A DNA stretch of 64,000 nucleotides from an uncultured Alphaproteobacteria bacterium (GTDB lineage: Bacteria; Pseudomonadota; Alphaproteobacteria; HIMB59; GCA-002718135). The translations under genes were made by a program, and so were the position numbers. Positions 1 to 64,000 of this stretch are shown here, piece after piece. The notes under the pieces are model-generated. The model was not told the DNA's origin. It saw only the letters and a program-made list of their open reading frames with translations, and searched no databases. Positions within the stretch are counted from its first letter, which is position 1. Each line of letters starts with the position of its first letter. The stretch is from NCBI GenBank assembly GCA_902576125.1, contig CACGUF010000005.1:18657-82656 (forward strand), read 5' to 3'.

Positions 1-447
<447 letters not shown>

Positions 448-483
448 CTAGCGAAAGCAAAGAAAAATTAGACGCACTTACCC

Positions 484-894
484 CTAGGAAATATCAAAAT
501 TTATAGGTTTCCATTTAGCTGGTGCTAACTCAAAATCTTTGTAATCAAAACCTGGAGCAACAGTGCACCCTATTAGACTGTATTGCCCATTTGACTTCAT
601 GGCAAACCAGTTATAAGCCTTAACTGTATAATGAAAATTATCATCTTCTCCTAAAGTTACCGAATTATAATCTATACCATCTTTTGAAATATAAATTGTT
701 AAAGGGTCCCCTTTATAAAAATGTAATGTTTCATTTTTCGTTAAACGGTGCCAATGAGACCATTCATTTTTTTTAAGCAAATAATAAATTAAACTAATAT
801 TATTATTGTTGTCACGAAATGATTCTGAAAAATGACCTCCCTCTGGGTGGGCTATCAAATTTAATTTTTTAATTAAATCTTTAGGAGCAGTCAT
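484..894 (-). CDS. cupin, DUF985 (Cupin_5) family
   Basis: HPEGGHF, IYYLL, SHWHRL, GCTVAPGFDYKDFEL motifs. Confidence 0.85.
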   Translation of the reverse strand: MTAPKDLIKKLNLIAHPEGGHFSESFRDNNNNISLIYYLLKKNEWSHWHRLTKNETLHFYKGDPLTIYISKDGIDYNSVTLGEDDNFHYTVKAYNWFAMKSNGQYSLIGCTVAPGFDYKDFELAPAKWKPINFDIS

Positions 895-900
895 GAAAAC

Positions 901-1491
901 TTAAATTAAGTGACCAAGCTTTTTTATTTTTGTTGATATATATTTTTCGTTATACTTATTTGTATTTGATGAAAGCGGTACACGCTGATTAATTTTAACA
1001 CCCATTGCTTCAAGTGCTTTTAATTTTTTTGGATTATTAGTCATAAGGTCAACTTCTTTTATTCCAAGAAAATTAACCATACCTGATACTATTTCATAAC
1101 CTCTTTCATCTTCTTTAAAGCCTAAATGATGGTTTGCTTCTACAGTATCTAAACCTTTATCCTGAAGGTTGTAAGCTCTAATTTTATTTGATAGACCTAT
1201 ACCTCTTCCTTCTTGTTGAAGATAAAAAACAACTCCACGGCCTTTTGCTGCAATTTGATTTAGTGACTCAGTTAATTGAAACCGACAATCACATCTCATA
1301 CTAAAGAAAGACTCACCAGTTATACATTGTGAATGAATCCTGCACAAAACAGGTTCATTGGTTAACAAGTCACCCATACCTATGGCTAAATGATCTTTGG
1401 AGTCTTTTTCATCTGTAAACGCATGAACAGTAAACTCCCCTACGTCAGTTGGTAGTTTGCTTGTTTCAATAAATTTCAATGTAGATGTCAT
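901..1491 (-). CDS. ribA: GTP cyclohydrolase II
   Basis: RIHSQCITGE..S.RCDC, QEGRGIGL, LMTNNPKK, K..KLGH; stand-alone (not RibB-fused). Confidence 0.96.
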   Translation of the reverse strand: MTSTLKFIETSKLPTDVGEFTVHAFTDEKDSKDHLAIGMGDLLTNEPVLCRIHSQCITGESFFSMRCDCRFQLTESLNQIAAKGRGVVFYLQQEGRGIGLSNKIRAYNLQDKGLDTVEANHHLGFKEDERGYEIVSGMVNFLGIKEVDLMTNNPKKLKALEAMGVKINQRVPLSSNTNKYNEKYISTKIKKLGHLI

Positions 1492-1536
1492 AAATAGAGT
1501 ATTGCTTTATCTCTTTAAATTTAATTGTAAATAATA

Positions 1537-2010
1537 TTATACTTTTGTTGGATTAGGGGCGTCACCATATACCTTTTTTGGATCAAAAACCTTTTCTTTT
1601 TCTTCAAATTTTAAAATTGTAGTAGAGCTATTTTCTCCAAAAGGAATACTTCTATAAAAGCAAGATCTATAACCTACATGACAACTTGCTCCACCCTGAA
1701 CGTCAACTCTCAACCACACACAATCCTGATCGTCATCAATTCTTATTTCTTTAATTGTTTGTACAAGCCCGCTAGTCTTACCTTTGTGCCATAATGTTTG
1801 TCTGCTCCGTGAATAATAAACTGCCTCCCCTAAAATTATTGTTTTTTTTAGCGCTTGTTTATTCATGTAACCCTGCATTAATACTTCGCCAGAATTAAAG
1901 TCAGTAGTTACAACAGGTATTAAACCGTCCTGATCAAATTTAGGGGCTAATTCAGTTGATTCTTCTATCTGTTCAACTGTTTTTCTTTTTTCAAACTTTA
2001 CTTCATTCAT
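1537..2010 (-). CDS. hisI: phosphoribosyl-AMP cyclohydrolase
   Basis: [33 protein letters not shown]; start moved to Met11 of the ORF (2010), overlapping the hemB stop. Confidence 0.93.
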
Positions 2011-3007
2011 TTCGTAATTCCTCTGCAATTTCTTTTGCAAAATATGTTAAAATACCATCTGCACCAGCTCTTTTGAATGACAAAAGAGATTCTTTAATAA
2101 CTTTTGACTCTAGCCAGCCATTTATAACAGCGCCTTTTATCATAGAATATTCTCCTGATACCTGATAAGCAAATGTAGGAACTTTAAACTCTGATTTAAC
2201 ACGCTGAATTATGTCAAGGTAAGGCATGCCTGGTTTAACCATAACTATATCTGCACCTTCATTTATATCCATCGCAACCTCTCTTAAAGCTTCATTACTA
2301 TTTGCAACATCCATTTGATAGGAAGATTTGCTTCCTCCTTTTAAATTTCCAGAAGAGCTAATGGCATCTCTAAATGGGCCATAAAATTTTGATGCATATT
2401 TTGCTGCATACGAAAGAATCAAAGTATTTTCAAATTTATTTTGATCCAAAATATTTCTTATTCTTCCAATTCTTCCATCCATCATATCAGACGGAGCAAT
2501 AATATCACAGCCTGCAGCTGCTTGAACAAGTGCTTGCTTTTCTAATATATCTAGTGTTGCATCGTTATTAACAATGTCATCAATAATAATACCATCATGC
2601 CCATGGTTTGTGTATGGATCAAGCGCAACATCACAAATAATTCCAATATCAGGAAAATTTTGTTTTATAAATTTTATAGTTCTGCATATTAAATTATTTT
2701 CATCAATTGCTTGAGATCCATTTTCATCTTTTAATGAATTATCAATTTGAGGAAATAATGCAATTGCAGGTATTTTTAATTTAACAACAGCTTCCAGTTC
2801 TTTTAAGATATTATCTATTGAATATCTAAAAACACTTGGCATAGATTTTATTTCATCAGCAATGTTATCCCCCTCACACACAAATATTGGCCATATTAAA
2901 TCATTTACTGATAGATTATTTTCACTAATCATTCTTCTTGAAAAATCTTTCATACGAAGTCTTCTTAGTCGTGTTGATGGAAACTGTCCTACTTTTATAT
3001 TTGTCAT
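2003..3007 (-). CDS. hemB: porphobilinogen synthase (delta-aminolevulinate dehydratase)
   Basis: [43 protein letters not shown]. Confidence 0.97.
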
Positions 3008-3008
3008 A

Positions 3009-4934
3009 TTAATTTATTGGAGAAAGAGATTCTTTTTGAAGGCTCTCTATTAATTCATCAAGCTTAATAGTTGATGTATTTTGACTGCCTAGTCTTCGAA
3101 CAGAAACAGTTTTATCATCGGCTTCTTTTTTTCCAACAGCAAGAATCACAGGCACTTTTGCATTACTGTGTTCACGAATTTTATAACCTATTTTTTCATT
3201 TCGTACATCTGCATCTGCTATTAATCCATTTTTAGTTAATTGATCCTTAACTTCATAAGCATAGTTATCAGACTCAGATGTTATTGTAGCAACTACAATT
3301 TGTAAGGGTGATAACCACAGCGGTAAATGTCCAGCATAGTGTTCAATTAAAATGCCAGTAAATCTCTCTAAAGAGCCAAAAAGAGCTCTATGTAACATCA
3401 CAGGCACTTTTTTCTGACCATCTTCACCCACATAGGTTGCGCCCAGTCTGTCCGGTAAATTCAAATCAACTTGAAGAGTTCCACACTGCCAGTCTCTTCC
3501 AATGGCATCACGAAGAACAAACTCTAGTTTAGGGCCATAAAAAGCACCTTCGCCTGGGTTGAGAGTATACTCAAGTCCAGTTGCTTCCATAGCCTGCATT
3601 AATGCTGCCTCAGCCTTATCCCAAACAGCGTCATCTCCTACCCGTTTTTCAGGTCTGTCAGAAAATTTAATTCTAACATTATCAAAGCCAAAATCTTTAT
3701 AGATACTAAGTATTAAGTCACATACGGTTTTACTTTCTTGAGTTATTTGATCTTCTGTACAAAATATATGTGCATCATCTTGTGTAAATGCTCTCACTCT
3801 CATTAAGCCATGCAGAGCACCAGAAGGTTCATATCGGTGTACTTTACCAAACTCAGATAAGAGAAAAGGAAGGTCACGATAACTTTTTAAACCTTGTTTA
3901 AAAATCTCTACAGCACCAGGACAGTTCATTGGTTTTATAGCGTATATTTTTTCATCTTTTGCTTCAGTTCTAAACATCATCTCACTAAACTTATCCCAAT
4001 GACCTGAGGCCTCCCAAAGAGATTTATCCATCATGTCAGGCGTGTTTGTTTCTACATAACCAGCTTTATCTTGTCTTTTTCGCATATAATTTATTAATGA
4101 TTGAAATAACCGCCATCCCTTAGGGTGCCAAAAAACTGCGCCAGGAGCCTCTTCCTGAAAATGAAATAAATCCATTTCTTTTCCAAGTTTGCGGTGATCT
4201 CTTTTTTCAGCTTCCTCAATCTGAAGTAAATGATTTTCTAATTCTTTTTCATTTCTCCAAGCCGTTCCATAAATGCGTGTTAGCATTGTATTATTTGAGT
4301 CACCTCTCCAATATGCTCCAGCAACTTTCATTAACTTAAAGCCTTTACCAATTTGTTTAGTGCTCAACATATGAGGACCACGACAAAGATCTAACCACTC
4401 TCCTTGTTTATAAATAGTTATTTCTTCATCGCCATTTAAATCTTCAATCAGCTCAACTTTATAGTCTTCACCTTTATTTTTAAAAAATTTTATAGCTTTA
4501 TCTTTTGACCAGACTTCTCTTGTAAATTTTTCATCCTTATAAATGATCTCATTCATTTTCTTTTCTATTTTTGGTAAGTCTGCAATTGTAAAAGGTTCAT
4601 TCCGAGCAAAGTCGTAATAAAAGCCATTTTCAATTGAAGGGCCAATTGTAACTTGTGTGTCTGGATATAAAGATTGCACAGCCTCTGCCATTACATGTGC
4701 ACAGTCATGTCTTATTATATCAAGAGCTTCATCATTTTCTCTTTTAATAATAACAACTTTGCAGTCATTATTAAGTGGAAGAGATAGATCGCAAATCTTT
4801 CCATCAATTTTTATAGCAACTGACTCTTTAGAAAGTGATTTAGAAATTTGACTTGCTAGTTCAAACCCTGAAATTCCTTTTTCTACTGATTTAGTCTTTC
4901 CATCAGGAAAGGTAATTATAATGTTGTTACTCAT
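3009..4934 (-). CDS. thrS: threonyl-tRNA synthetase
   Basis: N-terminal TGS domain, [36 protein letters not shown]. Confidence 0.98.
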
Positions 4935-6313
4935 GAGTCTTTACGCCAAATAGTCCCATTTTTTGTGTCCTCAATTTCTACACCCTTAGATTTAAGTTTA
5001 CCCCTTATTTGATCGGCTAATTTAAAATCTTTACTGCGTCTAGCTTCATTGCGCTGATTTATCAACCCTTCTATCTCCTCTTTTTCAGGATTTGCTGATT
5101 GATTATAGCCTAGCCACATGTTGGGATCTTCTTGCAATACACCAAGAATTTTTCCTACAGCTATTAAATTATTTTTAATATTCCTTTTTTCATCACTATT
5201 AGCTGATGATAATGTGTTAGATAATGTGTTAAGTTTAGCTAAAACTTTGGGTGTGTTAAGATCATCCAACAAACTTTCCATGATATCTTCCGATACACTC
5301 TCTGAAGAAATTTCTATATCTTGCAGATCTTTTAAAGAGCGATAAAAACGATCAAGCATTTTGCTGTTTTGATCTATAATTTCTTTTGTCCAGTTCAAGG
5401 GCTGTCTATAATGAGCAGACAAAAGAGTTAATCTTAATACCTCTCCCTTGTATTGTTTTATAAGGTCGTGTACTAATTTTATATTTCCAATAGATTTAGA
5501 CATTTTTTCACCCTCAACATTTACAAAACCATTATGAAACCAAAACTTTGCAAAACTCTCTGGCTCATGATTATCATCTAAAGAGCAGGTTTGAGCTATT
5601 TCATTTTCATGGTGTGGAAAAACTAAATCCATCCCTCCACTATGAATATCAAAAGGTAATCCTAGCGTCTTTTCAGACATTGCAGAACACTCAAGATGCC
5701 AACCCGGACGACCAAAACCCCAAGGCGAGTCCCAACCCGGTAAAGGGTCTGGCGATGGCTTCCACAAAATAAAATCAGCAGGATCTTTTTTGAAAGGCGC
5801 TACCTCTACTCTACTTCCTGCAATTTGTTCGTCACGATTTCTTTTTGATAAAACCCCATACTTTGAAAAGCTCGGCACATGAAAAAGAACATGTCCATCT
5901 TTTTCGTAAGCATAATTATTTTCAATTAGTTTTTTTATTAGCTCTATCATTTCACTGATGTGGTCAGTAGCGTGAGGCTGTATATCTGGAAGCTTAACAT
6001 TTAAATAACCCATATCTTCGTTATAAATTTTGGTATATTTTGTTGTTAAGTTTTTTATTGGCTCGTTTAGTTCATGGGCAGCATCTATAATTTTATCATC
6101 AATATCTGTTATATTCGATACATAGGTAACTTTATTGAACTGTGTTTTTAAAACATTAACTAAGAGATCATTCACAACGGCCATTCTTGCATTTCCAATA
6201 TGTGCAAAATTATAAACTGTTGGACCACATGCATAAATTCGAACGTTATCTCTATCAACAGGTTTAAAAGTTTCTTTTTTTCCAGATAAAGTGTTGTGAA
6301 TTTTAAAGATCAT
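4931..6313 (-). CDS. cysS: cysteinyl-tRNA synthetase
   Basis: [34 protein letters not shown]. Confidence 0.98.
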
Positions 6314-6330
6314 AAATTTTTTTATTGTTG

Positions 6331-6753
6331 TTAATATTTTAACTCAATCTCTACAGGTACACCGTGTTCTAATATGATTGCTGCTTTCTTAAATTTTGGC
6401 GGTCCTTTTGGAGAATAGTTATTGCTGAAAGCAAAACCTTCTTTTGGCCTCCAAAACATACCTGTCTTTAATTCGCCATTACCATCTTCATCATGATAAA
6501 CAACAATTGCTATTTCACCTTCATGGATTTTAGATAACGGAACTTCAACTTTCCCTTTTTTAACTTTTTTTCTAACTATCTCAACTGCCTCATCCTCTTT
6601 TAAAAAACTATCTTTTGAGTCATAAATTTTAACATCTATATAGCCATCATCATGCTCTACATTTGTTATAATAACAGTCCCATGCGATAAAACTACGCTG
6701 GAGAAAAATAATACAAGCAAAAAAACAATTTTTCGAATAAAAGTATTTTTCAT
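6331..6753 (-). CDS. secreted DUF2141-family protein
   Basis: Signal peptide; YHDEDGNGEL...PKEGFAFSNN...GPPKF. Confidence 0.8.
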   Translation of the reverse strand: MKNTFIRKIVFLLVLFFSSVVLSHGTVIITNVEHDDGYIDVKIYDSKDSFLKEDEAVEIVRKKVKKGKVEVPLSKIHEGEIAIVVYHDEDGNGELKTGMFWRPKEGFAFSNNYSPKGPPKFKKAAIILEHGVPVEIELKY

Positions 6754-6781
6754 ATTTTTTACCTAATTATAATAGATTTCT

Positions 6782-7993
6782 GTGCTGAACAATAAAGAAT
6801 ACCTCAATAAGATTTTTCAATCCAATAAACCACTAATAATTTATAAAACTATTGGTGGATTTGATGTTTATACAGATTTCAAAGAAAGAATTGTCCTTAA
6901 CTCAAAGAATTTTAAAAGTTTTTTGAACATCAAATGTAATAAATTAAATTCAAAAATCAGAGAACTTAACTGCTACGTTGGCTTTTTTGGTTATGAGCTT
7001 TTATGTGAGAATATTAATATTAAGCTACCAAAACAAGAAACTTTGAATTTTTATCCCGGTTTAGTTTACAAACCTCAGACCATAATAAAAATAAGAAAAA
7101 ATATAACTATTAAAAGTTTATTAAAAGATTTTAGAAAAAAAATACCCTCACAAAAAAATTATAACTATTTCTATGAAAAAAAATTTAATTTAAATTTAAA
7201 TGAGGTACAGTATTCAAATCTCTTTAAGTATTTCTCTAAAAAAATTAAAATGGGAGAAACTTATCAAATTAAGATATGTCAAACCTATTCAAATAAATCA
7301 AATATTGATTCTGTTAATTTTTTTTGGAAACTGATGAGTATTAATGAGTCACCGGAGAGTTTTCTCATACGTGACAAAGATTATAGTATTATAAGTTGTT
7401 CCCCAGAGATGCTTATTAAAAAAAAGAAAAATACAATTATTACAAAACCTATTGCAGGAACTCTAAATCGTACTAAGAAAATGACAACTAAATATGCAAG
7501 AAGTTATTTTAAAAAAAATGAAAAAGAAAGCAAAGAACATAATATGATTGTGGATATGGAAAGAAATGATTTATCTCGCATATGTAGATCTGGTAGTGTC
7601 AAAATTTCAAAATTAAAGAGTGTAGAAAAATATAGAGATCTTTATCATTATGTAACGGAGATAAAAGGCTTACTTAAAGACAAGACTACTAATCATGATA
7701 TAATTTCAGCAATGATGCCTGGTGGCTCAGTAATCGGTTGTCCAAAAATTAATACGCTAAAACTTTTAAATAGTCGGGAAAGATTAAATCGAAATATTTA
7801 TACTGGTAGTTTTGGCTATATAAATGCAAATGGAGATATGCACTTTAGTATTATTATTCGTTCTATTTTGAATTTCAAAAAACGCTCAGAAATTTCTGCT
7901 GCAAGCGGTGTGGTAATTGATAGTAAACCAAAAAAAGAATACAAAGAAAATTATATCAAAGCAAAGTCACTTTTAGATTTATTTAAATTATGA
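6782..7993 (+). CDS. pabB: aminodeoxychorismate synthase component I (chorismate-binding enzyme)
   Basis: SPE, PIAGT, EHNMIVDMERNDL, PGGSVIGCPK, YTGSFG; in an operon with folP/folB/folK. Confidence 0.85.
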   Translation: MLNNKEYLNKIFQSNKPLIIYKTIGGFDVYTDFKERIVLNSKNFKSFLNIKCNKLNSKIRELNCYVGFFGYELLCENINIKLPKQETLNFYPGLVYKPQTIIKIRKNITIKSLLKDFRKKIPSQKNYNYFYEKKFNLNLNEVQYSNLFKYFSKKIKMGETYQIKICQTYSNKSNIDSVNFFWKLMSINESPESFLIRDKDYSIISCSPEMLIKKKKNTIITKPIAGTLNRTKKMTTKYARSYFKKNEKESKEHNMIVDMERNDLSRICRSGSVKISKLKSVEKYRDLYHYVTEIKGLLKDKTTNHDIISAMMPGGSVIGCPKINTLKLLNSRERLNRNIYTGSFGYINANGDMHFSIIIRSILNFKKRSEISAASGVVIDSKPKKEYKENYIKAKSLLDLFKL

Positions 7994-8547
7994 TTTACGT
8001 AATTGATCACGAAGACTCTTTCACTTATAACTTGGTGCATCTTTTTGAAAATTTTGGACAAACTTATGTTTCAAACTACTTTAATATTGATAAAAAAAAA
8101 TTGGACGCATGTAAGATTATTGTTTTTTCTCCTGGGCCGGGTGAACCATCTCACTATCCAGAAACACAGAAAATTTATTATCAATACAGGGGTTTAAAAA
8201 AAATAATTGGTATTTGCTTAGGATATCAACAGATTTTGTATGCTGAAAAAGGGCAGATAATTCCCCAAAAAAAAATATATCACGGATACCAATCAAGAAT
8301 AAAAGTCTTAAGAGAAAGTTTGATATTTAAGCCTAATAAAATCTTAATAGGAGGCCGTTACCATTCTTTAAAGCTAAAAGAGCCTTTTTCTAGTAAAACT
8401 CTTAAAATAACAATGAGATGTGTTGAAACTAATGTTGCTATGGCGATAGAAGATACTATTAATAGTGTTTATGGATTTCAATTTCACCCTGACTCTTTTT
8501 TGACAGTTGATGGCAAATTTCTTATTCAAAAAATCTTACAAGCTTAG
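7990..8547 (+). CDS. pabA: aminodeoxychorismate synthase glutamine amidotransferase subunit
   Basis: DSFTYNL, SPGPG, GICLG, RYHSL, GFQFHPDS (HPD instead of the usual HPE). Confidence 0.87.
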   Translation: MIYVIDHEDSFTYNLVHLFENFGQTYVSNYFNIDKKKLDACKIIVFSPGPGEPSHYPETQKIYYQYRGLKKIIGICLGYQQILYAEKGQIIPQKKIYHGYQSRIKVLRESLIFKPNKILIGGRYHSLKLKEPFSSKTLKITMRCVETNVAMAIEDTINSVYGFQFHPDSFLTVDGKFLIQKILQA

Positions 8548-9262
8548 TAATTTTCAGCAAGTCAAATATGATCATTTGTGGGGATCAACAGGTGTCTTCA
8601 CTACTATTCGTGTGTATGGAAATAGGCCTAAATATATTTTAATAAATGAACATATATCTCAACTTAATAAGAGTTTAAAAAAATTGAATATCCCCTTTTC
8701 ATTAACCCAAAACAAATTTTTGGACTTAATGCCAAATAATTTAAGAATAAAAAAATATGACCACTTATTAAGAGTTGCAATTAAAAAAAATATTTTATCA
8801 TTATCGCTACGTTTACGCCTAAAACCAAAAAAGAATTTTCAATGCAAGCTCGTAAATTATCAGAGATCAAACGCATTTATTAAAAATTTACAATATAAAA
8901 AAATATTATCGATGCAAAAAAAAATCGATATGCAAAAAGAAGAAATATTATTTTTCAAAAATCAAAATTTACTTGAGGGCTCAACCACAAATATAATAAT
9001 GATAAAAAGCAATAAAATTATTCTACCCAAAGGCAGTGTCTACAAAGGTATAACTTTACAATTTCTTCTGTCTAAAATAGGCAAAAATTATAGAAGTAAG
9101 TTTATTAAGTTTTCAGACCTAGAAAGAGCAGATGAAATAATATTAGTTGGTTCAGGAAAAGGAGTTATAAAAGTATCATCTATTCCTTCAATAAAATGGT
9201 TTAGCTCTTCTTCAAAAATGTTTAATAAGTTATTTTCTATATACAAAAATAAATTAAAATAA
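8510..9262 (+). CDS. pabC: 4-amino-4-deoxychorismate lyase (PLP class IV)
   Basis: GVFTTIR, EGSTTN, GIT motifs; lies between pabA and folP. Confidence 0.75.
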   Translation: MANFLFKKSYKLSNFQQVKYDHLWGSTGVFTTIRVYGNRPKYILINEHISQLNKSLKKLNIPFSLTQNKFLDLMPNNLRIKKYDHLLRVAIKKNILSLSLRLRLKPKKNFQCKLVNYQRSNAFIKNLQYKKILSMQKKIDMQKEEILFFKNQNLLEGSTTNIIMIKSNKIILPKGSVYKGITLQFLLSKIGKNYRSKFIKFSDLERADEIILVGSGKGVIKVSSIPSIKWFSSSSKMFNKLFSIYKNKLK

Positions 9263-10080
9263 TGAAATTAAATAATTCTGAATTTTCAATCCTTTCACCT
9301 GCGATTATGGGTATATGTAATGTTACCAAAGATTCATTTAGTGATGGTGGAAAAAATTATAAAACATCTAATGCATTAAAATCAATAAACCTAATGCTAA
9401 ATAATGGTGCACAAATAATCGATATTGGTGCGGAGAGCACTAGGCCGGGTAGTGACTCAATTAGTTACAAAGATGAAATTAAAAAACTTTCACCAATTCT
9501 AAAAAAATTACCAAAAGACCAATTTATAATATCCATTGATTCTTCAAAAATTGAAACCCAAGAATTTGCTTTAGAAAATGGAGCTCATATTATTAATGAT
9601 ATATTCGGCGGTTCAGACGATCTTTTTCAGCTTACTAAAAAATACAAGAATGGGTTAGTACTTATGCATACACCCGCTCCACCTAAAATAATGCAATCAA
9701 AGGTAAATTCTTATAAAAATGTAGTAAATGACATCAGAAAAATTTTTAAATCTACGTTAAAAAAAACAGATAAATATAAAATACCTCAATCTAAAATATG
9801 GTTTGATCCTGGAATTGGATTTGGCAAAAATCTTGCACAAAATTTGGAAATTATGCAAAATATTGAAAAGTTTAAAATAAATAATTGTGGCATTTTATTA
9901 GGTTCATCAAGAAAAAGCTGGATTAGTGGAATAGATAAAAGCGATGCTAGCAATCGTCTCGGTGGATCAGTCGCATCTGCCCTTTATTGCTATAAAAAAG
10001 GAGTAAATATGTTTAGAGTCCACGATGTAAAGGAAACTTACCAGGCACTGAAAGTTTATAAAAATTTATGTTTAATGTAG
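9262..10080 (+). CDS. folP: dihydropteroate synthase
   Basis: MGICNVTKDSFSDGG, DIGAESTRPG, DPGIGFGK, SRKS, RVHDV. Confidence 0.96.
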   Translation: MKLNNSEFSILSPAIMGICNVTKDSFSDGGKNYKTSNALKSINLMLNNGAQIIDIGAESTRPGSDSISYKDEIKKLSPILKKLPKDQFIISIDSSKIETQEFALENGAHIINDIFGGSDDLFQLTKKYKNGLVLMHTPAPPKIMQSKVNSYKNVVNDIRKIFKSTLKKTDKYKIPQSKIWFDPGIGFGKNLAQNLEIMQNIEKFKINNCGILLGSSRKSWISGIDKSDASNRLGGSVASALYCYKKGVNMFRVHDVKETYQALKVYKNLCLM

Positions 10081-10412
10081 AAATAAAGAGTCTAAAAGTT
10101 TTTGCCAATATTGGAATTACTGCAGGAGAAAGAAAAAAAAAGCAATTATTAAAGGTTACATTAAACTTTAGTTATACTGTATCTAAAGGGAAAGGTTTAG
10201 AGTCAATGTCAAATCTTAAAGACTATTCTGGTATTACTAAATCATTAAAAGAGTATATTAACAAATCAAAGTACTCTACCTTGGAAAGATTGATCACCTC
10301 TTCCTCTCATATGTTAGAAAAAAAATTTAAATTAAACAAAGTTAAAATTAAGATTAATAAAACAGAAGTTGCAAAACGATACGGCGCAGAGTCAGTAAGT
10401 GTATCCAACTAA
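10068..10412 (+). CDS. folB: dihydroneopterin aldolase
   Basis: IGITAGER..KQ, DY, LERL pattern, ~114 aa, between folP and folK. Confidence 0.82.
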   Translation: MFNVEIKSLKVFANIGITAGERKKKQLLKVTLNFSYTVSKGKGLESMSNLKDYSGITKSLKEYINKSKYSTLERLITSSSHMLEKKFKLNKVKIKINKTEVAKRYGAESVSVSN

Positions 10413-10899
10413 TTATTATATAGCTCTTGGAACTAATGTAGGAAATTATAAAAATAATTTTTCTGCTGCAATTAATGAATTAGATAAAATAGGCAAAATT
10501 TCTAAGATTGCTAATATTTATAAATCAAAACCATACGGTTACTTAAATCAAAACTATTTTTATAACAGTGTGCTTGAACTTAAATCAAAAATGATGCCAA
10601 TACAATTAATGAAAAGCATTCATCTTATTGAAAAAAAATTAAAAAAAAATAAAAGAATAGTTAATGGCCCAAGAAAGATTGACCTAGATATAATTTTTTG
10701 GGGTAAAAAAAAATTTAGAAATCAAAATTTGTATATCCCGCATCCTCGAGCAAAAGAAAGAGATTTTGTGTTACTTCCTCTTATTGATCTAAATCCTTTT
10801 TTTAGAGATCCAGAAACTAAACTATCAATAAAAGATTTATTAAGTAGCTTGAAAGATCATTATGTGATTAAAAAATTAAGCTACAGCAATTTCTTTTAA
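10399..10899 (+). CDS. folK: 6-hydroxymethyl-7,8-dihydropterin pyrophosphokinase
   Basis: YIALGTN, GPRKIDLDI, IPHPRAKERDFVL. Confidence 0.95.
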   Translation: MYPTNYYIALGTNVGNYKNNFSAAINELDKIGKISKIANIYKSKPYGYLNQNYFYNSVLELKSKMMPIQLMKSIHLIEKKLKKNKRIVNGPRKIDLDIIFWGKKKFRNQNLYIPHPRAKERDFVLLPLIDLNPFFRDPETKLSIKDLLSSLKDHYVIKKLSYSNFF

Positions 10900-11526
10900 G
10901 AAATTTTTTAATTTCTTTGAAGAAATTATATTTTTAGTATTTTTAAGACTTCGTGAAACATCTATACCATCAGGTTTTAGTAAATTAATTATTTGTTTTG
11001 CTTTAGCTTGATTAATTCCCCCACCTATAAAAACTGGAATTGATAAGTTTTTAATTGATTTAATTTGCTTAACACACTTATTTAATGAATATGTTTTAAT
11101 GCTCTTTTTTTTGTACACGTTCATATCAAAATAGATAATATTTATTAAATTTTTGATATTTTTAATATATTGCAAATTAAAATTCTCAGGATTAATTGAA
11201 ATTCCAATTTTAAGTCTTTTAAAAGTTTTGCGTAACATTTGTAATTCATACTTACTAAAATGGTAAGAGCATGAAATAGTTTTAGGTTTAGTAAAGTCTA
11301 TTTGTTGAATTAATTTATCTAGTGAAACGTAACGACTAAGTAAAACTGACTCAATTTTGTAATTTTTGCATTCTTTAATTAATGACTGAATCTTTTTATC
11401 TGATGCAGTATTAGGACCATTTAAATTATTGCTTGCAAAACCAAGATATTTTATTTGATTTTTGTGTGCAGTTTTAACTGATAATCTATTAGTTATTCCA
11501 CAAATTTTTAGTGACACTTTATTCAT
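10876..11526 (-). CDS. trpF: divergent phosphoribosylanthranilate isomerase (TrpF)-like protein
   Basis: LKICGITN N-terminus, FIGGGIN and GIDVS motifs; no other trp genes nearby; converges on and overlaps folK. Confidence 0.72.
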   Translation of the reverse strand: MNKVSLKICGITNRLSVKTAHKNQIKYLGFASNNLNGPNTASDKKIQSLIKECKNYKIESVLLSRYVSLDKLIQQIDFTKPKTISCSYHFSKYELQMLRKTFKRLKIGISINPENFNLQYIKNIKNLINIIYFDMNVYKKKSIKTYSLNKCVKQIKSIKNLSIPVFIGGGINQAKAKQIINLLKPDGIDVSRSLKNTKNIISSKKLKNFLKEIAVA

Positions 11527-11578
11527 TAATATAAATATTTTATTATTAAAAAATACATGTAAACTACTTTGTTGTTCT

Positions 11579-13015
11579 ATGTCATTAAATTTTTATAGAA
11601 GAGTTGCATTCGGTTTATCACCGACAGATGATCTTCCTCAAGAACCTCTTAAATGGGCATTAAACCAATTAAATTCTATCCCTGATTTTTTATGGCAAGG
11701 CTCTATTCCAACAGAAAAAGAATTAAGAAAAAAATACGGAGAATGGGTATATGGAGATAGAAAAGTATTAAGAAAAAAATTTAAAAATGACAAAACTTCT
11801 TACAGAAAAGCAAAAGATGAATTGAGAATAGAAACTGGTGAAAGATATTTTGAGTTAAATGAACACGCTATTCGGCATTATCAAACAAAGTATGGAACTC
11901 AACCTGTATTTGAGCGCTTCTGGCTATTTTGGGGAAATCATTTTGCGATAAGTGAAAAAGATTCTTTACCAGAGTTCAGTACCGGCCCTTATCAACGTGA
12001 AATTATAAGACCCAACATGGTTAAAAATTTTGAAGAGATGGTTCAGGCTGTTACAACTTCGTGGAGCATGATTCATCACCTTGACAACTCAGAATCTGTT
12101 GGCCCCAATTCTAAAAAAGGAATTGAATGGAGGGAAACTATAAACGAAAATCATGCAAGAGAATTGTTAGAACTCCATACTGTATCTCCAAGTGCGGGAT
12201 ATACGCAAGAGGATGTAATCCAATTAGCATATATAATGACTGGTTGGGGTCACAAGTGGAGTAGGAAAAATCTAGAAACAGGGGATGTCTGGTTTGATCA
12301 AGAAAAGCATCAAAAAGGTGATAAGGTAGTTTTAGGTATCAATTATAAAAATGATGCAAAAAGGGAACTTGCAAAAGTAATCCATGATTTAGCTACACAC
12401 CCGATTTGTATTAAGTTTGTCTCAACTAAATTATGTAGGCACTTTATCACTGATGAACCAACGCAAGAAATGATAGACCCAGTAATTGAGGCATGGAATA
12501 AATCTAATGGTAATTTAATTGAAATTCATAAAGCTGTTGTTACTCAAGCTTTTAAATACAATGACAATACTCATAAATTTCATCCACCTGAAATCTGGTT
12601 AATGCAGTTATCTAGAATGTTCGATTTAAATATTCCTCTTTCAGCTGAAAAGATGAGCTATACCTTTAAACACAAACCAAATAATAAACAAAAAAAACTA
12701 TCGTGGATTCTGCGCGAACTAGGCAATTCACCTTATAGAGCTAAACAACCTAATGGTTGGAGTGATTTTGAAGTAGATTGGGTATCGCCAGAATTGTTAT
12801 TAAGACGTTTTTGGTTTGCTTCAGTTGAATTGCCATATCTAGTTAAATCACAAAATAAATCACATGATTTTATTTTAAGTTGTTTGAAAAATAATTTTGA
12901 AGATCATGAAAAAATCGCCTCTCTAATTGATCAATTTAGGTTCGGCACTACAGATAAAGATTTAGGGAGAAAATATGGAATTATATGCAATTTACCAGGA
13001 GTATTAAAGGTATGA
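11579..13015 (+). CDS. DUF1800-family protein
   Basis: FWGNHF, LDN, NENHARELLELHT, YTQEDV, TGW motifs; start refined to ATG 11579 to avoid overlap with trpF-like gene. Confidence 0.88.
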   Translation: MSLNFYRRVAFGLSPTDDLPQEPLKWALNQLNSIPDFLWQGSIPTEKELRKKYGEWVYGDRKVLRKKFKNDKTSYRKAKDELRIETGERYFELNEHAIRHYQTKYGTQPVFERFWLFWGNHFAISEKDSLPEFSTGPYQREIIRPNMVKNFEEMVQAVTTSWSMIHHLDNSESVGPNSKKGIEWRETINENHARELLELHTVSPSAGYTQEDVIQLAYIMTGWGHKWSRKNLETGDVWFDQEKHQKGDKVVLGINYKNDAKRELAKVIHDLATHPICIKFVSTKLCRHFITDEPTQEMIDPVIEAWNKSNGNLIEIHKAVVTQAFKYNDNTHKFHPPEIWLMQLSRMFDLNIPLSAEKMSYTFKHKPNNKQKKLSWILRELGNSPYRAKQPNGWSDFEVDWVSPELLLRRFWFASVELPYLVKSQNKSHDFILSCLKNNFEDHEKIASLIDQFRFGTTDKDLGRKYGIICNLPGVLKV

Positions 13016-14163
13016 ACTGTACAAGAAGAAATTTTTTAATTGGAGGATCAACAACATTATTTCTCTCAGGATTTTTCCCTAAAATTAGCTTTTCTTCCAT
13101 GAAGAAGAAAAACCTAATAATTATTTCACTTCGTGGGGGAATGGATGGACTAACAGCAATACCAATAATTGGAGATAAGCGATTAAAGAAGTTAAGAAAA
13201 AAACTAATCTTAGAGGATGTTTTAAAATTAAATAATGATTTTGGTCTTCATCCTAAATTAGAAATTTTTCATCGACTTTGGAAAGATGATAAGGCAGCAT
13301 TTGTTCATGCAACTAATATTCCTTATACAGGTAGATCACATTTTGATGGACAAAATCTAATGGAAACAGGGGCTCACATTCCATACAAAGAAAAGACCGG
13401 ATGGCTTGGGAGGGGGTTGTTAGCATCAGATATTGTTGGAAAGGGTCTTGCAATATCTTTGCCTATGCCACTTTTATTAAGAGGAGTTCCTCAAAACAAT
13501 AACTTCTTTCCATCTCCAGATTTTGTTGAAAAAAAATTGATAGATAAAATTTATAATGAGTTTAAAGGTGATCATAATGAGCTCATCAAATCTACATTAG
13601 ATACAATCAGGCAAAGACCATTATCAATGCAAATTGCAACAGACTCAGGAGATAGAAAAAAACTTGCTCTTGAGGCTGCAAAACAATTAAAAGATCAAAG
13701 TGGTCCAAGAGTAGCTGTTTTTGAATTAGATGGTTTTGATACTCATGCAGCACAGGGAGGTGTGGATGGAGCTCATGCTGATGAATTAGAAGAGGTAAAT
13801 GAAATTGTAAAAATTCTAAGCGAAAATCTGGGCAATGCTTTTGATAATACTCTTATTTTGACCTTAACAGAATTTGGAAGAACAATAAAACAAAATGGAG
13901 GTTATGGAACAGAACACGGTTATGGTAGTGCAATATTAATGGCAGGTGGTTTGTTAAAAAAATCACAGGTGTATACAGATTGGCCTGGTTTAAAAAAGAA
14001 AGAATTATTTGAAGGTAGAGATCTAAATTCCACTATTGATTCAAGAGCTGTTTATAATTCAGCCATGTCTATTTGTTTTGATAAGGATCCGGAATTTTTA
14101 CGCCGAGAAGTTTTTTGGGGAGATGATTTGCCAAATTTAACTGAAGAATTGTTTAAGATTTAG
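13012..14163 (+). CDS. DUF1501-family protein with Tat signal
   Basis: TRRNFL twin-arginine signal, LRGGMDGL, RSHFDGQ, GFDTHA, EFGRT, GTEHG; ATGA overlap with DUF1800 stop. Confidence 0.88.
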   Translation: MNCTRRNFLIGGSTTLFLSGFFPKISFSSMKKKNLIIISLRGGMDGLTAIPIIGDKRLKKLRKKLILEDVLKLNNDFGLHPKLEIFHRLWKDDKAAFVHATNIPYTGRSHFDGQNLMETGAHIPYKEKTGWLGRGLLASDIVGKGLAISLPMPLLLRGVPQNNNFFPSPDFVEKKLIDKIYNEFKGDHNELIKSTLDTIRQRPLSMQIATDSGDRKKLALEAAKQLKDQSGPRVAVFELDGFDTHAAQGGVDGAHADELEEVNEIVKILSENLGNAFDNTLILTLTEFGRTIKQNGGYGTEHGYGSAILMAGGLLKKSQVYTDWPGLKKKELFEGRDLNSTIDSRAVYNSAMSICFDKDPEFLRREVFWGDDLPNLTEELFKI

Positions 14164-14189
14164 AAATAAATAATTTTTTTTGATTTTTC

Positions 14190-14606
14190 ATGATAAATGA
14201 TCATATGATTTCAGAAAATTTTGAAAAGCTTTTTCAAGCTGCAAAAGATGTTCGAGATAATGCGCATGTTCCTTATTCAAAGTTTAAAGTAGGCGCTGCA
14301 TTTCTTACAGAGGACAATTCGATTGTTGCGGGGTGCAATGTTGAGAATGCGGCATACCCACAATCACAATGTGCAGAAGCAAGTGCAATAGGAAACCTTG
14401 TAGCAAAGGGTTTTACAAAAATTAAAGAAGTAGTTGTTATTGGTTCAGGTGAATTGTTATGTTCTCCGTGTGGAGGATGCAGGCAAAGATTAAGAGAGTT
14501 TGCAGCACTCGATGTTAATATTCATATGTGTAATATTAATGGACATATTAAAACATCAACACTAGAAGATTTACTTCCTGACTCCTTTGGTCCAGAAAAT
14601 TTATAA
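14190..14606 (+). CDS. cdd: cytidine deaminase
   Basis: PYSKFKVGAA, GCNVENAAYP..QCAE, SPCGGCRQ. Confidence 0.95.
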   Translation: MINDHMISENFEKLFQAAKDVRDNAHVPYSKFKVGAAFLTEDNSIVAGCNVENAAYPQSQCAEASAIGNLVAKGFTKIKEVVVIGSGELLCSPCGGCRQRLREFAALDVNIHMCNINGHIKTSTLEDLLPDSFGPENL

Positions 14607-15433
14607 TGTATTCCTCATCAAAATCTTTTTTAGAACAAACAAATACACAGCCAGAAGTTGCTGTTATTTTAGGATCGGGTTTAACAAATTTTTTTGAAAC
14701 GCAAAATATTATTAAAGAAATACCCTATACTGATCTTCCAGAATTTCCTCAACCTACAGTAAAGGGACATGCAGGCAAATTAGTTTTAGGTGAGATTGCT
14801 GATAAAAAAATAGTTTGCATGTACGGTAGATCACATATCTATGAAGGGCATGAACCAAATAGTCTTGCTAAACCAATTCGCGTATTAAAAGACATAGGAT
14901 GTAAACTTTTAATAGTTACTAATGCAGCAGGAAGCCTTGATGAAAATATGCCAGCTGGAAGTTTAATGGCAATATCCGATCATATTAATTGGAGTGGCTA
15001 CAATCCTTTAATTGGAAAAAATCAAGATGAGTACGGACCTAGATTTCATGATATGAGCGATGGTTACCATAAATATTACCGTCATCAATTGCTGGAAATT
15101 GGCAAAAAAAATAATCAACAAATCTTTGAAGGTATTTACTGTATGTATTCTGGTCCAAATTTTGAAACGCCTGCAGAAATTAATGCTCTAAAAGTAATCG
15201 GTGGTAATGCCGTAGGCATGTCAACAGTTCCAGAAGTATTAGTAGCTAATCATTGTAATCTTCCTGTTATTGCAATTAGTGTCATAACGAATTTAGCTGC
15301 AGGGATGAATAAAACAAAACTAAGTCATAAAGAAACATTGGAAAACGCTAGTCTTGCTGAACAAAATATTGTTCAACTAATTAAAAACTTTATTACAGAA
15401 GTGAAATTTAATGATCCCACAGGAAATAATTAG
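14606..15433 (+). CDS. punA: purine-nucleoside phosphorylase (trimeric PunA/XapA type)
   Basis: ILGSGL, GHAG, GRSHIYEG, TNAAG, GPNFETPAE, VGMSTVPE. Confidence 0.93.
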   Translation: MYSSSKSFLEQTNTQPEVAVILGSGLTNFFETQNIIKEIPYTDLPEFPQPTVKGHAGKLVLGEIADKKIVCMYGRSHIYEGHEPNSLAKPIRVLKDIGCKLLIVTNAAGSLDENMPAGSLMAISDHINWSGYNPLIGKNQDEYGPRFHDMSDGYHKYYRHQLLEIGKKNNQQIFEGIYCMYSGPNFETPAEINALKVIGGNAVGMSTVPEVLVANHCNLPVIAISVITNLAAGMNKTKLSHKETLENASLAEQNIVQLIKNFITEVKFNDPTGNN

Positions 15434-16724
15434 AAGAAAGAGAGATAAGAAAGTTCTTTCAAAAGAAGAAATCTCTCTTTTTGTAAAAGGTTTAACGGAT
15501 GGATCTTTTTCAGATTCACAAGTTGCTGCAATGAGTATGGCTATTTTTTTAAATGGCATGATACCAGAAGAAACAGTTAATTTAACTGAAGCAATGACAA
15601 CTTCGGGAGAGACAATAAATTGGGAAGGTGTCGTTGATACAGATTTAGTCTGTGATAAACATTCTACTGGCGGTGTTGGAGACAAAACCAGCATTATTCT
15701 TGCGCCTATTTTAGCAGCTTGCGGATTATTCGTTCCAATGATTTCAGGACGAGGTCTTGGACATACTGGAGGGACTCTTGATAAATTTGATTCTATCTCA
15801 GGCTACAATACTCAACCTGATCTAGACACATTTAAGAGAACAGTGAAAGAAGTTGGCTGCGCGATTATAGGACAAACTGCAAACTTAGCACCCGCAGATA
15901 AAAAACTATACTCAATTAGAGACATTGTTGGCACTGTAGAATCTTTGCCATTAATTACATCATCTATTTTATCAAAAAAAATTGCATCAGGCTTAAGGAC
16001 ATTGGTATTGGACGTTAAGGTCGGTAATGGTTCATTTAATAGCACTATAGATATAGCAAGAGATTTATCCCATTCTCTTGTAAGAGTAGCAAAAGGTGCA
16101 GGTTTACAATGTGAGGCTATTATAACTGATATGAATCAGGTTTTAGGAAAAAGTGCAGGCCATATTTTAGAGATATCAGAATGTATTAGTTTTCTAAAAA
16201 ACCAAGAAAAAGAAACAAGACTTGAAAAAATTACGTATGAATTAATAGCTTCAATTTTAATGATGTCACAAAAGCTTTCCAAAGAAGCTGCTCTTGAAAA
16301 AATTAATAGCGTAATGTCAAATGGAGAAGCAGCAGAAAAATTTGAAAAAATGGTCCATGCTTTAGGAGGCCCTTCTGATATTTTATCCTCACATGAAAAA
16401 CATTTAAAGATTAATGCTATAAGGAAAGATATTTTTCCAACAAAATCTGGTTGGGTAGAGAAAATTAAAACAAGAGATTTAGGATTGATTCTTATTGAGT
16501 TAGGTGGAGGAAGAAAACAAGTTACGGATAAAATTAATTTTAATGTAGGTTACAATAATATTTTACGGGTTGGTGATAAGGTTGATCCAAGCCTTCCTCT
16601 TTTAAGTGTTTTTATAAAATCAGCAGATGATTATGAAACTGTTAGCAAAAAAATACAGGACTGTTTTATTATAGCTGATTCTGAAGTATCTGAACTTCCC
16701 TATACCTATGAAGTAATAAACTAA
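15411..16724 (+). CDS. deoA: thymidine phosphorylase
   Basis: DKHSTGGVGDK, ISGRGLGHTGGTLDK, SILSKK, LDVKVGNG. Confidence 0.94.
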   Translation: MIPQEIIRRKRDKKVLSKEEISLFVKGLTDGSFSDSQVAAMSMAIFLNGMIPEETVNLTEAMTTSGETINWEGVVDTDLVCDKHSTGGVGDKTSIILAPILAACGLFVPMISGRGLGHTGGTLDKFDSISGYNTQPDLDTFKRTVKEVGCAIIGQTANLAPADKKLYSIRDIVGTVESLPLITSSILSKKIASGLRTLVLDVKVGNGSFNSTIDIARDLSHSLVRVAKGAGLQCEAIITDMNQVLGKSAGHILEISECISFLKNQEKETRLEKITYELIASILMMSQKLSKEAALEKINSVMSNGEAAEKFEKMVHALGGPSDILSSHEKHLKINAIRKDIFPTKSGWVEKIKTRDLGLILIELGGGRKQVTDKINFNVGYNNILRVGDKVDPSLPLLSVFIKSADDYETVSKKIQDCFIIADSEVSELPYTYEVIN

Positions 16725-17380
16725 TGAGCACACAGATAGAAATTGATGAAGATCTCATAAAATATTTACAAAATCTAGGGTACCGAAAAGATAAAGTTGT
16801 CGATGATTTAGAGAGGGAGACCAAGGCACTAGGCAGTGTAGCTCAAATGCAAATTGCTAAAGAGCAAGGTCAATTTTTAGAAATCATTGTCAAAACATCA
16901 AAAGCTAAATCATGTTTAGAGATTGGAAGGTTTACTGGTTTAAGTACATTATATATGGCGCGAGGACTTCCATCTGATGGCAGAATAGTTACGGTTGATA
17001 ATTCTGAAGAATTTTTACCATTAGCACAAAAATATTGGGACGAGGATGGTCTGACATCTAAAATTGAATCCATAATTGGAACGGGCACTGATGTGATGCA
17101 AAGTTTAATTGATCGCCAACATACATTTGATTTGATTTTTATTGATGCCGATAAAAATAATTATCCAAATTATTATGAATTATCTTTAAGTTTAGTTCCT
17201 TCAAATGGCATTATTATTATTGATAACATGCTATGGCACGGAGATGTGGTCGATAAAAAGAAAACTGATTCACAAACGAACACTATTCGTGATTTAAACC
17301 TAAAGATTAATCAAGATGATAGAGTGGAGTTTTCTTTATTGCCACTGTCTGATGGTCTCTCATTTGTTCGAAAAAAGTAA
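16724..17380 (+). CDS. class I SAM-dependent O-methyltransferase (caffeoyl-CoA OMT family)
   Basis: LEIGRFTGLS, FDLIFIDADK, IDNMLWHG. Confidence 0.9.
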   Translation: MSTQIEIDEDLIKYLQNLGYRKDKVVDDLERETKALGSVAQMQIAKEQGQFLEIIVKTSKAKSCLEIGRFTGLSTLYMARGLPSDGRIVTVDNSEEFLPLAQKYWDEDGLTSKIESIIGTGTDVMQSLIDRQHTFDLIFIDADKNNYPNYYELSLSLVPSNGIIIIDNMLWHGDVVDKKKTDSQTNTIRDLNLKINQDDRVEFSLLPLSDGLSFVRKK

Positions 17381-17387
17381 TATCTTA

Positions 17388-17415
17388 CTTGAAAAAATTT
17401 CATTAATCCCCATAT
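17388..17415 (+). promoter_or_regulatory. sigma32 (RpoH) heat-shock promoter
   Basis: CTTGAA (17388-17393), 14-nt spacer, CCCCATAT (17408-17415), directly upstream of the Hsp20 gene. Confidence 0.88.
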
Positions 17416-17420
17416 TTTTA

Positions 17421-17478
17421 ATGTTAGTATGCCATTATGGGTGCTGACATTTAACTTGCTTAATAAGGAGTTTTTATG
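17421..17478 (+). ncRNA. ROSE-like RNA thermometer in the hsp20 5' UTR
   Basis: 5' hairpin ATGTTAGTA...TGCTGACAT, then AACTTGCTT-AAT-AAGGAGTT in which the UUGCU motif pairs with the AGGAG Shine-Dalgarno. Confidence 0.72.
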
Positions 17479-17913
17479 ACAAGAAACCTATCCGTATGGA
17501 ATTCGCTTAGACCATTTTCAGTTGGATTTGACTCAATTTTTGAAGAATTTGATAGAATGCTAGAGTCAACTGAGCGGCACAATTCAAATTATCCACCCTA
17601 TAATATTCACAGAATAAATGAGAATAATTATAAAATTGAAGTAGCATTAGCTGGGTATTCAAAAGATGATATTGAATTAGAGCTTAAAGAAAATAATCTT
17701 ACTGTTCGCAACCGACAAAAAGAGAAAGTTGTGAATGAAGAAGGAAATGGCGTTATTCATAAGGGAATTTCAACCAGACAATTTGAAAGATCATTTACTA
17801 TCTCAGAAGATATAAAGGTTAAGAATGCTGAATTGTTGAATGGTCTGTTAAATATTGATTTAGAGCGCATCATACCTGAGGAAAAAAAGGCTCGCTTAAT
17901 AGAAATTAAATAA
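17476..17913 (+). CDS. ibpA: small heat-shock protein (Hsp20, IbpA family)
   Basis: NYPPYNI, IEVALAG, HKGISTRQFERSF, NGLLNIDL, IPEEKKARLIEI. Confidence 0.93.
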   Translation: MTRNLSVWNSLRPFSVGFDSIFEEFDRMLESTERHNSNYPPYNIHRINENNYKIEVALAGYSKDDIELELKENNLTVRNRQKEKVVNEEGNGVIHKGISTRQFERSFTISEDIKVKNAELLNGLLNIDLERIIPEEKKARLIEIK

Positions 17914-17947
17914 TTTATAAGTATTATAAAGATATTTAATAAGGATA

Positions 17948-17972
17948 GGGGCCCAATGTGGCCCCATTTTTA
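17948..17972 (+). terminator. intrinsic terminator after hsp20
   Basis: GGGGCC-CAATGT-GGCCCC followed by a T-rich tract. Confidence 0.75.
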
Positions 17973-18012
17973 TTTTATTGGAAAATGACAAAAGCTAAAC
18001 TATAATTAATTA

Positions 18013-18714
18013 ATGAAGTTAATTGTAATTATTATCTTTTTATTTAGTTCTCATCTATTTGCTCATCAGCCAAAGTTAATTAATTATTCACCCTCAATTG
18101 ATAATCCTCATCAAGTCATAGATCCAGAAATATCCAAAGCATATTATGGCAAGCTTGATGGTGAACCGCACTATTATATAATTAATAGTGAAGAAGAATT
18201 TTTATTTTATACTGGAATTTTAAGCCCTAAAGTTGATGATGATTACTTATGGTTATCGATTGCTGTGTATTCGATAAATGAAAAAAATAATAAAATTTTA
18301 AAATTTTTTGCTGACGGTCAGAACTTTAAATGGGAAGCTTGGTATGAACCATATGCTAGAGATTGGTATTGGAAAGGTCCTGAAATAGGAGCTGACGTAA
18401 ATGAAGATACAGGCTTTAAGAGAAGTTTTAATTTGGATGCAGGTTCTTACATGATACAAATTTTTAATCAGAATAATACAGGCCATTATTCTCTTGCTGT
18501 TGGAGAAGCAGAATTTTTTGGATCTAATTTGTGGGAGCAAATTTTAACATGGGCGCCTATCCTTTTATATATTGGACCCGCTATGGATATAGCGCATTGG
18601 CAAAAATTTGATATTCGCGCTTATATTCCTCACATAGCTCTAGTGGTTATAATATTCCTAATTTATTTTATTATTAAAAAGTTATTTTTTAGAAAACAAA
18701 AAAGATTTGTATGA
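18013..18714 (+). CDS. hypothetical exported, C-terminally membrane-anchored protein
   Basis: Signal peptide ending LFA-HQP; hydrophobic C-terminal helices; ATGA overlap with hupE/ureJ. Confidence 0.7.
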   Translation: MKLIVIIIFLFSSHLFAHQPKLINYSPSIDNPHQVIDPEISKAYYGKLDGEPHYYIINSEEEFLFYTGILSPKVDDDYLWLSIAVYSINEKNNKILKFFADGQNFKWEAWYEPYARDWYWKGPEIGADVNEDTGFKRSFNLDAGSYMIQIFNQNNTGHYSLAVGEAEFFGSNLWEQILTWAPILLYIGPAMDIAHWQKFDIRAYIPHIALVVIIFLIYFIIKKLFFRKQKRFV

Positions 18715-19313
18715 AATCAAATTTAATTTTATTTTTTTTATCTTTTGTACTTTTTGCCCCTTCAGTGCACGCACATACTTTTACCGGCATGGTAGGTTTT
18801 TATGATGGTCTTTCTCATCCAGTATTAGGAATAGATCATTTTTTAGCAATGGTTAGTGTTGGTGTTGTAAGCGCCCAAATAGGGGGGAGAGCAATTTGGA
18901 CTATTCCTGCAACCTTTGTTTTAATGATGATTATTGGCGGAACCATTGGTATGCTTATTGAAGTCTTTTTTTTTAACCTTGAAGAATCTGCCTTTGTAGT
19001 TGTTGAATATGGGATAGTTTTTTCTGTCATTTTATTGGGTTTAGCAATTGCTATAGAAAAAAAAATTGCCACTAACATTATAATGATTTTCATTTGCATT
19101 TTTGGAATGTGTCACGGATTAGCTCACGGCATGGAGATGCCATGGGCAGTAAATCCAATTTTATTTGCTCTTGGCTTTGCTTCTGGAACAGCAACATTAC
19201 ATTTATTTGGTGTGGGAATAGGAAGTCTAGCTATTAAGACCAAATTTTCATCGATTGTTCTAAGAATTGTTGGATTCGGATGTGCGCTGTTCGGTTTTTC
19301 TTTATTAATTTAA
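18711..19313 (+). CDS. HupE/UreJ-family Ni/Co transporter
   Basis: AHT after signal peptide, GLSHPVLGIDHFLAMV, HGLAHG, LH motifs. Confidence 0.9.
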   Translation: MKSNLILFFLSFVLFAPSVHAHTFTGMVGFYDGLSHPVLGIDHFLAMVSVGVVSAQIGGRAIWTIPATFVLMMIIGGTIGMLIEVFFFNLEESAFVVVEYGIVFSVILLGLAIAIEKKIATNIIMIFICIFGMCHGLAHGMEMPWAVNPILFALGFASGTATLHLFGVGIGSLAIKTKFSSIVLRIVGFGCALFGFSLLI

Positions 19314-19330
19314 ATTAGAATAATTCTAAA
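19314..19330 (+). promoter_or_regulatory. Irr-binding ICE-like box upstream of the Fe3+ ABC operon
   Basis: ATTAGAA-TAA-TTCTAAA versus alphaproteobacterial ICE consensus TTTAGAA-N3-TTCTAAA (one mismatch). Confidence 0.6.
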
Positions 19331-19489
19331 AAAGTATGTTTTTTAGCAATTACTGTGATTTTCTAAATTAAATATTTAATTACTATTTTTTAAGAATATT
19401 TATTCATAAGATTCTCAATAAGAGAACAAGAGGGTTGATGATGTTAGGTATCAGCAACCCTCCAACAACATATAATTGAAAGTTTAATT

Positions 19490-20512
19490 ATGAAAAACTA
19501 TTTTCTCAAACTCTTAGCAACTTTTTGTTTTATTTTTTGTTTTACTGAGACTGTTTATGCAAAAAGTGAAGTAAATGTATATTCTTACAGACAACCAATA
19601 CTTATAGACCCTTTTTTTGATGAGTTTACAAAAACCACTGGAATAAAAGTAAATGTTCTTCATGCTAAAAAAGGTCTTTTAGAAAGGGTAATTTCAGAAG
19701 GAGCTAATACGCCTGCAGATTTAGTTTTGACAGTAGATATTGCTAGATTGAGTCAATTTGTTCAAAAAGATTTATTAATGGAAGTGAGTTCTGATATTCT
19801 AAATAAAAATATTCCTTCACATCTTAGAGATAGTAACAATAAATGGTTTGCACTATCAAAGAGAGCAAGGATATTAGCAGTATCAAAAGACAGAGTTTCT
19901 AATAATTCTATTAAGAATATAGAAGACCTCGCTGATCCAAAATGGAGAGGAAAAATATGTACAAGACCTGGCAGTCATGACTACAATAGATCTTTATTAG
20001 CATCAATTATTGCTGCTAATGGAGAACAAAAAGCAGAAGAGTGGGCATCGAATTTAGTTTTAAACTTAGCAAGAAAACCAGAAGGAAATGACAGAGCACA
20101 AGCTAAGGCAGTCCATGAAGGCGTTTGTGACATTGCTGTGATGAATACTTATTATTTTGGTAAGATGAAATTTAATGAAAAGAATCCAGAACAAAAAGAA
20201 TGGGCAAAATCCATTAACTTAATATTTACTAATCAAGATAACAGAGGAAATCATATAAACGTTGCAGGTGGTGGTGTTGTAAAATATTCAAAAAATAAGG
20301 ATAATGCTATAGCTCTACTTGAGTTTTTAACTCAGCCAGAGGCACAAGTATTATACTCAAAAATGAATTATGAATATCCAGTAAATCCAAACGTTGAACC
20401 CTCTGAAGAGCTAAGCTCCTGGGGAGTTTTTAAAGAAGACCAATTGCCCGTTGAGCGACTTGCAGAACTTGCACCTACTGCACAAAAAATTATTGATAGA
20501 GTTGGTTGGTAG
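19490..20512 (+). CDS. Fe3+ ABC transporter substrate-binding protein (FutA/FbpA/Sfu family)
   Basis: VNVYSYRQ, EGANTPADL..TVD, GNDRAQ, NTYY (Fe-ligand Tyr pair), GNHINVAG. Confidence 0.92.
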   Translation: MKNYFLKLLATFCFIFCFTETVYAKSEVNVYSYRQPILIDPFFDEFTKTTGIKVNVLHAKKGLLERVISEGANTPADLVLTVDIARLSQFVQKDLLMEVSSDILNKNIPSHLRDSNNKWFALSKRARILAVSKDRVSNNSIKNIEDLADPKWRGKICTRPGSHDYNRSLLASIIAANGEQKAEEWASNLVLNLARKPEGNDRAQAKAVHEGVCDIAVMNTYYFGKMKFNEKNPEQKEWAKSINLIFTNQDNRGNHINVAGGGVVKYSKNKDNAIALLEFLTQPEAQVLYSKMNYEYPVNPNVEPSEELSSWGVFKEDQLPVERLAELAPTAQKIIDRVGW

Positions 20513-22125
20513 CCTATAAGGGCTTTATCGTGTCTAGTTGGAATATTTGGTCAGTACCGGTTGGAATTATATCTTTAGTTATAATTTCTCCAGTACTGGC
20601 TATTTTTTATTCAGCCCTTTTGGGGGACACAACTTTATGGCCACATCTTTTTTCAACAGTCTTACCAAGATATCTCCTCAATACTTTATTATTAATGTTA
20701 GGTGTTGGAAGTTTAAGTTTGCTCTTTGGTATATCTACTGCATGGCTTGTATCCAGATATGAATTTCCAGGAAGGTCTATTTTTGAATGGGCCCTTTTAT
20801 TACCTGCCGCAGTCCCAGCTTATATCATTGCTTATACTTATACGGATCTCTTAGAATATGCCGGTCCTGTGCAAGGTTATTTAAGAGAAATTTTTAATTG
20901 GCAAAACTCACAAGATTATTGGTTTCCTAATATAAGATCATTGGAAGGAGCTATCCTAGTTATGTCATCAGTGCTGTATCCATACGTTTATTTATTAACT
21001 CGGGCATCATTCATGACTCTTCCTATTTCATATTTTCAAACAAGTGCAATTTATGGTCGAAAACCTTTTTTTGCTGTTGCACTTCCATTGGCAAGACCAG
21101 CAATAATTGCTGGTTTGGCTTTAGTCTTGATGGAAACAATTTCTGATTTTGGCACTGTAGATTATTTTGCAATAGAGACTTTAACTCTGGGTGTTTTTAA
21201 TGTGTGGCTCGGAATGAACAGCTTATCTGGTGCAGCTCAAATATCTTCAATATTATTTTTTATAGTAGTAATACTTCTAACTTTAGAATTAATAGCAAGG
21301 CGAAATCAGAGATTTTATGAAAAACATAGCAGACAAGAATCAATAGATTTAGAAGAGATTTCAAAATTTAAAAAAATATTATTTTTTATAACCTGTTTAA
21401 TTCCACTGATACTTGGTTTTATTATTCCAGTATCTGTTTTATTCAACTTTGTTTTAAAGGGTTATGCTGTTGTTAATATAAGTGAAGTTGTAGATACGGC
21501 TATTACAAGTATTTCTATTTCATTTGTTGCATCTACAACAATCATGCTTTTATCTTTTCTTATGGTAGTTGTTGCAACATACAAATCTAACACTTTTCAG
21601 AAATTACTAATTTTTTTAGCATCTTGTGGATATGCATTTCCTGGTACAATTTTAGCTGTTGGTGTTGTTGTTTTTGTAGGATGGTTAAATGATATATTTT
21701 ATTTTCACATGAGTTATTTTATTGGGGGTTTTTTGGTATTAATTTTTGCTTATACATTAAGGTTTTTAGCTATTGGCAATGGATCAATAAGATCAGGTAT
21801 TATAAGAATTAACCCAAACCTTATTGACGCTTCAAGAACAATGGGCAGAAGTTTTTTAACAACAATGAAAAAAGTTATATTACCCCTTACGTACACAAAT
21901 ATATTGGTTGGTGGAATTTTAGTTTTTGTAGATATTTTAAAAGAACTTCCAATTACTCTTTTATTAAGACCTTTTAATTTTGAAACCCTTGCAACATATG
22001 TCTATCAATATGCATCAGATGAAATGTTGGAAGAGTCATCATTTGCGGCTCTAATAATTGTATTAGCGGGTCTTGGCCCAGTTATTTTTTTAAGTAGAAC
22101 AATAAAAAATATTCTAGTAAAATAA
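20506..22125 (+). CDS. Fe3+ ABC transporter permease (FbpB type)
   Basis: Duplicated permease domains; LYPYVYL, PLARPAI, DFG, KELP..LLLRPFNFETLA. Confidence 0.92.
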   Translation: MVAYKGFIVSSWNIWSVPVGIISLVIISPVLAIFYSALLGDTTLWPHLFSTVLPRYLLNTLLLMLGVGSLSLLFGISTAWLVSRYEFPGRSIFEWALLLPAAVPAYIIAYTYTDLLEYAGPVQGYLREIFNWQNSQDYWFPNIRSLEGAILVMSSVLYPYVYLLTRASFMTLPISYFQTSAIYGRKPFFAVALPLARPAIIAGLALVLMETISDFGTVDYFAIETLTLGVFNVWLGMNSLSGAAQISSILFFIVVILLTLELIARRNQRFYEKHSRQESIDLEEISKFKKILFFITCLIPLILGFIIPVSVLFNFVLKGYAVVNISEVVDTAITSISISFVASTTIMLLSFLMVVVATYKSNTFQKLLIFLASCGYAFPGTILAVGVVVFVGWLNDIFYFHMSYFIGGFLVLIFAYTLRFLAIGNGSIRSGIIRINPNLIDASRTMGRSFLTTMKKVILPLTYTNILVGGILVFVDILKELPITLLLRPFNFETLATYVYQYASDEMLEESSFAALIIVLAGLGPVIFLSRTIKNILVK

Positions 22126-22126
22126 A

Positions 22127-23176
22127 TTAATTAGCAGGAAAAATAAAAGCCTGCTCTTTATCTATCTCTATGCCTACTGCACTGGATTGATTTGGTAAAA
22201 AATTTGGTGGCATGTGACTATGAACGTGAACAATTTCATTATCATTATTTAATACTGATAAATGAACAAAACTATATCCGCCCATTAATTTTGAAGCCAT
22301 TACCGTTCCTTTAATTCCATTAACAGGAGTTTGTGCTTGATTTAATTTTACTGCTTCAGGCCTAATGTATACATCTACATTTTTAGACTCTAGGCTGTCA
22401 TCAACTTTAAACTCTCCAACAGGTGTTTCAACGGTTTTGTTTTTTACTATTCCACTAAATTTATTTGTTTCTCCAAAAAAATTTGCAACATATGATGAGT
22501 TTGGAAGATTATATAATTCTTTTGGAGATCCAGATTGTACTATCTTGCCTTCTTTATTCATAATATAAATTTTATTAGAAATAAACATAGCTTCAAAAGG
22601 ATCATGAGTAACAATTAAAACTGAAATATTAGACTTTTGAAGTAGATGTAAAGTATCATCCCTAACCTCTTCTCTTAAATTTAAATCTAGACTTGAAAAT
22701 GGTTCATCAAGTAACAAAATATCTGGTTTTGAAATAATTGAACGTGCCAAAGCTACTCTTTGTTGTTCACCACCACTTAATTCGTGTGGATATTTATTTA
22801 AAGAATCCGATAGTTTAATTACATCTAGTATTTCCTGAATTGTATGTGAGGTAGATTTATTTTTGATAGCAAATTGCAAGTTTTCTTTTACTGTTTGGTG
22901 TGGAAACAAAGCATAGTCTTGAAATAAAAAACCTATTTTTCTTTTTTCTGTTTTTAAATGAACATCATTTGAACTTACTAGATTGCCATTTAAAAAAATT
23001 TCTCCATCTTGGACATGCGATAAACCTGCAATGAGTTTTAATAAAGTTGTTTTTCCACACCCTGAAGGGCCAAGAATGCAGGCAATAGAATCTTTTTTTA
23101 ATTCAAAATTAACATGATTTAAAATTGGTTTATTATTAATTTTGTGACTAAGTTTTTTTATATTTACTGCCAACAT
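22127..23176 (-). CDS. ABC transporter ATP-binding protein (FbpC-like)
   Basis: GPSGCGKTT, FQDYALFPH, LSGGEQQRVALAR, LLDEPF. Confidence 0.9.
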   Translation of the reverse strand: MLAVNIKKLSHKINNKPILNHVNFELKKDSIACILGPSGCGKTTLLKLIAGLSHVQDGEIFLNGNLVSSNDVHLKTEKRKIGFLFQDYALFPHQTVKENLQFAIKNKSTSHTIQEILDVIKLSDSLNKYPHELSGGEQQRVALARSIISKPDILLLDEPFSSLDLNLREEVRDDTLHLLQKSNISVLIVTHDPFEAMFISNKIYIMNKEGKIVQSGSPKELYNLPNSSYVANFFGETNKFSGIVKNKTVETPVGEFKVDDSLESKNVDVYIRPEAVKLNQAQTPVNGIKGTVMASKLMGGYSFVHLSVLNNDNEIVHVHSHMPPNFLPNQSSAVGIEIDKEQAFIFPAN

Positions 23177-24000
23177 TAAGTGCTTATAGCAGGGTACTTT
23201 GCATTAACAAGAGGTATCCATTCTTTTAGTTTTTTGATTCTATTATCGGGAGACGGGTGAGTGCTAAAAAATTCAGAAGGTCCAGAACCACCCATATCTT
23301 CTTTCATACGTTCCCAAACTTTATATGATTCATGTATATCATAACCTGCTAAGCTAGAAAAAATTAAACCTAGATAATCTGCTTCCGACTCTTGTTTTCT
23401 ATTGAACGGAAGATCTAGTCCAAATTGACGAACATACCCAGTTGCTTGAGGAAGTCTTTGTCCTAATACTAATTTTTCTAACGCCATTATTCCAAGATCA
23501 GTTACCATAGCGGTACTTGCTCTTTCCGCTGAGTGTCTTGCGACAGCGTGAGCTATTTCATGGCCCATTACAGATGCTACTCCATCTTCATTTTTTAGAA
23601 TTGGTAAGATACCAGAATAAAACGCAATTTTACCACCAGGCATACACCATGCGTTTTTTGTTTGATCATCATCAACGAGAACAAATTCCCATTGAAAGTT
23701 AGATGTAGGATCTTCCTGAGAATTAGTTTCATAATAAATATTTATTGCATCACGAATTTTAAATCCAATATCAACAATTTGATTATACTCTGAAGTACCA
23801 GTGATTAGCTTAGATTGGGCTTTAAAATTATTGTATGCAGGAAAAGTTCTTGAATATAAAAAATCGTCTGAGAGAATATTTAATTGTTGCCGATCAGATA
23901 AAGCAACTTCAGTGCAAGATGGAAGAATTAAAGATGAAGCACACACGCATGAGCATCCATAAATAAATTTTCTTCTTGATATGTTATTAAAAACTGACAT
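23176..24000 (-). CDS. M48-family metallopeptidase (Tat/lipoprotein)
   Basis: SRRKF signal, NAWCMPGG, HEIAH, ESEAD, STHP. Confidence 0.9.
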   Translation of the reverse strand: MSVFNNISRRKFIYGCSCVCASSLILPSCTEVALSDRQQLNILSDDFLYSRTFPAYNNFKAQSKLITGTSEYNQIVDIGFKIRDAINIYYETNSQEDPTSNFQWEFVLVDDDQTKNAWCMPGGKIAFYSGILPILKNEDGVASVMGHEIAHAVARHSAERASTAMVTDLGIMALEKLVLGQRLPQATGYVRQFGLDLPFNRKQESEADYLGLIFSSLAGYDIHESYKVWERMKEDMGGSGPSEFFSTHPSPDNRIKKLKEWIPLVNAKYPAIST

Positions 24001-24026
24001 TAATTTCTAAATATAAAAAAAACATA

Positions 24027-25007
24027 ATGAACTCAACCCTTCATATACCAAAAGCAGAAATTCATGTCCATCTTGAGGCAACAATAACTCCCTCTTTATG
24101 TAGAAAATTTGCTGAGCGAAATAAAGTTAAGCTATCTGAGGATATTTTTGGCTCTGAGTATGCATATCAATGGGAGGATTTTTATGATTTCATTAAAAGA
24201 TACGACATTGTGACTGGCGTTATTTATACTCCAGAAGATTATTATGAATTAACTTATGAATATCTAAAAGAATGCGCTTCTTACAATGTGCTTTATGTTG
24301 AGGCGATGGTTTCTTCAACACATGCTAAAGCTAAGGGTATGACTTATCATTCCTTTTTAGACAGTGTTCATCAGGCTTCTCAAGATGCAGAAAAAGATTT
24401 TGGTATTGTTTCAAGATATTTAATGAATGGAATAAGACATTTAGGCGCTGACTCTGTTCAAGAAACGGCAGAAGAAGTTCTTAATAATCCTCATCCAGCA
24501 CTTGTGGGATTTGGTTTGGCAGGTGACGAACTACATTTTCCACCCGATTTATTTACCAAAACATTTGATATGTTAAAGCAAGAGTCATATCCTATCACTG
24601 TTCATGCTGGAGAATGGGATGGTCCAGAAAATATACGTAATGCTATTCATCTCTTACATCCAACTCGTTTAGGTCATGGCGTTCGCTCCATAGAGGATTT
24701 AGATTTAGTAAAAGAAATTGTGGAGAAAGATATTGTTTTAGAAACTTGTCCTACAAGCAATATTGCAACAAAAATTTATGAGAATTATGAATCGCATCCT
24801 GTGAAAAAACTACATGAGTTAGGGGCAAGAGTAACTGTTAACTCTGATGATCCTCCTTTTTTTAATGCAACAATCCAAGGTGAGTATGACGCTATGGCTG
24901 ATATAGGTTTTTCTGAGCAAGAACTTTTATCAATGACGCGTAATGCAATTGAATCTTCTTTTCTCCCAGAAGATAAAAAAACAGAAATATTAACTAAATT
25001 AAATTAG
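24027..25007 (+). CDS. add: adenosine deaminase
   Basis: PKAEIHVHLE, HAGE, RLGHG, CPTSN, NSDDPPFF. Confidence 0.92.
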   Translation: MNSTLHIPKAEIHVHLEATITPSLCRKFAERNKVKLSEDIFGSEYAYQWEDFYDFIKRYDIVTGVIYTPEDYYELTYEYLKECASYNVLYVEAMVSSTHAKAKGMTYHSFLDSVHQASQDAEKDFGIVSRYLMNGIRHLGADSVQETAEEVLNNPHPALVGFGLAGDELHFPPDLFTKTFDMLKQESYPITVHAGEWDGPENIRNAIHLLHPTRLGHGVRSIEDLDLVKEIVEKDIVLETCPTSNIATKIYENYESHPVKKLHELGARVTVNSDDPPFFNATIQGEYDAMADIGFSEQELLSMTRNAIESSFLPEDKKTEILTKLN

Positions 25008-25968
25008 ATAGTTTAACCAAAGGTCTTGCGCCGTAATGGGAGATAATCTCTGCTGCTGCAATGGACGCATAGTTTCCGCAGGTAGCAAGATCTTTTTCTT
25101 TTGCCATGCCAAATAAAAAACCACCTGCATATAAATCTCCAGCACCTGTTGTATCCACAACTCTGTCAACTTGCACAGGCTTAACTTCAATAACCTCATC
25201 ATTGTTAATAATAACTGATCCATCTGCAGCTTTTGTGATAGCAACAATCATGTTTAGTGACTTTGCATATTCAACAGCTTTATCAAAACTATCACTTTCA
25301 CACTGAGCTTTAATTTCATCTTCATTGGCAAATAAAATATCTACATCATTTTCAATAAGCTCTTTGAAGGAGTCTCTATGTCTATCAACACAAAACAAAT
25401 CTGATAAAGTAAACGCAATTTTTTGATTATCTGATTTACATATATCAACCATTTTCTTCATAGCCATTTTAGCATCTTGATTGTCCCACAAATAACCTTC
25501 TAGATAAGCAATTTTATGACTAGTTATGTGTTCTGGATGAATATCTTCAGGCCCAATTAGGGTTCCCGCTCCTAAAAATGTACACATGGTTCTTGTTCCA
25601 TCGTCTTCAACAAAAATAGTACAACAACCAGTGGAGATATCAGGAGAAGTGAAACCAAGCGGGAATTGTAATCCCTCTCTAACCATATCTTTTTGAAGAA
25701 ATACTCCTACTTCATCATTTTTTATTTTTCCTATAAAACTTCCATTTCCACCAAATGAGGTAATACCAAACATCGAATTTCCTAGAGAGCCACCTCCAGC
25801 CATTTCTTTGATAGAATAATTTTGATGGAGAGAATTTTTTAAATCTTCATCAATTAAATTCATCGAGTCACGATTTAAATTATTTTTTTCGACCTCTTGT
25901 TTATTTGATGGAATAATGGCATCAACCATAGCATTTCCAATGCCTACAATATCTAATTTTTCACTCAT
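24994..25968 (-). CDS. adenosine kinase-like PfkB carbohydrate kinase
   Basis: GIGNAMVD, RTMCTFLGA, YLEGYLWD, FANEDE, DTTGAGD. Confidence 0.88.
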   Translation of the reverse strand: MSEKLDIVGIGNAMVDAIIPSNKQEVEKNNLNRDSMNLIDEDLKNSLHQNYSIKEMAGGGSLGNSMFGITSFGGNGSFIGKIKNDEVGVFLQKDMVREGLQFPLGFTSPDISTGCCTIFVEDDGTRTMCTFLGAGTLIGPEDIHPEHITSHKIAYLEGYLWDNQDAKMAMKKMVDICKSDNQKIAFTLSDLFCVDRHRDSFKELIENDVDILFANEDEIKAQCESDSFDKAVEYAKSLNMIVAITKAADGSVIINNDEVIEVKPVQVDRVVDTTGAGDLYAGGFLFGMAKEKDLATCGNYASIAAAEIISHYGARPLVKLSNLI

Positions 25969-26849
25969 TTTTGCTTAATTATTATTGGTACTAATTGCAC
26001 TATAATGACTCCCGCAAATATTGCAAGACATCCTAGTATTTTTTGAGTGTCTAAAACTTGATTTAATAATATCCAACCAGCTATTACTGCAAAAACTGAT
26101 TCCATTGATAGAATAATTGCAGCTGGCGCAGGATTAACTTTATGTTGAGCTATAATTTGAAGCGTATAACCAATTCCTGCAGAAAAGATTCCTGTATACA
26201 ATATTTCAAACCATTCAATTTGCATATTTGATAATTTTGGATCTTCCCAAGTAAAAGCTAAAAACATTGAGAGAATAAAGACTATGAAGTACTGAATACT
26301 TCCAAAAAGAAAGGGGCTGTTTAATTTTTTTATAAAAATATCAATACAGATAATATGTAAGGCAAAAAATAAAGCGGCGATGAACAGGAGTGAATCTGAT
26401 TGTTGCATTTCTATTGATTGGTTAGAAGACAATAAGTAGGATCCATAAAGACAGAGCAATATGGCGATCCAAACTATCCAATGAACTTGTTTTTTAATAA
26501 TAAATCTAGAGATAATACCAACAAATGGAACATAAAGTGTACTTAAAAAAGCAGCATTAGAAATCATTGATTTTTGTAAAGCATATTGCTGTAAACCCAT
26601 CCCACCGAATAAAAAAAAACCAGTCGCTATACAAAGATAAATTTTTGTCCTATCACTTAATATTTTAGAAATATTGTTTCTTTCTAAATAAATTGCAAAT
26701 GGCAACACTGTAAGAAATGCAAAGAAGAATCTACCAAAGCTAAATGTAAAAGGTCCAATAGCGCCCATACCTGTTGTTTGACTAACAAAAGCAGTTCCCC
26801 AAATTAGGGTAGCAATAAGCATAAGAATATTTGCTCTAGTGTGACTCAT
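25965..26849 (-). CDS. DMT/EamA transporter
   Basis: About 10 TM helices, IWGTAF, duplicated EamA domains. Confidence 0.85.
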   Translation of the reverse strand: MSHTRANILMLIATLIWGTAFVSQTTGMGAIGPFTFSFGRFFFAFLTVLPFAIYLERNNISKILSDRTKIYLCIATGFFLFGGMGLQQYALQKSMISNAAFLSTLYVPFVGIISRFIIKKQVHWIVWIAILLCLYGSYLLSSNQSIEMQQSDSLLFIAALFFALHIICIDIFIKKLNSPFLFGSIQYFIVFILSMFLAFTWEDPKLSNMQIEWFEILYTGIFSAGIGYTLQIIAQHKVNPAPAAIILSMESVFAVIAGWILLNQVLDTQKILGCLAIFAGVIIVQLVPIIIKQK

Positions 26850-26866
26850 TGAAAATAATTAAAAAT

Positions 26867-28654
26867 TTATTGTTTGTCTTTATTAACCCACCAGGATTCA
26901 ATTACAATTCCATAAAGTGGTATTTTATCTGGATATTCAAAAAAATCCCAATAAGCAATCCTATCTTTATTACTATGATACAAAGGTACAACATAGTGCC
27001 CCCATAACAAAACTCTATCTAGCGCGTGAATTGCAGTTGTTAACTCTTCTCTATTTTTTGCACTAATTAATTTTTCAATTAACGCATCAACGGCAGGACT
27101 ATTAATACCAGGATAATTTCTACTTCCATCTTTTTTACCTACCTCTGAACCCCAATAAAACTGTTGTTCGTTTCCTGGACTCAAACTAACACCCCAGTAT
27201 CGTTTAATCATGTCAAAATCATAGTTTAGAAGTCGTGCTTGATACTGAGATGAATCAACGGTCCTAACTTCCATTGTAATACCAAGTTTTTTTAAATTAC
27301 TTTGGTAAGCTAGTGCTATTTTTTCATCTGATGGACTTACTATTAAAAATTCAAATTTAAATTCATCACCATCTTTTGTAAGTTTGTTATTTTTAATAAT
27401 CCATCCTTCTTTTTCTAAGATTTCTTTTGCTTTCAGCAAATTTTCTCTTGCATTACCACTACCGTCTGTTTTGGGAGGTGTAAATGTTTCTGTAAATATT
27501 TCAGATGGAATTTGATCTCTCCATGGATTAAGTAATTTAAGCTCAGCATCAGAGGGAAGACCAGTAGAAGAAAGAGGAGAATTATCAAAGAAACTATCAG
27601 TTCTTACATAAGCGTTTTGATAAATTGTTTTGTTAATCCATTCATGATCATAAGCATAACTTAACGCCAATCTTACATTCCTGTTATTAAAGATATTTTT
27701 TCTTGTATTCATGACAAGACCATTCATTCCAACAGGTCTATCGTTATTCATTTCTTCTAATATAACCTCTCCAGAGTCTACTGCTTTAAAATTATATTCA
27801 GATAACCATCTCTTAACATTATATTCTCTTCTAAAATCATATTCTCCCACTTTAAATGCTTCCACTAATACATTAGAGTCTTTGTAGTAATCATAGATTA
27901 TTGTATCAAAATTATAGAGACCTTTATTTACAGGTAAGTCTTTTGCCCAATAGTTTTTTACTCTTTTATATTTTATTTGACGTCCTGGATCTAAACTTTC
28001 AATTGTATATGGACCACTTCCCAGAGGAATGTCTAAAAATGTTTTTGTAACATCAATATTTTCATAATATTTTTTTGGAATTATTGGTAAGAAACCCGCT
28101 ACAATAAGTGGAAGTTCTTTATCTTCATTATTAACAAAAACCATTTTGATACCATTGTTGCCAATTAATTCTGTTGAAATAATTTTTCCATAAGTTTTTT
28201 TCTGATTAGGAGTTCCTTTTGTTTGAAACGTTTCAAGGCTAAATAATACGTCATCTCTAGTAATAGGTGATCCATCATGAAAAGTTGCTTTAGGATTTAA
28301 ATAGAAAGTAACAGAAGATCTATCTTCAGGCATCTCAACAAATTCAGCAATTAGTCCATATAATGAAAATGCTTCATCCCAAACTCTACGCATTAATGTA
28401 TCGTTTACATAACCAAGTCCTGCAGCTTTTGATCCCTTAAACGCTACTCTATTTAAATTATCAAATGAACCATATGATCCAAATTTAACCACTCCACCCT
28501 TTGGTGCACTAGGATTCACATAATCTAAGTTTGAAAAATTACTTTCATATTTTGGCTTGCCATGCATTGCAATGCCATGGGTTTTATTAGCAAATGCATT
28601 AGAGTTAAGAAATATTAGAAATATACTAAAAAAGATTATGTATTTAAGATTCAT
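26867..28654 (-). CDS. family-5 ABC substrate-binding protein (YejA-like)
   Basis: HGIAMHG, YVNPSAPKGG, FHDG, PLGSGPY, SPGNEQ, ALDRVL. Confidence 0.88.
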   Translation of the reverse strand: MNLKYIIFFSIFLIFLNSNAFANKTHGIAMHGKPKYESNFSNLDYVNPSAPKGGVVKFGSYGSFDNLNRVAFKGSKAAGLGYVNDTLMRRVWDEAFSLYGLIAEFVEMPEDRSSVTFYLNPKATFHDGSPITRDDVLFSLETFQTKGTPNQKKTYGKIISTELIGNNGIKMVFVNNEDKELPLIVAGFLPIIPKKYYENIDVTKTFLDIPLGSGPYTIESLDPGRQIKYKRVKNYWAKDLPVNKGLYNFDTIIYDYYKDSNVLVEAFKVGEYDFRREYNVKRWLSEYNFKAVDSGEVILEEMNNDRPVGMNGLVMNTRKNIFNNRNVRLALSYAYDHEWINKTIYQNAYVRTDSFFDNSPLSSTGLPSDAELKLLNPWRDQIPSEIFTETFTPPKTDGSGNARENLLKAKEILEKEGWIIKNNKLTKDGDEFKFEFLIVSPSDEKIALAYQSNLKKLGITMEVRTVDSSQYQARLLNYDFDMIKRYWGVSLSPGNEQQFYWGSEVGKKDGSRNYPGINSPAVDALIEKLISAKNREELTTAIHALDRVLLWGHYVVPLYHSNKDRIAYWDFFEYPDKIPLYGIVIESWWVNKDKQ

Positions 28655-28742
28655 TTAAACTTTTTATCAACTAAATATGGTATTTTGAAGAGGAAGTTCT
28701 TTGAAACTACTCTTTTTCTAATTACGATATATATAGAATAAA

Positions 28743-29660
28743 ATGAAAATTTTACCCTCAGAAATAACTTCTTACAAAAATTACTTGAATAGGAGAAAAT
28801 TCATTAAATCTTCTATAGCAAGTAGCCTAGTAATAGCAGCGTCAACAGGCCTTAAAGCTAACCACACATCAAATAAAAATATATATGATAATCAACTTGA
28901 TGAAAATGACTCACTAAATAGCTTTGAGGAAATAACTACTTATAATAATTTTTATGAATTTGGTATGGGTAAGACTGATCCTTCTGAAAATTCTAGTGAT
29001 TTTAAACCAAAACCATGGTCTATATCTCTTGAAGGTTTAATCAATAATCCTCAAGTTCTTGATTTGGAAAAACTTTTACAACAGGTAACTATTGAAGACA
29101 GGGTATATAGATTAAGATGTGTTGAAGCTTGGTCCATGGTAATTCCTTGGCAAGGGTTTCCTTTATCAGAATTAATTAAAATTGCTGACCCACTATCATC
29201 TGCAAAATTTATTCAATTCGTTACAGTATTTAGACCCGAAGAAATGCCTGGTCAAAAAAGAAGATTGCTACCCTGGCCCTATGTAGAAGGTTTACGCATG
29301 GATGAAGCGATGCATCCTTTAACTATATTATCATCAGGATTATATGGACATGATTTACTTAATCAAAGCGGTGCTCCACTTCGATTAGTTGTGCCGTGGA
29401 AGTATGGTTTTAAATCTATTAAATCGATTTCCTCTATTCGTTTTGTTGATAAACAGCCTGAGGCTACATGGTCTATGTTGGCCCCTAGTGAATATGGTTT
29501 TTATTCTAATGTAAATAATCTTGTTGATCACCCTAGATGGAGTCAGAATACCGAAAGACGCATTGGTGAATTTAAAAGACGTAATACTCTAATGTATAAT
29601 GGATACGAAGAAGAGGTTAGTTATTTATATGAGGGAATGGATTTAGAAAAATATTATTAA
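28743..29660 (+). CDS. msrP: protein-methionine-sulfoxide reductase catalytic subunit
   Basis: RRKF Tat signal, [43 protein letters not shown]. Confidence 0.96.
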
Positions 29661-29663
29661 TTA

Positions 29664-30269
29664 ATGATACCCACTCAATCATTTAAAAAAACTAAACCAA
29701 TCATATTTTTAGCATTCCTACTTCCAAGTATGTTTTGGTCTTATCAATTTATTATTGGCTCTTTAGGTGTAAATCCAATTGAGAAATTAATGGATAATAT
29801 GGGGGAAATGGCTTTACGCTTAATAGTATTAACATTATTTATTTCTTCTTTAAGTGAATTCAAAAAATTTCGTTTTTTAATTGAAGTAAGAAGAATGATA
29901 GGATTATTTGCTTTCTTTTATGTGTCTTTGCATTTTTTAACTTACATAGCTCTAGATCATTTTTTTGATATGACGTTTATTATTAAAGATATAATAAAGA
30001 GACCCTTCATCACTTTTGGATTTATTAGTTTTATTTTTTTAATTCCCTTAGTTATTACTTCACCAAAAAAAATGTTAAAAAAATTAGGATTCAAAGTATG
30101 GAAAAGAATTCATTATTTAATTTACCCAGCTGCAATTTTATCCAGTGTACACTTTTATATGTTGGTTAGGGCAAATAAAATTGAACCAGCAATTTATATT
30201 TTTTTAATCTTATTACTGCTACTTTATAGATTGTACTTTAAGATTATTCTTCCTCAATTGGCTCGGTAA
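29664..30269 (+). CDS. msrQ: MsrPQ heme-binding membrane subunit
   Basis: RRMIGL..FFY..LH, KRPFIT.G, WKRIHYLIY, H ligands; follows msrP. Confidence 0.93.
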   Translation: MIPTQSFKKTKPIIFLAFLLPSMFWSYQFIIGSLGVNPIEKLMDNMGEMALRLIVLTLFISSLSEFKKFRFLIEVRRMIGLFAFFYVSLHFLTYIALDHFFDMTFIIKDIIKRPFITFGFISFIFLIPLVITSPKKMLKKLGFKVWKRIHYLIYPAAILSSVHFYMLVRANKIEPAIYIFLILLLLLYRLYFKIILPQLAR

Positions 30270-31482
30270 TAGGATTAAGCTCCATACCTGCAGGTGTAAT
30301 ATTGCGAGGAAGGGGAACATATTGTGACTCACTATCTGCAGGTATAGCTCTTTTTGTTATACGATATAAGCCAAATAGCCCAAGTAAAGTATGTACTAAT
30401 AGCAGAAATATATGAAAGCCGTTAGGACCTGTGAGATTCATTATTGCTGAAACTATAAGAGGCCCTAAAATAGAACCTATTCCAATAAGTCTTACAAACG
30501 CAGAGCTTGCAGCAACAATTTCATTTTGCTCGAGGAAATCGTTTGTATGAGCTATAGCTAAAGAATACATTGGTAAAGATACACAGGAATAAAGTGCTGT
30601 CAAAATGAAAAACAAGGTTAAAGAAATATATGAAGAGCCAATAATAAGCACACACAAACCTGCAGCTATAAAAGTAACCCCTATTAAGATTATGCGCCGA
30701 TCCATCTTATCTGATAAATAACCAATCGGCCATTGAGATAAGGCACCAAAGGATGTGATAATAATCATAAAAATTGAAACTTCTAAAACACTTAGTCCTT
30801 TTGCTGTCGCATAAACAGCGCCATATCCGAATACCACACTATGGGCTAAACCTGTAAACAATGCGCCAACAAAACCCAAAGGGGAAACTGCATAAAACTC
30901 TGATAGAGAAAAACTTTTTGTATTATTAGTGTTGGGTTGTTCTGTTGAAGAGAGAAGAATGGGTAATAAAGCAAAAGACAATAAAACAGATACTAAGATG
31001 AATAAATCAACTTTTAGAGGATCACTAATATTCAAAAATAATTGTCCCAAACCAAGAAACACAAAAGTGATAATCATATAAATAGATAAGAGTTTACCGC
31101 GCGTTTGATTTGTTGATTTATCATTTAACCAACTCTCCATAATAATATAAATCCCAGACAAACTTATTCCAGAAAAAATTCTAATTATGAACCACGAAAA
31201 TGGATCTAAAAATATAGAATGAAGCAAGATAGCAATTGATGCTAAAGAAGCAAGCGCAGCAAATACACGGATATGTCCAACACGTTTTAAAAAGATAGGT
31301 ATAAGAGTAGAACCTGTTAAAAAGCCAGTATAATAACCAGCGATAATTAATCCTGTAGAGATAAAACTAAAGCCTTCGAGAACAGACCTAACACCGATTA
31401 AACTACCTTGAAGTCCGTGACCTATACAAATGATCCCAAAACCAAAAAAAAGAGCCCAAGTGTTGCGCAGCACAGTTAACAT
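30244..31482 (-). CDS. MFS transporter (YcaD-like)
   Basis: RVGHIRVF, ESWLN, QWPIGYLSD..DRR, AHTND. Confidence 0.87.
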   Translation of the reverse strand: MLTVLRNTWALFFGFGIICIGHGLQGSLIGVRSVLEGFSFISTGLIIAGYYTGFLTGSTLIPIFLKRVGHIRVFAALASLASIAILLHSIFLDPFSWFIIRIFSGISLSGIYIIMESWLNDKSTNQTRGKLLSIYMIITFVFLGLGQLFLNISDPLKVDLFILVSVLLSFALLPILLSSTEQPNTNNTKSFSLSEFYAVSPLGFVGALFTGLAHSVVFGYGAVYATAKGLSVLEVSIFMIIITSFGALSQWPIGYLSDKMDRRIILIGVTFIAAGLCVLIIGSSYISLTLFFILTALYSCVSLPMYSLAIAHTNDFLEQNEIVAASSAFVRLIGIGSILGPLIVSAIMNLTGPNGFHIFLLLVHTLLGLFGLYRITKRAIPADSESQYVPLPRNITPAGMELNPITEPIEEE

Positions 31483-31504
31483 TGTATTTTATTTTAATTA
31501 AAAA

Positions 31505-31861
31505 TTAGTATTCTTCTTCGCCTTCATCAGGTGTTACTATACCTGCATCAGCAGCTGGATCAATTTCTGTTTCATCTTCGAGAAGCACAGTATCATCCTC
31601 AAGATTATCCTCATTATTTTCTATATCCAAGTTTTCGATATCTAATTCATCATCTTTTTCTTTTGGTTTTGCAGGAATTGGATTTACTAAAGGAGCAGCA
31701 TTTGTACTACCTGGTTTTCTGCCTCGTCTTGGTCTAGACATTGTGGTAACTTCGATTTCTTTACCACATTCTGGACATTCTAACTCTGTTCTTCCTAAGT
31801 CGTAGTATTGTTTACTACACATCGGACAAATTCTTTTCTCTCCCCAAGATTCTTTGTACAT
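31505..31861 (-). CDS. FYDLN_acid (TIGR02300)-family protein
   Basis: WGEKRICPMC...YYDL...CPECG zinc ribbon and acidic tail. Confidence 0.8.
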   Translation of the reverse strand: MYKESWGEKRICPMCSKQYYDLGRTELECPECGKEIEVTTMSRPRRGRKPGSTNAAPLVNPIPAKPKEKDDELDIENLDIENNEDNLEDDTVLLEDETEIDPAADAGIVTPDEGEEEY

Positions 31862-31866
31862 ATTAA

Positions 31867-32025
31867 TTATTCTTTTTCTCTAATAAAAATTTTACCACAG
31901 TAACCACAGACAACTTTATCATGATTATCAAAACTATAATAAACTGCCGGGTGTCCTAAACCATCTTGACCACCATCGCAACAAATAGTTTCAGTATTTG
32001 TAGGCACTTTTTCTATTTCTGCCAT
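31867..32025 (-). CDS. zinc-finger CHCC-type small protein (52 aa)
   Basis: Missed by ORF track. MAEIEKVPTNTETICCDGGQDGLGHPAVYYSFDNHDKVVCGYCGKIFIREKE has the C-DGG...GHP.VY...CxYC signature. Confidence 0.88.
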   Translation of the reverse strand: MAEIEKVPTNTETICCDGGQDGLGHPAVYYSFDNHDKVVCGYCGKIFIREKE

Positions 32026-32083
32026 CTTGACCTTTCTATAGGAAATTTATGATTTGATGTCCAATACTAATTAACTTCTATCT

Positions 32084-32926
32084 TTAAATTTGAAAGTATA
32101 GGAGACATATACCCACTACCACAAATATCGAAGGAACTATTCTTTTAGATGCTTTTTTTTCTTTTAAAATAAGTAGGCCAATTAAAGTGGCAAATATTAT
32201 ACTAGTCTCCCGCATCGAAGACACATAGGCAATGGGTAAATATTGCATACACCAAACAGCTAACCCATAAGCTAAAGGTGCCAAAATTCCAAATGCAAAT
32301 CCTGGGAAAAAAAGATCTTTACTAATTATTCTTAAACCGTTCTCTTTAAATAAGAAGGACGCAATTAATGTTGGTACTCCATTAAGCAAAAGCATCCAAT
32401 ATAGAAAAGTGTAAGGATTTTCAGAATGTCTAACACCGATGCCATCTACCAAAGTATAAGTAGTAATCATAATAGCTGTTAACAAACCAAGAATAAGGGC
32501 CGAATAATTAAACTTTAATTTGTCAGAGTAAGAAATTAAAAATAAACCTGCACAGACAATCAAAATAGCAATGAATCCAAATAATGAAATTTTATCAGTT
32601 AAATAAATTAAACTTATTATAGCAAGTAATAAAGATGAACTTCCTCTAGCTATAGGATAAATGAAAGATAGATCCCCATACTTATAAGAGAAGATTACAA
32701 GCAATCTATAAAAACCATGAAGAAGAGCTGATATAATAATTAATATCCAAATATAGGTAGTTGGGTAAGGAACGCTTAAAACAAGAGGGGTGAAAATAAT
32801 AATTTCAACAACAGATGTAATACCTAAAACACCAAGTGGGTTTTTATTATATTTAAGAATGCTATGACAGGCTGCATGCGATAATGCAGCAATAAATAAA
32901 AGTAAAAATAAAAAATTAACTGACAT
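32084..32926 (-). CDS. DMT/EamA transporter, phosphonate-associated type
   Basis: AAL.HA, YKYGDLSFIYPIARG, YTLVDGIGVR, RETSIIF; last gene of the ABC operon divergent from phnA. Confidence 0.8.
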   Translation of the reverse strand: MSVNFLFLLLFIAALSHAACHSILKYNKNPLGVLGITSVVEIIIFTPLVLSVPYPTTYIWILIIISALLHGFYRLLVIFSYKYGDLSFIYPIARGSSSLLLAIISLIYLTDKISLFGFIAILIVCAGLFLISYSDKLKFNYSALILGLLTAIMITTYTLVDGIGVRHSENPYTFLYWMLLLNGVPTLIASFLFKENGLRIISKDLFFPGFAFGILAPLAYGLAVWCMQYLPIAYVSSMRETSIIFATLIGLLILKEKKASKRIVPSIFVVVGICLLYFQI

Positions 32927-32949
32927 GAGACAAAACTAGAAAATTTAGT

Positions 32950-33843
32950 TTACTTCATACCTGTAAGAGTAATTCCTTCAATAAATCTTTTTTGTGCAAT
33001 TATAAAAGCAACAATTAAAGGAACTGTGACAGTAACAATTGATGCCATCATTGGGCCAAATTCATCACTGTCTATACCTCCTCTAAATTCTCTAATTCCA
33101 AGAGGCGGTGTAAAGAGATCTCTATTTCCAGTAATAACCATTCGTGGCCAGAAGTAATCATTCCAATGGGCAACAACTGAGAATATTGCAAATGCCAGTA
33201 ATGCGGGTATTGCTGTAGGCAACATAACCTTCCATACTATTGAATATTCTCCCATGCCGTCCATCCTGGCGGCATCAATTAATTCATCTGGAACTGTCAT
33301 AAAAAATTGCCGCATGAGAAAAATTCCAAATACAGATATTGTCCAGGGGAGTATTAAGGCGGAATAGGTATCAACGAGCCCGGCCTGGGCTAGCATTACA
33401 TAAAGAGGAAGTGCAATGCCGTGAACTGGTATTAGAAGACAAAATAATACCATCGAAAATACAAATTCCCGTCCATAAAATCGAAGTTTGGCAAGTGCAT
33501 AAGCACATGGTAAGGCGACAAGAACTTGAATGATAAAAATCGATAAAGTTACTATAACTCCATTCATTAAGTATCTAGGAATGGGAGCTTTTTCAAAAGC
33601 AAACCAGTAATTATAAATATACGGCTTGGTCGTACATGTTTCCTCGGAATAACCAGTTTTGACACATACTGGAAATGTTTGCACTTCTTGTGCACCTATT
33701 AAACCTCCAGAAATTGATTGAATTTCTTGTTGAGATTTTAGTGACATTGAAACCATCATATAAAATGGAAGTAAAACAAGGATTGCACCAACAATTAAAA
33801 TGCCATGTTTCCAGCTCTCACCAATATATTGTTTAGCTTGCAT
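32950..33843 (-). CDS. CUT1 (UgpE-like) ABC permease
   Basis: FLMRQFF, ELIDAARMDG EAA loop, HWNDYFWP. Confidence 0.9.
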   Translation of the reverse strand: MQAKQYIGESWKHGILIVGAILVLLPFYMMVSMSLKSQQEIQSISGGLIGAQEVQTFPVCVKTGYSEETCTTKPYIYNYWFAFEKAPIPRYLMNGVIVTLSIFIIQVLVALPCAYALAKLRFYGREFVFSMVLFCLLIPVHGIALPLYVMLAQAGLVDTYSALILPWTISVFGIFLMRQFFMTVPDELIDAARMDGMGEYSIVWKVMLPTAIPALLAFAIFSVVAHWNDYFWPRMVITGNRDLFTPPLGIREFRGGIDSDEFGPMMASIVTVTVPLIVAFIIAQKRFIEGITLTGMK

Positions 33844-34799
33844 TAATAATGAACCCTCTTCTCAATGATATATCTTTGGAAAAAAGTTAATATCAATATA
33901 AAACCAATAAAGACAACAGTAATAGCTGCTCCTATACTCGTTAAGTTTTGTTGGATAGCTTTTTCAAAAATTGCATACATCATAACGTAGGTAGTTTTAG
34001 ATGGGCCGCCCTTAGTAAGTATTTCAATTGTATCAAAAACTTGAAATGTTCTAATTGTTGTAATTGTTACTACAAACAAAGTTGTAGGTCCAAGCATTGG
34101 CCAAGTTACAAGTTTAAATTGTTCCCAGGTTGATTTAGCTCCATCCATTTCTGCTGCGTGATATAATTCTCGAGGTATACCTGTAAGGCCTGCTAAATAT
34201 AAAACCATATTAAAACCAAATGCTTGCCAAATTCCTATAAAACATATTGTCCAAATTGCTGTATTTTTTTGCTTCAGCCAATAAGGAAAATCCATATTAT
34301 TTGCACATGCCACATGATACCAGCTTTGTTGTGAGTCAACCCATGGTAACCAATGAAAACCAAGAATAAATTCTCTTACACCTCCGCAACCATTAGCTAA
34401 AAAACTATTTACTATACCAAGTGTTGGGTGAAGAGTGAATTCCCATGCAATTGCCATAGCAAGAAGAGTTGCCATAACAGGAAGAAAGAAAATTGTTTTA
34501 TAAATATCGGCTCCAAACCTTAGTGAATTTAATAGCATAGCAGCACACAAACCAAGTACAACGGAGATAGGAACTACAACAATTACATAAGTTGCTGTAG
34601 CCCAAATCATTTTTACATATGTTTTTCTTGAAAACATTTTTTCATAATTTTCAAGTCCGATCCATTCGAGAGATTTATTACCTAAATTATAATCAGTAAA
34701 AGAAATTCCACCTGCAAGAAATAAAGGAAAAATTAATATAATAATCATTAATATTATTGCAGGTGCAATAAACCAAATATGTGCTTTGGAATTATGCAT
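33843..34799 (-). CDS. CUT1 (UgpA-like) ABC permease
   Basis: GLENY, FFLP, IPRELYHAAEMDGA, TWPML, GGP. Confidence 0.9.
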   Translation of the reverse strand: MHNSKAHIWFIAPAIILMIIILIFPLFLAGGISFTDYNLGNKSLEWIGLENYEKMFSRKTYVKMIWATATYVIVVVPISVVLGLCAAMLLNSLRFGADIYKTIFFLPVMATLLAMAIAWEFTLHPTLGIVNSFLANGCGGVREFILGFHWLPWVDSQQSWYHVACANNMDFPYWLKQKNTAIWTICFIGIWQAFGFNMVLYLAGLTGIPRELYHAAEMDGAKSTWEQFKLVTWPMLGPTTLFVVTITTIRTFQVFDTIEILTKGGPSKTTYVMMYAIFEKAIQQNLTSIGAAITVVFIGFILILTFFQRYIIEKRVHY

Positions 34800-35925
34800 T
34801 ATTAAATTGAACCCTTTTTCCTTCTTTATTAAATAATAAAGCTTTATTAGAAACTCTTCTAATGTTTACTTTTGAACCACTAGAAATCTCATGTGTTAAT
34901 TGTGGTATACCTCTGACAATTATTCTATTCATTCCATCTTCTGTATTTACATGAAAGAAAATATCTGACCCTAAATTCTCTCTATAAGAAACTGTTGCAC
35001 TAAAAGTATTTTCATCACTTTGATTCGTAATTTCTAAATGTTCAGGTCTAATACCAATATTTAGCTCTAGATTTGTTTCTGAACTTTTTCTTTTTAAGGT
35101 GAGATTTAGTAAGCTTACAGCCCCACTTGAGTCTGATGAACCTCTAAAAATATTAATTTTAGGACTGCCGACAAATTGAGCCACACTTAGTGATGAAGGG
35201 TTATCATATACTTCTTGGGGCGTATCAAGCTGTAATAAATTTCCATCAATCATAACAGCCATACGAGAAGACATTGTTAATGCTTCAGCTTGATCATGTG
35301 TTACATAAACAAATGTAGTTTTAAGAGAATTGTGAAGCTCTGATAACTCTGATCTCATATGAACCCTAAGTGCCGCATCTAAATTTGATAGAGGCTCATC
35401 CATCAAAAATGCAACAGGCTCTCTCACCATTGCTCTACCAAGAGCTACTCTCTGTCTTTGACCACCAGATAGTTGACCTGGCTTTCTATCAAGTAGCTCA
35501 GAGATTTTAAGTGTCTCAGAAGTTTTACTGACTAATTGATTTATAGATTCTGTTTTTTGTTTCTTATTTGGAGACAAATTTCCAATTAAAGGTAATCTTT
35601 CAAATGTACTATAATCTCTAAGTCTAAGAGGGGTTTCTAAATTTCTTCTTACTGTGAGATGAGGATACAGAGCATAAGACTGAAACACCATTGCTAGGTC
35701 TCTTTCACTAGCTCTAATTCTGTTTACATTTTTATTATCAATTAAAACATCACCAGAAGTTTGTTGCTCAAGACCTGCTATAATTCGAAGTAAGGTAGAT
35801 TTGCCACAACCAGACGGACCAACTAATGTTAAAAATTCACCTTCTATTATATCTACGTTTAGATCTTTTAATACCTGGGTAGATCCAAATGATTTTGAAA
35901 TATTTTTAAGTGATATTGTGCCCAT
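34792..35925 (-). CDS. CUT1 (UgpC/MalK-like) ABC ATP-binding protein
   Basis: GPSGCGKST, VFQSYALYPH, LSGGQRQRVALGR, DEPLSNLDA. Confidence 0.92.
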   Translation of the reverse strand: MGTISLKNISKSFGSTQVLKDLNVDIIEGEFLTLVGPSGCGKSTLLRIIAGLEQQTSGDVLIDNKNVNRIRASERDLAMVFQSYALYPHLTVRRNLETPLRLRDYSTFERLPLIGNLSPNKKQKTESINQLVSKTSETLKISELLDRKPGQLSGGQRQRVALGRAMVREPVAFLMDEPLSNLDAALRVHMRSELSELHNSLKTTFVYVTHDQAEALTMSSRMAVMIDGNLLQLDTPQEVYDNPSSLSVAQFVGSPKINIFRGSSDSSGAVSLLNLTLKRKSSETNLELNIGIRPEHLEITNQSDENTFSATVSYRENLGSDIFFHVNTEDGMNRIIVRGIPQLTHEISSGSKVNIRRVSNKALLFNKEGKRVQFNNA

Positions 35926-35957
35926 TTGCCCCCCCTTTTTTTATATATACTTTGTAG

Positions 35958-36012
35958 TAAATTTTATGATTTTTTAAAATGAATTTATTTCATTTTTATC
36001 TAAATTTTATGA
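35958..36012. promoter_or_regulatory. candidate operator in the divergent ABC/phnA promoter region
   Basis: Inverted repeat AAAATGAA-TTTAT-TTCATTTT (35976-35996) flanked by direct repeats TAAATTTTATGA (35958-35969, 36001-36012); AT-rich background weakens it. Confidence 0.35.
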
Positions 36013-36088
36013 ACAAAAACTTAAATTATTATTGAGTTTAAGGAACATATAACTATAAATTCAATTTTTAAATTATTTATTAATCATT

Positions 36089-37330
36089 GTGTCTGAAAAT
36101 TTAGTAATTAATAACAGAGAATATCCAAGCACATTTTCTAAGACAGCTATAGTTATTTGTCTTGATGGAAGCCAAAAAGAGTATCTCGAAGAGGCATCAA
36201 AACTAAATCTTACACCTAATATTGATGCATTAATTTCTAATGGACAGAGTTTACTTGTTCATAGCGCTATCCCAAGTTTTACAAATCCAAATAATATATC
36301 AATTGTAACAGGGCAACCTAGCTCTGTTCACGGCATATGTGGTAATTTCTTTTACACTCCTGAAACAGGGGAAGAAGTTATGATGAATGATCCAAAATAT
36401 ATGCGTGCGCCAACAATATTTGAAAAATTTTATAATTCTGGATCAAAGATTGCTCTTGTTACTGCAAAAGATAAACTCAGAACTCTTTTGGGCAATGGTT
36501 TAGGATTTGATGATAATCGAGCAATATGTTTTTCGGCGGAAAAATCTGATCAGGCAACAAAAGAACATAATGGTATTGATAATGTTAATGAATGGTTAGG
36601 AATGCCTGTACCGGAAGTATACTCTCAGGGTCTTTCCGAATTTGTCATGGCAGCTGGAGTAAAATTACTTGAGGAATTTAAACCAAAAATAATGTACTTA
36701 TCTACGACAGATTATATTCAACATAAGTATGCACCAGGAAATGAAGTGGCTAATAAGTTTTATGCTATGTTTGATAAATATATTGGCCTTTTAAATAAGG
36801 GCGATGTATCAATAATTATTACGGCTGATCATGGTATGAAACCTAAATCAAAAGACGATGGTTCACCCAATGCAATTTTTTTACAAGACTATCTGGATAA
36901 AAAATTTGAACCAAATGTAGCAAAAGTTATTTTACCAATAACTGATCCTTACGTTGTTCATCATGGATCATTAGGTTCATTTGCAACAATTTATCTTGAA
37001 GATAAAACTAAAGTTAATGACGTTATAGAATCAATTAAAGAAATTAAGGATATAGAGGTAGTTTTAACTAAAGACGAAGGTTGCAATACATACAATCTAC
37101 CACCTGATCGCATGGGTGATATAATATGTATGTCCTCAGAATTTATGACCATTGGATCATCGGAAGATAAACATAATCTTTCCGGATTAAATGAACCTTT
37201 ACGTTCTCACGGTGGTTTGCATGAGCGAGAGGTGCCTTTTATATCAAATCTAAAAATTCAAAATTACAATAATGAAAAACAGCTATATAATTATGATGCA
37301 TTCTACTATGCAATTAATGGAGCTCTGTAA
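36089..37330 (+). CDS. phnA: phosphonoacetate hydrolase
   Basis: [53 protein letters not shown]; GTG start. Confidence 0.95.
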
Positions 37331-38769
37331 TGGAAAAGAAAATGATTAATGAAGCTATGCGAATTGCTGGCAAAAAAGTAACTTTTGAAAAAACAATTGA
37401 TGTTGAGTATCCTTTTACGGGTGAAGTCATTGGTACGGTTCCTGCAGGAAATGCTGAACATGCAAAACAAGCTCTTGAAATTGCAGCAAACTATCAACCT
37501 AAGTTGACAAGATATGAAAGACAAAAGATTCTTCAAACAGCCGCAGAGGTACTTGTAAAAAGAAAAGAAGAAATCTCTGATATCATTACTTTAGAGCTTG
37601 GGATTTCAAAACAAGACTCTCTATATGAAGTCGGTAGGGCATTTGATGTTTTTTCTTTAACTGCACAACTTTGTATTCATGATGACGGAGAAATTTTTTC
37701 TTGTGATTTAACTCCTCATGGAAAAGCGAGAAAAATATTTACAATAAGAGAACCATTAACAGCAATTTCTGCAATTACTCCTTTTAATCATCCGTTAAAC
37801 ATGGTGGCGCACAAAATTGCTCCTTCTATTGCAACGAATAATTGTACTGTTTGTAAACAGACAGAGTTAACTCCATTAACAGCAATGGTTCTTGCGGATG
37901 TTTTATATGAAGCTGGTCTACCTCCTGAAATGTTTTCTGTTGTTACAGGATGGCCACAAGATATTGGTTCAGAAATGATAAAGAATTCAAATATTGACCT
38001 TATTACTTTTACAGGAAGTGTTGGAGTTGGAAAACTAATTGCTGAACAAGCAGGATATAAAAGAACCGTTCTTGAACTTGGTGGAAATGATCCTCTAATT
38101 GTTTTAAATGATTTAGATTCAGATGATTTAAAGAAAGCTGTTGAATTAGCAGTAACTGGGGCAACAAAAAATTCAGGACAACGCTGTACAGCAGTTAAAA
38201 GAATACTTGTACAAGAAAAAATTGCTGATCAGTTTGTTGAACTGGCTTTGGAAAGAGCTAAAAAAATTAAGTTCGGAGACCCAATGAGCATGGAAACTGA
38301 TTTAGGTACCGTTGTTAATGCTCAAGCAGCTGAACTGTTTGATAAAAGAGTTTCAATGGCAGAAGGAGATGGTGCGAAAATTTTATATCATCCTGGAAGA
38401 AAAGATGCGTTATTGCCTCCTATAGTAATTGATAATGTTGATCCTAAAAGTGAATTAGTATTGGAAGAAACTTTTGGACCTGTCATTCCAATTATACGCG
38501 TTCCAAATGATGATGAATCTGTCATCAAGATCTCAAATTCAACTGCTTTTGGATTATCTTCCGGTGTGTGTACCAATAATTTTATGAGAGCAAAAAAATA
38601 TATTCAAAACTTAAATGTTGGAACTGTCAATATTTGGGAAGTACCTGGATATAGAATTGAAATGTCTCCTTTTGGGGGAATTAAAGACTCGGGACTGGGA
38701 TACAAAGAGGGTGTTATTGAGGCGATGAAGAGTTTTACTAATGTGAAGACTTTTTCACTTCCTTGGTAA
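37330..38769 (+). CDS. phnY: phosphonoacetaldehyde dehydrogenase (NAD-dependent)
   Basis: ALDH motifs [28 protein letters not shown]; [10 protein letters not shown]; coupled to phnA. Confidence 0.92.
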
Positions 38770-38824
38770 AAACCTAGGCGTTCTCTAAAATCTAAAAATT
38801 TCTGTGGAAAAAAATAGTTATTTA

Positions 38825-38853
38825 TTGAAATATTTGTTTAATAAATTTGTAAC
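38825..38853 (+). promoter_or_regulatory. Pho-box-like triple repeat upstream of the SBP gene
   Basis: TTGAAAT-ATTT-GTTTAAT-AAAT-TTGTAAC with 11-bp period; resembles boxes at 55389, 63299 and 63316. Confidence 0.5.
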
Positions 38854-38911
38854 GATTTTATTCTACGTGTTAGATTGAATTAAAATTTATATTAATAATT
38901 GGGAGGATTAA

Positions 38912-40165
38912 ATGAGAAAATTAATTACAGGATTAGCAGCTATATTAGCTTTTGGCTTCTATGGTTCTGTTAATTCAGCTAAATCTATTGAAATAGAAGT
39001 AGCTTATCCTTACTCAGGTTTATTTGATGTTACTTATCAAGCTATTATGCCAGAGTTTGAAAAAGCACATCCAGATATTCAAGTAAAGTTTAGAGCAACT
39101 TACGAAAACTATGAAGATGCAACTGCTACAATTTTAAGAGAAGCAACTTCTGGTAATCTACCTGATGTTACAATGCAGGGTCTTAACAGACAAGCTCCTC
39201 TAGTAGATAAAGGTATTGCAAAATCTTTAGAACCATTCATTGCAAAAGAAGCTGATTTTGAAAAAGACGGTTACCATTCTGCAATGTTAAGTCTTTCAAC
39301 ATTTGGTGGAGAGGTTTATGGTTTACCATTCTCTGTATCAACTCCTGTTGGATACTATAACATGGATCTCTTAGCTGCAGCAGGCATAGATAGCATTCCA
39401 ACTAACTGGGATGAAGTTATTGATGCTTGTGGAAAATTAGAAGCAGCTGGAAGTGGAACTTTATATTTCGGTTGGAACATTACAGGTAACTGGTTCCACC
39501 AAGCATTAATGCATACTCAAAATGTTAAAATTGTTGAAGATGGAAAAGTTAACTTAGGCGGAGATGCTGGTTTAGCAACTTTACAACAAATGCATGATAT
39601 TATGAGCGGATGTAATATGCCTAACTATTCAATTGCTGATGGTCAAGCGGCATTTAATGCAGGTACTATTGGCATGATGTTCTGGTCAACTTCAAGCTTA
39701 GGTTCAGTAAATGCTGCAAAAGCAGATTTCGTTCTTAAGACGGCTCCATTTCCTGGAATGGCAGGCGTAAACAATGGAACTCCAGCAAGATTACCAGCAG
39801 GTGGAAATGCAGCAATGTTAACTTCTACTTCTGATGATCCAGCAAGAGTTGATGCGGCTTGGACATTCTTGAAGTTTATTACTTCTGGTATTGGCGCAGC
39901 ATTAGTTGCGGAGACAACTGGTTATGTTCCACCAAACAAAGCAGCTAACGATTTATTAGGTGATTTCTATAGTGCAAATCCAAATAAACTTACTGCGGTT
40001 GAACAGCTTCCACTCTTAGCAGATTGGTTCGCATATCCTGGTGAAAACGGACTAGCAATTACTCAAGTAATCTATGATTACACTGAGGAAATTGCTACTG
40101 GTAGTGCTGATGATATGGGTGATCTTCAAGAAGAGATGATGGAAGAAATAAACGATCTTCTGTAA
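38912..40165 (+). CDS. CUT1 (UgpB-like) ABC substrate-binding protein
   Basis: Signal peptide; YGLPFSVSTPVGYYN, PAGGNA, AAWTFLKF, TGYVP; strong GGGAGG RBS; partner of 32950-35925. Confidence 0.88.
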   Translation: MRKLITGLAAILAFGFYGSVNSAKSIEIEVAYPYSGLFDVTYQAIMPEFEKAHPDIQVKFRATYENYEDATATILREATSGNLPDVTMQGLNRQAPLVDKGIAKSLEPFIAKEADFEKDGYHSAMLSLSTFGGEVYGLPFSVSTPVGYYNMDLLAAAGIDSIPTNWDEVIDACGKLEAAGSGTLYFGWNITGNWFHQALMHTQNVKIVEDGKVNLGGDAGLATLQQMHDIMSGCNMPNYSIADGQAAFNAGTIGMMFWSTSSLGSVNAAKADFVLKTAPFPGMAGVNNGTPARLPAGGNAAMLTSTSDDPARVDAAWTFLKFITSGIGAALVAETTGYVPPNKAANDLLGDFYSANPNKLTAVEQLPLLADWFAYPGENGLAITQVIYDYTEEIATGSADDMGDLQEEMMEEINDLL

Positions 40166-40197
40166 ACAAAGATCATTTAATTATTAACTTTTTAATG

Positions 40198-40225
40198 CAG
40201 CGGCTTTATAAAAGCCGCTGTTTTT
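40198..40225 (+). terminator. terminator or mRNA-stabilising hairpin after the SBP gene
   Basis: CAGCGGCTTT-ATA-AAAGCCGCTG followed by TTTTT. Confidence 0.85.
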
Positions 40226-40252
40226 ATTTAAAAAAAAACTGATGGAGGAAAA

Positions 40253-41332
40253 ATGCCACTTATAACAACTACAATAGGCGCTTATCCAAAACCTAAAAAT
40301 ACCCCAATTAATGATTGGTTTTTAGGCACTAAATCTGAAGAAGAAAAAAAAGCTGCTAAAGGATTATTGGCAAACTGGTCACCTGGTGCTTACGAAAAAG
40401 CAATAGAGAAAGCTGGTGATAATGTAGAAAATTTATTTTTAGATGCAATTAAAGAAGTTATACTTGATCAAGTCAGTGCTGGCATTGATGTTCCAACAGA
40501 TGGTGAAGTAAGAAGAGAAAGTTATGTTTTTCACCAATGTCGTTTTTTAAATAATATAAGCTTTGAAGAAGTAACTCATAAGTCAGTAAGACAAGGAGCC
40601 TTTGAAGCAAGTGTTCCAACAATAATTGGTCCAGTTTCAAGCAAAGAGATACGTATGCCATTAGATTGGAAAAGTGCTCAACAATTTACTAAAAATCCGG
40701 TAAAGATTACCCTTCCTGGTCCAATGACGATAACTGACTCAATTGCAAACAACTACTATGATGATCTTAAAAAACTGGGCTTTGATTTAGCATTAGCTCT
40801 AAACGAAGAAATAAAAGCACTAGTTGATGCTGGTTGTAAATATATTCAAATTGATGAACCAGTTTTTGCAAGAAAACCAGAAGAAGCTAATACATATGGC
40901 ATGGAGAACTTAGAGAGAATGATGCATGGAATTCCCAAAGATGTGCAAAGAGTTTGTCATATTTGTTGTGGTTATCCAAACTGTCTTGATTCTGAAGGAT
41001 ATAAAAAAGCAGACTTAGATGCATATGATAGAATTGCTACTTTAGTTGATGACTCTACTATTGATGAAGTATCTTTAGAGGACTCTCACAGACATAATGA
41101 TTTAAATCTTCTAGAAAAATTTAAAAAAACAAAAGTTATTTTTGGATTTATTGACATTGCTAAAAGTAGAATGGAGTCTGTAGAGGAAGTGAGAACTAGA
41201 ATGAAAGACTCTTTAGAACATATTGATGAGCATCGTTTAATTGCTGCCCCAGATTGTGGTTTAGGATTCTTTACAAGAGAGCAAGCAATTGAAAAAATGA
41301 CAATCTTATCAAAAGCAGCAAAATCAATTTAA
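40253..41332 (+). CDS. cobalamin-independent methionine synthase II family protein (MetE catalytic core only)
   Basis: IGAYPKP, TDGE.RR, LPGPMT, IQIDEP, HIC and PDCG Zn ligands; 359 aa, lacks the N-terminal folate-binding barrel. Confidence 0.85.
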   Translation: MPLITTTIGAYPKPKNTPINDWFLGTKSEEEKKAAKGLLANWSPGAYEKAIEKAGDNVENLFLDAIKEVILDQVSAGIDVPTDGEVRRESYVFHQCRFLNNISFEEVTHKSVRQGAFEASVPTIIGPVSSKEIRMPLDWKSAQQFTKNPVKITLPGPMTITDSIANNYYDDLKKLGFDLALALNEEIKALVDAGCKYIQIDEPVFARKPEEANTYGMENLERMMHGIPKDVQRVCHICCGYPNCLDSEGYKKADLDAYDRIATLVDDSTIDEVSLEDSHRHNDLNLLEKFKKTKVIFGFIDIAKSRMESVEEVRTRMKDSLEHIDEHRLIAAPDCGLGFFTREQAIEKMTILSKAAKSI

Positions 41333-41336
41333 AATA

Positions 41337-42449
41337 ATGTGGAACTACTATAATCCTGTAGAAATCATCTTTGGAGAAAATAAATTTAAAGAAGTACATT
41401 CAGCACTTAAAAATAAATCCTATATAATTATTACTCACCCTGAAGAAATTTTTAAAAAATATAGTGATGAGTTGAATTCTTCTTCTAATCCACCACTGTC
41501 TATTATGACGGATGTTCAACCTAATCCGGATTATAAAGATATTTTAGAACTCCAAAAAAAATTTTCTCATATTAAAGAAAATGTTGAATATATTTTAGCA
41601 ATTGGCGGAGGTTCTGTAACAGATACAGCAAAAGCTATTGCTGCTTTTAAAGATAAACAAGAATACTTAACAGATTTTGTAAGAAATAAAAAAAGTCCAC
41701 AAGTTGAAAACCCTATAAAAATCATTGCTGTTCCCACAACATCTGGAACATCCAGTGAGCTTACTTGTTGGGCTACAATCTGGGATAAAGAAAAAAATAA
41801 CAAACTCTCTTTAGCTCATAAAACACTTTATGCAGAAAAAACAATTATCGATCCATCTATTATGATTGATAAACCTCTTGGTCTCACAATATCTACTGGC
41901 CTTGATGCTTTATCTCACTCTATGGAAAGTATTTGGAATGTAAATGCTAACCCAGTTTCAGCTTCACATGCGATTCAAGCTTCGAAGTTAGTTTTAGATA
42001 ATTTACCTTTGCTAGCCAAAGATTTAAATAATATTGAGTTACGTTCTAACATTGCACTTGCATGCGTTCATGCAGGTTTGGCTTTTTCAAATACAAAAAC
42101 AGCCATTGCTCATAATCTCTCTTACCCTATTACACTTAATTATGGAATCCAACATGGTATTGCTTGTTCATTTACACTCCCTATTATTACAAGAAGCATG
42201 ATTGGTATTGATCAAGTTGCTGAGGAAAGATTACAATTAATTTTCAATAATAACTTAGAAGCTGGGTCATCAAAATTGAGTGAAATTATGCGCTCTTTAA
42301 ATGTTCCTTTAAATTTAAATGAAATAAAAGTTCCTGTTCAAGAATGGAATAATATAGTAGATGATGCTTTTTTAGGAGAACGTGGTAAAAACTTTATTGG
42401 TAATAAAGAATCTTTTACTAAATCTGCTCAACAAATGGGTTTATATTAA
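41337..42449 (+). CDS. iron-containing alcohol dehydrogenase, phosphonate-associated (hydroxyethylphosphonate dehydrogenase/PhpC-like)
   Basis: GGGS..DTAK, PTTSGTSSE, DALSH..ES.W, AH..SY, HGIAC; context inside phn cluster. Confidence 0.8.
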   Translation: MWNYYNPVEIIFGENKFKEVHSALKNKSYIIITHPEEIFKKYSDELNSSSNPPLSIMTDVQPNPDYKDILELQKKFSHIKENVEYILAIGGGSVTDTAKAIAAFKDKQEYLTDFVRNKKSPQVENPIKIIAVPTTSGTSSELTCWATIWDKEKNNKLSLAHKTLYAEKTIIDPSIMIDKPLGLTISTGLDALSHSMESIWNVNANPVSASHAIQASKLVLDNLPLLAKDLNNIELRSNIALACVHAGLAFSNTKTAIAHNLSYPITLNYGIQHGIACSFTLPIITRSMIGIDQVAEERLQLIFNNNLEAGSSKLSEIMRSLNVPLNLNEIKVPVQEWNNIVDDAFLGERGKNFIGNKESFTKSAQQMGLY

Positions 42450-42451
42450 AC

Positions 42452-43558
42452 ATGAAAAAAAATTTTAGATTTTATGACAATAGACAAAAATATTTGTTAT
42501 TTGTTACAACAACAAATGAAAAAAATCAAATTGCTGATGCTATTCGTCCTCATGTAAATAGAATCAAACCACAAAAACCTGGAATAAAATTATTTGATGC
42601 GGGTATGGGTGATGGATCATTATTAATGAATGTTATGCGTCAATGTCATTCTGCAAACCCTACCATTCCATTATTGGTTGCAACAAAGGAAATTAGTATA
42701 GAAGATGTAAGATTAGGTTTAGAAAAATTACCAGACAGATTTGTCGAACATAAAAATACTGTTTTTGTAATTTCAAATTTACATTATGCAGAAGCTGCAA
42801 ATTTAAAATCTAAAAATGAAAAGAAACAACAAAAAATTAATTGGAATGTTATAAAACTTAAAGGAGATACTTCACTTGAGTTTGCACAGCAGTTAAGAAA
42901 ACAAAATGAATTCTTAGAAAAAAAATGGAACATAGAAATTAATGAAAAAACAGGAAACCCAACTTATAAAGAACCTTCCGTTATGGTTATTTATAGAGAA
43001 GACCAAGAATTCAATGTAAATGAATTAATTCCGATAAAAAATAATTCTGAAAATAAATTTGATCTCATAATTGCATCCCAGCCTTATAGATCACGAATTT
43101 CAGCTGAAAAAAAGGTAAAATATGTTATTGAGCCTATGATTAGGGCTTTAAAATCAAAGGGAAAGTTATTAACCATTCATGCTGCTGGAAAAGATCCAGC
43201 AAATGACATTGTTAAAAAATTATGGCCAAAAGAAAAACCCTTTCCTTCTCTTGGTAACAGCATAATTTCATATTTAAAGAAAAATTTAGATAAAGATTTA
43301 CTAAATAAATTATTTTTTGGTGAAAAAAGAAACATTAAATGTAGACTAAGAGCTTTGCCTAATGAAATCAGTGGAAGTATTGCAACATCATTAATTTTTT
43401 CAGCATGGAATGCCTCAATATATGTTAATCAAATGGATGACGACAAAGTCATGAAAGTTGAGAAAACAAAAAATTATGAAAAAATTGTTCAAAATGTTGT
43501 TGCAAAGAATAAAGGTCTTTATTTTAATAATGAAATATTTGTAATTGGAAAAAAATAA
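42452..43558 (+). CDS. uncharacterised SAM-dependent methyltransferase-like protein
   Basis: LFDAGMGDG (motif I-like) and FDLIIASQ (motif IV-like). Confidence 0.55.
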   Translation: MKKNFRFYDNRQKYLLFVTTTNEKNQIADAIRPHVNRIKPQKPGIKLFDAGMGDGSLLMNVMRQCHSANPTIPLLVATKEISIEDVRLGLEKLPDRFVEHKNTVFVISNLHYAEAANLKSKNEKKQQKINWNVIKLKGDTSLEFAQQLRKQNEFLEKKWNIEINEKTGNPTYKEPSVMVIYREDQEFNVNELIPIKNNSENKFDLIIASQPYRSRISAEKKVKYVIEPMIRALKSKGKLLTIHAAGKDPANDIVKKLWPKEKPFPSLGNSIISYLKKNLDKDLLNKLFFGEKRNIKCRLRALPNEISGSIATSLIFSAWNASIYVNQMDDDKVMKVEKTKNYEKIVQNVVAKNKGLYFNNEIFVIGKK

Positions 43559-43560
43559 AT

Positions 43561-44358
43561 TTACTCACTCTCAAACCAGTTTACTTCTGATTTTAAAAAA
43601 TCTTCACTATGAACAATTATAGAGTCGTCTGATAATAAAATAACATTATAATTAGGATCTGTATTTGCAGTTCCAAGTCTGTATTTATCAATAAAGTTAG
43701 AAACTAGGGGCTGCCAAGTACTTCGAGGAGAAGAAAAATTTATACCTAAATATTGCCCAGAGCTTGTAATATGTTGATGACCAAAAAAAATATGCTCAAT
43801 AGAATTTTTAAATTGTAATAAAATTTTTTTAAACTCTTCTCTTTGTACAAGGCCAATAGAGTCACTTTTTTTATGACCTAACGCCAAGGGATTATGATGC
43901 ATAAATAAAAAAATTTTATTTTGTTTTTCTTTTTGTAATATATCTATTAACCAGTGTTGTCTTTTTTCACATAAGTAACCTTCATCTTTACCTGCTAAAT
44001 TTGTATCTAGGAAAATAAATGTTTTATCATTATCTTTTTCTACATACTGAACAAAACCATTTTTATCAGTTTTGATATCTGGAAAATTTTTTTTGAAATT
44101 TTCTCGGTTATCATGATTACCTAAAATTAATTTAGGTTTTAGATGTTTAGGTAAATTTATCTCTACTAATATATCTTTAAAAATTTGGTAAGAGTTGTTC
44201 TGTCCAAAATGTGTTATATCTCCTGTAATTATAAAATGATCAGCATTTATGTGATTTTCTTTAATATGTTCTAATGCCAATTTAAATCTTTGTTTTGAAT
44301 CAATCCCATGTAGTAATTTAGGCTCAATATGCGGATCAGATAAATGTATAATTTTCAT
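43561..44358 (-). CDS. metallophosphoesterase, GpdQ/CpdA-like phosphodiesterase
   Basis: SDPH, TGD, LGNHD, MHH, FGHQH. Confidence 0.88.
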   Translation of the reverse strand: MKIIHLSDPHIEPKLLHGIDSKQRFKLALEHIKENHINADHFIITGDITHFGQNNSYQIFKDILVEINLPKHLKPKLILGNHDNRENFKKNFPDIKTDKNGFVQYVEKDNDKTFIFLDTNLAGKDEGYLCEKRQHWLIDILQKEKQNKIFLFMHHNPLALGHKKSDSIGLVQREEFKKILLQFKNSIEHIFFGHQHITSSGQYLGINFSSPRSTWQPLVSNFIDKYRLGTANTDPNYNVILLSDDSIIVHSEDFLKSEVNWFESE

Positions 44359-44467
44359 AAAAACTTGATATTTTTTTTAAATTATTCACATTATCAATTT
44401 GAGAGTTGACTATGTAAATATTGATCAACCAATTTTATTTTCAGAATTATATAAAAAACAATTTGAA

Positions 44468-45100
44468 TTATAAAGTGGTTTTAAAATAAATATATTTTTT
44501 AAACTCTTTTTGTAAATCAATACTTACTCTAGCATGCACTTTTCCTTGTCTACCTTGAAAAGAGCTTTTTTCTTCAATTGGAAAAACTCCTTCATGCCAA
44601 ATATTTGGGTGTATATAAAGTCCCTGTGATCCATCAAAATAAAACGCCTTAAAATCACCAACTTGTACGTCATCTCCAGGTAAAGCTAATGGTGAAATAA
44701 AAGGGCTTTTAGTGGAGGGATAAAAGAGCTGTCCACCATCAGGGTGGTAATTCACATGCCAGATATATATATGGTCAGGTTTTTTATATTCTGTTGCTGG
44801 ATCACTCGTTGGTGGTAAAGCATGTCCTAGTATATATTTACCATCTACTTCGTAGTCACTATTGTTATGTTGAACAGCATTATTTTGTCCCCACAAAGTA
44901 CTACCTTCCCACCAAGTATCAAAAGATCCTTCCGTACTCCCTCCTTCATTTCCTGTTCCTTTATCAATCTCTCGCCAACCTTTTTTAGGCCACGTTACAA
45001 TTTCAATGTCACTATTTTCATAGGAGTCAATTAAGTATCCATATCCTTTAAGTGTTTCATTGGTCGCTTTAACTAGAAGAATTTCAACAGCATCACTCAT
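44468..45100 (-). CDS. ureidoglycolate lyase (AllA)-like cupin
   Basis: ATNETLKGYG, HPDGGQLFYP, GLYIHPNIWH pattern typical of the AllA fold; directly downstream of phnW. Confidence 0.65.
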   Translation of the reverse strand: MSDAVEILLVKATNETLKGYGYLIDSYENSDIEIVTWPKKGWREIDKGTGNEGGSTEGSFDTWWEGSTLWGQNNAVQHNNSDYEVDGKYILGHALPPTSDPATEYKKPDHIYIWHVNYHPDGGQLFYPSTKSPFISPLALPGDDVQVGDFKAFYFDGSQGLYIHPNIWHEGVFPIEEKSSFQGRQGKVHARVSIDLQKEFKKYIYFKTTL

Positions 45101-45106
45101 AGGAAA

Positions 45107-46210
45107 TTAATTTTTAACATTAATATTTAATTCACTTACTACTTCTTTAACAGCTGTGATTGTATCTGTCATATCTTGTTGATTTAAATTACCAATGCAT
45201 CCAATACGAAAAGTATCAGCCACGGTTAATTTTCCAGGATAGATTAAAAAATCTTTATCACTTAACGCATTATAAAATTGATGAAAATTAAAATTAGGAT
45301 CATTCGGTTGTTTGAATGTAATGATAATTGGTGCTTGCAGTTCATCAGGTAGTAATTGCTCAAACCCAATTTCTTTCATACCATCACAAATAATTTTACA
45401 ATTATTTTTATATCGTTCATGTCTTCCTGCAACACCACCTTCCTTTTCATGTTCAGCAATTGCTTGATTGAAAGCTGCCAAGACATGTGTTGGTGGGGTA
45501 AAACGCCATTGTTTATTTTTTTCCATTGCTGTCCATTGATCATACAAATCTAAACTTAAGGAATGACAATTTCCTTTTGCATTTTCAATTACTTGGTTCT
45601 TCATTAAAATAAATCCAACACCAGGCACACCCTCTAAGCACTTATTCGATGAAGCGGCAACAGCATCAAAAGTAACATTTTTACTGCTAAGTGGCAGGGC
45701 TCCAAAGGCACTCATAGCATCAATAAACAAGGATAAGTTTTTTTTCTCAACCAAGCTCGCAATATCCTCAATAGGATTAAGAATTCCTGATGTTGTCTCA
45801 CAATAAACAGCAAAAACATGTGTTAATTGTGAATTCGCATCAATGATATCTTCTAATTTTTTTATATCATGAGGCTCATGTTCAGCAACCTCATATTCAA
45901 TTGTGTTTCGACCTAAATAAGAGCACATTTTTTTCATTCGTTGTCCATATGCACCGTTAATTAAAATTAAAATATTTGCATCTTTTGGTGTCAGTGAACT
46001 TATCATGGACTCAACAGCAAAAGTTCCACTTCCCTGCATAGGGACACACTGATACTTTCCTTCTCCATCAATCAATTTAATTAAAGAGTCTCTGATGGAT
46101 TGATTTAAATCTATAAATTTTTGATCACGTGAACCCCAGTCATGAAGCATTGCCTCTTTTGTGCTCATAGAAGTTGTTAGTGGCCCAGGTGTTAATAATT
46201 TTTTATCCAC
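45107..46210 (-). CDS. phnW: 2-aminoethylphosphonate--pyruvate transaminase
   Basis: LLTPGPLTTS, DWGSRD, QGSGTFAVE, CETTSGILN, SSNKCLEGVPG, WRFTPPTH, IYPGKLT; GTG start. Confidence 0.96.
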   Translation of the reverse strand: MDKKLLTPGPLTTSMSTKEAMLHDWGSRDQKFIDLNQSIRDSLIKLIDGEGKYQCVPMQGSGTFAVESMISSLTPKDANILILINGAYGQRMKKMCSYLGRNTIEYEVAEHEPHDIKKLEDIIDANSQLTHVFAVYCETTSGILNPIEDIASLVEKKNLSLFIDAMSAFGALPLSSKNVTFDAVAASSNKCLEGVPGVGFILMKNQVIENAKGNCHSLSLDLYDQWTAMEKNKQWRFTPPTHVLAAFNQAIAEHEKEGGVAGRHERYKNNCKIICDGMKEIGFEQLLPDELQAPIIITFKQPNDPNFNFHQFYNALSDKDFLIYPGKLTVADTFRIGCIGNLNQQDMTDTITAVKEVVSELNINVKN

Positions 46211-46231
46211 AATGATAAAATAAAGTAATAT

Positions 46232-48220
46232 TTATTTGATTCCATATTTATTTTTAAGTTTATTACTTCCAGCTTTTATAATTCTGTCAGCAATTATAGA
46301 TATAAAAGCTACACACAAACCAGCAACTAAACCCCTTCCTATATCTGCTTTAGTAAGACCTATGTAAACTTCTTGACCAAGATCTCTAGTTCCTACCAAT
46401 GCAGTAATTACTAACATAGATAAGGCAAGCATTATAGTTTGGTTTATGCCTAATAAAATTTCTGGTAAAGCCAAAGGTAGTTTTATTTTAAATAATAATT
46501 GCCTTTGAGAACATCCACTAATTAATGCTGCTTCTACAATTTGACTATTAATATTTCTTACACCATGAGCAGTATATCTTACCGCAGGAGCCAGTGCATA
46601 AAGTATCACAGCAATCATTGCTGTAAAATCGCCAACACGAAAAAGCATTACAACCGGTATTAAGTATACAAAACTTGGCAAAGTTTGAAGGGTATCAATA
46701 AAGGCCGTTAAAATTTTATTTGCTCTGTCGTTTAAACCTGCCCATACTCCAAGTGGGATACCTATAATAGAAGCAATGATTACACTAGAACCACACAAAT
46801 AAAGCGTTATCATAGCTTTTTCCCAGAGACCTGTAGTAACTATAAAAATTGACATTAATAGGCATAATAATGCTAATTTTAATTTTCCAAAATACCATCC
46901 GATAATTGTAATAATAAAAATAAACCAAGGCCATGGGATCCCCAGAAAGAATTTTTTTATCGGCAGCATAAAAAAAGTTAACAAAGTTATTTTAAAACTC
47001 TCTAGATTATCAAAATAATTAATATTTATATATTTGACCAATTCCTCCCAGAATAATGAAGTATTAATCATTAACTCTTTTGGAAATAACTTAAAAAAAG
47101 TAAAAAAAGTACCCAGAATATAAATTCCAATTATATATAGAATTAATAAAATTATTTTTTTATATTTATTATAAAAAGTTTGCTGAGTTTTTTTTGAGAG
47201 AGTTGGTAAATTAGCAAAAGATTGACTTAGACGATCTAAAGCAATTGCTATAACAACAATTGCTATTCCTGATTCTATACCTCCGCCAATGTCTAATCTT
47301 CTTAGTGAGGCTAATACATCATAGCCCAATCCACCTGCACCAATCATAGAAGCTATGATAACCATATTAAGTGATAGCATAATCACTTGATTTACACCTA
47401 TAAGTAAAGTTGGTTTAGAGACTGGGATTAGCACCTTCCACATTAATTGTCTTTCTGTGCAACCAGACATGAGCCCACTCTCTTTTAATTGTGGATCAAT
47501 GTTGTTAAGTGCTAGAAGTGTAGTTCTAACCATTGGGGGCATTGCATATATTATTGTGGCAATTAATGCAGAAACTGGCCCAAAACCAAACATTACAAGT
47601 ATTGGAACTAAATAAGCAAAGACTGGAACTGTTTGCATGAGGTCTAATATTGGGGTTATAATTTTTTCTAAAATTTTTGACTTATAGGACAATATCCCTA
47701 ATAATATCCCTAGGACAACCCCAATTGGCACAGCAATAATGATTGAAGATAATGTAATCATTGAACTTTGCCATTGATCAAATACAGCCAAATAAACTAT
47801 TGATAGAACAACGAGTATTATTAAAAACTTATCTCTTGTATAAAGCGCAAGGGTAAAAAAAATACCAACAACTGAAATCCAACTTAGTGGTTCCATTATT
47901 TGGATTGCATCTTGACCTTGTCCTTTTAATATTCCTTTAGAAAATATAGCTAAAACTATATTGTAAGGCTGTTCTATAATCCAAGCAAAGAAACGAGTAA
48001 GATCATTAAAAGTAAATAACCAAAAATGTGCTTCGTTAATTAACCATTTAACAAATGTTGTAGTATAAATAGCAAAAGGAAATGAATAATGCTTTGGATA
48101 TTTTACTAACCATTTACTATCAAAGTAGTTTGCTATTTCTTTGCCATACCAATACAAAAGAAACGTTAAGAAAGTTAGAGAAATAAAAATAATTTTATTT
48201 GATATTTTTTTATTCTGCAT
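46232..48220 (-). CDS. ProW-type ABC permease with duplicated domain (quaternary-amine family)
   Basis: Two copies of QT.P.F.YL.P and G.NQ.IML.L.M.VI; 662 aa. Confidence 0.9.
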   Translation of the reverse strand: MQNKKISNKIIFISLTFLTFLLYWYGKEIANYFDSKWLVKYPKHYSFPFAIYTTTFVKWLINEAHFWLFTFNDLTRFFAWIIEQPYNIVLAIFSKGILKGQGQDAIQIMEPLSWISVVGIFFTLALYTRDKFLIILVVLSIVYLAVFDQWQSSMITLSSIIIAVPIGVVLGILLGILSYKSKILEKIITPILDLMQTVPVFAYLVPILVMFGFGPVSALIATIIYAMPPMVRTTLLALNNIDPQLKESGLMSGCTERQLMWKVLIPVSKPTLLIGVNQVIMLSLNMVIIASMIGAGGLGYDVLASLRRLDIGGGIESGIAIVVIAIALDRLSQSFANLPTLSKKTQQTFYNKYKKIILLILYIIGIYILGTFFTFFKLFPKELMINTSLFWEELVKYININYFDNLESFKITLLTFFMLPIKKFFLGIPWPWFIFIITIIGWYFGKLKLALLCLLMSIFIVTTGLWEKAMITLYLCGSSVIIASIIGIPLGVWAGLNDRANKILTAFIDTLQTLPSFVYLIPVVMLFRVGDFTAMIAVILYALAPAVRYTAHGVRNINSQIVEAALISGCSQRQLLFKIKLPLALPEILLGINQTIMLALSMLVITALVGTRDLGQEVYIGLTKADIGRGLVAGLCVAFISIIADRIIKAGSNKLKNKYGIK

Positions 48221-48230
48221 ATTTTAAATT

Positions 48231-48254
48231 TAAAAGGGGGATATAAATCCCCCT
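48231..48254 (-). terminator. hairpin after the betaine-type SBP gene
   Basis: AGGGGGAT-N4-ATCCCCCT stem with a T run on the minus strand, between SBP and permease. Confidence 0.7.
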
Positions 48255-48275
48255 AGAAAAATTAAGATTAAAGGA

Positions 48276-49223
48276 TTATTTTATCCACGTACCCCATCTA
48301 TCTTTATTGTTAGACATCCATTCAGCTACTACAGCCTCTACTGTATTACCATCAAGATCTACAGCAGCAACTAGATTGCCCATTTCATTACTATCAAGTG
48401 TAAAAGCTTCTACTGCATCGTAAGCACCTGGCCATTTGTCTTTAAGCATGCTTGAAGCTACTTTCCAAATAGGACCTCTTGGTTTACCACAATCATAAGC
48501 AGCATTTTTATTTATACCCCAAGACGGATCTGTATAACACTCAGTCGTGTATGGTGGAAATTCTACAAATTCTCCATCATATTTAGAAGGTGCCCAATGT
48601 GGAGCATATACCCAAAGCATTATAGGTGCTTTTCTTTGATATGCAGATTCTAATTCACCAAAAAGCGCTCCATCAGTTCCTGCATGAATTACTTCCCAAT
48701 CTAACCCAAGAGCTTCAACGCGCTCATCATCATATCCACCCCAAGTTACAGGACCACCTAGATATCTTCCTTTTGGAGATGTTTCTGGTGTAGAAAAAGC
48801 TTCTGCACAATCGTTAAGAGCTTCCCAATTTGGAAGTCCAGGACATTTGTCTTTCATGTAAGATGGATACCACCATTCCTCAATAGCATCCATTCCAGTA
48901 GTTCCTACATTAACTACTCTTCCATCAGCTGTATATTCGTCAATGGCATCACGACCAGTTGTTTCCCACATCTCCATTGCTACATGCAGATCCCCTGTTT
49001 GAAGGCCAGCAAATTGAGCAATATAATCGGCAGGAACTAGCTCAACATTGTATCCAGCTTCTTTAAGAACTTCAGCCATAATGTTAGTTGTGATTAATTG
49101 ACCAGTCCAGTCATGCAAAGTAAGCTTGATAGGATCTTTTGATTCCACCGCATAAATATTTTGTGCAAATAGAATAAAAATAAAGCTTAATAGAATATTA
49201 AATTTATTTTTAAGAATTTTCAT
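48276..49223 (-). CDS. glycine betaine/TMAO (TmoX-like) ABC substrate-binding protein
   Basis: DPI....HDW.GQ, EEWWYP...KDKCPGLPNWEALNDC, KGRYLGGPVTW, YDCG.P, KWP pattern similar to TmoX-family SBPs. Confidence 0.82.
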   Translation of the reverse strand: MKILKNKFNILLSFIFILFAQNIYAVESKDPIKLTLHDWTGQLITTNIMAEVLKEAGYNVELVPADYIAQFAGLQTGDLHVAMEMWETTGRDAIDEYTADGRVVNVGTTGMDAIEEWWYPSYMKDKCPGLPNWEALNDCAEAFSTPETSPKGRYLGGPVTWGGYDDERVEALGLDWEVIHAGTDGALFGELESAYQRKAPIMLWVYAPHWAPSKYDGEFVEFPPYTTECYTDPSWGINKNAAYDCGKPRGPIWKVASSMLKDKWPGAYDAVEAFTLDSNEMGNLVAAVDLDGNTVEAVVAEWMSNNKDRWGTWIK

Positions 49224-49348
49224 TTTACCTCCCAGTAATAAATTTTATTAAAACATTAAATAAAACTAATGAATAAAACTACTAAAAACGAACAATTATT
49301 CTTAAATTTTCTAATAATTATTAAGTTTATTAATAAATTTTACAATAT

Positions 49349-50359
49349 TTAATTATTAATAAATTTTGAGACCGTTTCTTTATTAAGTGAGCCAACTATA
49401 TTATTTGATCTATCAATAACTGAAACTGATCCTTCAGAGAGAACTTTTTCGAGAATTGAAAATATTTTTTCATCTTCATAAACTGTTGTGGAATTATTTG
49501 TTACTTTTTTATTATCCATTATACTTTTTACAGATAATAATCTCTCCCTTGGGAGGTCTTCAGTAAATTCTTTTACATAATCATCTGCAGGCTTCATAAT
49601 TAAATCTTCAGGACTTCCAATTTGTACTATTCTTCCTTCATTCATAATAATGATTCTATCTGCTAATTTAATTGCTTCATCAAAATCATGAGTTATAAAA
49701 ATAATAGTTTTTTTAAGTGAGTTTTGAATTTTTAAAAACTCATTTTGCATTTCTTTTCTTATTAACGGATCTAAAGCAGAAAATGGTTCATCTAAAAACC
49801 ATAACTCTGGTTTAACAGCCAGAGAGCGACCAATACCAACTCTTTGTTGTTGTCCTCCTGATAGTTCTTTTGGAAAATAGTTTTCTCTTCCTTGTAGTCC
49901 TACCAGTTCAATTATTTCTAAAGCAGATTTCTCTCTTTCTTTTTTACTAATGCCCTGTACCTCTAAAGGAAATGCTATATTTTCTATTACTGTTCTATGA
50001 GGAAAAAGAGCAAAGTGTTGGAACACCATACCCATCTTATGTCTTCTAATTTCTATTAATTCATTTTTTGTTAATTTTCCCATATCAATATTTTCAAAAA
50101 AAATTTCTCCAATTGTTGGATCAACTAATCTAGACATACATCTTACTAAAGTTGATTTTCCTGAACCACTTAGACCCATTATTACAAGAATCTCATTTTC
50201 ATAAACTTCTAATGAGGCATTTCTAATTGCTTGTATATAACCACTTGCTTCTATTGTTTTTTTATCAGGGTTATTATTATGAAGTTGTAAAAATTCTTTT
50301 GGCTTATCCCCATATAATTTCCAAACATTTTTACATACAAGTTTAGGTGACTTATTCAT
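49349..50359 (-). CDS. ProV-type ABC ATP-binding protein
   Basis: MGLSGSGKST, FQHFALFPH, LSGGQQQRVG, DEPFSALDPLIR. Confidence 0.92.
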   Translation of the reverse strand: MNKSPKLVCKNVWKLYGDKPKEFLQLHNNNPDKKTIEASGYIQAIRNASLEVYENEILVIMGLSGSGKSTLVRCMSRLVDPTIGEIFFENIDMGKLTKNELIEIRRHKMGMVFQHFALFPHRTVIENIAFPLEVQGISKKEREKSALEIIELVGLQGRENYFPKELSGGQQQRVGIGRSLAVKPELWFLDEPFSALDPLIRKEMQNEFLKIQNSLKKTIIFITHDFDEAIKLADRIIIMNEGRIVQIGSPEDLIMKPADDYVKEFTEDLPRERLLSVKSIMDNKKVTNNSTTVYEDEKIFSILEKVLSEGSVSVIDRSNNIVGSLNKETVSKFINN

Positions 50360-50361
50360 CT

Positions 50362-51126
50362 TTATCCTTTAGCGTACCATCCATTATCTACATACAAAGC
50401 TGTTCCATTAACAAAACTAGATTCATCAGAAGCTAAATATAACACAGCGGATGCAACTTCTTCTGGCTTACATATTCTTCCCTGTACAGAATGCAAATCA
50501 TTTTCATTCCAATTTTGCCCTTGCTCATCTAATTCCTTAATCTCTCTTAATCCATGATTTGTTTTAACAAAACCAGGACATATCGCATTACATCTAATTC
50601 CTTGATCTCTGTATTCAACAGCGATTGATCTAGCTAATTGTAAAACAGCACCTTTGGTCATGCAATATAATGACTCTAGGGCAAAACCTTTTTCCCCTCC
50701 TATTGATGAAGTAATAATAATATTTCCTCCTTTATTATTGAGCATTGAAGGAATCACTTCATTACAAACAAGAAATGCGGATCGAACATTTATATCCATT
50801 AAATAATCATAATCTTTTTCAGAAGACTCATGAAGAGGTTTAACTATGATAGTCCCAGCATGATTAAATAAAATATTAACTGTGCCAAATAAATCCATAA
50901 TTTGACTAATTGATTTTTTTACTTCACTAGATTTTGTTAAATCAGTATGAAAGAAAAATGCTTTTTCACTATTTGTATTAATTTTATTTACAGTTTTTTC
51001 ACCCTCAGATTTATTTATATCCATTATAGCAACTAGAGCACCTTCATTACAGAATAATTCTGCTGTAGCTTTGCCCATTCCAGAAGCGCCACCTGTAATA
51101 ATTACTTTCTTATTTTTTAATTTCAT
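50362..51126 (-). CDS. short-chain dehydrogenase/reductase
   Basis: TGGASGMG, NHAG, YCMTK, ICPG. Confidence 0.92.
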   Translation of the reverse strand: MKLKNKKVIITGGASGMGKATAELFCNEGALVAIMDINKSEGEKTVNKINTNSEKAFFFHTDLTKSSEVKKSISQIMDLFGTVNILFNHAGTIIVKPLHESSEKDYDYLMDINVRSAFLVCNEVIPSMLNNKGGNIIITSSIGGEKGFALESLYCMTKGAVLQLARSIAVEYRDQGIRCNAICPGFVKTNHGLREIKELDEQGQNWNENDLHSVQGRICKPEEVASAVLYLASDESSFVNGTALYVDNGWYAKG

Positions 51127-51190
51127 TTTATTATGTATGTTTAATAAGTATAATGCAAAATGGTCAATAAAAAACTATTATATAAAATTT

Positions 51191-51205
51191 TTATGTTAAA
51201 CATAA
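51191..51205. promoter_or_regulatory. palindromic candidate operator in the SDR/kinase divergent region
   Basis: TTATGTT-A-AACATAA perfect inverted repeat. Confidence 0.35.
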
Positions 51206-51248
51206 TTGTAAAATATATTTTAAAAAGTTAGAAGTTTAAAAGGTTTTT

Positions 51249-52172
51249 ATGGATACATATATTGATAAAGTTTTTTCAATTTTAAATAATATTAAGGGAT
51301 ATGAAAAAATTTCAAGAGAAAATAGTAACCTGAAGCGCCTTGGCGGAATGACTAATATTGTTCATTTAGTAGAAGCTGAAAATATTAATCTCATAGTTCG
51401 TATCCCTGGAAAAGGAACAGAAGATTATATTAATCGTACTTTTGAATATAATAATGCAATGGCGGCATGGCGGGCTGGTATATCAGCAGAGATTATATGG
51501 GCAGATGTTGAGAATGGAATAATGGTTTCAAAAGCAATTAATGGAATAGAAACTATGACTCCAAACCTTTTTACTTCAAGAGAAGGCTCACCAGCTAGAG
51601 CAGGTTTAGCTTTGGCAAAGCTTCATAATTCTGGAGAGACTTTTGATTTTCACTTCGATCTTTTTAATATGATTGATGATTACTTAAATATTCTATCTTC
51701 TAAAAATGCTGAATTACCGGAAGGATATCATGATATAGTAGAAGCAGCAAAACCAGTAAAAGAAGCACTGGTTGCTAATCCTATGCCATTAGCTCCTAGT
51801 CATTGTGATCCTCTTTGTGAAAATTTTTTAGATGATGGAAATAATATGTGGATTGTAGATTGGGAATACTCGGGAATGAATGATCCCATGTGGGATCTTG
51901 GAGATCTTTCTGTTGAAGCAGGCATGGATGAGAATCAAGAGAATGAAATGTTGATAGCATATTTTGGTAAAGATCCAACTGCAGCTCAAAAAGGAAGAGT
52001 TATAATTTATAAAGCAATGTGTGATTTACTCTGGACTTTATGGGGCTTGATTCAGCATGCAGATAAAAATCCAGCTGAAGATTTCTGGGCTTATTCAATA
52101 GAACGTTTTGAACGTTGTAAAAAATTGATGCAAAAATCTGAATTCGCTATTCATATAAATGCTATTAAATAA
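51249..52172 (+). CDS. choline/ethanolamine kinase (APH-superfamily phosphotransferase)
   Basis: LGGMTN, RIPGKGT, HCDPLCENF (Brenner-type motif), IVDWEYSGMND. Confidence 0.87.
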   Translation: MDTYIDKVFSILNNIKGYEKISRENSNLKRLGGMTNIVHLVEAENINLIVRIPGKGTEDYINRTFEYNNAMAAWRAGISAEIIWADVENGIMVSKAINGIETMTPNLFTSREGSPARAGLALAKLHNSGETFDFHFDLFNMIDDYLNILSSKNAELPEGYHDIVEAAKPVKEALVANPMPLAPSHCDPLCENFLDDGNNMWIVDWEYSGMNDPMWDLGDLSVEAGMDENQENEMLIAYFGKDPTAAQKGRVIIYKAMCDLLWTLWGLIQHADKNPAEDFWAYSIERFERCKKLMQKSEFAIHINAIK

Positions 52173-52178
52173 AATAAG

Positions 52179-52502
52179 CTAATCTTTTATTCTATCTACT
52201 CTTCCAATTGACGTTGCTAGTTTTGCAAGCTGTTGATCAATCCAATTAGGATTTCTATCATACATGCTTCCTAATAGAATAAAATATAGACTATGTAATA
52301 AGAATGAACAGGTTATATAAAACCATGTTATTCCTTCTGGAAAAGGGACAAAAAAAATAATTGGAAAAAAAATAATACTTTGAAAAAAAACTTTTACGGC
52401 AATCCCCGCTAATGAGTAATCAAGTGATTTAATAATTATATTCCATAAAGCATGTAAAAATGCTGCAAAAAAAATTAAAAAATATATTGATGCACTTGTC
52501 AT
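52179..52502 (-). pseudogene. truncated EamA/DMT paralog of 32084..32926 with unrelated C-terminal tail
   Basis: First ~82 aa align by eye with the N-terminus of 32084..32926 (AAFLHALWN, LLH..Y); similarity stops where GDLS should follow, then a 25-aa hydrophilic tail. Confidence 0.65.
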
Positions 52503-52546
52503 TAGTAATTGTTTTGATATAAATTAATTTTACTAACTAATTTTAT

Positions 52547-53107
52547 ATGAAAAACAATATCATTAATGAACTTTTGAATTTACTTAAGATAAAAGGTGCT
52601 GATATTCAATACGGGAATGAAGATGTTACCCAGTTAGAACACGCCCTTCAATGTGCTGAACTAGCTGAGCACAATAATAAATCAGACGCATTTATTACAG
52701 CTGCATTACTTCATGATATTGGTCATCTAATATATGAAGACAAAGATCCTATTCATGAGGGAAAAGATGGCGTGCATGAAGATTTAGGAGCTGATTATTT
52801 AGCAAAATATTTTGGTGAAGAAGTAACACTTCCTATTCGAGCACACGTTGCATCAAAGCGATATTTGGCGGCTGTAGAAGATGGGTACTATGATCAACTA
52901 TCTGAAGCATCAAAAGAGTCACTTAAAGTACAGGGTGGTATTTTCACAAAAGAAGAAGCAGAGGAGTTTATCAATAAACCTCAGATGAAAGAAGCCGTTG
53001 AAATGCGTCGTTATGATGATCAGGCAAAAATACTTAATAAAGAAACACCGTCTGTAGAGCATTTCAGAAAATACGTAGAAAATTCATTTCAAGCATCTGC
53101 AAACTAA
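52547..53107 (+). CDS. phnZ: HD-domain C-P cleaving diiron oxygenase (PhnZ/TmpB family)
   Basis: YG.E.VTQLEHALQ, AALLHDIGH, HEDLGA, HV..KRYL, LSEASKESL..QGG, RRYDD.AK. Confidence 0.88.
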   Translation: MKNNIINELLNLLKIKGADIQYGNEDVTQLEHALQCAELAEHNNKSDAFITAALLHDIGHLIYEDKDPIHEGKDGVHEDLGADYLAKYFGEEVTLPIRAHVASKRYLAAVEDGYYDQLSEASKESLKVQGGIFTKEEAEEFINKPQMKEAVEMRRYDDQAKILNKETPSVEHFRKYVENSFQASAN

Positions 53108-53109
53108 TA

Positions 53110-53631
53110 ATGTTCGATGCATATGATTTTATCGATTCAAATAAATTTAATGGCAAAATAGTTTTAACTTCTTTTCCAGGTTTAAATGATGAAGGAAAAT
53201 TTGATTACAAAATTCTTACATCTCAACTCGAATTATTTTCAAAAAAACAATGTAGCTCGATTACTTCTTTTGTGGAAGATAAAGAATTTGAAAAGTTATG
53301 TGATAAAAAATTGTTTGTTGAAAAAATTTATCGACATCATTTAAAATGGTATCACTTACCTATTCAAGATTTAGGAGCACCCAACCAGGATTTTAAATTC
53401 AAATGGGAGACAACAAAAGTATTACTTAAAAATGAACTTATAGAGGGATCGAACGTTGTATTTCATTGTCGAGGTGGCAAAGGACGAGCAGGAACAATTG
53501 CAGCAATATTATTAGTTGATTTTGGCTATGAAAAAAAAGATGCTATTGAACTTGTGAGAGAGAGAAGAAAAGGGGCAATAGAAACGAAAGTTCAAGAAGA
53601 TTTTATCACTGCGTACCGAGCAGTAAATTAA
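53110..53631 (+). CDS. protein-tyrosine/dual-specificity phosphatase (CDKN3-like)
   Basis: WYHLPIQD, HCRGGKGRAG (CX5R), R.GAIET..QE. Confidence 0.87.
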   Translation: MFDAYDFIDSNKFNGKIVLTSFPGLNDEGKFDYKILTSQLELFSKKQCSSITSFVEDKEFEKLCDKKLFVEKIYRHHLKWYHLPIQDLGAPNQDFKFKWETTKVLLKNELIEGSNVVFHCRGGKGRAGTIAAILLVDFGYEKKDAIELVRERRKGAIETKVQEDFITAYRAVN

Positions 53632-54680
53632 AACGATACGGTTAAATTAAAAATATTAGATAGAATAAATAAAAGTATCATTGATATTAATGCTGCAATT
53701 ATAGGAAGCGTAAACCAACCAATTGTAATTCTACCAGCAACTGACCATTGCACTTCTTTCCCTCCCTTTAATAATCCTATTCCAATTACAGCCCCAACAA
53801 CTGCTTGGGAACTGGAAACAGGAACAAGAGGAATTGAGGGTAAATTTATTGATTGTAAAAAATTGCTAATTCCTTGAGAGGCAAACAAAAATAAAACAAT
53901 AGAATGAGAGATAACAACAATAAAAGCGGCAACTGGAGACATTTTCAATAGATCATTACCTACGGTAAACATCACTTTTTTTGAGTAGGTGAAAACACCA
54001 ACGGCAATCGCTAATCCACCCAGTAAAAATAATTGCTCCTTTGAGCTAAAAACAAAAAAACTAGAAATAGAAATATCAGTAAACGGCGATATAGGAACAA
54101 ATACACCCATCACATTAGCAATATTGTTTGCCCCTAAACTGTATGCACCAAAAGCACCTGCTAATAAAAGAGCTGTTCGTGTATATGCATCTAGTCGTAG
54201 AATATGAAGCTTTCTTTTCAAAATAAAATTTTTTGTAAATTTGAAAAAACCCATAGCAATTAATCCTGCTATCACAGGACACAAAACCCAGGTGCCCAAA
54301 ATCGTAATGAGAACTTTTATATTAGTTGCTGATCCCGTGTATAAATTCCATCCAACAATAGCACCAACAATTGCTTGCGTTGTAGATACAGGTAAGCCTG
54401 CTTTCGTCATTAGATAAACCGAAATGCCTGCAGCAATACAAGCAGCAAAAGCACCAGGCAGTGCATTGATGGCACCAAGCTTACCTAATGTTTCGGTAGT
54501 TCCCGCCCCGCTAATGATGGCACCTAATATAACAAAGATACTACAGATGATAGCAGCGGTTTTAAAACGCACCATTCGTGTTCCAACTGCTGTACCAAAA
54601 ACATTTGCGGCATCATTTGCTCCTAAAGACCACCCAAGAAATAATCCACCTAAGAGAAAAATAATAATGGAGATGTCCAT
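53628..54680 (-). CDS. pit: PiT-family inorganic phosphate transporter
   Basis: GANDAANVFGTAVG, GLPVSTT, GANNIAN, PVSSSQ. Confidence 0.92.
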   Translation of the reverse strand: MDISIIIFLLGGLFLGWSLGANDAANVFGTAVGTRMVRFKTAAIICSIFVILGAIISGAGTTETLGKLGAINALPGAFAACIAAGISVYLMTKAGLPVSTTQAIVGAIVGWNLYTGSATNIKVLITILGTWVLCPVIAGLIAMGFFKFTKNFILKRKLHILRLDAYTRTALLLAGAFGAYSLGANNIANVMGVFVPISPFTDISISSFFVFSSKEQLFLLGGLAIAVGVFTYSKKVMFTVGNDLLKMSPVAAFIVVISHSIVLFLFASQGISNFLQSINLPSIPLVPVSSSQAVVGAVIGIGLLKGGKEVQWSVAGRITIGWFTLPIIAALISMILLFILSNIFNLTVSF

Positions 54681-54686
54681 TAGTTA

Positions 54687-55349
54687 TTAAACGGATCTTT
54701 TAATTGCATAGATCTGAACTTCATCAGCAATATCTTCTGCTTGATCACAAATACGATCGATCTTTTCAACAAAATATCGAAGATGCATTTTTTGATCTAA
54801 AGGCAATTCTGAATCAAAAATTCGTCGTGCAAGGGAACTAAATTTTATGTCTGATTCTTTTTCATAAAATGTAACTTTATGCGCGTTGTCTCTAACTGTT
54901 TTAATATCACGAAAGAATGAACGAACGGTTATGCACAATGCTTCAACACAATTAACGACGGTTTCAGTGAGCTCGATAAGATCTTGATGAAACTCTTTTG
55001 GAAAGTTAGGTTTTTGTATTGAAAAGTGATAACAATTACCTTGGTACATACCAATTAATTCATCCATATGTTCGAGGAGACGTAACACATCACTTCGTGC
55101 ATCAGGGATGAGCGTTTCCTCATATAATGTGTGCTCTACTTCTTTTGTTATTTTATCTGCTTTACTCTCCATTTCTTTAACTTTTTCAACCATTTCATCA
55201 AATTTACCATTGGCTGAATGGTTGAGATAGGTTGGTACAATACTTTTAAATACTAAGCCAACCTCAGAGAGAATATCGACAAATCCATCAATTTCTCGCT
55301 CAAGTTTTTTTGTATCACTGAATAATGAGCTTTTATTTAATCCAAACAT
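54687..55349 (-). CDS. DUF47 (PhoU-like) Pit accessory protein
   Basis: ESKAD, EKESD, DQAED helical repeats; directly upstream of pit. Confidence 0.88.
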   Translation of the reverse strand: MFGLNKSSLFSDTKKLEREIDGFVDILSEVGLVFKSIVPTYLNHSANGKFDEMVEKVKEMESKADKITKEVEHTLYEETLIPDARSDVLRLLEHMDELIGMYQGNCYHFSIQKPNFPKEFHQDLIELTETVVNCVEALCITVRSFFRDIKTVRDNAHKVTFYEKESDIKFSSLARRIFDSELPLDQKMHLRYFVEKIDRICDQAEDIADEVQIYAIKRSV

Positions 55350-55388
55350 TGGGCGCTTATAAAACTTTTAATTAAAAAAGAAAGAAAT

Positions 55389-55406
55389 GTTACAAATATG
55401 TTACAT
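55389..55406 (-). promoter_or_regulatory. Pho-box-like direct repeat upstream of DUF47-pit
   Basis: Minus strand ATGTAAC-ATAT-TTGTAAC, 11-bp period, ~40 nt before the start codon. Confidence 0.68.
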
Positions 55407-55472
55407 TTAAACAAAAATTTCAAATTACTGTAATATAAGAAATATATTAAACTTATACATTCAGGAGCATCA

Positions 55473-55700
55473 ATGAATCTCATTTCAATAAATAACTTAA
55501 AGTGGTTAAGCACTTTTTTAATTTTAACAGGTATACTTCTTACTAATTTAAATAATTATCCAGTTAATATTTTCATTCATGGTCTTGGCGCTGTTGGGTG
55601 GTCTATTGCTGGCTTAATAACGAAAGATAGAGCGTTAATGACTAACTTTGGTTTACAAATTCCACTTTTTGTAATTGGATACACCTATTACTTGTCATAG
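55473..55700 (+). CDS. small hypothetical membrane protein
   Basis: 75 aa, three hydrophobic segments (KW......G..LT..N.YP.N), AGGAG RBS. Confidence 0.75.
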   Translation: MNLISINNLKWLSTFLILTGILLTNLNNYPVNIFIHGLGAVGWSIAGLITKDRALMTNFGLQIPLFVIGYTYYLS

Positions 55701-55706
55701 TTTAAC

Positions 55707-56120
55707 ATGAAAAAAATTTTATTTATGTGTGTAGCGAATTCAGCGCGAAGTCAAATGGCTGAGGGTATTGCAAAACATTTGTATCCTAAAATTGAGGTTC
55801 AAAGTGCGGGATCAATACCTTCCAAAGTTAATCCTCTTGCTATTCAGGTTATGGAAGAAATAAATATTGATATCACTGATCATTTTTCAAAAGATTTTGA
55901 AAGTTTAGACAACAAATTTAGAGATGAATTAAAAACTGTTTTTACACTTTGTAAGGAAGAAGTATGTCCAGTTTTAAATTCTAAAGCTCAGATACTTTCA
56001 ATTCCATTTGATGATCCGGCATCAGATCATTTTAGTTCAAACCAATTAGATAAATTTAGAGAAGTAAGAGATTCAATTTTTAATAAATTGAAAGAACTAA
56101 AAAATTTATTTGAGAACTAA
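55707..56120 (+). CDS. arsC: arsenate reductase, thioredoxin-type (LMW-PTP fold)
   Basis: ILFMCVANSARSQMAEG, SAGS, TLC....CP, DDPA, FREVRD. Confidence 0.88.
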   Translation: MKKILFMCVANSARSQMAEGIAKHLYPKIEVQSAGSIPSKVNPLAIQVMEEINIDITDHFSKDFESLDNKFRDELKTVFTLCKEEVCPVLNSKAQILSIPFDDPASDHFSSNQLDKFREVRDSIFNKLKELKNLFEN

Positions 56121-56203
56121 TGAAATTTAAAAATTAGTTTAATTTATTAAAATTTAATATTCTATTAATACGTCTGTAAAAAATAAAATTTAAATGCTTT
56201 TTA

Positions 56204-56252
56204 CCACTCACAGTATTAATTCCTCCTGAATATGTCCAATAGTTGTGAGTGG
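56204..56252. ncRNA. candidate structured RNA: hairpin with CCTCCT (anti-SD) loop
   Basis: CCACTCACA...TGTGAGTGG 9-bp perfect stem extended by TATT/AATA; loop contains TCCTCCT. Confidence 0.35.
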
Positions 56253-56285
56253 GATTAAGTTCTTATTTCTCATTTTTTATCAACC

Positions 56286-56303
56286 CTTTAACAATATTTT
56301 AAC
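56286..56303 (+). promoter_or_regulatory. Pho-box-like direct repeat upstream of the acyltransferase
   Basis: CTTTAAC-AATA-TTTTAAC, 11-bp period. Confidence 0.45.
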
Positions 56304-56335
56304 ATTTTAATATTAAGAAATCTAAAGTAGATTTT

Positions 56336-57178
56336 ATGAAAATTGATAAACCAGCATTTTCCTTTTCTAACTCCGAAGTTAATCCTATTGGAAAGATTAT
56401 AATTCAATTAACCGAATTGGGAACGGGTAAAATTAAGTTACGTAAGTTATATGACCAATATTTAAGAGAAAGTTTACCCCCAGAGAATTTTTGGCATGAT
56501 GCAATTGATAGATTAGATCTCCGTGTTCAGGCCCATTATCATTCTAAAAGTAATATTCCTGAAAATGGCAGGCTTGTAGTAATCGCTAACCATGCATTTG
56601 GTATTGCAGACGGGCTTACGATATGTTCTTTAATTAGTAAAATCAGACAAGATTATAAAATTATTACGCATAAAGTTTTACAAGGAGCAGATTTTATTAA
56701 GGAAAATATTATTCCTCTTGATTTTTCAAAAAATAAAAATGCTTTAATAAATAATATCGCTGCACGTAAAGAAAGTGAAGAACACTTAAGAAATAATGGA
56801 GTACTTATTATTTTTCCATCAGGATCAGTTTCAACTAAACCAAAATTAAAAAAAGGAATCAAAGCAATAGATGGTGATTGGAAACAATTTACTTCTAAAA
56901 TAATAATGAAAACTCAATCACCTGCCCTCCCCATTTTTTTTGAAGGACAAAATAGTGAACTTTTTCATTTTGCTGATAAACTTGGGCAAGTTTTTCGATA
57001 TTCTTTAATGATGTATGAACTTAAAAGAAGAATCGGAAAAAAAATTGATGTTCATATTGGAAAAAAAATACCTTTTGAAACTATAAAAGAAATTGGCAAT
57101 CTTATTGAGATTACAAAATTTTTAAGAGATAGTACTTATAGATTAGATCCTAGTAATAAAAACTCAATATTCAATTAA
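56336..57178 (+). CDS. lysophospholipid acyltransferase family protein (PlsC fold, OlsA/OlsF-like)
   Basis: ANHAFGIADG (HX4D), IFPSG, P.LPIFF.GQNS. Confidence 0.83.
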   Translation: MKIDKPAFSFSNSEVNPIGKIIIQLTELGTGKIKLRKLYDQYLRESLPPENFWHDAIDRLDLRVQAHYHSKSNIPENGRLVVIANHAFGIADGLTICSLISKIRQDYKIITHKVLQGADFIKENIIPLDFSKNKNALINNIAARKESEEHLRNNGVLIIFPSGSVSTKPKLKKGIKAIDGDWKQFTSKIIMKTQSPALPIFFEGQNSELFHFADKLGQVFRYSLMMYELKRRIGKKIDVHIGKKIPFETIKEIGNLIEITKFLRDSTYRLDPSNKNSIFN

Positions 57179-57260
57179 ATAGTCAGATCTATTTCTTCAA
57201 GTATCACAGATGGATTTGATATAGAAGGCGTTGAGTCGATTAATAAAAAATTAAATTCTT

Positions 57261-57283
57261 GAAGCTGGATATATTCCAGCCTC
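57261..57283 (-). terminator. hairpin after ppk
   Basis: GCTGGA-TATAT-TCCAGC core at the ppk stop codon; AT-rich tail on the minus strand. Confidence 0.5.
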
Positions 57284-59381
57284 AAATTTTTAAATTAGAC
57301 TTAGCTCTAGATTTGAGTTTTGCTGAACCCCTTCCAGATAAGCTTGGATTTTTGATAAAAAAATTGTGAGAAGAAAAATTTTTCTCTTTGCTTGATATTT
57401 CTTTTCTCTGATAATTGCCATTACTTAACATTTGCCAAGAATTGGTATTATCTGTCATACTGGCAATTAAGATCTGATTTAATATTTGTTCATGCACAGT
57501 TTCATTTTCGATAGGAATAAATGTTTCAACCCGCCTATCTAGATTTCTTTGCATTAAATCCGCAGAAGAAATAAACAAGATATTTTTTTTATGAGGAAAT
57601 TTATGACCATTATAAAAACAATATATTCTCGTATGTTCTAAAAAACGACCGATTATACTTTTAACAACTATATTTTCTGATAGATTTTCTTTACCAGGAA
57701 TTAGAGAGCAAATTCCTCTAATTAACAATTCAATTTTTACATTTTTTTGAGATGCTTTATAAAATTCATCAATAATTTGTTTATCAACAAGAGAATTACA
57801 TTTACACACTATTCCAGATGGCTTATTTTTTCCGGCATTTGTAATTTCATTTCTGATTAGTTCATTTAATTTGTTTCTTGCTGTTATTGGAGAATATACT
57901 ACTTTTTTTATTGTTGTTGGTTCTGAATAACTAGTTAAATAATTAAACATTTTTGCTGCATCATTTGTTAATGTTTTATCACAGGTGAAATAAGATAAAT
58001 CCATATAAATTTTTGCATTTCTCGGGTGATAATTACCTGTCCCATAGTGTGCGTAATTTATAACAGAATTCATTTGCTTCCTTGTTACAAGTGTAATTTT
58101 TGCATGAGTTTTCATATTGATATTACCAAAAATTACTTGCGCCCCAGCTAATTCTAATTCTTTTGCCCATTTTAAGTTACGCTCTTCATCAAAACGTGCT
58201 TGCAACTCTATAATGACAGTTACCAATTTCCCTTTTTGTGCTGCTCGAACTAAACTAGTTTCTATCGGTGAGTCATCAGTAGTTCGATATAAAGTATGTT
58301 TTATTGATAAAACTTTTGGATCATCTGCAGCTTGATCAATAAACTGAGTTACTACTTCAAAAGATTCAAAAGGGTGATGAATAACAATATCTTTATTTGT
58401 TATAGCTTTAAAATAATCACTTTTAAAATCTTTAATTCTTTCAGGAAATCGTACCTTAAATTTTGGAAAAAATAATTTCTTAAAATCTTTTAAAAAAATT
58501 GACTCTATACTAGAAAGATTAATGGGTATTGGAAGTTTATATGTATTTACATCCTTATAGTTAAGTTTTTTATTTATGAATTTAATTAAGTGACTAGATA
58601 TATTTTCATCAAAATCAATTCTTATTACCTCTTGCCTTCTTCTCTCAAAAATTGCTTTCTGAAATACTAAAAATAAATCCTCTCCTTCACCCCCTAACTC
58701 TAATTCACTATTCCTAATTGGTCTAAAAACACCTTTATCTAAAACTCTATCACACTGGAAAATTTTTTTTAAAAAAATAAGTAAGGCTGTCTCCATAGAT
58801 ACAAAACGTGTTTTTTTACTTGGTAATTTAATAAATTTTTCTAATCCTTCTGGCACTCTCAGTATTCCATAAAAAGTTTTTTTATTATTTATTAAACGAC
58901 ATACCAAAGTTGTTTCTTTGTTTGGTATAAAAGGAAATGGGTGAGATGGATCAATAATAATCGGCGTTAAAACCCCCCAATTATTTTCTTCTAAATAATT
59001 TTTAATAAATGTTTTATCTTTTATTTTAAGCGTTTTTTCTACATCTATATGAATCTTATTTTCTGAGAGCTCTCTTAGTAAATCTATCCATATTGATTTT
59101 ATATTTGAAATCATCTTCGATGTTTCTTTATCTATGAGTTTGAGTTGTTGTTGTGGTGTTAATCCATCAAAACTTTTAATTCGTGAAAATTTTTGAACAT
59201 TTAATCCTGCCACTCTAACCATAAAAAATTCATCTAAATTAGAGAATGCTATTGATAAAAACCTAACTCTTTCTAATAGTGGAATTTTACTATCAGTTGC
59301 TTGGCTTAAGACTCTTTCATTGAATTTTAGCCAAGATAATTCTCTGTTTACATAGTTATAAGAGATATTTTTCTTTAACAT
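57282..59381 (-). CDS. ppk1: polyphosphate kinase 1
   Basis: NRELSWL.FN.RV, NLDEFFMVRVAG, HPFP, HHPFESF, ARFDE, KTHAK, GRFLEH.R, SADLM.RNLDRRVE. Confidence 0.97.
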   Translation of the reverse strand: MLKKNISYNYVNRELSWLKFNERVLSQATDSKIPLLERVRFLSIAFSNLDEFFMVRVAGLNVQKFSRIKSFDGLTPQQQLKLIDKETSKMISNIKSIWIDLLRELSENKIHIDVEKTLKIKDKTFIKNYLEENNWGVLTPIIIDPSHPFPFIPNKETTLVCRLINNKKTFYGILRVPEGLEKFIKLPSKKTRFVSMETALLIFLKKIFQCDRVLDKGVFRPIRNSELELGGEGEDLFLVFQKAIFERRRQEVIRIDFDENISSHLIKFINKKLNYKDVNTYKLPIPINLSSIESIFLKDFKKLFFPKFKVRFPERIKDFKSDYFKAITNKDIVIHHPFESFEVVTQFIDQAADDPKVLSIKHTLYRTTDDSPIETSLVRAAQKGKLVTVIIELQARFDEERNLKWAKELELAGAQVIFGNINMKTHAKITLVTRKQMNSVINYAHYGTGNYHPRNAKIYMDLSYFTCDKTLTNDAAKMFNYLTSYSEPTTIKKVVYSPITARNKLNELIRNEITNAGKNKPSGIVCKCNSLVDKQIIDEFYKASQKNVKIELLIRGICSLIPGKENLSENIVVKSIIGRFLEHTRIYCFYNGHKFPHKKNILFISSADLMQRNLDRRVETFIPIENETVHEQILNQILIASMTDNTNSWQMLSNGNYQRKEISSKEKNFSSHNFFIKNPSLSGRGSAKLKSRAKSNLKI

Positions 59382-59441
59382 AATTTTTTTTTATATTTTT
59401 TAGATATAAAAAAAACTCTTTCACAAAAAATTCATATTTCT

Positions 59442-59900
59442 TTAATAATTTTTATTTTTTGGTTTTAAAATTTCATTAATAATCCAGCTATTTTTAAAGG
59501 ATATTATGGCAAAAGCACAAGTTGGAAAATGTTCAATATTTGAATTACATAAAACATTAATTGATTCTATTAAACCAGGGTTATGACCAATGATAAGCGT
59601 ATTTTTTTTTAATTTTTTAATTTTTCTTACAAGTAAATTTGGCGGACATTCATAAATACCGTTATCAACTGTAAACTTTACTGAGCGATCAAAAGAACCA
59701 GAAATTATATCATATGTGCTTGTTGTTCTTTTAGAAGGAGAACATATTATCTGACTAATTTGAAATTTTCTTTTATCTAATATTTTAGAAAATTGTTTTG
59801 CATTTCTCATACCTCTTTTATTCAGAGGCCTATCAATGTCATCAAGTTCTAAATTATCCCAACTGGATTTGGCGTGACGTAATAAATAGACTTGTAGCAT
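59442..59900 (-). CDS. sixA: histidine phosphatase, SixA-like
   Basis: LLRHAKSSW, DRPLNKRG, SPSKRT, IGHNPG. Confidence 0.85.
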   Translation of the reverse strand: MLQVYLLRHAKSSWDNLELDDIDRPLNKRGMRNAKQFSKILDKRKFQISQIICSPSKRTTSTYDIISGSFDRSVKFTVDNGIYECPPNLLVRKIKKLKKNTLIIGHNPGLIESINVLCNSNIEHFPTCAFAIISFKNSWIINEILKPKNKNY

Positions 59901-59932
59901 ACGAGTTTAATACTTTAGATGTATACATTACC

Positions 59933-60838
59933 ATGGTTAAAAAAAAAAATATAAATCCCATAACAGTGATTGATCTAGGCTCTAATACATTTAGACTAGT
60001 TATATATGAGCAAGCTATTTATCCTTTTCCAATACTTTATCAAAAAAGAGAATTTTTAAAATTAGGTGAAAGTATTAAAACAGGTAAAATCCCATCGATG
60101 AAAATAAAAGAAGCTATAAAATGCTTAAAAGAATATATTAAGATTGCAAAAGATTATGAGTCTTTAGATATTCATATGATTGCTACTGCCGCAATTCGTG
60201 AAACAATAAATGGAAAAGAAATTATTGAACCCTTCAAGAAAAAAAAGTCAGTTAGAGTAAAAGTGCTCTTACCAAAAAATGAGGCTAAATGCGGATGCCT
60301 AGGTGTAATTAGTTCAATTAAAAATCCAATAGGTTTAGTCGCTGACTTGGGAGGTGGAAGTTTAGAACTTAGTACTATAAAAAATAAGAACATACTTGAG
60401 ACTAAAAGTTTAAAAATTGGCATCTTAAGAAGTGAATCTGATATGTACAAAACTACTAAAATTAAATTTGATAATTTTTTATTTTCGAAATTCAAAAACC
60501 AATCTCTTAAATTTTCTAAAAACGCAGGAAATATTTATGTTATTGGAGGTATGTGGCGCAATCTTGCAAAACTTCATTTACATCTAAATGGCATCAAGAA
60601 AAAAAAACTACATGGCTACCTGATACCATTTTCAGAGCTAGAAATATTTTACCACAAATTATACTCTATGGAAAAAAAACAAATTCAAAAATTGAATGTT
60701 GTTCAACCCAATCGATTAGATAAATTAAAATTATCTACATGTATTTTATTTAGCCTTGCATCATTTTATGAAATTAAAAATATTATTTTTGTAAGATATG
60801 GAATTCGAGAAGGCTACTTATATGATAAGTTGAACTAA
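59933..60838 (+). CDS. ppx: exopolyphosphatase Ppx/GppA (N-terminal domain only)
   Basis: IDLGSNTFRL, ATAAIR, DLGGGSLEL, GG.WR.LA, GIREG; start refined to ATG 59933 to avoid overlap with sixA. Confidence 0.88.
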   Translation: MVKKKNINPITVIDLGSNTFRLVIYEQAIYPFPILYQKREFLKLGESIKTGKIPSMKIKEAIKCLKEYIKIAKDYESLDIHMIATAAIRETINGKEIIEPFKKKKSVRVKVLLPKNEAKCGCLGVISSIKNPIGLVADLGGGSLELSTIKNKNILETKSLKIGILRSESDMYKTTKIKFDNFLFSKFKNQSLKFSKNAGNIYVIGGMWRNLAKLHLHLNGIKKKKLHGYLIPFSELEIFYHKLYSMEKKQIQKLNVVQPNRLDKLKLSTCILFSLASFYEIKNIIFVRYGIREGYLYDKLN

Positions 60839-61488
60839 TTTTTATAAAACAATCTAACAATAATTGTAGCAATAAGAGCACCAATAATTTGTGCTAAAAT
60901 AAAATATATAACGCTTCCTGGATGTATGCCTGTAAAAGTATCAGTAAACATTCTAGATATAGTTACTGCTGGGTTAGCAAAACTTGTAGAAGATGTGAAC
61001 CAATAACCTGCTGTTATATACAGAGCTACAGCAATTGATATTTTTTCTTTACTAATTGATCCAATAATTATTATTACCAAAACTAGACCAAAAGTTGCAA
61101 TTATCTCTGAGATAAAAGTTAATGTACTGTATCGCTGGTTAGAAGAAAATTCTACTAACTCATTTCCAAAATATAAGTTAGCAATAATACAACCTAATAT
61201 GCCTCCAGATACCTGAGCAATAATAAAACCAAATGACAATGCTATGTCTATCTTTTTGTTAATTAAATCACTTAGCACTACTATTGGATTAAAATACGCC
61301 CCAGAAATATTAATAAACATACTAATGATTACATATAAAATTGCACCAGTTGCTAATGAATTAGCAAGAAGAGTAATAGCATTATTATTAGATAAGTTTT
61401 CTCCCATTATTCCACTTCCAACAATAGTTAAAACAAGAAAAAAAGTTCCTATAAATTCTGATAAAATTTTTGTATAATTGTTACTCAT
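60835..61488 (-). CDS. aquaporin/MIP channel, AqpS-like (arsenite-permeable type)
   Basis: EFIGT...VGSGIM, SGAYFNPI, YWFTSSTSFANPAVT; start refined to 61488 (TAATG overlap). Confidence 0.85.
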   Translation of the reverse strand: MSNNYTKILSEFIGTFFLVLTIVGSGIMGENLSNNNAITLLANSLATGAILYVIISMFINISGAYFNPIVVLSDLINKKIDIALSFGFIIAQVSGGILGCIIANLYFGNELVEFSSNQRYSTLTFISEIIATFGLVLVIIIIGSISKEKISIAVALYITAGYWFTSSTSFANPAVTISRMFTDTFTGIHPGSVIYFILAQIIGALIATIIVRLFYKN

Positions 61489-62486
61489 TACTCTTTTGCC
61501 ATTACCATATGTGAGATAAAATCTTGAGAACATTGTTTCCAAGTAAACTGCATGGCAAAATCTCTACAATCACTTCTTTTTATTTTTAGAGCTTTTTCTA
61601 GGGATTTTTCCAAATTTTCATCAAGTGCATCAACTTTTGTATCTTTCATAATATCCAGAGGTCCTACTACTGGAAAAGCCGCAACTGGTGTTCCTGATGA
61701 AAGAGCTTCTAATATAACATTTCCAAAAGTATCAGTCTTGGAAGGAAACACAAACACATCTGCATTAGCATAGAATTGTGCCAGCTCATCCCCTTTTTTT
61801 AGCCCTACAAATTTTACATCTGGATATTTTTTTTTAAGTTTTTGTAACTCTGGTCCATCCCCGACAACAGTTTTTTTCATTGTAGTTTTTAGTTCTAAAA
61901 AAGCTTTGATATTCTTTTCAATTGAAACTCTTCCAATATAGGTAATGTTTGTTTCATTATCTTTCCTTGTCCTTTTAGAAGGGTTAAATAAATTTGTGTC
62001 TACACCTCTTGCCCAAACTTTTAAATTTTGAAATTTGTATTTTGATAATTCGTTTATCATTGATTGAGTGGGCACTAACACTTTATCTGCATTTTTGTGA
62101 AAATTTCTTAAGTACCAATATGTAAGTTTACGAGGAACATAAATCCTTTTTTCAATATATTCAGGAAAGCGAGTATGAAATGATGTTGTATATTTCCATT
62201 TATGTTGATTGCAAAATGCAATCCCTGCTCTGCCAACCGGACCTTCAGTTAAGATATGAACTATGTCAGGGTTAAAAGAATAAAAAAAAGAACTTGTAAT
62301 TTTTTTTGTATTATAAGCAATTTTTATTTCTTTATACCATGGATACGAGAAATTTTTAAACATGCCTGGATGCAAAACTTTAACAATATATTTTTTTTCA
62401 ATACGAGGAATTATACTTAGAAAAGTATTCACTACTCCATTTATTTGAGGCAACCAAGCATCTGTAATTAAAGCAATTTTTTTCAT
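61488..62486 (-). CDS. GT4 glycosyltransferase (Agt-like glycolipid synthase)
   Basis: TDAWLPQINGVV, TEGPVG, SFHTRFPEY, RGVD, GRVSIEKN, FPSKTDTFG; coupled to plcP. Confidence 0.87.
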   Translation of the reverse strand: MKKIALITDAWLPQINGVVNTFLSIIPRIEKKYIVKVLHPGMFKNFSYPWYKEIKIAYNTKKITSSFFYSFNPDIVHILTEGPVGRAGIAFCNQHKWKYTTSFHTRFPEYIEKRIYVPRKLTYWYLRNFHKNADKVLVPTQSMINELSKYKFQNLKVWARGVDTNLFNPSKRTRKDNETNITYIGRVSIEKNIKAFLELKTTMKKTVVGDGPELQKLKKKYPDVKFVGLKKGDELAQFYANADVFVFPSKTDTFGNVILEALSSGTPVAAFPVVGPLDIMKDTKVDALDENLEKSLEKALKIKRSDCRDFAMQFTWKQCSQDFISHMVMAKE

Positions 62487-63272
62487 TTAATGCTCAAATT
62501 TCACTTTTCGTAATTTTTCTCGCTCCACAGGCCAATTAATCAATGATAGATTTCCAATGTCATCTTCAGCTAGAGCTGTACAACTCTCTACCCAGTCACC
62601 ATCATTGCAGTATAGAACTCCATTAAGCTTTTTTATTACCGGACGGTGAATATGCCCACATATTACAACATCTACCTTAGCCTTTTTAGCACTGTTAGTA
62701 ACTGCAAATTCAAAATTACTTATAAAGTTAGTAGCTCTTTTAGTTTGGCCTTTAAGATACTGAGACAAAGACCAATAAGATAAACCTAACTTTCTTCTCA
62801 AGTAGTTTACGACGTTGTTCATTTTTAATATCAATTCATAGAGCGCTGAACCGAGCTTTGCTAACCATTTTGCATTTAAAATTACAGCGTCAAACTCATC
62901 CCCATGGATTACAAGCGCTTTTCTGCCATCAGCTAGAATATGCTTATATTTTTTTTTAAAAGATATTTTACCAAAAGAAAAGTCGGCAAAGTCTTTCAAA
63001 ATCTCATCATGATTTCCAGGAATAAGTACTACCTTGGTTCCCTTTCGTGCTTTTCTTAATATTTTTTGAACAATATCATTATGTTCTTGGCTCCAATATA
63101 ATTTTTTTTTCATACTCCAACCATCAATGATATCACCCACTAAAAATAAATATCTAGACTCTGTGTTTTTGAGAAACTCTAAGAGCATTTCACTTTTACT
63201 TCCCTCTGTCCCAAGATGAAGGTCAGATATCCAAATAGATCTATAATTTTTATGAAAATTATTTTTTTTCAT
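62487..63272 (-). CDS. plcP: PlcP-like phospholipase C (LpxH/UDP-2,3-diacylglucosamine hydrolase family)
   Basis: ISDLHLG, LVGDIIDGW, PGNHD, HGDEFD, YWSLS, GHIH, NDGDWVESCTA; paired with the GT4 gene. Confidence 0.83.
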   Translation of the reverse strand: MKKNNFHKNYRSIWISDLHLGTEGSKSEMLLEFLKNTESRYLFLVGDIIDGWSMKKKLYWSQEHNDIVQKILRKARKGTKVVLIPGNHDEILKDFADFSFGKISFKKKYKHILADGRKALVIHGDEFDAVILNAKWLAKLGSALYELILKMNNVVNYLRRKLGLSYWSLSQYLKGQTKRATNFISNFEFAVTNSAKKAKVDVVICGHIHRPVIKKLNGVLYCNDGDWVESCTALAEDDIGNLSLINWPVEREKLRKVKFEH

Positions 63273-63298
63273 TAAGTTTCTCTAAATAAAAAAAAATT

Positions 63299-63333
63299 AT
63301 GAAACATTTATTTCAATGTAAAAAATTTGTAAC
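63299..63333. promoter_or_regulatory. back-to-back Pho-box-like repeats between plcP and the SET gene
   Basis: Minus strand TTGAAAT-AAAT-GTTTCAT (63299-63316) and plus strand ATGTAAA-AAAT-TTGTAAC (63316-63333). Confidence 0.6.
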
Positions 63334-63390
63334 AATAATTGAGTGGTATTAATTAGTTGTTTTAAGGCTAAATTTATTTATTAGATAAAT

Positions 63391-63888
63391 ATGCAAAAAC
63401 TTTGGTACAAAAAAAAATCAACCCTTCATGGCTCAGGACTGTTTGCTATTTCAAAAATAAAAAAAGGTGAAAAAATCATCCAATATATTGGAGACAAGGT
63501 TACAAAAAAAGAAGGAGATCGCCGTGCGGACATTCAGTTAAAAAAAGCTGAAAAGAATAAGAAAAACGGCATGGTGTATGTTTTCGAACTAAATACAAAA
63601 TACGATATTGATGGTGGGGTTGTAAGGAATTATGCAAGATTCATTAATCATTCTTGTGATCCAAATTGTGAAGTAGATATAACCAATAATGAAATTTGGA
63701 TATCTGCGATAAAGAATTTAAAAAAAGACACAGAACTAACATATAACTATGGCTATCCTTTTGATAGCGATTTTGAGGATCATATTTGTAAATGTGGATC
63801 CAAAAAATGCGTAGGCTATATTTTAAGTGATGATGATTGGCCTAAATTAAAAAAATATGAAAAAAAACATAAAAAAAGCACTAGATAA
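63391..63888 (+). CDS. SET-domain protein (lysine methyltransferase fold) with post-SET Cys motif
   Basis: HGSGLFA, ARFINHSCDPNC, ELTYNY, CKCGSKKCVG. Confidence 0.92.
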   Translation: MQKLWYKKKSTLHGSGLFAISKIKKGEKIIQYIGDKVTKKEGDRRADIQLKKAEKNKKNGMVYVFELNTKYDIDGGVVRNYARFINHSCDPNCEVDITNNEIWISAIKNLKKDTELTYNYGYPFDSDFEDHICKCGSKKCVGYILSDDDWPKLKKYEKKHKKSTR

Positions 63889-64000
63889 AACACCTTTAAT
63901 TACAATTGTTATCGATATTGATAGGAATGTCACTTACTATAATAATTTTGCTAAACAAAAATTTCTTTTTCTTGAAGAAGGAAGGGATATCAATGCTGTA
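63857..64000 (+). CDS. 5' end of a PAS-domain protein, possibly sensor kinase PhoR (runs off the window end)
   Basis: Not in ORF track. Open frame MKKNIKKALDKTPLITIVIDIDRNVTYYNNFAKQKFLFLEEGRDINAV resembles a PAS N-terminus (LD..P..I.V.D....V.Y.N..A); phosphate-regulon context. Confidence 0.45.
   Translation, partial: MKKNIKKALDKTPLITIVIDIDRNVTYYNNFAKQKFLFLEEGRDINAV

Follow-up and report, generated by a model that had tools for sequence, protein, structure and literature searches.

The block of genes at positions 46211-52172 of the window (the whole 64,000-nucleotide stretch of DNA that was analysed) is probably an accessory amine-importer cassette in a variable slot, with choline or an N-methylated amino alcohol as its probable ligand and without a substrate in common with the neighbouring PhnW. 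The cassette would comprise a choline-kinase-like gene, divergent from the genes for an SDR, a ProV-type ATPase, a binding protein and a fused ProW permease. It is predicted to encode a TmoX/betaine-family ABC importer from a distinct, very conserved specificity clade, and we place the cassette, as its likely setting, in a hypervariable slot of a SAR11 phosphate island. This slot is bordered on one side by a PhnZ-like HD gene and on the other by the phnW-cupin-phosphoesterase unit, which is conserved separately. In marine phosphorus cycling, SAR11 accounts for a large flux through the turnover of 2-aminoethylphosphonate (AEP), and an unrecognised importer of methylated phosphonates would therefore matter, but the evidence points elsewhere.

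Organization of the gene run

The relevant features are listed by coordinates in the window, strand and identity.

36089..38769, plus strand, phnA (phosphonoacetate hydrolase; TIGR02335) and phnY (phosphonoacetaldehyde dehydrogenase; TIGR03250)
43561..44358, minus strand, metallophosphoesterase (PF00149), third gene of the phnW unit
44468..45100, minus strand, ureidoglycolate-lyase-like cupin, 210 aa (PF04115 at residues 116-182)
45107..46210, minus strand, PhnW, 2-aminoethylphosphonate:pyruvate transaminase (NF010006, TIGR02326, TIGR03301)
46211..46231, minus strand, permease-phnW spacer, 21 nt; the cassette ends directly at the phnW start codon
46232..48220, minus strand, fused double ProW-type permease, 662 aa, with two BPD_transp_1 domains
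48235..48254, minus strand, G+C-rich hairpin followed by a T-run, terminator-like (8 pairs, 5 of them G-C)
48276..49223, minus strand, OpuAC-family periplasmic binding protein, 315 aa (PF04069, 161 bits)
49349..50359, minus strand, ProV-type ABC ATPase (TIGR01186 proV, 339.6 bits versus a cut-off of 326.6)
50362..51126, minus strand, SDR-family oxidoreductase (Pfam adh_short_C2, 210 bits); the cassette transcription unit starts here
51249..52172, plus strand, choline/ethanolamine-kinase-family protein, 307 aa (Pfam Choline_kinase/APH), divergent from the SDR gene
52179..52502, minus strand, chimeric remnant ORF, 107 aa, made of a 5' part of EamA and the end of an oxidoreductase gene (alignment of the window with locus L008)
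52547..53107, plus strand, PhnZ-like HD-domain phosphonate oxygenase (TIGR03276, 206.4 bits versus a cut-off of 214.6)

The first-pass annotation had read the minus strand as a run of SDR, ProV, binding-protein, double ProW, phnW and AllA-like genes in which the permease ends 21 nt before phnW, and the open reading frames and family profiles confirm this order. The intergenic gaps measure 2 nt (SDR-ProV), 125 nt (ProV-binding protein), 55 nt (binding protein-permease), 21 nt (permease-phnW) and 6 nt (phnW-cupin). The hairpin in the gap between binding-protein and permease genes is likely an attenuator or stabiliser, with a presumed role in boosting the output of the binding protein. In a profile search, the two halves of the permease matched choXWV_perm (residues 48-331) and ProW (residues 416-651). 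PhnW exceeds the curated cut-offs of NF010006 (522.4 versus 296 bits), TIGR02326 (477.4 versus 400.8) and TIGR03301 (472.7 versus 360.8), and the PDB matches of the cupin are exclusively ureidoglycolate hydrolases, at residues 113-181. With phnA and phnY likewise above their cut-offs (469.9 versus 407.55 bits for TIGR02335; 785.6 versus 635.65 for TIGR03250), the window is predicted to encode the complete PhnWYA route.

The kinase gene, which we count in the block, was absent from the first-pass annotation, as were the phnA, phnY and HD oxygenase genes of the window. The encoded kinase carries HCDPLCEN at residue 185 and DWEY at residue 204, which we take to be the Brenner and choline-kinase motifs.

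The binding protein and its pocket

The closest solved relative of the binding protein is TmoX from Ruegeria pomeroyi (4XZ6; E 9.1e-68, 232 bits, residues 25-314). The earlier label 'TmoX-like' therefore holds, and the importer does fall in the betaine/TMAO family and retains an aromatic cage. The window system resembles TmoXWV in its OpuAC/cluster F-III binding-protein family, three-part build and fused double permease, and in the conservation of cage residues W55, W102 and W177 and of the pocket residue Glu131. It differs in gene order (ATPase, binding protein, permease in the window; binding protein, ATPase, permease in TmoXWV), and no linkage to tmm or tdm was found within the window. The genome has its own canonical tmoX-tmoV-tmoW cluster, which adjoins tmm and tdm on another contig (C1). 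That TmoX matches 4XZ6 with 239 bits, comparable to the 232 bits of the window protein, and is only 33% identical to the window protein, which is thereby ruled out as the TmoX of this genome; identity of the window protein to a roseobacter TmoX encoded beside tdm is 38%.

The accessible portion of a study of TmoX in Pelagibacter HTCC1062 (PMC8918994) gives W55, W102, F106, E131, W177, F220 and W222 (4XZ6 numbering) as the pocket residues. These align with W39, W86, G90, E115, W161, W204 and Y206 in the window protein. Four of the seven are kept (W39, W86, E115, W161) and three are changed (F106 to G90, F220 to W204, W222 to Y206), and there are further N-to-H and F-to-W changes. Across 57 orthologues from what we term the W clade, this signature hardly varies or does not vary at all, and it differs from that of five TmoX-clade sequences. 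Arg91, located next to the Phe-to-Gly position, is replaced by K, Q or G in five of the 57. With the cage and the pocket glutamate kept and three TmoX pocket residues changed, the ligand is most likely a methylated ammonium compound, but not TMAO itself.

In a quick tree, the TmoX clade (five sequences, three of them encoded beside tdm or tmm) has a support of 100, and a third paralogue clade has a support of 99. The W group falls on one side of a branch with a support of 69, which is modest support for a single clade. In this tree, the window protein lies outside the TmoX clade itself. Outside the window's lineage, a single W orthologue with 67-77% identity is present in each of five genomes, of which four are from roseobacters or Stappia and one is gammaproteobacterial. 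Four of the five also have paralogues at 34-41%, one of which belongs to a tmoXVW-tdm cluster, and the Stappia genome G004 yielded no such paralogue at E <= 1e-20. Judged from these comparisons, the binding protein appears to be a TmoX paralogue of the separate, highly conserved W clade. The TmoX family would thus hold a separate clade with 67-99% identity across the orders sampled and a fixed, different pocket, and its members could be mistaken for TMAO importers when ocean metagenomes are searched with 'tmoX' profiles.

The same data bear on whether the cassette is a second importer of TMAO (or of TMAO and choline), redundant with TmoXWV, that supplies methyl groups and nitrogen. TmoX being the nearest solved relative would fit, as would the retention of three of the four cage tryptophans and of the glutamate that hydrogen-bonds the TMAO oxygen, and the micromolar Kd with which TmoX proteins bind choline (pocket roles and affinity as given in the available sections of PMC8918994). 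At one orthologue locus, L011, the binding-protein and permease genes directly follow tmoXVW, without an ATPase gene of their own. However, the three differing pocket residues are fixed across the 57 orthologues, true TmoX coexists with the W clade in the same genomes, and tdm or tmm lies near the importer at L011 only, one of 80 loci. We consider a second TMAO importer quite unlikely.

The importer had also been described as distinct from the known importers of AEP, and this stands: the PhnS and PhnS2 equivalog models gave no match to the 315-aa binding protein in the profile search. PhnS2T2U2, PhnSTUV and AepXVW are ABC importers too and share with the cassette the position upstream of phnW in related SAR11 genomes (L121, L123, L008, L010), but differ from it in this respect.

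Genes that accompany the importer

We surveyed the surroundings of 80 binding-protein orthologues with 67-99% identity; for 54 of these, the sequence extends 8 kb or more to either side. A choline-kinase-family gene is present at 68 of these loci, a gene for a DMGDH-like demethylase at 60, deoR at 55 and a HisN/IMPase-type phosphatase gene at 10, and phnW lies within 10 kb at four. The kinase accompanies this importer clade in other orders as a conserved partner: orthologues of the window kinase with at least 50% identity (50-69%) occur at 22 loci. A window-type SDR (at least 35% identity) is found upstream of the importer at only five, L008-L012 from SAR11/MarineAlpha.

The partner genes outline clusters for kinase-linked N-demethylation in marine and soil Proteobacteria, as yet uncharacterised, in which the importer is joined by a choline-kinase-like protein, a DMGDH-like protein, DeoR and, in some cases, a HisN-type phosphatase. 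The window shares with them the importer clade (binding proteins at 67-77% identity) and the kinase type. In contrast, an SDR holds the first position in the window, which lacks the DMGDH-like (DAO-FAO_M-GCV_T) partner, DeoR and the phosphatase of the partner set. An orthologue of the partner-type demethylase is also absent from the window's genome as assembled (72% complete), where the best matches have 42% and 38% identity.

The choline-kinase-like and folate-linked DMGDH-like partners at other loci make choline or an N-methylated amino alcohol the probable ligand of the importer; judged from gene context, the ligand of the W clade as a whole is probably a methylated amino alcohol, for which mono- or dimethylethanolamine would be candidates. 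In SAR11, the SDR may oxidise the imported alcohol. A further reading, compatible with this explanation, is that the W clade imports methylated ethanolamines, which SAR11 would pass via the SDR into its dimethylglycine, sarcosine and glycine pathway. Choline demethylation primed by a kinase has a precedent in MthK/MthB of Eubacterium limosum, although that anaerobic system (MthK/MthB/MthC/MthA) uses a cobalamin methyltransferase instead of a flavoenzyme, as described in the accessible part of PMC12155760. The genome already encodes BetA, an aldehyde dehydrogenase and a ProX-type importer on contig C3, so that choline as a substrate would be partly redundant. As a counterpoint, the partnership of kinase and demethylase is drawn from other lineages.

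The partner genes also weigh on the idea that phosphorus is acquired through the cassette in the form of a phosphorylated amine, for instance phosphocholine or phosphoethanolamine derivatives. Such a role would suit a phosphate-scavenging island, which here also carries PHO4, PhoU-like, ppk, ppx and several phosphatase genes, and could draw on Arg91 beside the pocket and on the DeoR and HisN/IMPase-type phosphatase genes in the clusters of relatives. Yet the kinase partners at 68 of the 80 loci argue for an unphosphorylated imported form, Arg91 is not invariant, and most orthologue loci lie outside phosphate islands; we regard import of a phosphorylated amine as very improbable.

The slot between the HD oxygenase gene and phnW

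In the basal SAR11 layout, the HD oxygenase gene neighbours the phnW-cupin-phosphoesterase unit. The HD gene diverges from phnW across a gap of 50-95 nt in L117, L119, L120 and L122; the cupin gene lies 3' of phnW in all eight related loci, followed in seven by the phosphoesterase gene. The slot between HD gene and phnW is empty in L117, L118, L119, L120 and L122. In L121 it is occupied by EamA-phnS2T2U2-oxidoreductase, in L123 by a rearranged version of this module, and in L008 and L010 by the module together with the amine-importer cassette (PhnS2 of L008 scores 510.9 bits versus a cut-off of 392.75). L124 shows oxidoreductase-phnW, and its contig ends within phnU2.

Alignment with L008 shows that, in the window, the 5' part of EamA runs directly into the terminal ~80 nt of the gene for the aminophosphonate oxidoreductase. 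The ORF at 52179..52502 is best read as a deletion scar, left when ~5.2 kb with phnS2T2U2 were lost. Since phnS2 was not found elsewhere in the window's genome (72% complete), the cassette would be the sole importer left in the phnW transcription unit. Traces of the cassette remain in other genomes: L121, without a cassette at phnW, has ~50 nt of the permease 3' end plus the spacer before phnW, and L006, with the cassette at another site, has kept ~18 nt of the 21-nt spacer. The spacer appears to move together with the cassette, and the importer block has the features of a rare, movable accessory cassette in a variable slot. The SAR11 phosphate island would accordingly contain a defined importer-swap slot between the HD gene and phnW, marked by visible deletion scars.

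Among 116 genomes of the window's own family, the importer (called from a binding protein with at least 87% identity) is present in eight versus 96 with PhnW. Of the eight, phnW is adjacent in four (G000, G065, G062, G009), on another contig in three (G061, G067, G113) and was not found in G109 (68% complete); the order SDR-ABC-phnW is common to four species-level genomes. Where the binding protein is 99% identical, in the two genomes with L006 and L007, its gene lies among unrelated Ldh_2, proline-racemase and creatinase-like genes, with phnW on a different contig.

With only 21 nt between the end of the cassette and the phnW start, probable transcription of phnW by read-through from the cassette is to be expected in the window's genome. 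No terminator-like site was found between permease and phnW (46232 to 46210). One among the listed matches from one of four RNA libraries, a contig of 445 nt, spans 45958-46399 and so bridges the permease-phnW junction; it may stem from DNA carry-over, and a contig is no proof of a single transcript. Co-expression would follow from where the cassette landed and is not evidence of a shared substrate. The apparent operon of the first-pass annotation thus stands as regards strand, gap and the lack of a terminator-like site, but the linkage is confined to four of the 80 loci and four of the eight importer-bearing genomes.

Phosphonate import

The first-pass annotation had further suggested an importer of N-methylated AEPs or TMAEP working with PhnW. 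The cassette would then import N-methylated 2-aminoethylphosphonates, TMAEP or a related phosphonate head group, to be processed by the HD oxygenase and PhnW-PhnY-PhnA. Consistent with this are the likely read-through across 21 nt on the same strand, an arrangement kept in four species, the PhnZ/TmpB-like oxygenase gene 1.4 kb away and the Phe-to-Gly change beside Arg91. The slot otherwise carries the AEP importer phnS2T2U2 with the aminophosphonate oxidoreductase, the module deleted in the window, and may therefore collect genes that feed PhnW. The wider survey leaves the suggestion unsupported: the scarcity of phnW near the orthologues (4/80) and of the importer in a family where PhnW is common (8/116 versus 96/116), the unrelated surroundings of the 99%-identical proteins and the position after tmoXVW in L011 all argue against it. 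Outside L008-L010, the remaining 77 loci all lack a nearby HD (TmpB/PhnZ-like) gene. The conserved partners are choline-kinase-like and DMGDH-like genes, and with a phosphonate as the substrate the kinases would serve no obvious purpose.

A comparison with the TmpA/TmpB pathway for TMAEP in Leisingera caerulea points the same way. The HD oxygenase encoded near the cassette does match the TmpB model (156 bits), but fits the PhnZ-type model better (206 bits), stays below all curated cut-offs, and its gene is part of the basal island and not of the cassette. No TmpA-like gene was found within the window; the only BBOX/TmpA-like dioxygenase gene of the genome lies on C3 beside a different betaine-type importer, and its product falls below both curated cut-offs. 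Import of phosphonates for PhnW as originally proposed therefore seems decidedly improbable, and a substrate shared by importer and PhnW is unlikely on the evidence of gene context.

After loss of the AEP importer in this SAR11 sub-lineage, the cassette could also have become the sole importer and transcriptional driver of the phnW unit, possibly co-opted for N-methylated aminophosphonates or another choline-like phosphorus compound. We think this unlikely; if true, it would be the first betaine-family importer of phosphonates. The change of F106 to Gly with Arg91 adjacent could make room for an anionic group, a counterpoint to the amine importer that we favour. The characterised AepX comes from Stappia stellulata (PMC10574752, in the sections available), and in this species the W-clade orthologue lies ~157 kb from the nearest phnW.

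Gene organization of the phnW block

ORF calls recovered, at matching coordinates, the minus-strand run of the first-pass annotation (SDR, ProV, binding protein, double ProW, phnW, AllA-like). The block comprises:

51249-52172, divergent from the SDR gene: choline-kinase-family gene, motifs HCDPLCEN and DWEY
51126-50362, minus strand: SDR
50359-49349, minus strand: ProV-type ATPase
49223-48276, minus strand: OpuAC-family binding protein
48254-48235, minus strand: G+C-rich hairpin of 8 pairs (5 G-C) with a T-run, between the binding-protein and permease genes
48220-46232, minus strand: permease, single ORF of 662 aa with two BPD_transp_1 domains
46210-45107, minus strand: PhnW, exceeding three curated equivalog cut-offs
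45100-44468, minus strand: ureidoglycolate-lyase-like cupin
44358-43561, minus strand: metallophosphoesterase

The permease stop lies 21 nt from the phnW start, as had been claimed, and the junction contains no terminator-like site. Four marine RNA libraries contain contigs that match parts of the block at 90-100% identity; one among the matches listed (445 nt, positions 45958-46399, 14 differences) spans the junction. This hints at read-through into phnW, the support being weak, since a contig is no proof of a single transcript and DNA may be present in the libraries. A promoter scan of the window gave 56 sigma-70-like sites, where shuffled sequence predicts 53.1, and is therefore uninformative in DNA of 31% G+C. 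Against this base composition the hairpin at 48254-48235 is conspicuous. The nearest public relatives of the window are Pelagibacterales single-cell genomes; its own genome comprises 1.26 Mb and is 72% complete.

PbfF, the HAEP racemase, was ruled out as an identity for the SDR, because passages of PMC12366243 place PbfF in pfam02826 and not in the SDR family.

The binding protein is a paralogue of TmoX

The best solved relative of the binding protein is TmoX from R. pomeroyi (4XZ6, E 9.1e-68), and the label 'TmoX-like' is thus justified. In a quick tree, as distinct from a careful maximum-likelihood search, the protein falls outside the TmoX clade. That clade has support 100, a third clade of paralogues 99, and the window's group is set apart by a branch of support 69. 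The same genome carries a canonical TMAO cluster on contig C1 (tmoX, tmoV, fused tmoW, tmm, tdm), whose TmoX scores 239 bits against 4XZ6 and shares 33% identity with the protein from the window. The latter departs from TmoX in three of four testable features, and is a paralogue of TmoX, not TmoX itself.

The pocket of TmoX is described as W55, W102, F106, E131, W177, F220 and W222 (PMC8918994); the aligned residues here are W39, W86, G90, E115, W161, W204 and Y206. The signature W-W-TTGR(D/E)-E-WW-W-GG(Y/F)-W-Y-H-W shows little or no variation across 57 orthologues, with R91 replaced by K, Q or G in five. At the changed positions, five TmoX-clade sequences (three of them encoded next to tdm or tmm) carry F or M, F, W, N and F. 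In other lineages, five genomes (one gammaproteobacterial, the other four roseobacter or Stappia) each contain one orthologue at 67-77% identity, and four of them also have paralogues at 34-41%, including a tmoXVW-tdm cluster; in the Stappia genome no paralogue appeared at E <= 1e-20.

The third clade comes from roseobacters (loci L098, L099 and L101) and has V/S at positions 90/91 and T at 204; in L101 its binding protein is close to two DMGDH-like genes. The TMAO cluster on C1 has a choline-kinase-family gene as well (291 aa, L004:15132-16007), directly after tdm, so that both TmoX-family importers of this genome are accompanied by such genes.

A variable slot upstream of phnW

We compared the surroundings of phnW in eight related loci (L117-L124). 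The basal layout is PhoU-like and PHO4 genes; a phosphatase gene and the HD gene (PhnZ-like oxygenase), divergent from phnW, cupin and phosphoesterase genes; then an orphan ORF of 368 aa and, further on, phnY and phnA. The interval between HD and phnW is empty in five loci (L117-L120 and L122), in four of which (L117, L119, L120, L122) the two genes are divergent and 50-95 nt apart. EamA, phnS2T2U2 and a gene for a putative aminophosphonate oxidoreductase occupy it in L121 and, rearranged, in L123; in L124 the oxidoreductase gene adjoins phnW and the contig edge falls within phnU2. PhnS2 of this module scores 510.9 bits (cut-off 392.75). In L008 and L010 the interval contains both the module and the importer cassette.

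About 30 nt of the permease 3' end and the 21-nt spacer travel with the cassette; L006, a copy elsewhere, keeps about 18 nt of the spacer. In L121, the stretch that separates the oxidoreductase stop codon from phnW (L121:9634-9684) includes about 50 nt homologous to the permease 3' end plus spacer, and the cassette has therefore been lost from the phnW site there. The same genome has a 99%-identical cassette copy elsewhere (L007).

52179-52502, minus strand: chimeric ORF of 107 aa, not a gene of its own, joining the EamA 5' end to the oxidoreductase 3' end

The joint, near 52257, marks a deletion of about 5.2 kb that removed phnS2T2U2 relative to L008. No phnS2 was found elsewhere in the window's incomplete genome.

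Linkage to phnW is not conserved

We collected 80 orthologue loci (binding proteins 67-99% identical) from Pelagibacterales, Rhodobacterales, Hyphomicrobiales, Rhodospirillales and some Gammaproteobacteria, and determined gene content by BLAST of all ORFs, with domains assigned on representatives. At least 8 kb were available on both sides in 54 of the 80, and many partnerless loci are short contigs.

Genes near the orthologues (number of 80 loci)
Choline-kinase family: 68
DMGDH-like DAO-FAO_M-GCV_T protein: 60
DeoR regulator: 55
Window-type kinase, at least 50% identity: 22
PhnW: 4 (L008, L009, L010, L079)
tdm: 1

Within the window's family, the binding protein (at least 87% identity) occurs in 8 of 116 genomes, against 96 with PhnW; among the eight, phnW is adjacent in four, on another contig in three and not found in one. 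In L006 and L007 a 99%-identical binding protein lies amid Ldh_2, proline-racemase, creatinase-like and peptidase genes. Except in L008-L010, none of the 80 loci has an HD oxygenase gene near the importer, and in the AepX source organism the orthologue is far from phnW. Linkage of the importer to phnW is not conserved, and these frequencies make the proposed pairing with PhnW, as an importer of methylated phosphonates, unlikely.

We leave this phosphonate reading a small share of the weight, because the slot is occupied in relatives by an AEP importer that is gone from the window, the order SDR-ABC-phnW is kept in four species, and Gly90 and Arg91 could make room for an anion. Models of PhnS-type AEP-binding proteins do not match the window's protein. 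The block is a new member of the TmoX family that stands in front of phnW by chance or convenience: an importer of a separate clade, with an altered yet fixed pocket and a cassette-like distribution, inserted just ahead of a phnW unit that is conserved independently of it.

In L011, another SAR11 genome (L011:1131-12998), tdm, tmm, tmoX, tmoV, tmoW and an SDR gene are followed by a W-type binding protein and permease, that is, by orthologues of the window's; a second ATPase gene is absent, which points to sharing of one ATPase or to a tandem origin.

Predicted ligand

The importer would work like TmoXWV. Because it retains the aromatic cage and the pocket Glu, and because its partners include kinases as well as folate-linked N-demethylases, we infer as its ligand a methylated ammonium compound that bears a hydroxyl group, for example choline or mono- or dimethylethanolamine. 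Kinase-primed demethylation of choline is described for MthK/MthB of E. limosum (PMC12155760). In the window's 72%-complete genome the partner demethylase lacks an orthologue (best match 42% identity); in SAR11, we speculate, the SDR may oxidise the imported alcohol.

Our search of the literature, which covered main texts, turned up neither work on this clade nor an aerobic route for methylated ethanolamines that combines a kinase with a DMGDH, and nothing relevant on choline kinase with SAR11 and DMGDH. Work on phospholipid breakdown and transcript markers treats TmoX solely as a TMAO marker. Among the R. pomeroyi transporters studied experimentally, the carnitine system cntTUVW is described as having four components (PMC10130141); none of the locus tags given there could be assigned to the clade of the window's protein.

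A second betaine-type locus lies on contig C3 (L005:3303-13416), with genes for a class II aldolase, BADH-like aldehyde dehydrogenase, BBOX/TmpA-like 2OG dioxygenase, EamA, ProX-like binding protein, ProW, ProV, SDR and BetA. With 313 bits on carnitine_bodg and 277 on TmpA, the dioxygenase stays under both cut-offs; BetA scores 712 bits (cut-off 605). If any importer of the genome handles TMAEP or gamma-butyrobetaine, the C3 importer is the better candidate.

The surrounding phosphate-acquisition island

The window is a phosphate-acquisition island, with PHO4, a PhoU-like gene, ppk, ppx, several phosphatases and:

52547-53107: PhnZ-like HD oxygenase, narrowly under its model cut-off
42452-43558, plus strand: orphan ORF of 368 aa, with no Pfam, NCBIfam or PDB sequence match
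38912-42449, plus strand: variable module of UgpB-like binding protein, MetE-like (Meth_synt_2) protein and Fe-ADH, between phnY and the orphan ORF
36089-38769: phnA and phnY, above their cut-offs
32950-35925: Ugp-like permeases and ATPase matching the UgpB-like binding protein

Together with PhnW, phnY and phnA complete the PhnW-PhnY-PhnA route. The cupin (210 aa) follows phnW in all eight related SAR11 loci, and the metallophosphoesterase comes next in seven. The likeness of the cupin to ureidoglycolate hydrolases is confined to residues 113-181; neither 'cupin' nor 'ureidoglycolate' occurs in the text of PMC10590968. The orphan ORF is found beside phnY-phnA at 68-90% identity in L117-L121 and L123, and is missing from L122 and L124.

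We did not accept the UgpB-like protein (38912-40165) as AepX: in Stappia stellulata it best matches a protein of 27% identity that lies away from phnW. The Fe-ADH scores 363.7 bits against TIGR03405 ('PsrA', phosphonate-associated), short of the cut-off of 423.7. L118, L009 and L010 have the module, L120 and L121 have part of it, and L117, L119 and L122 lack it.
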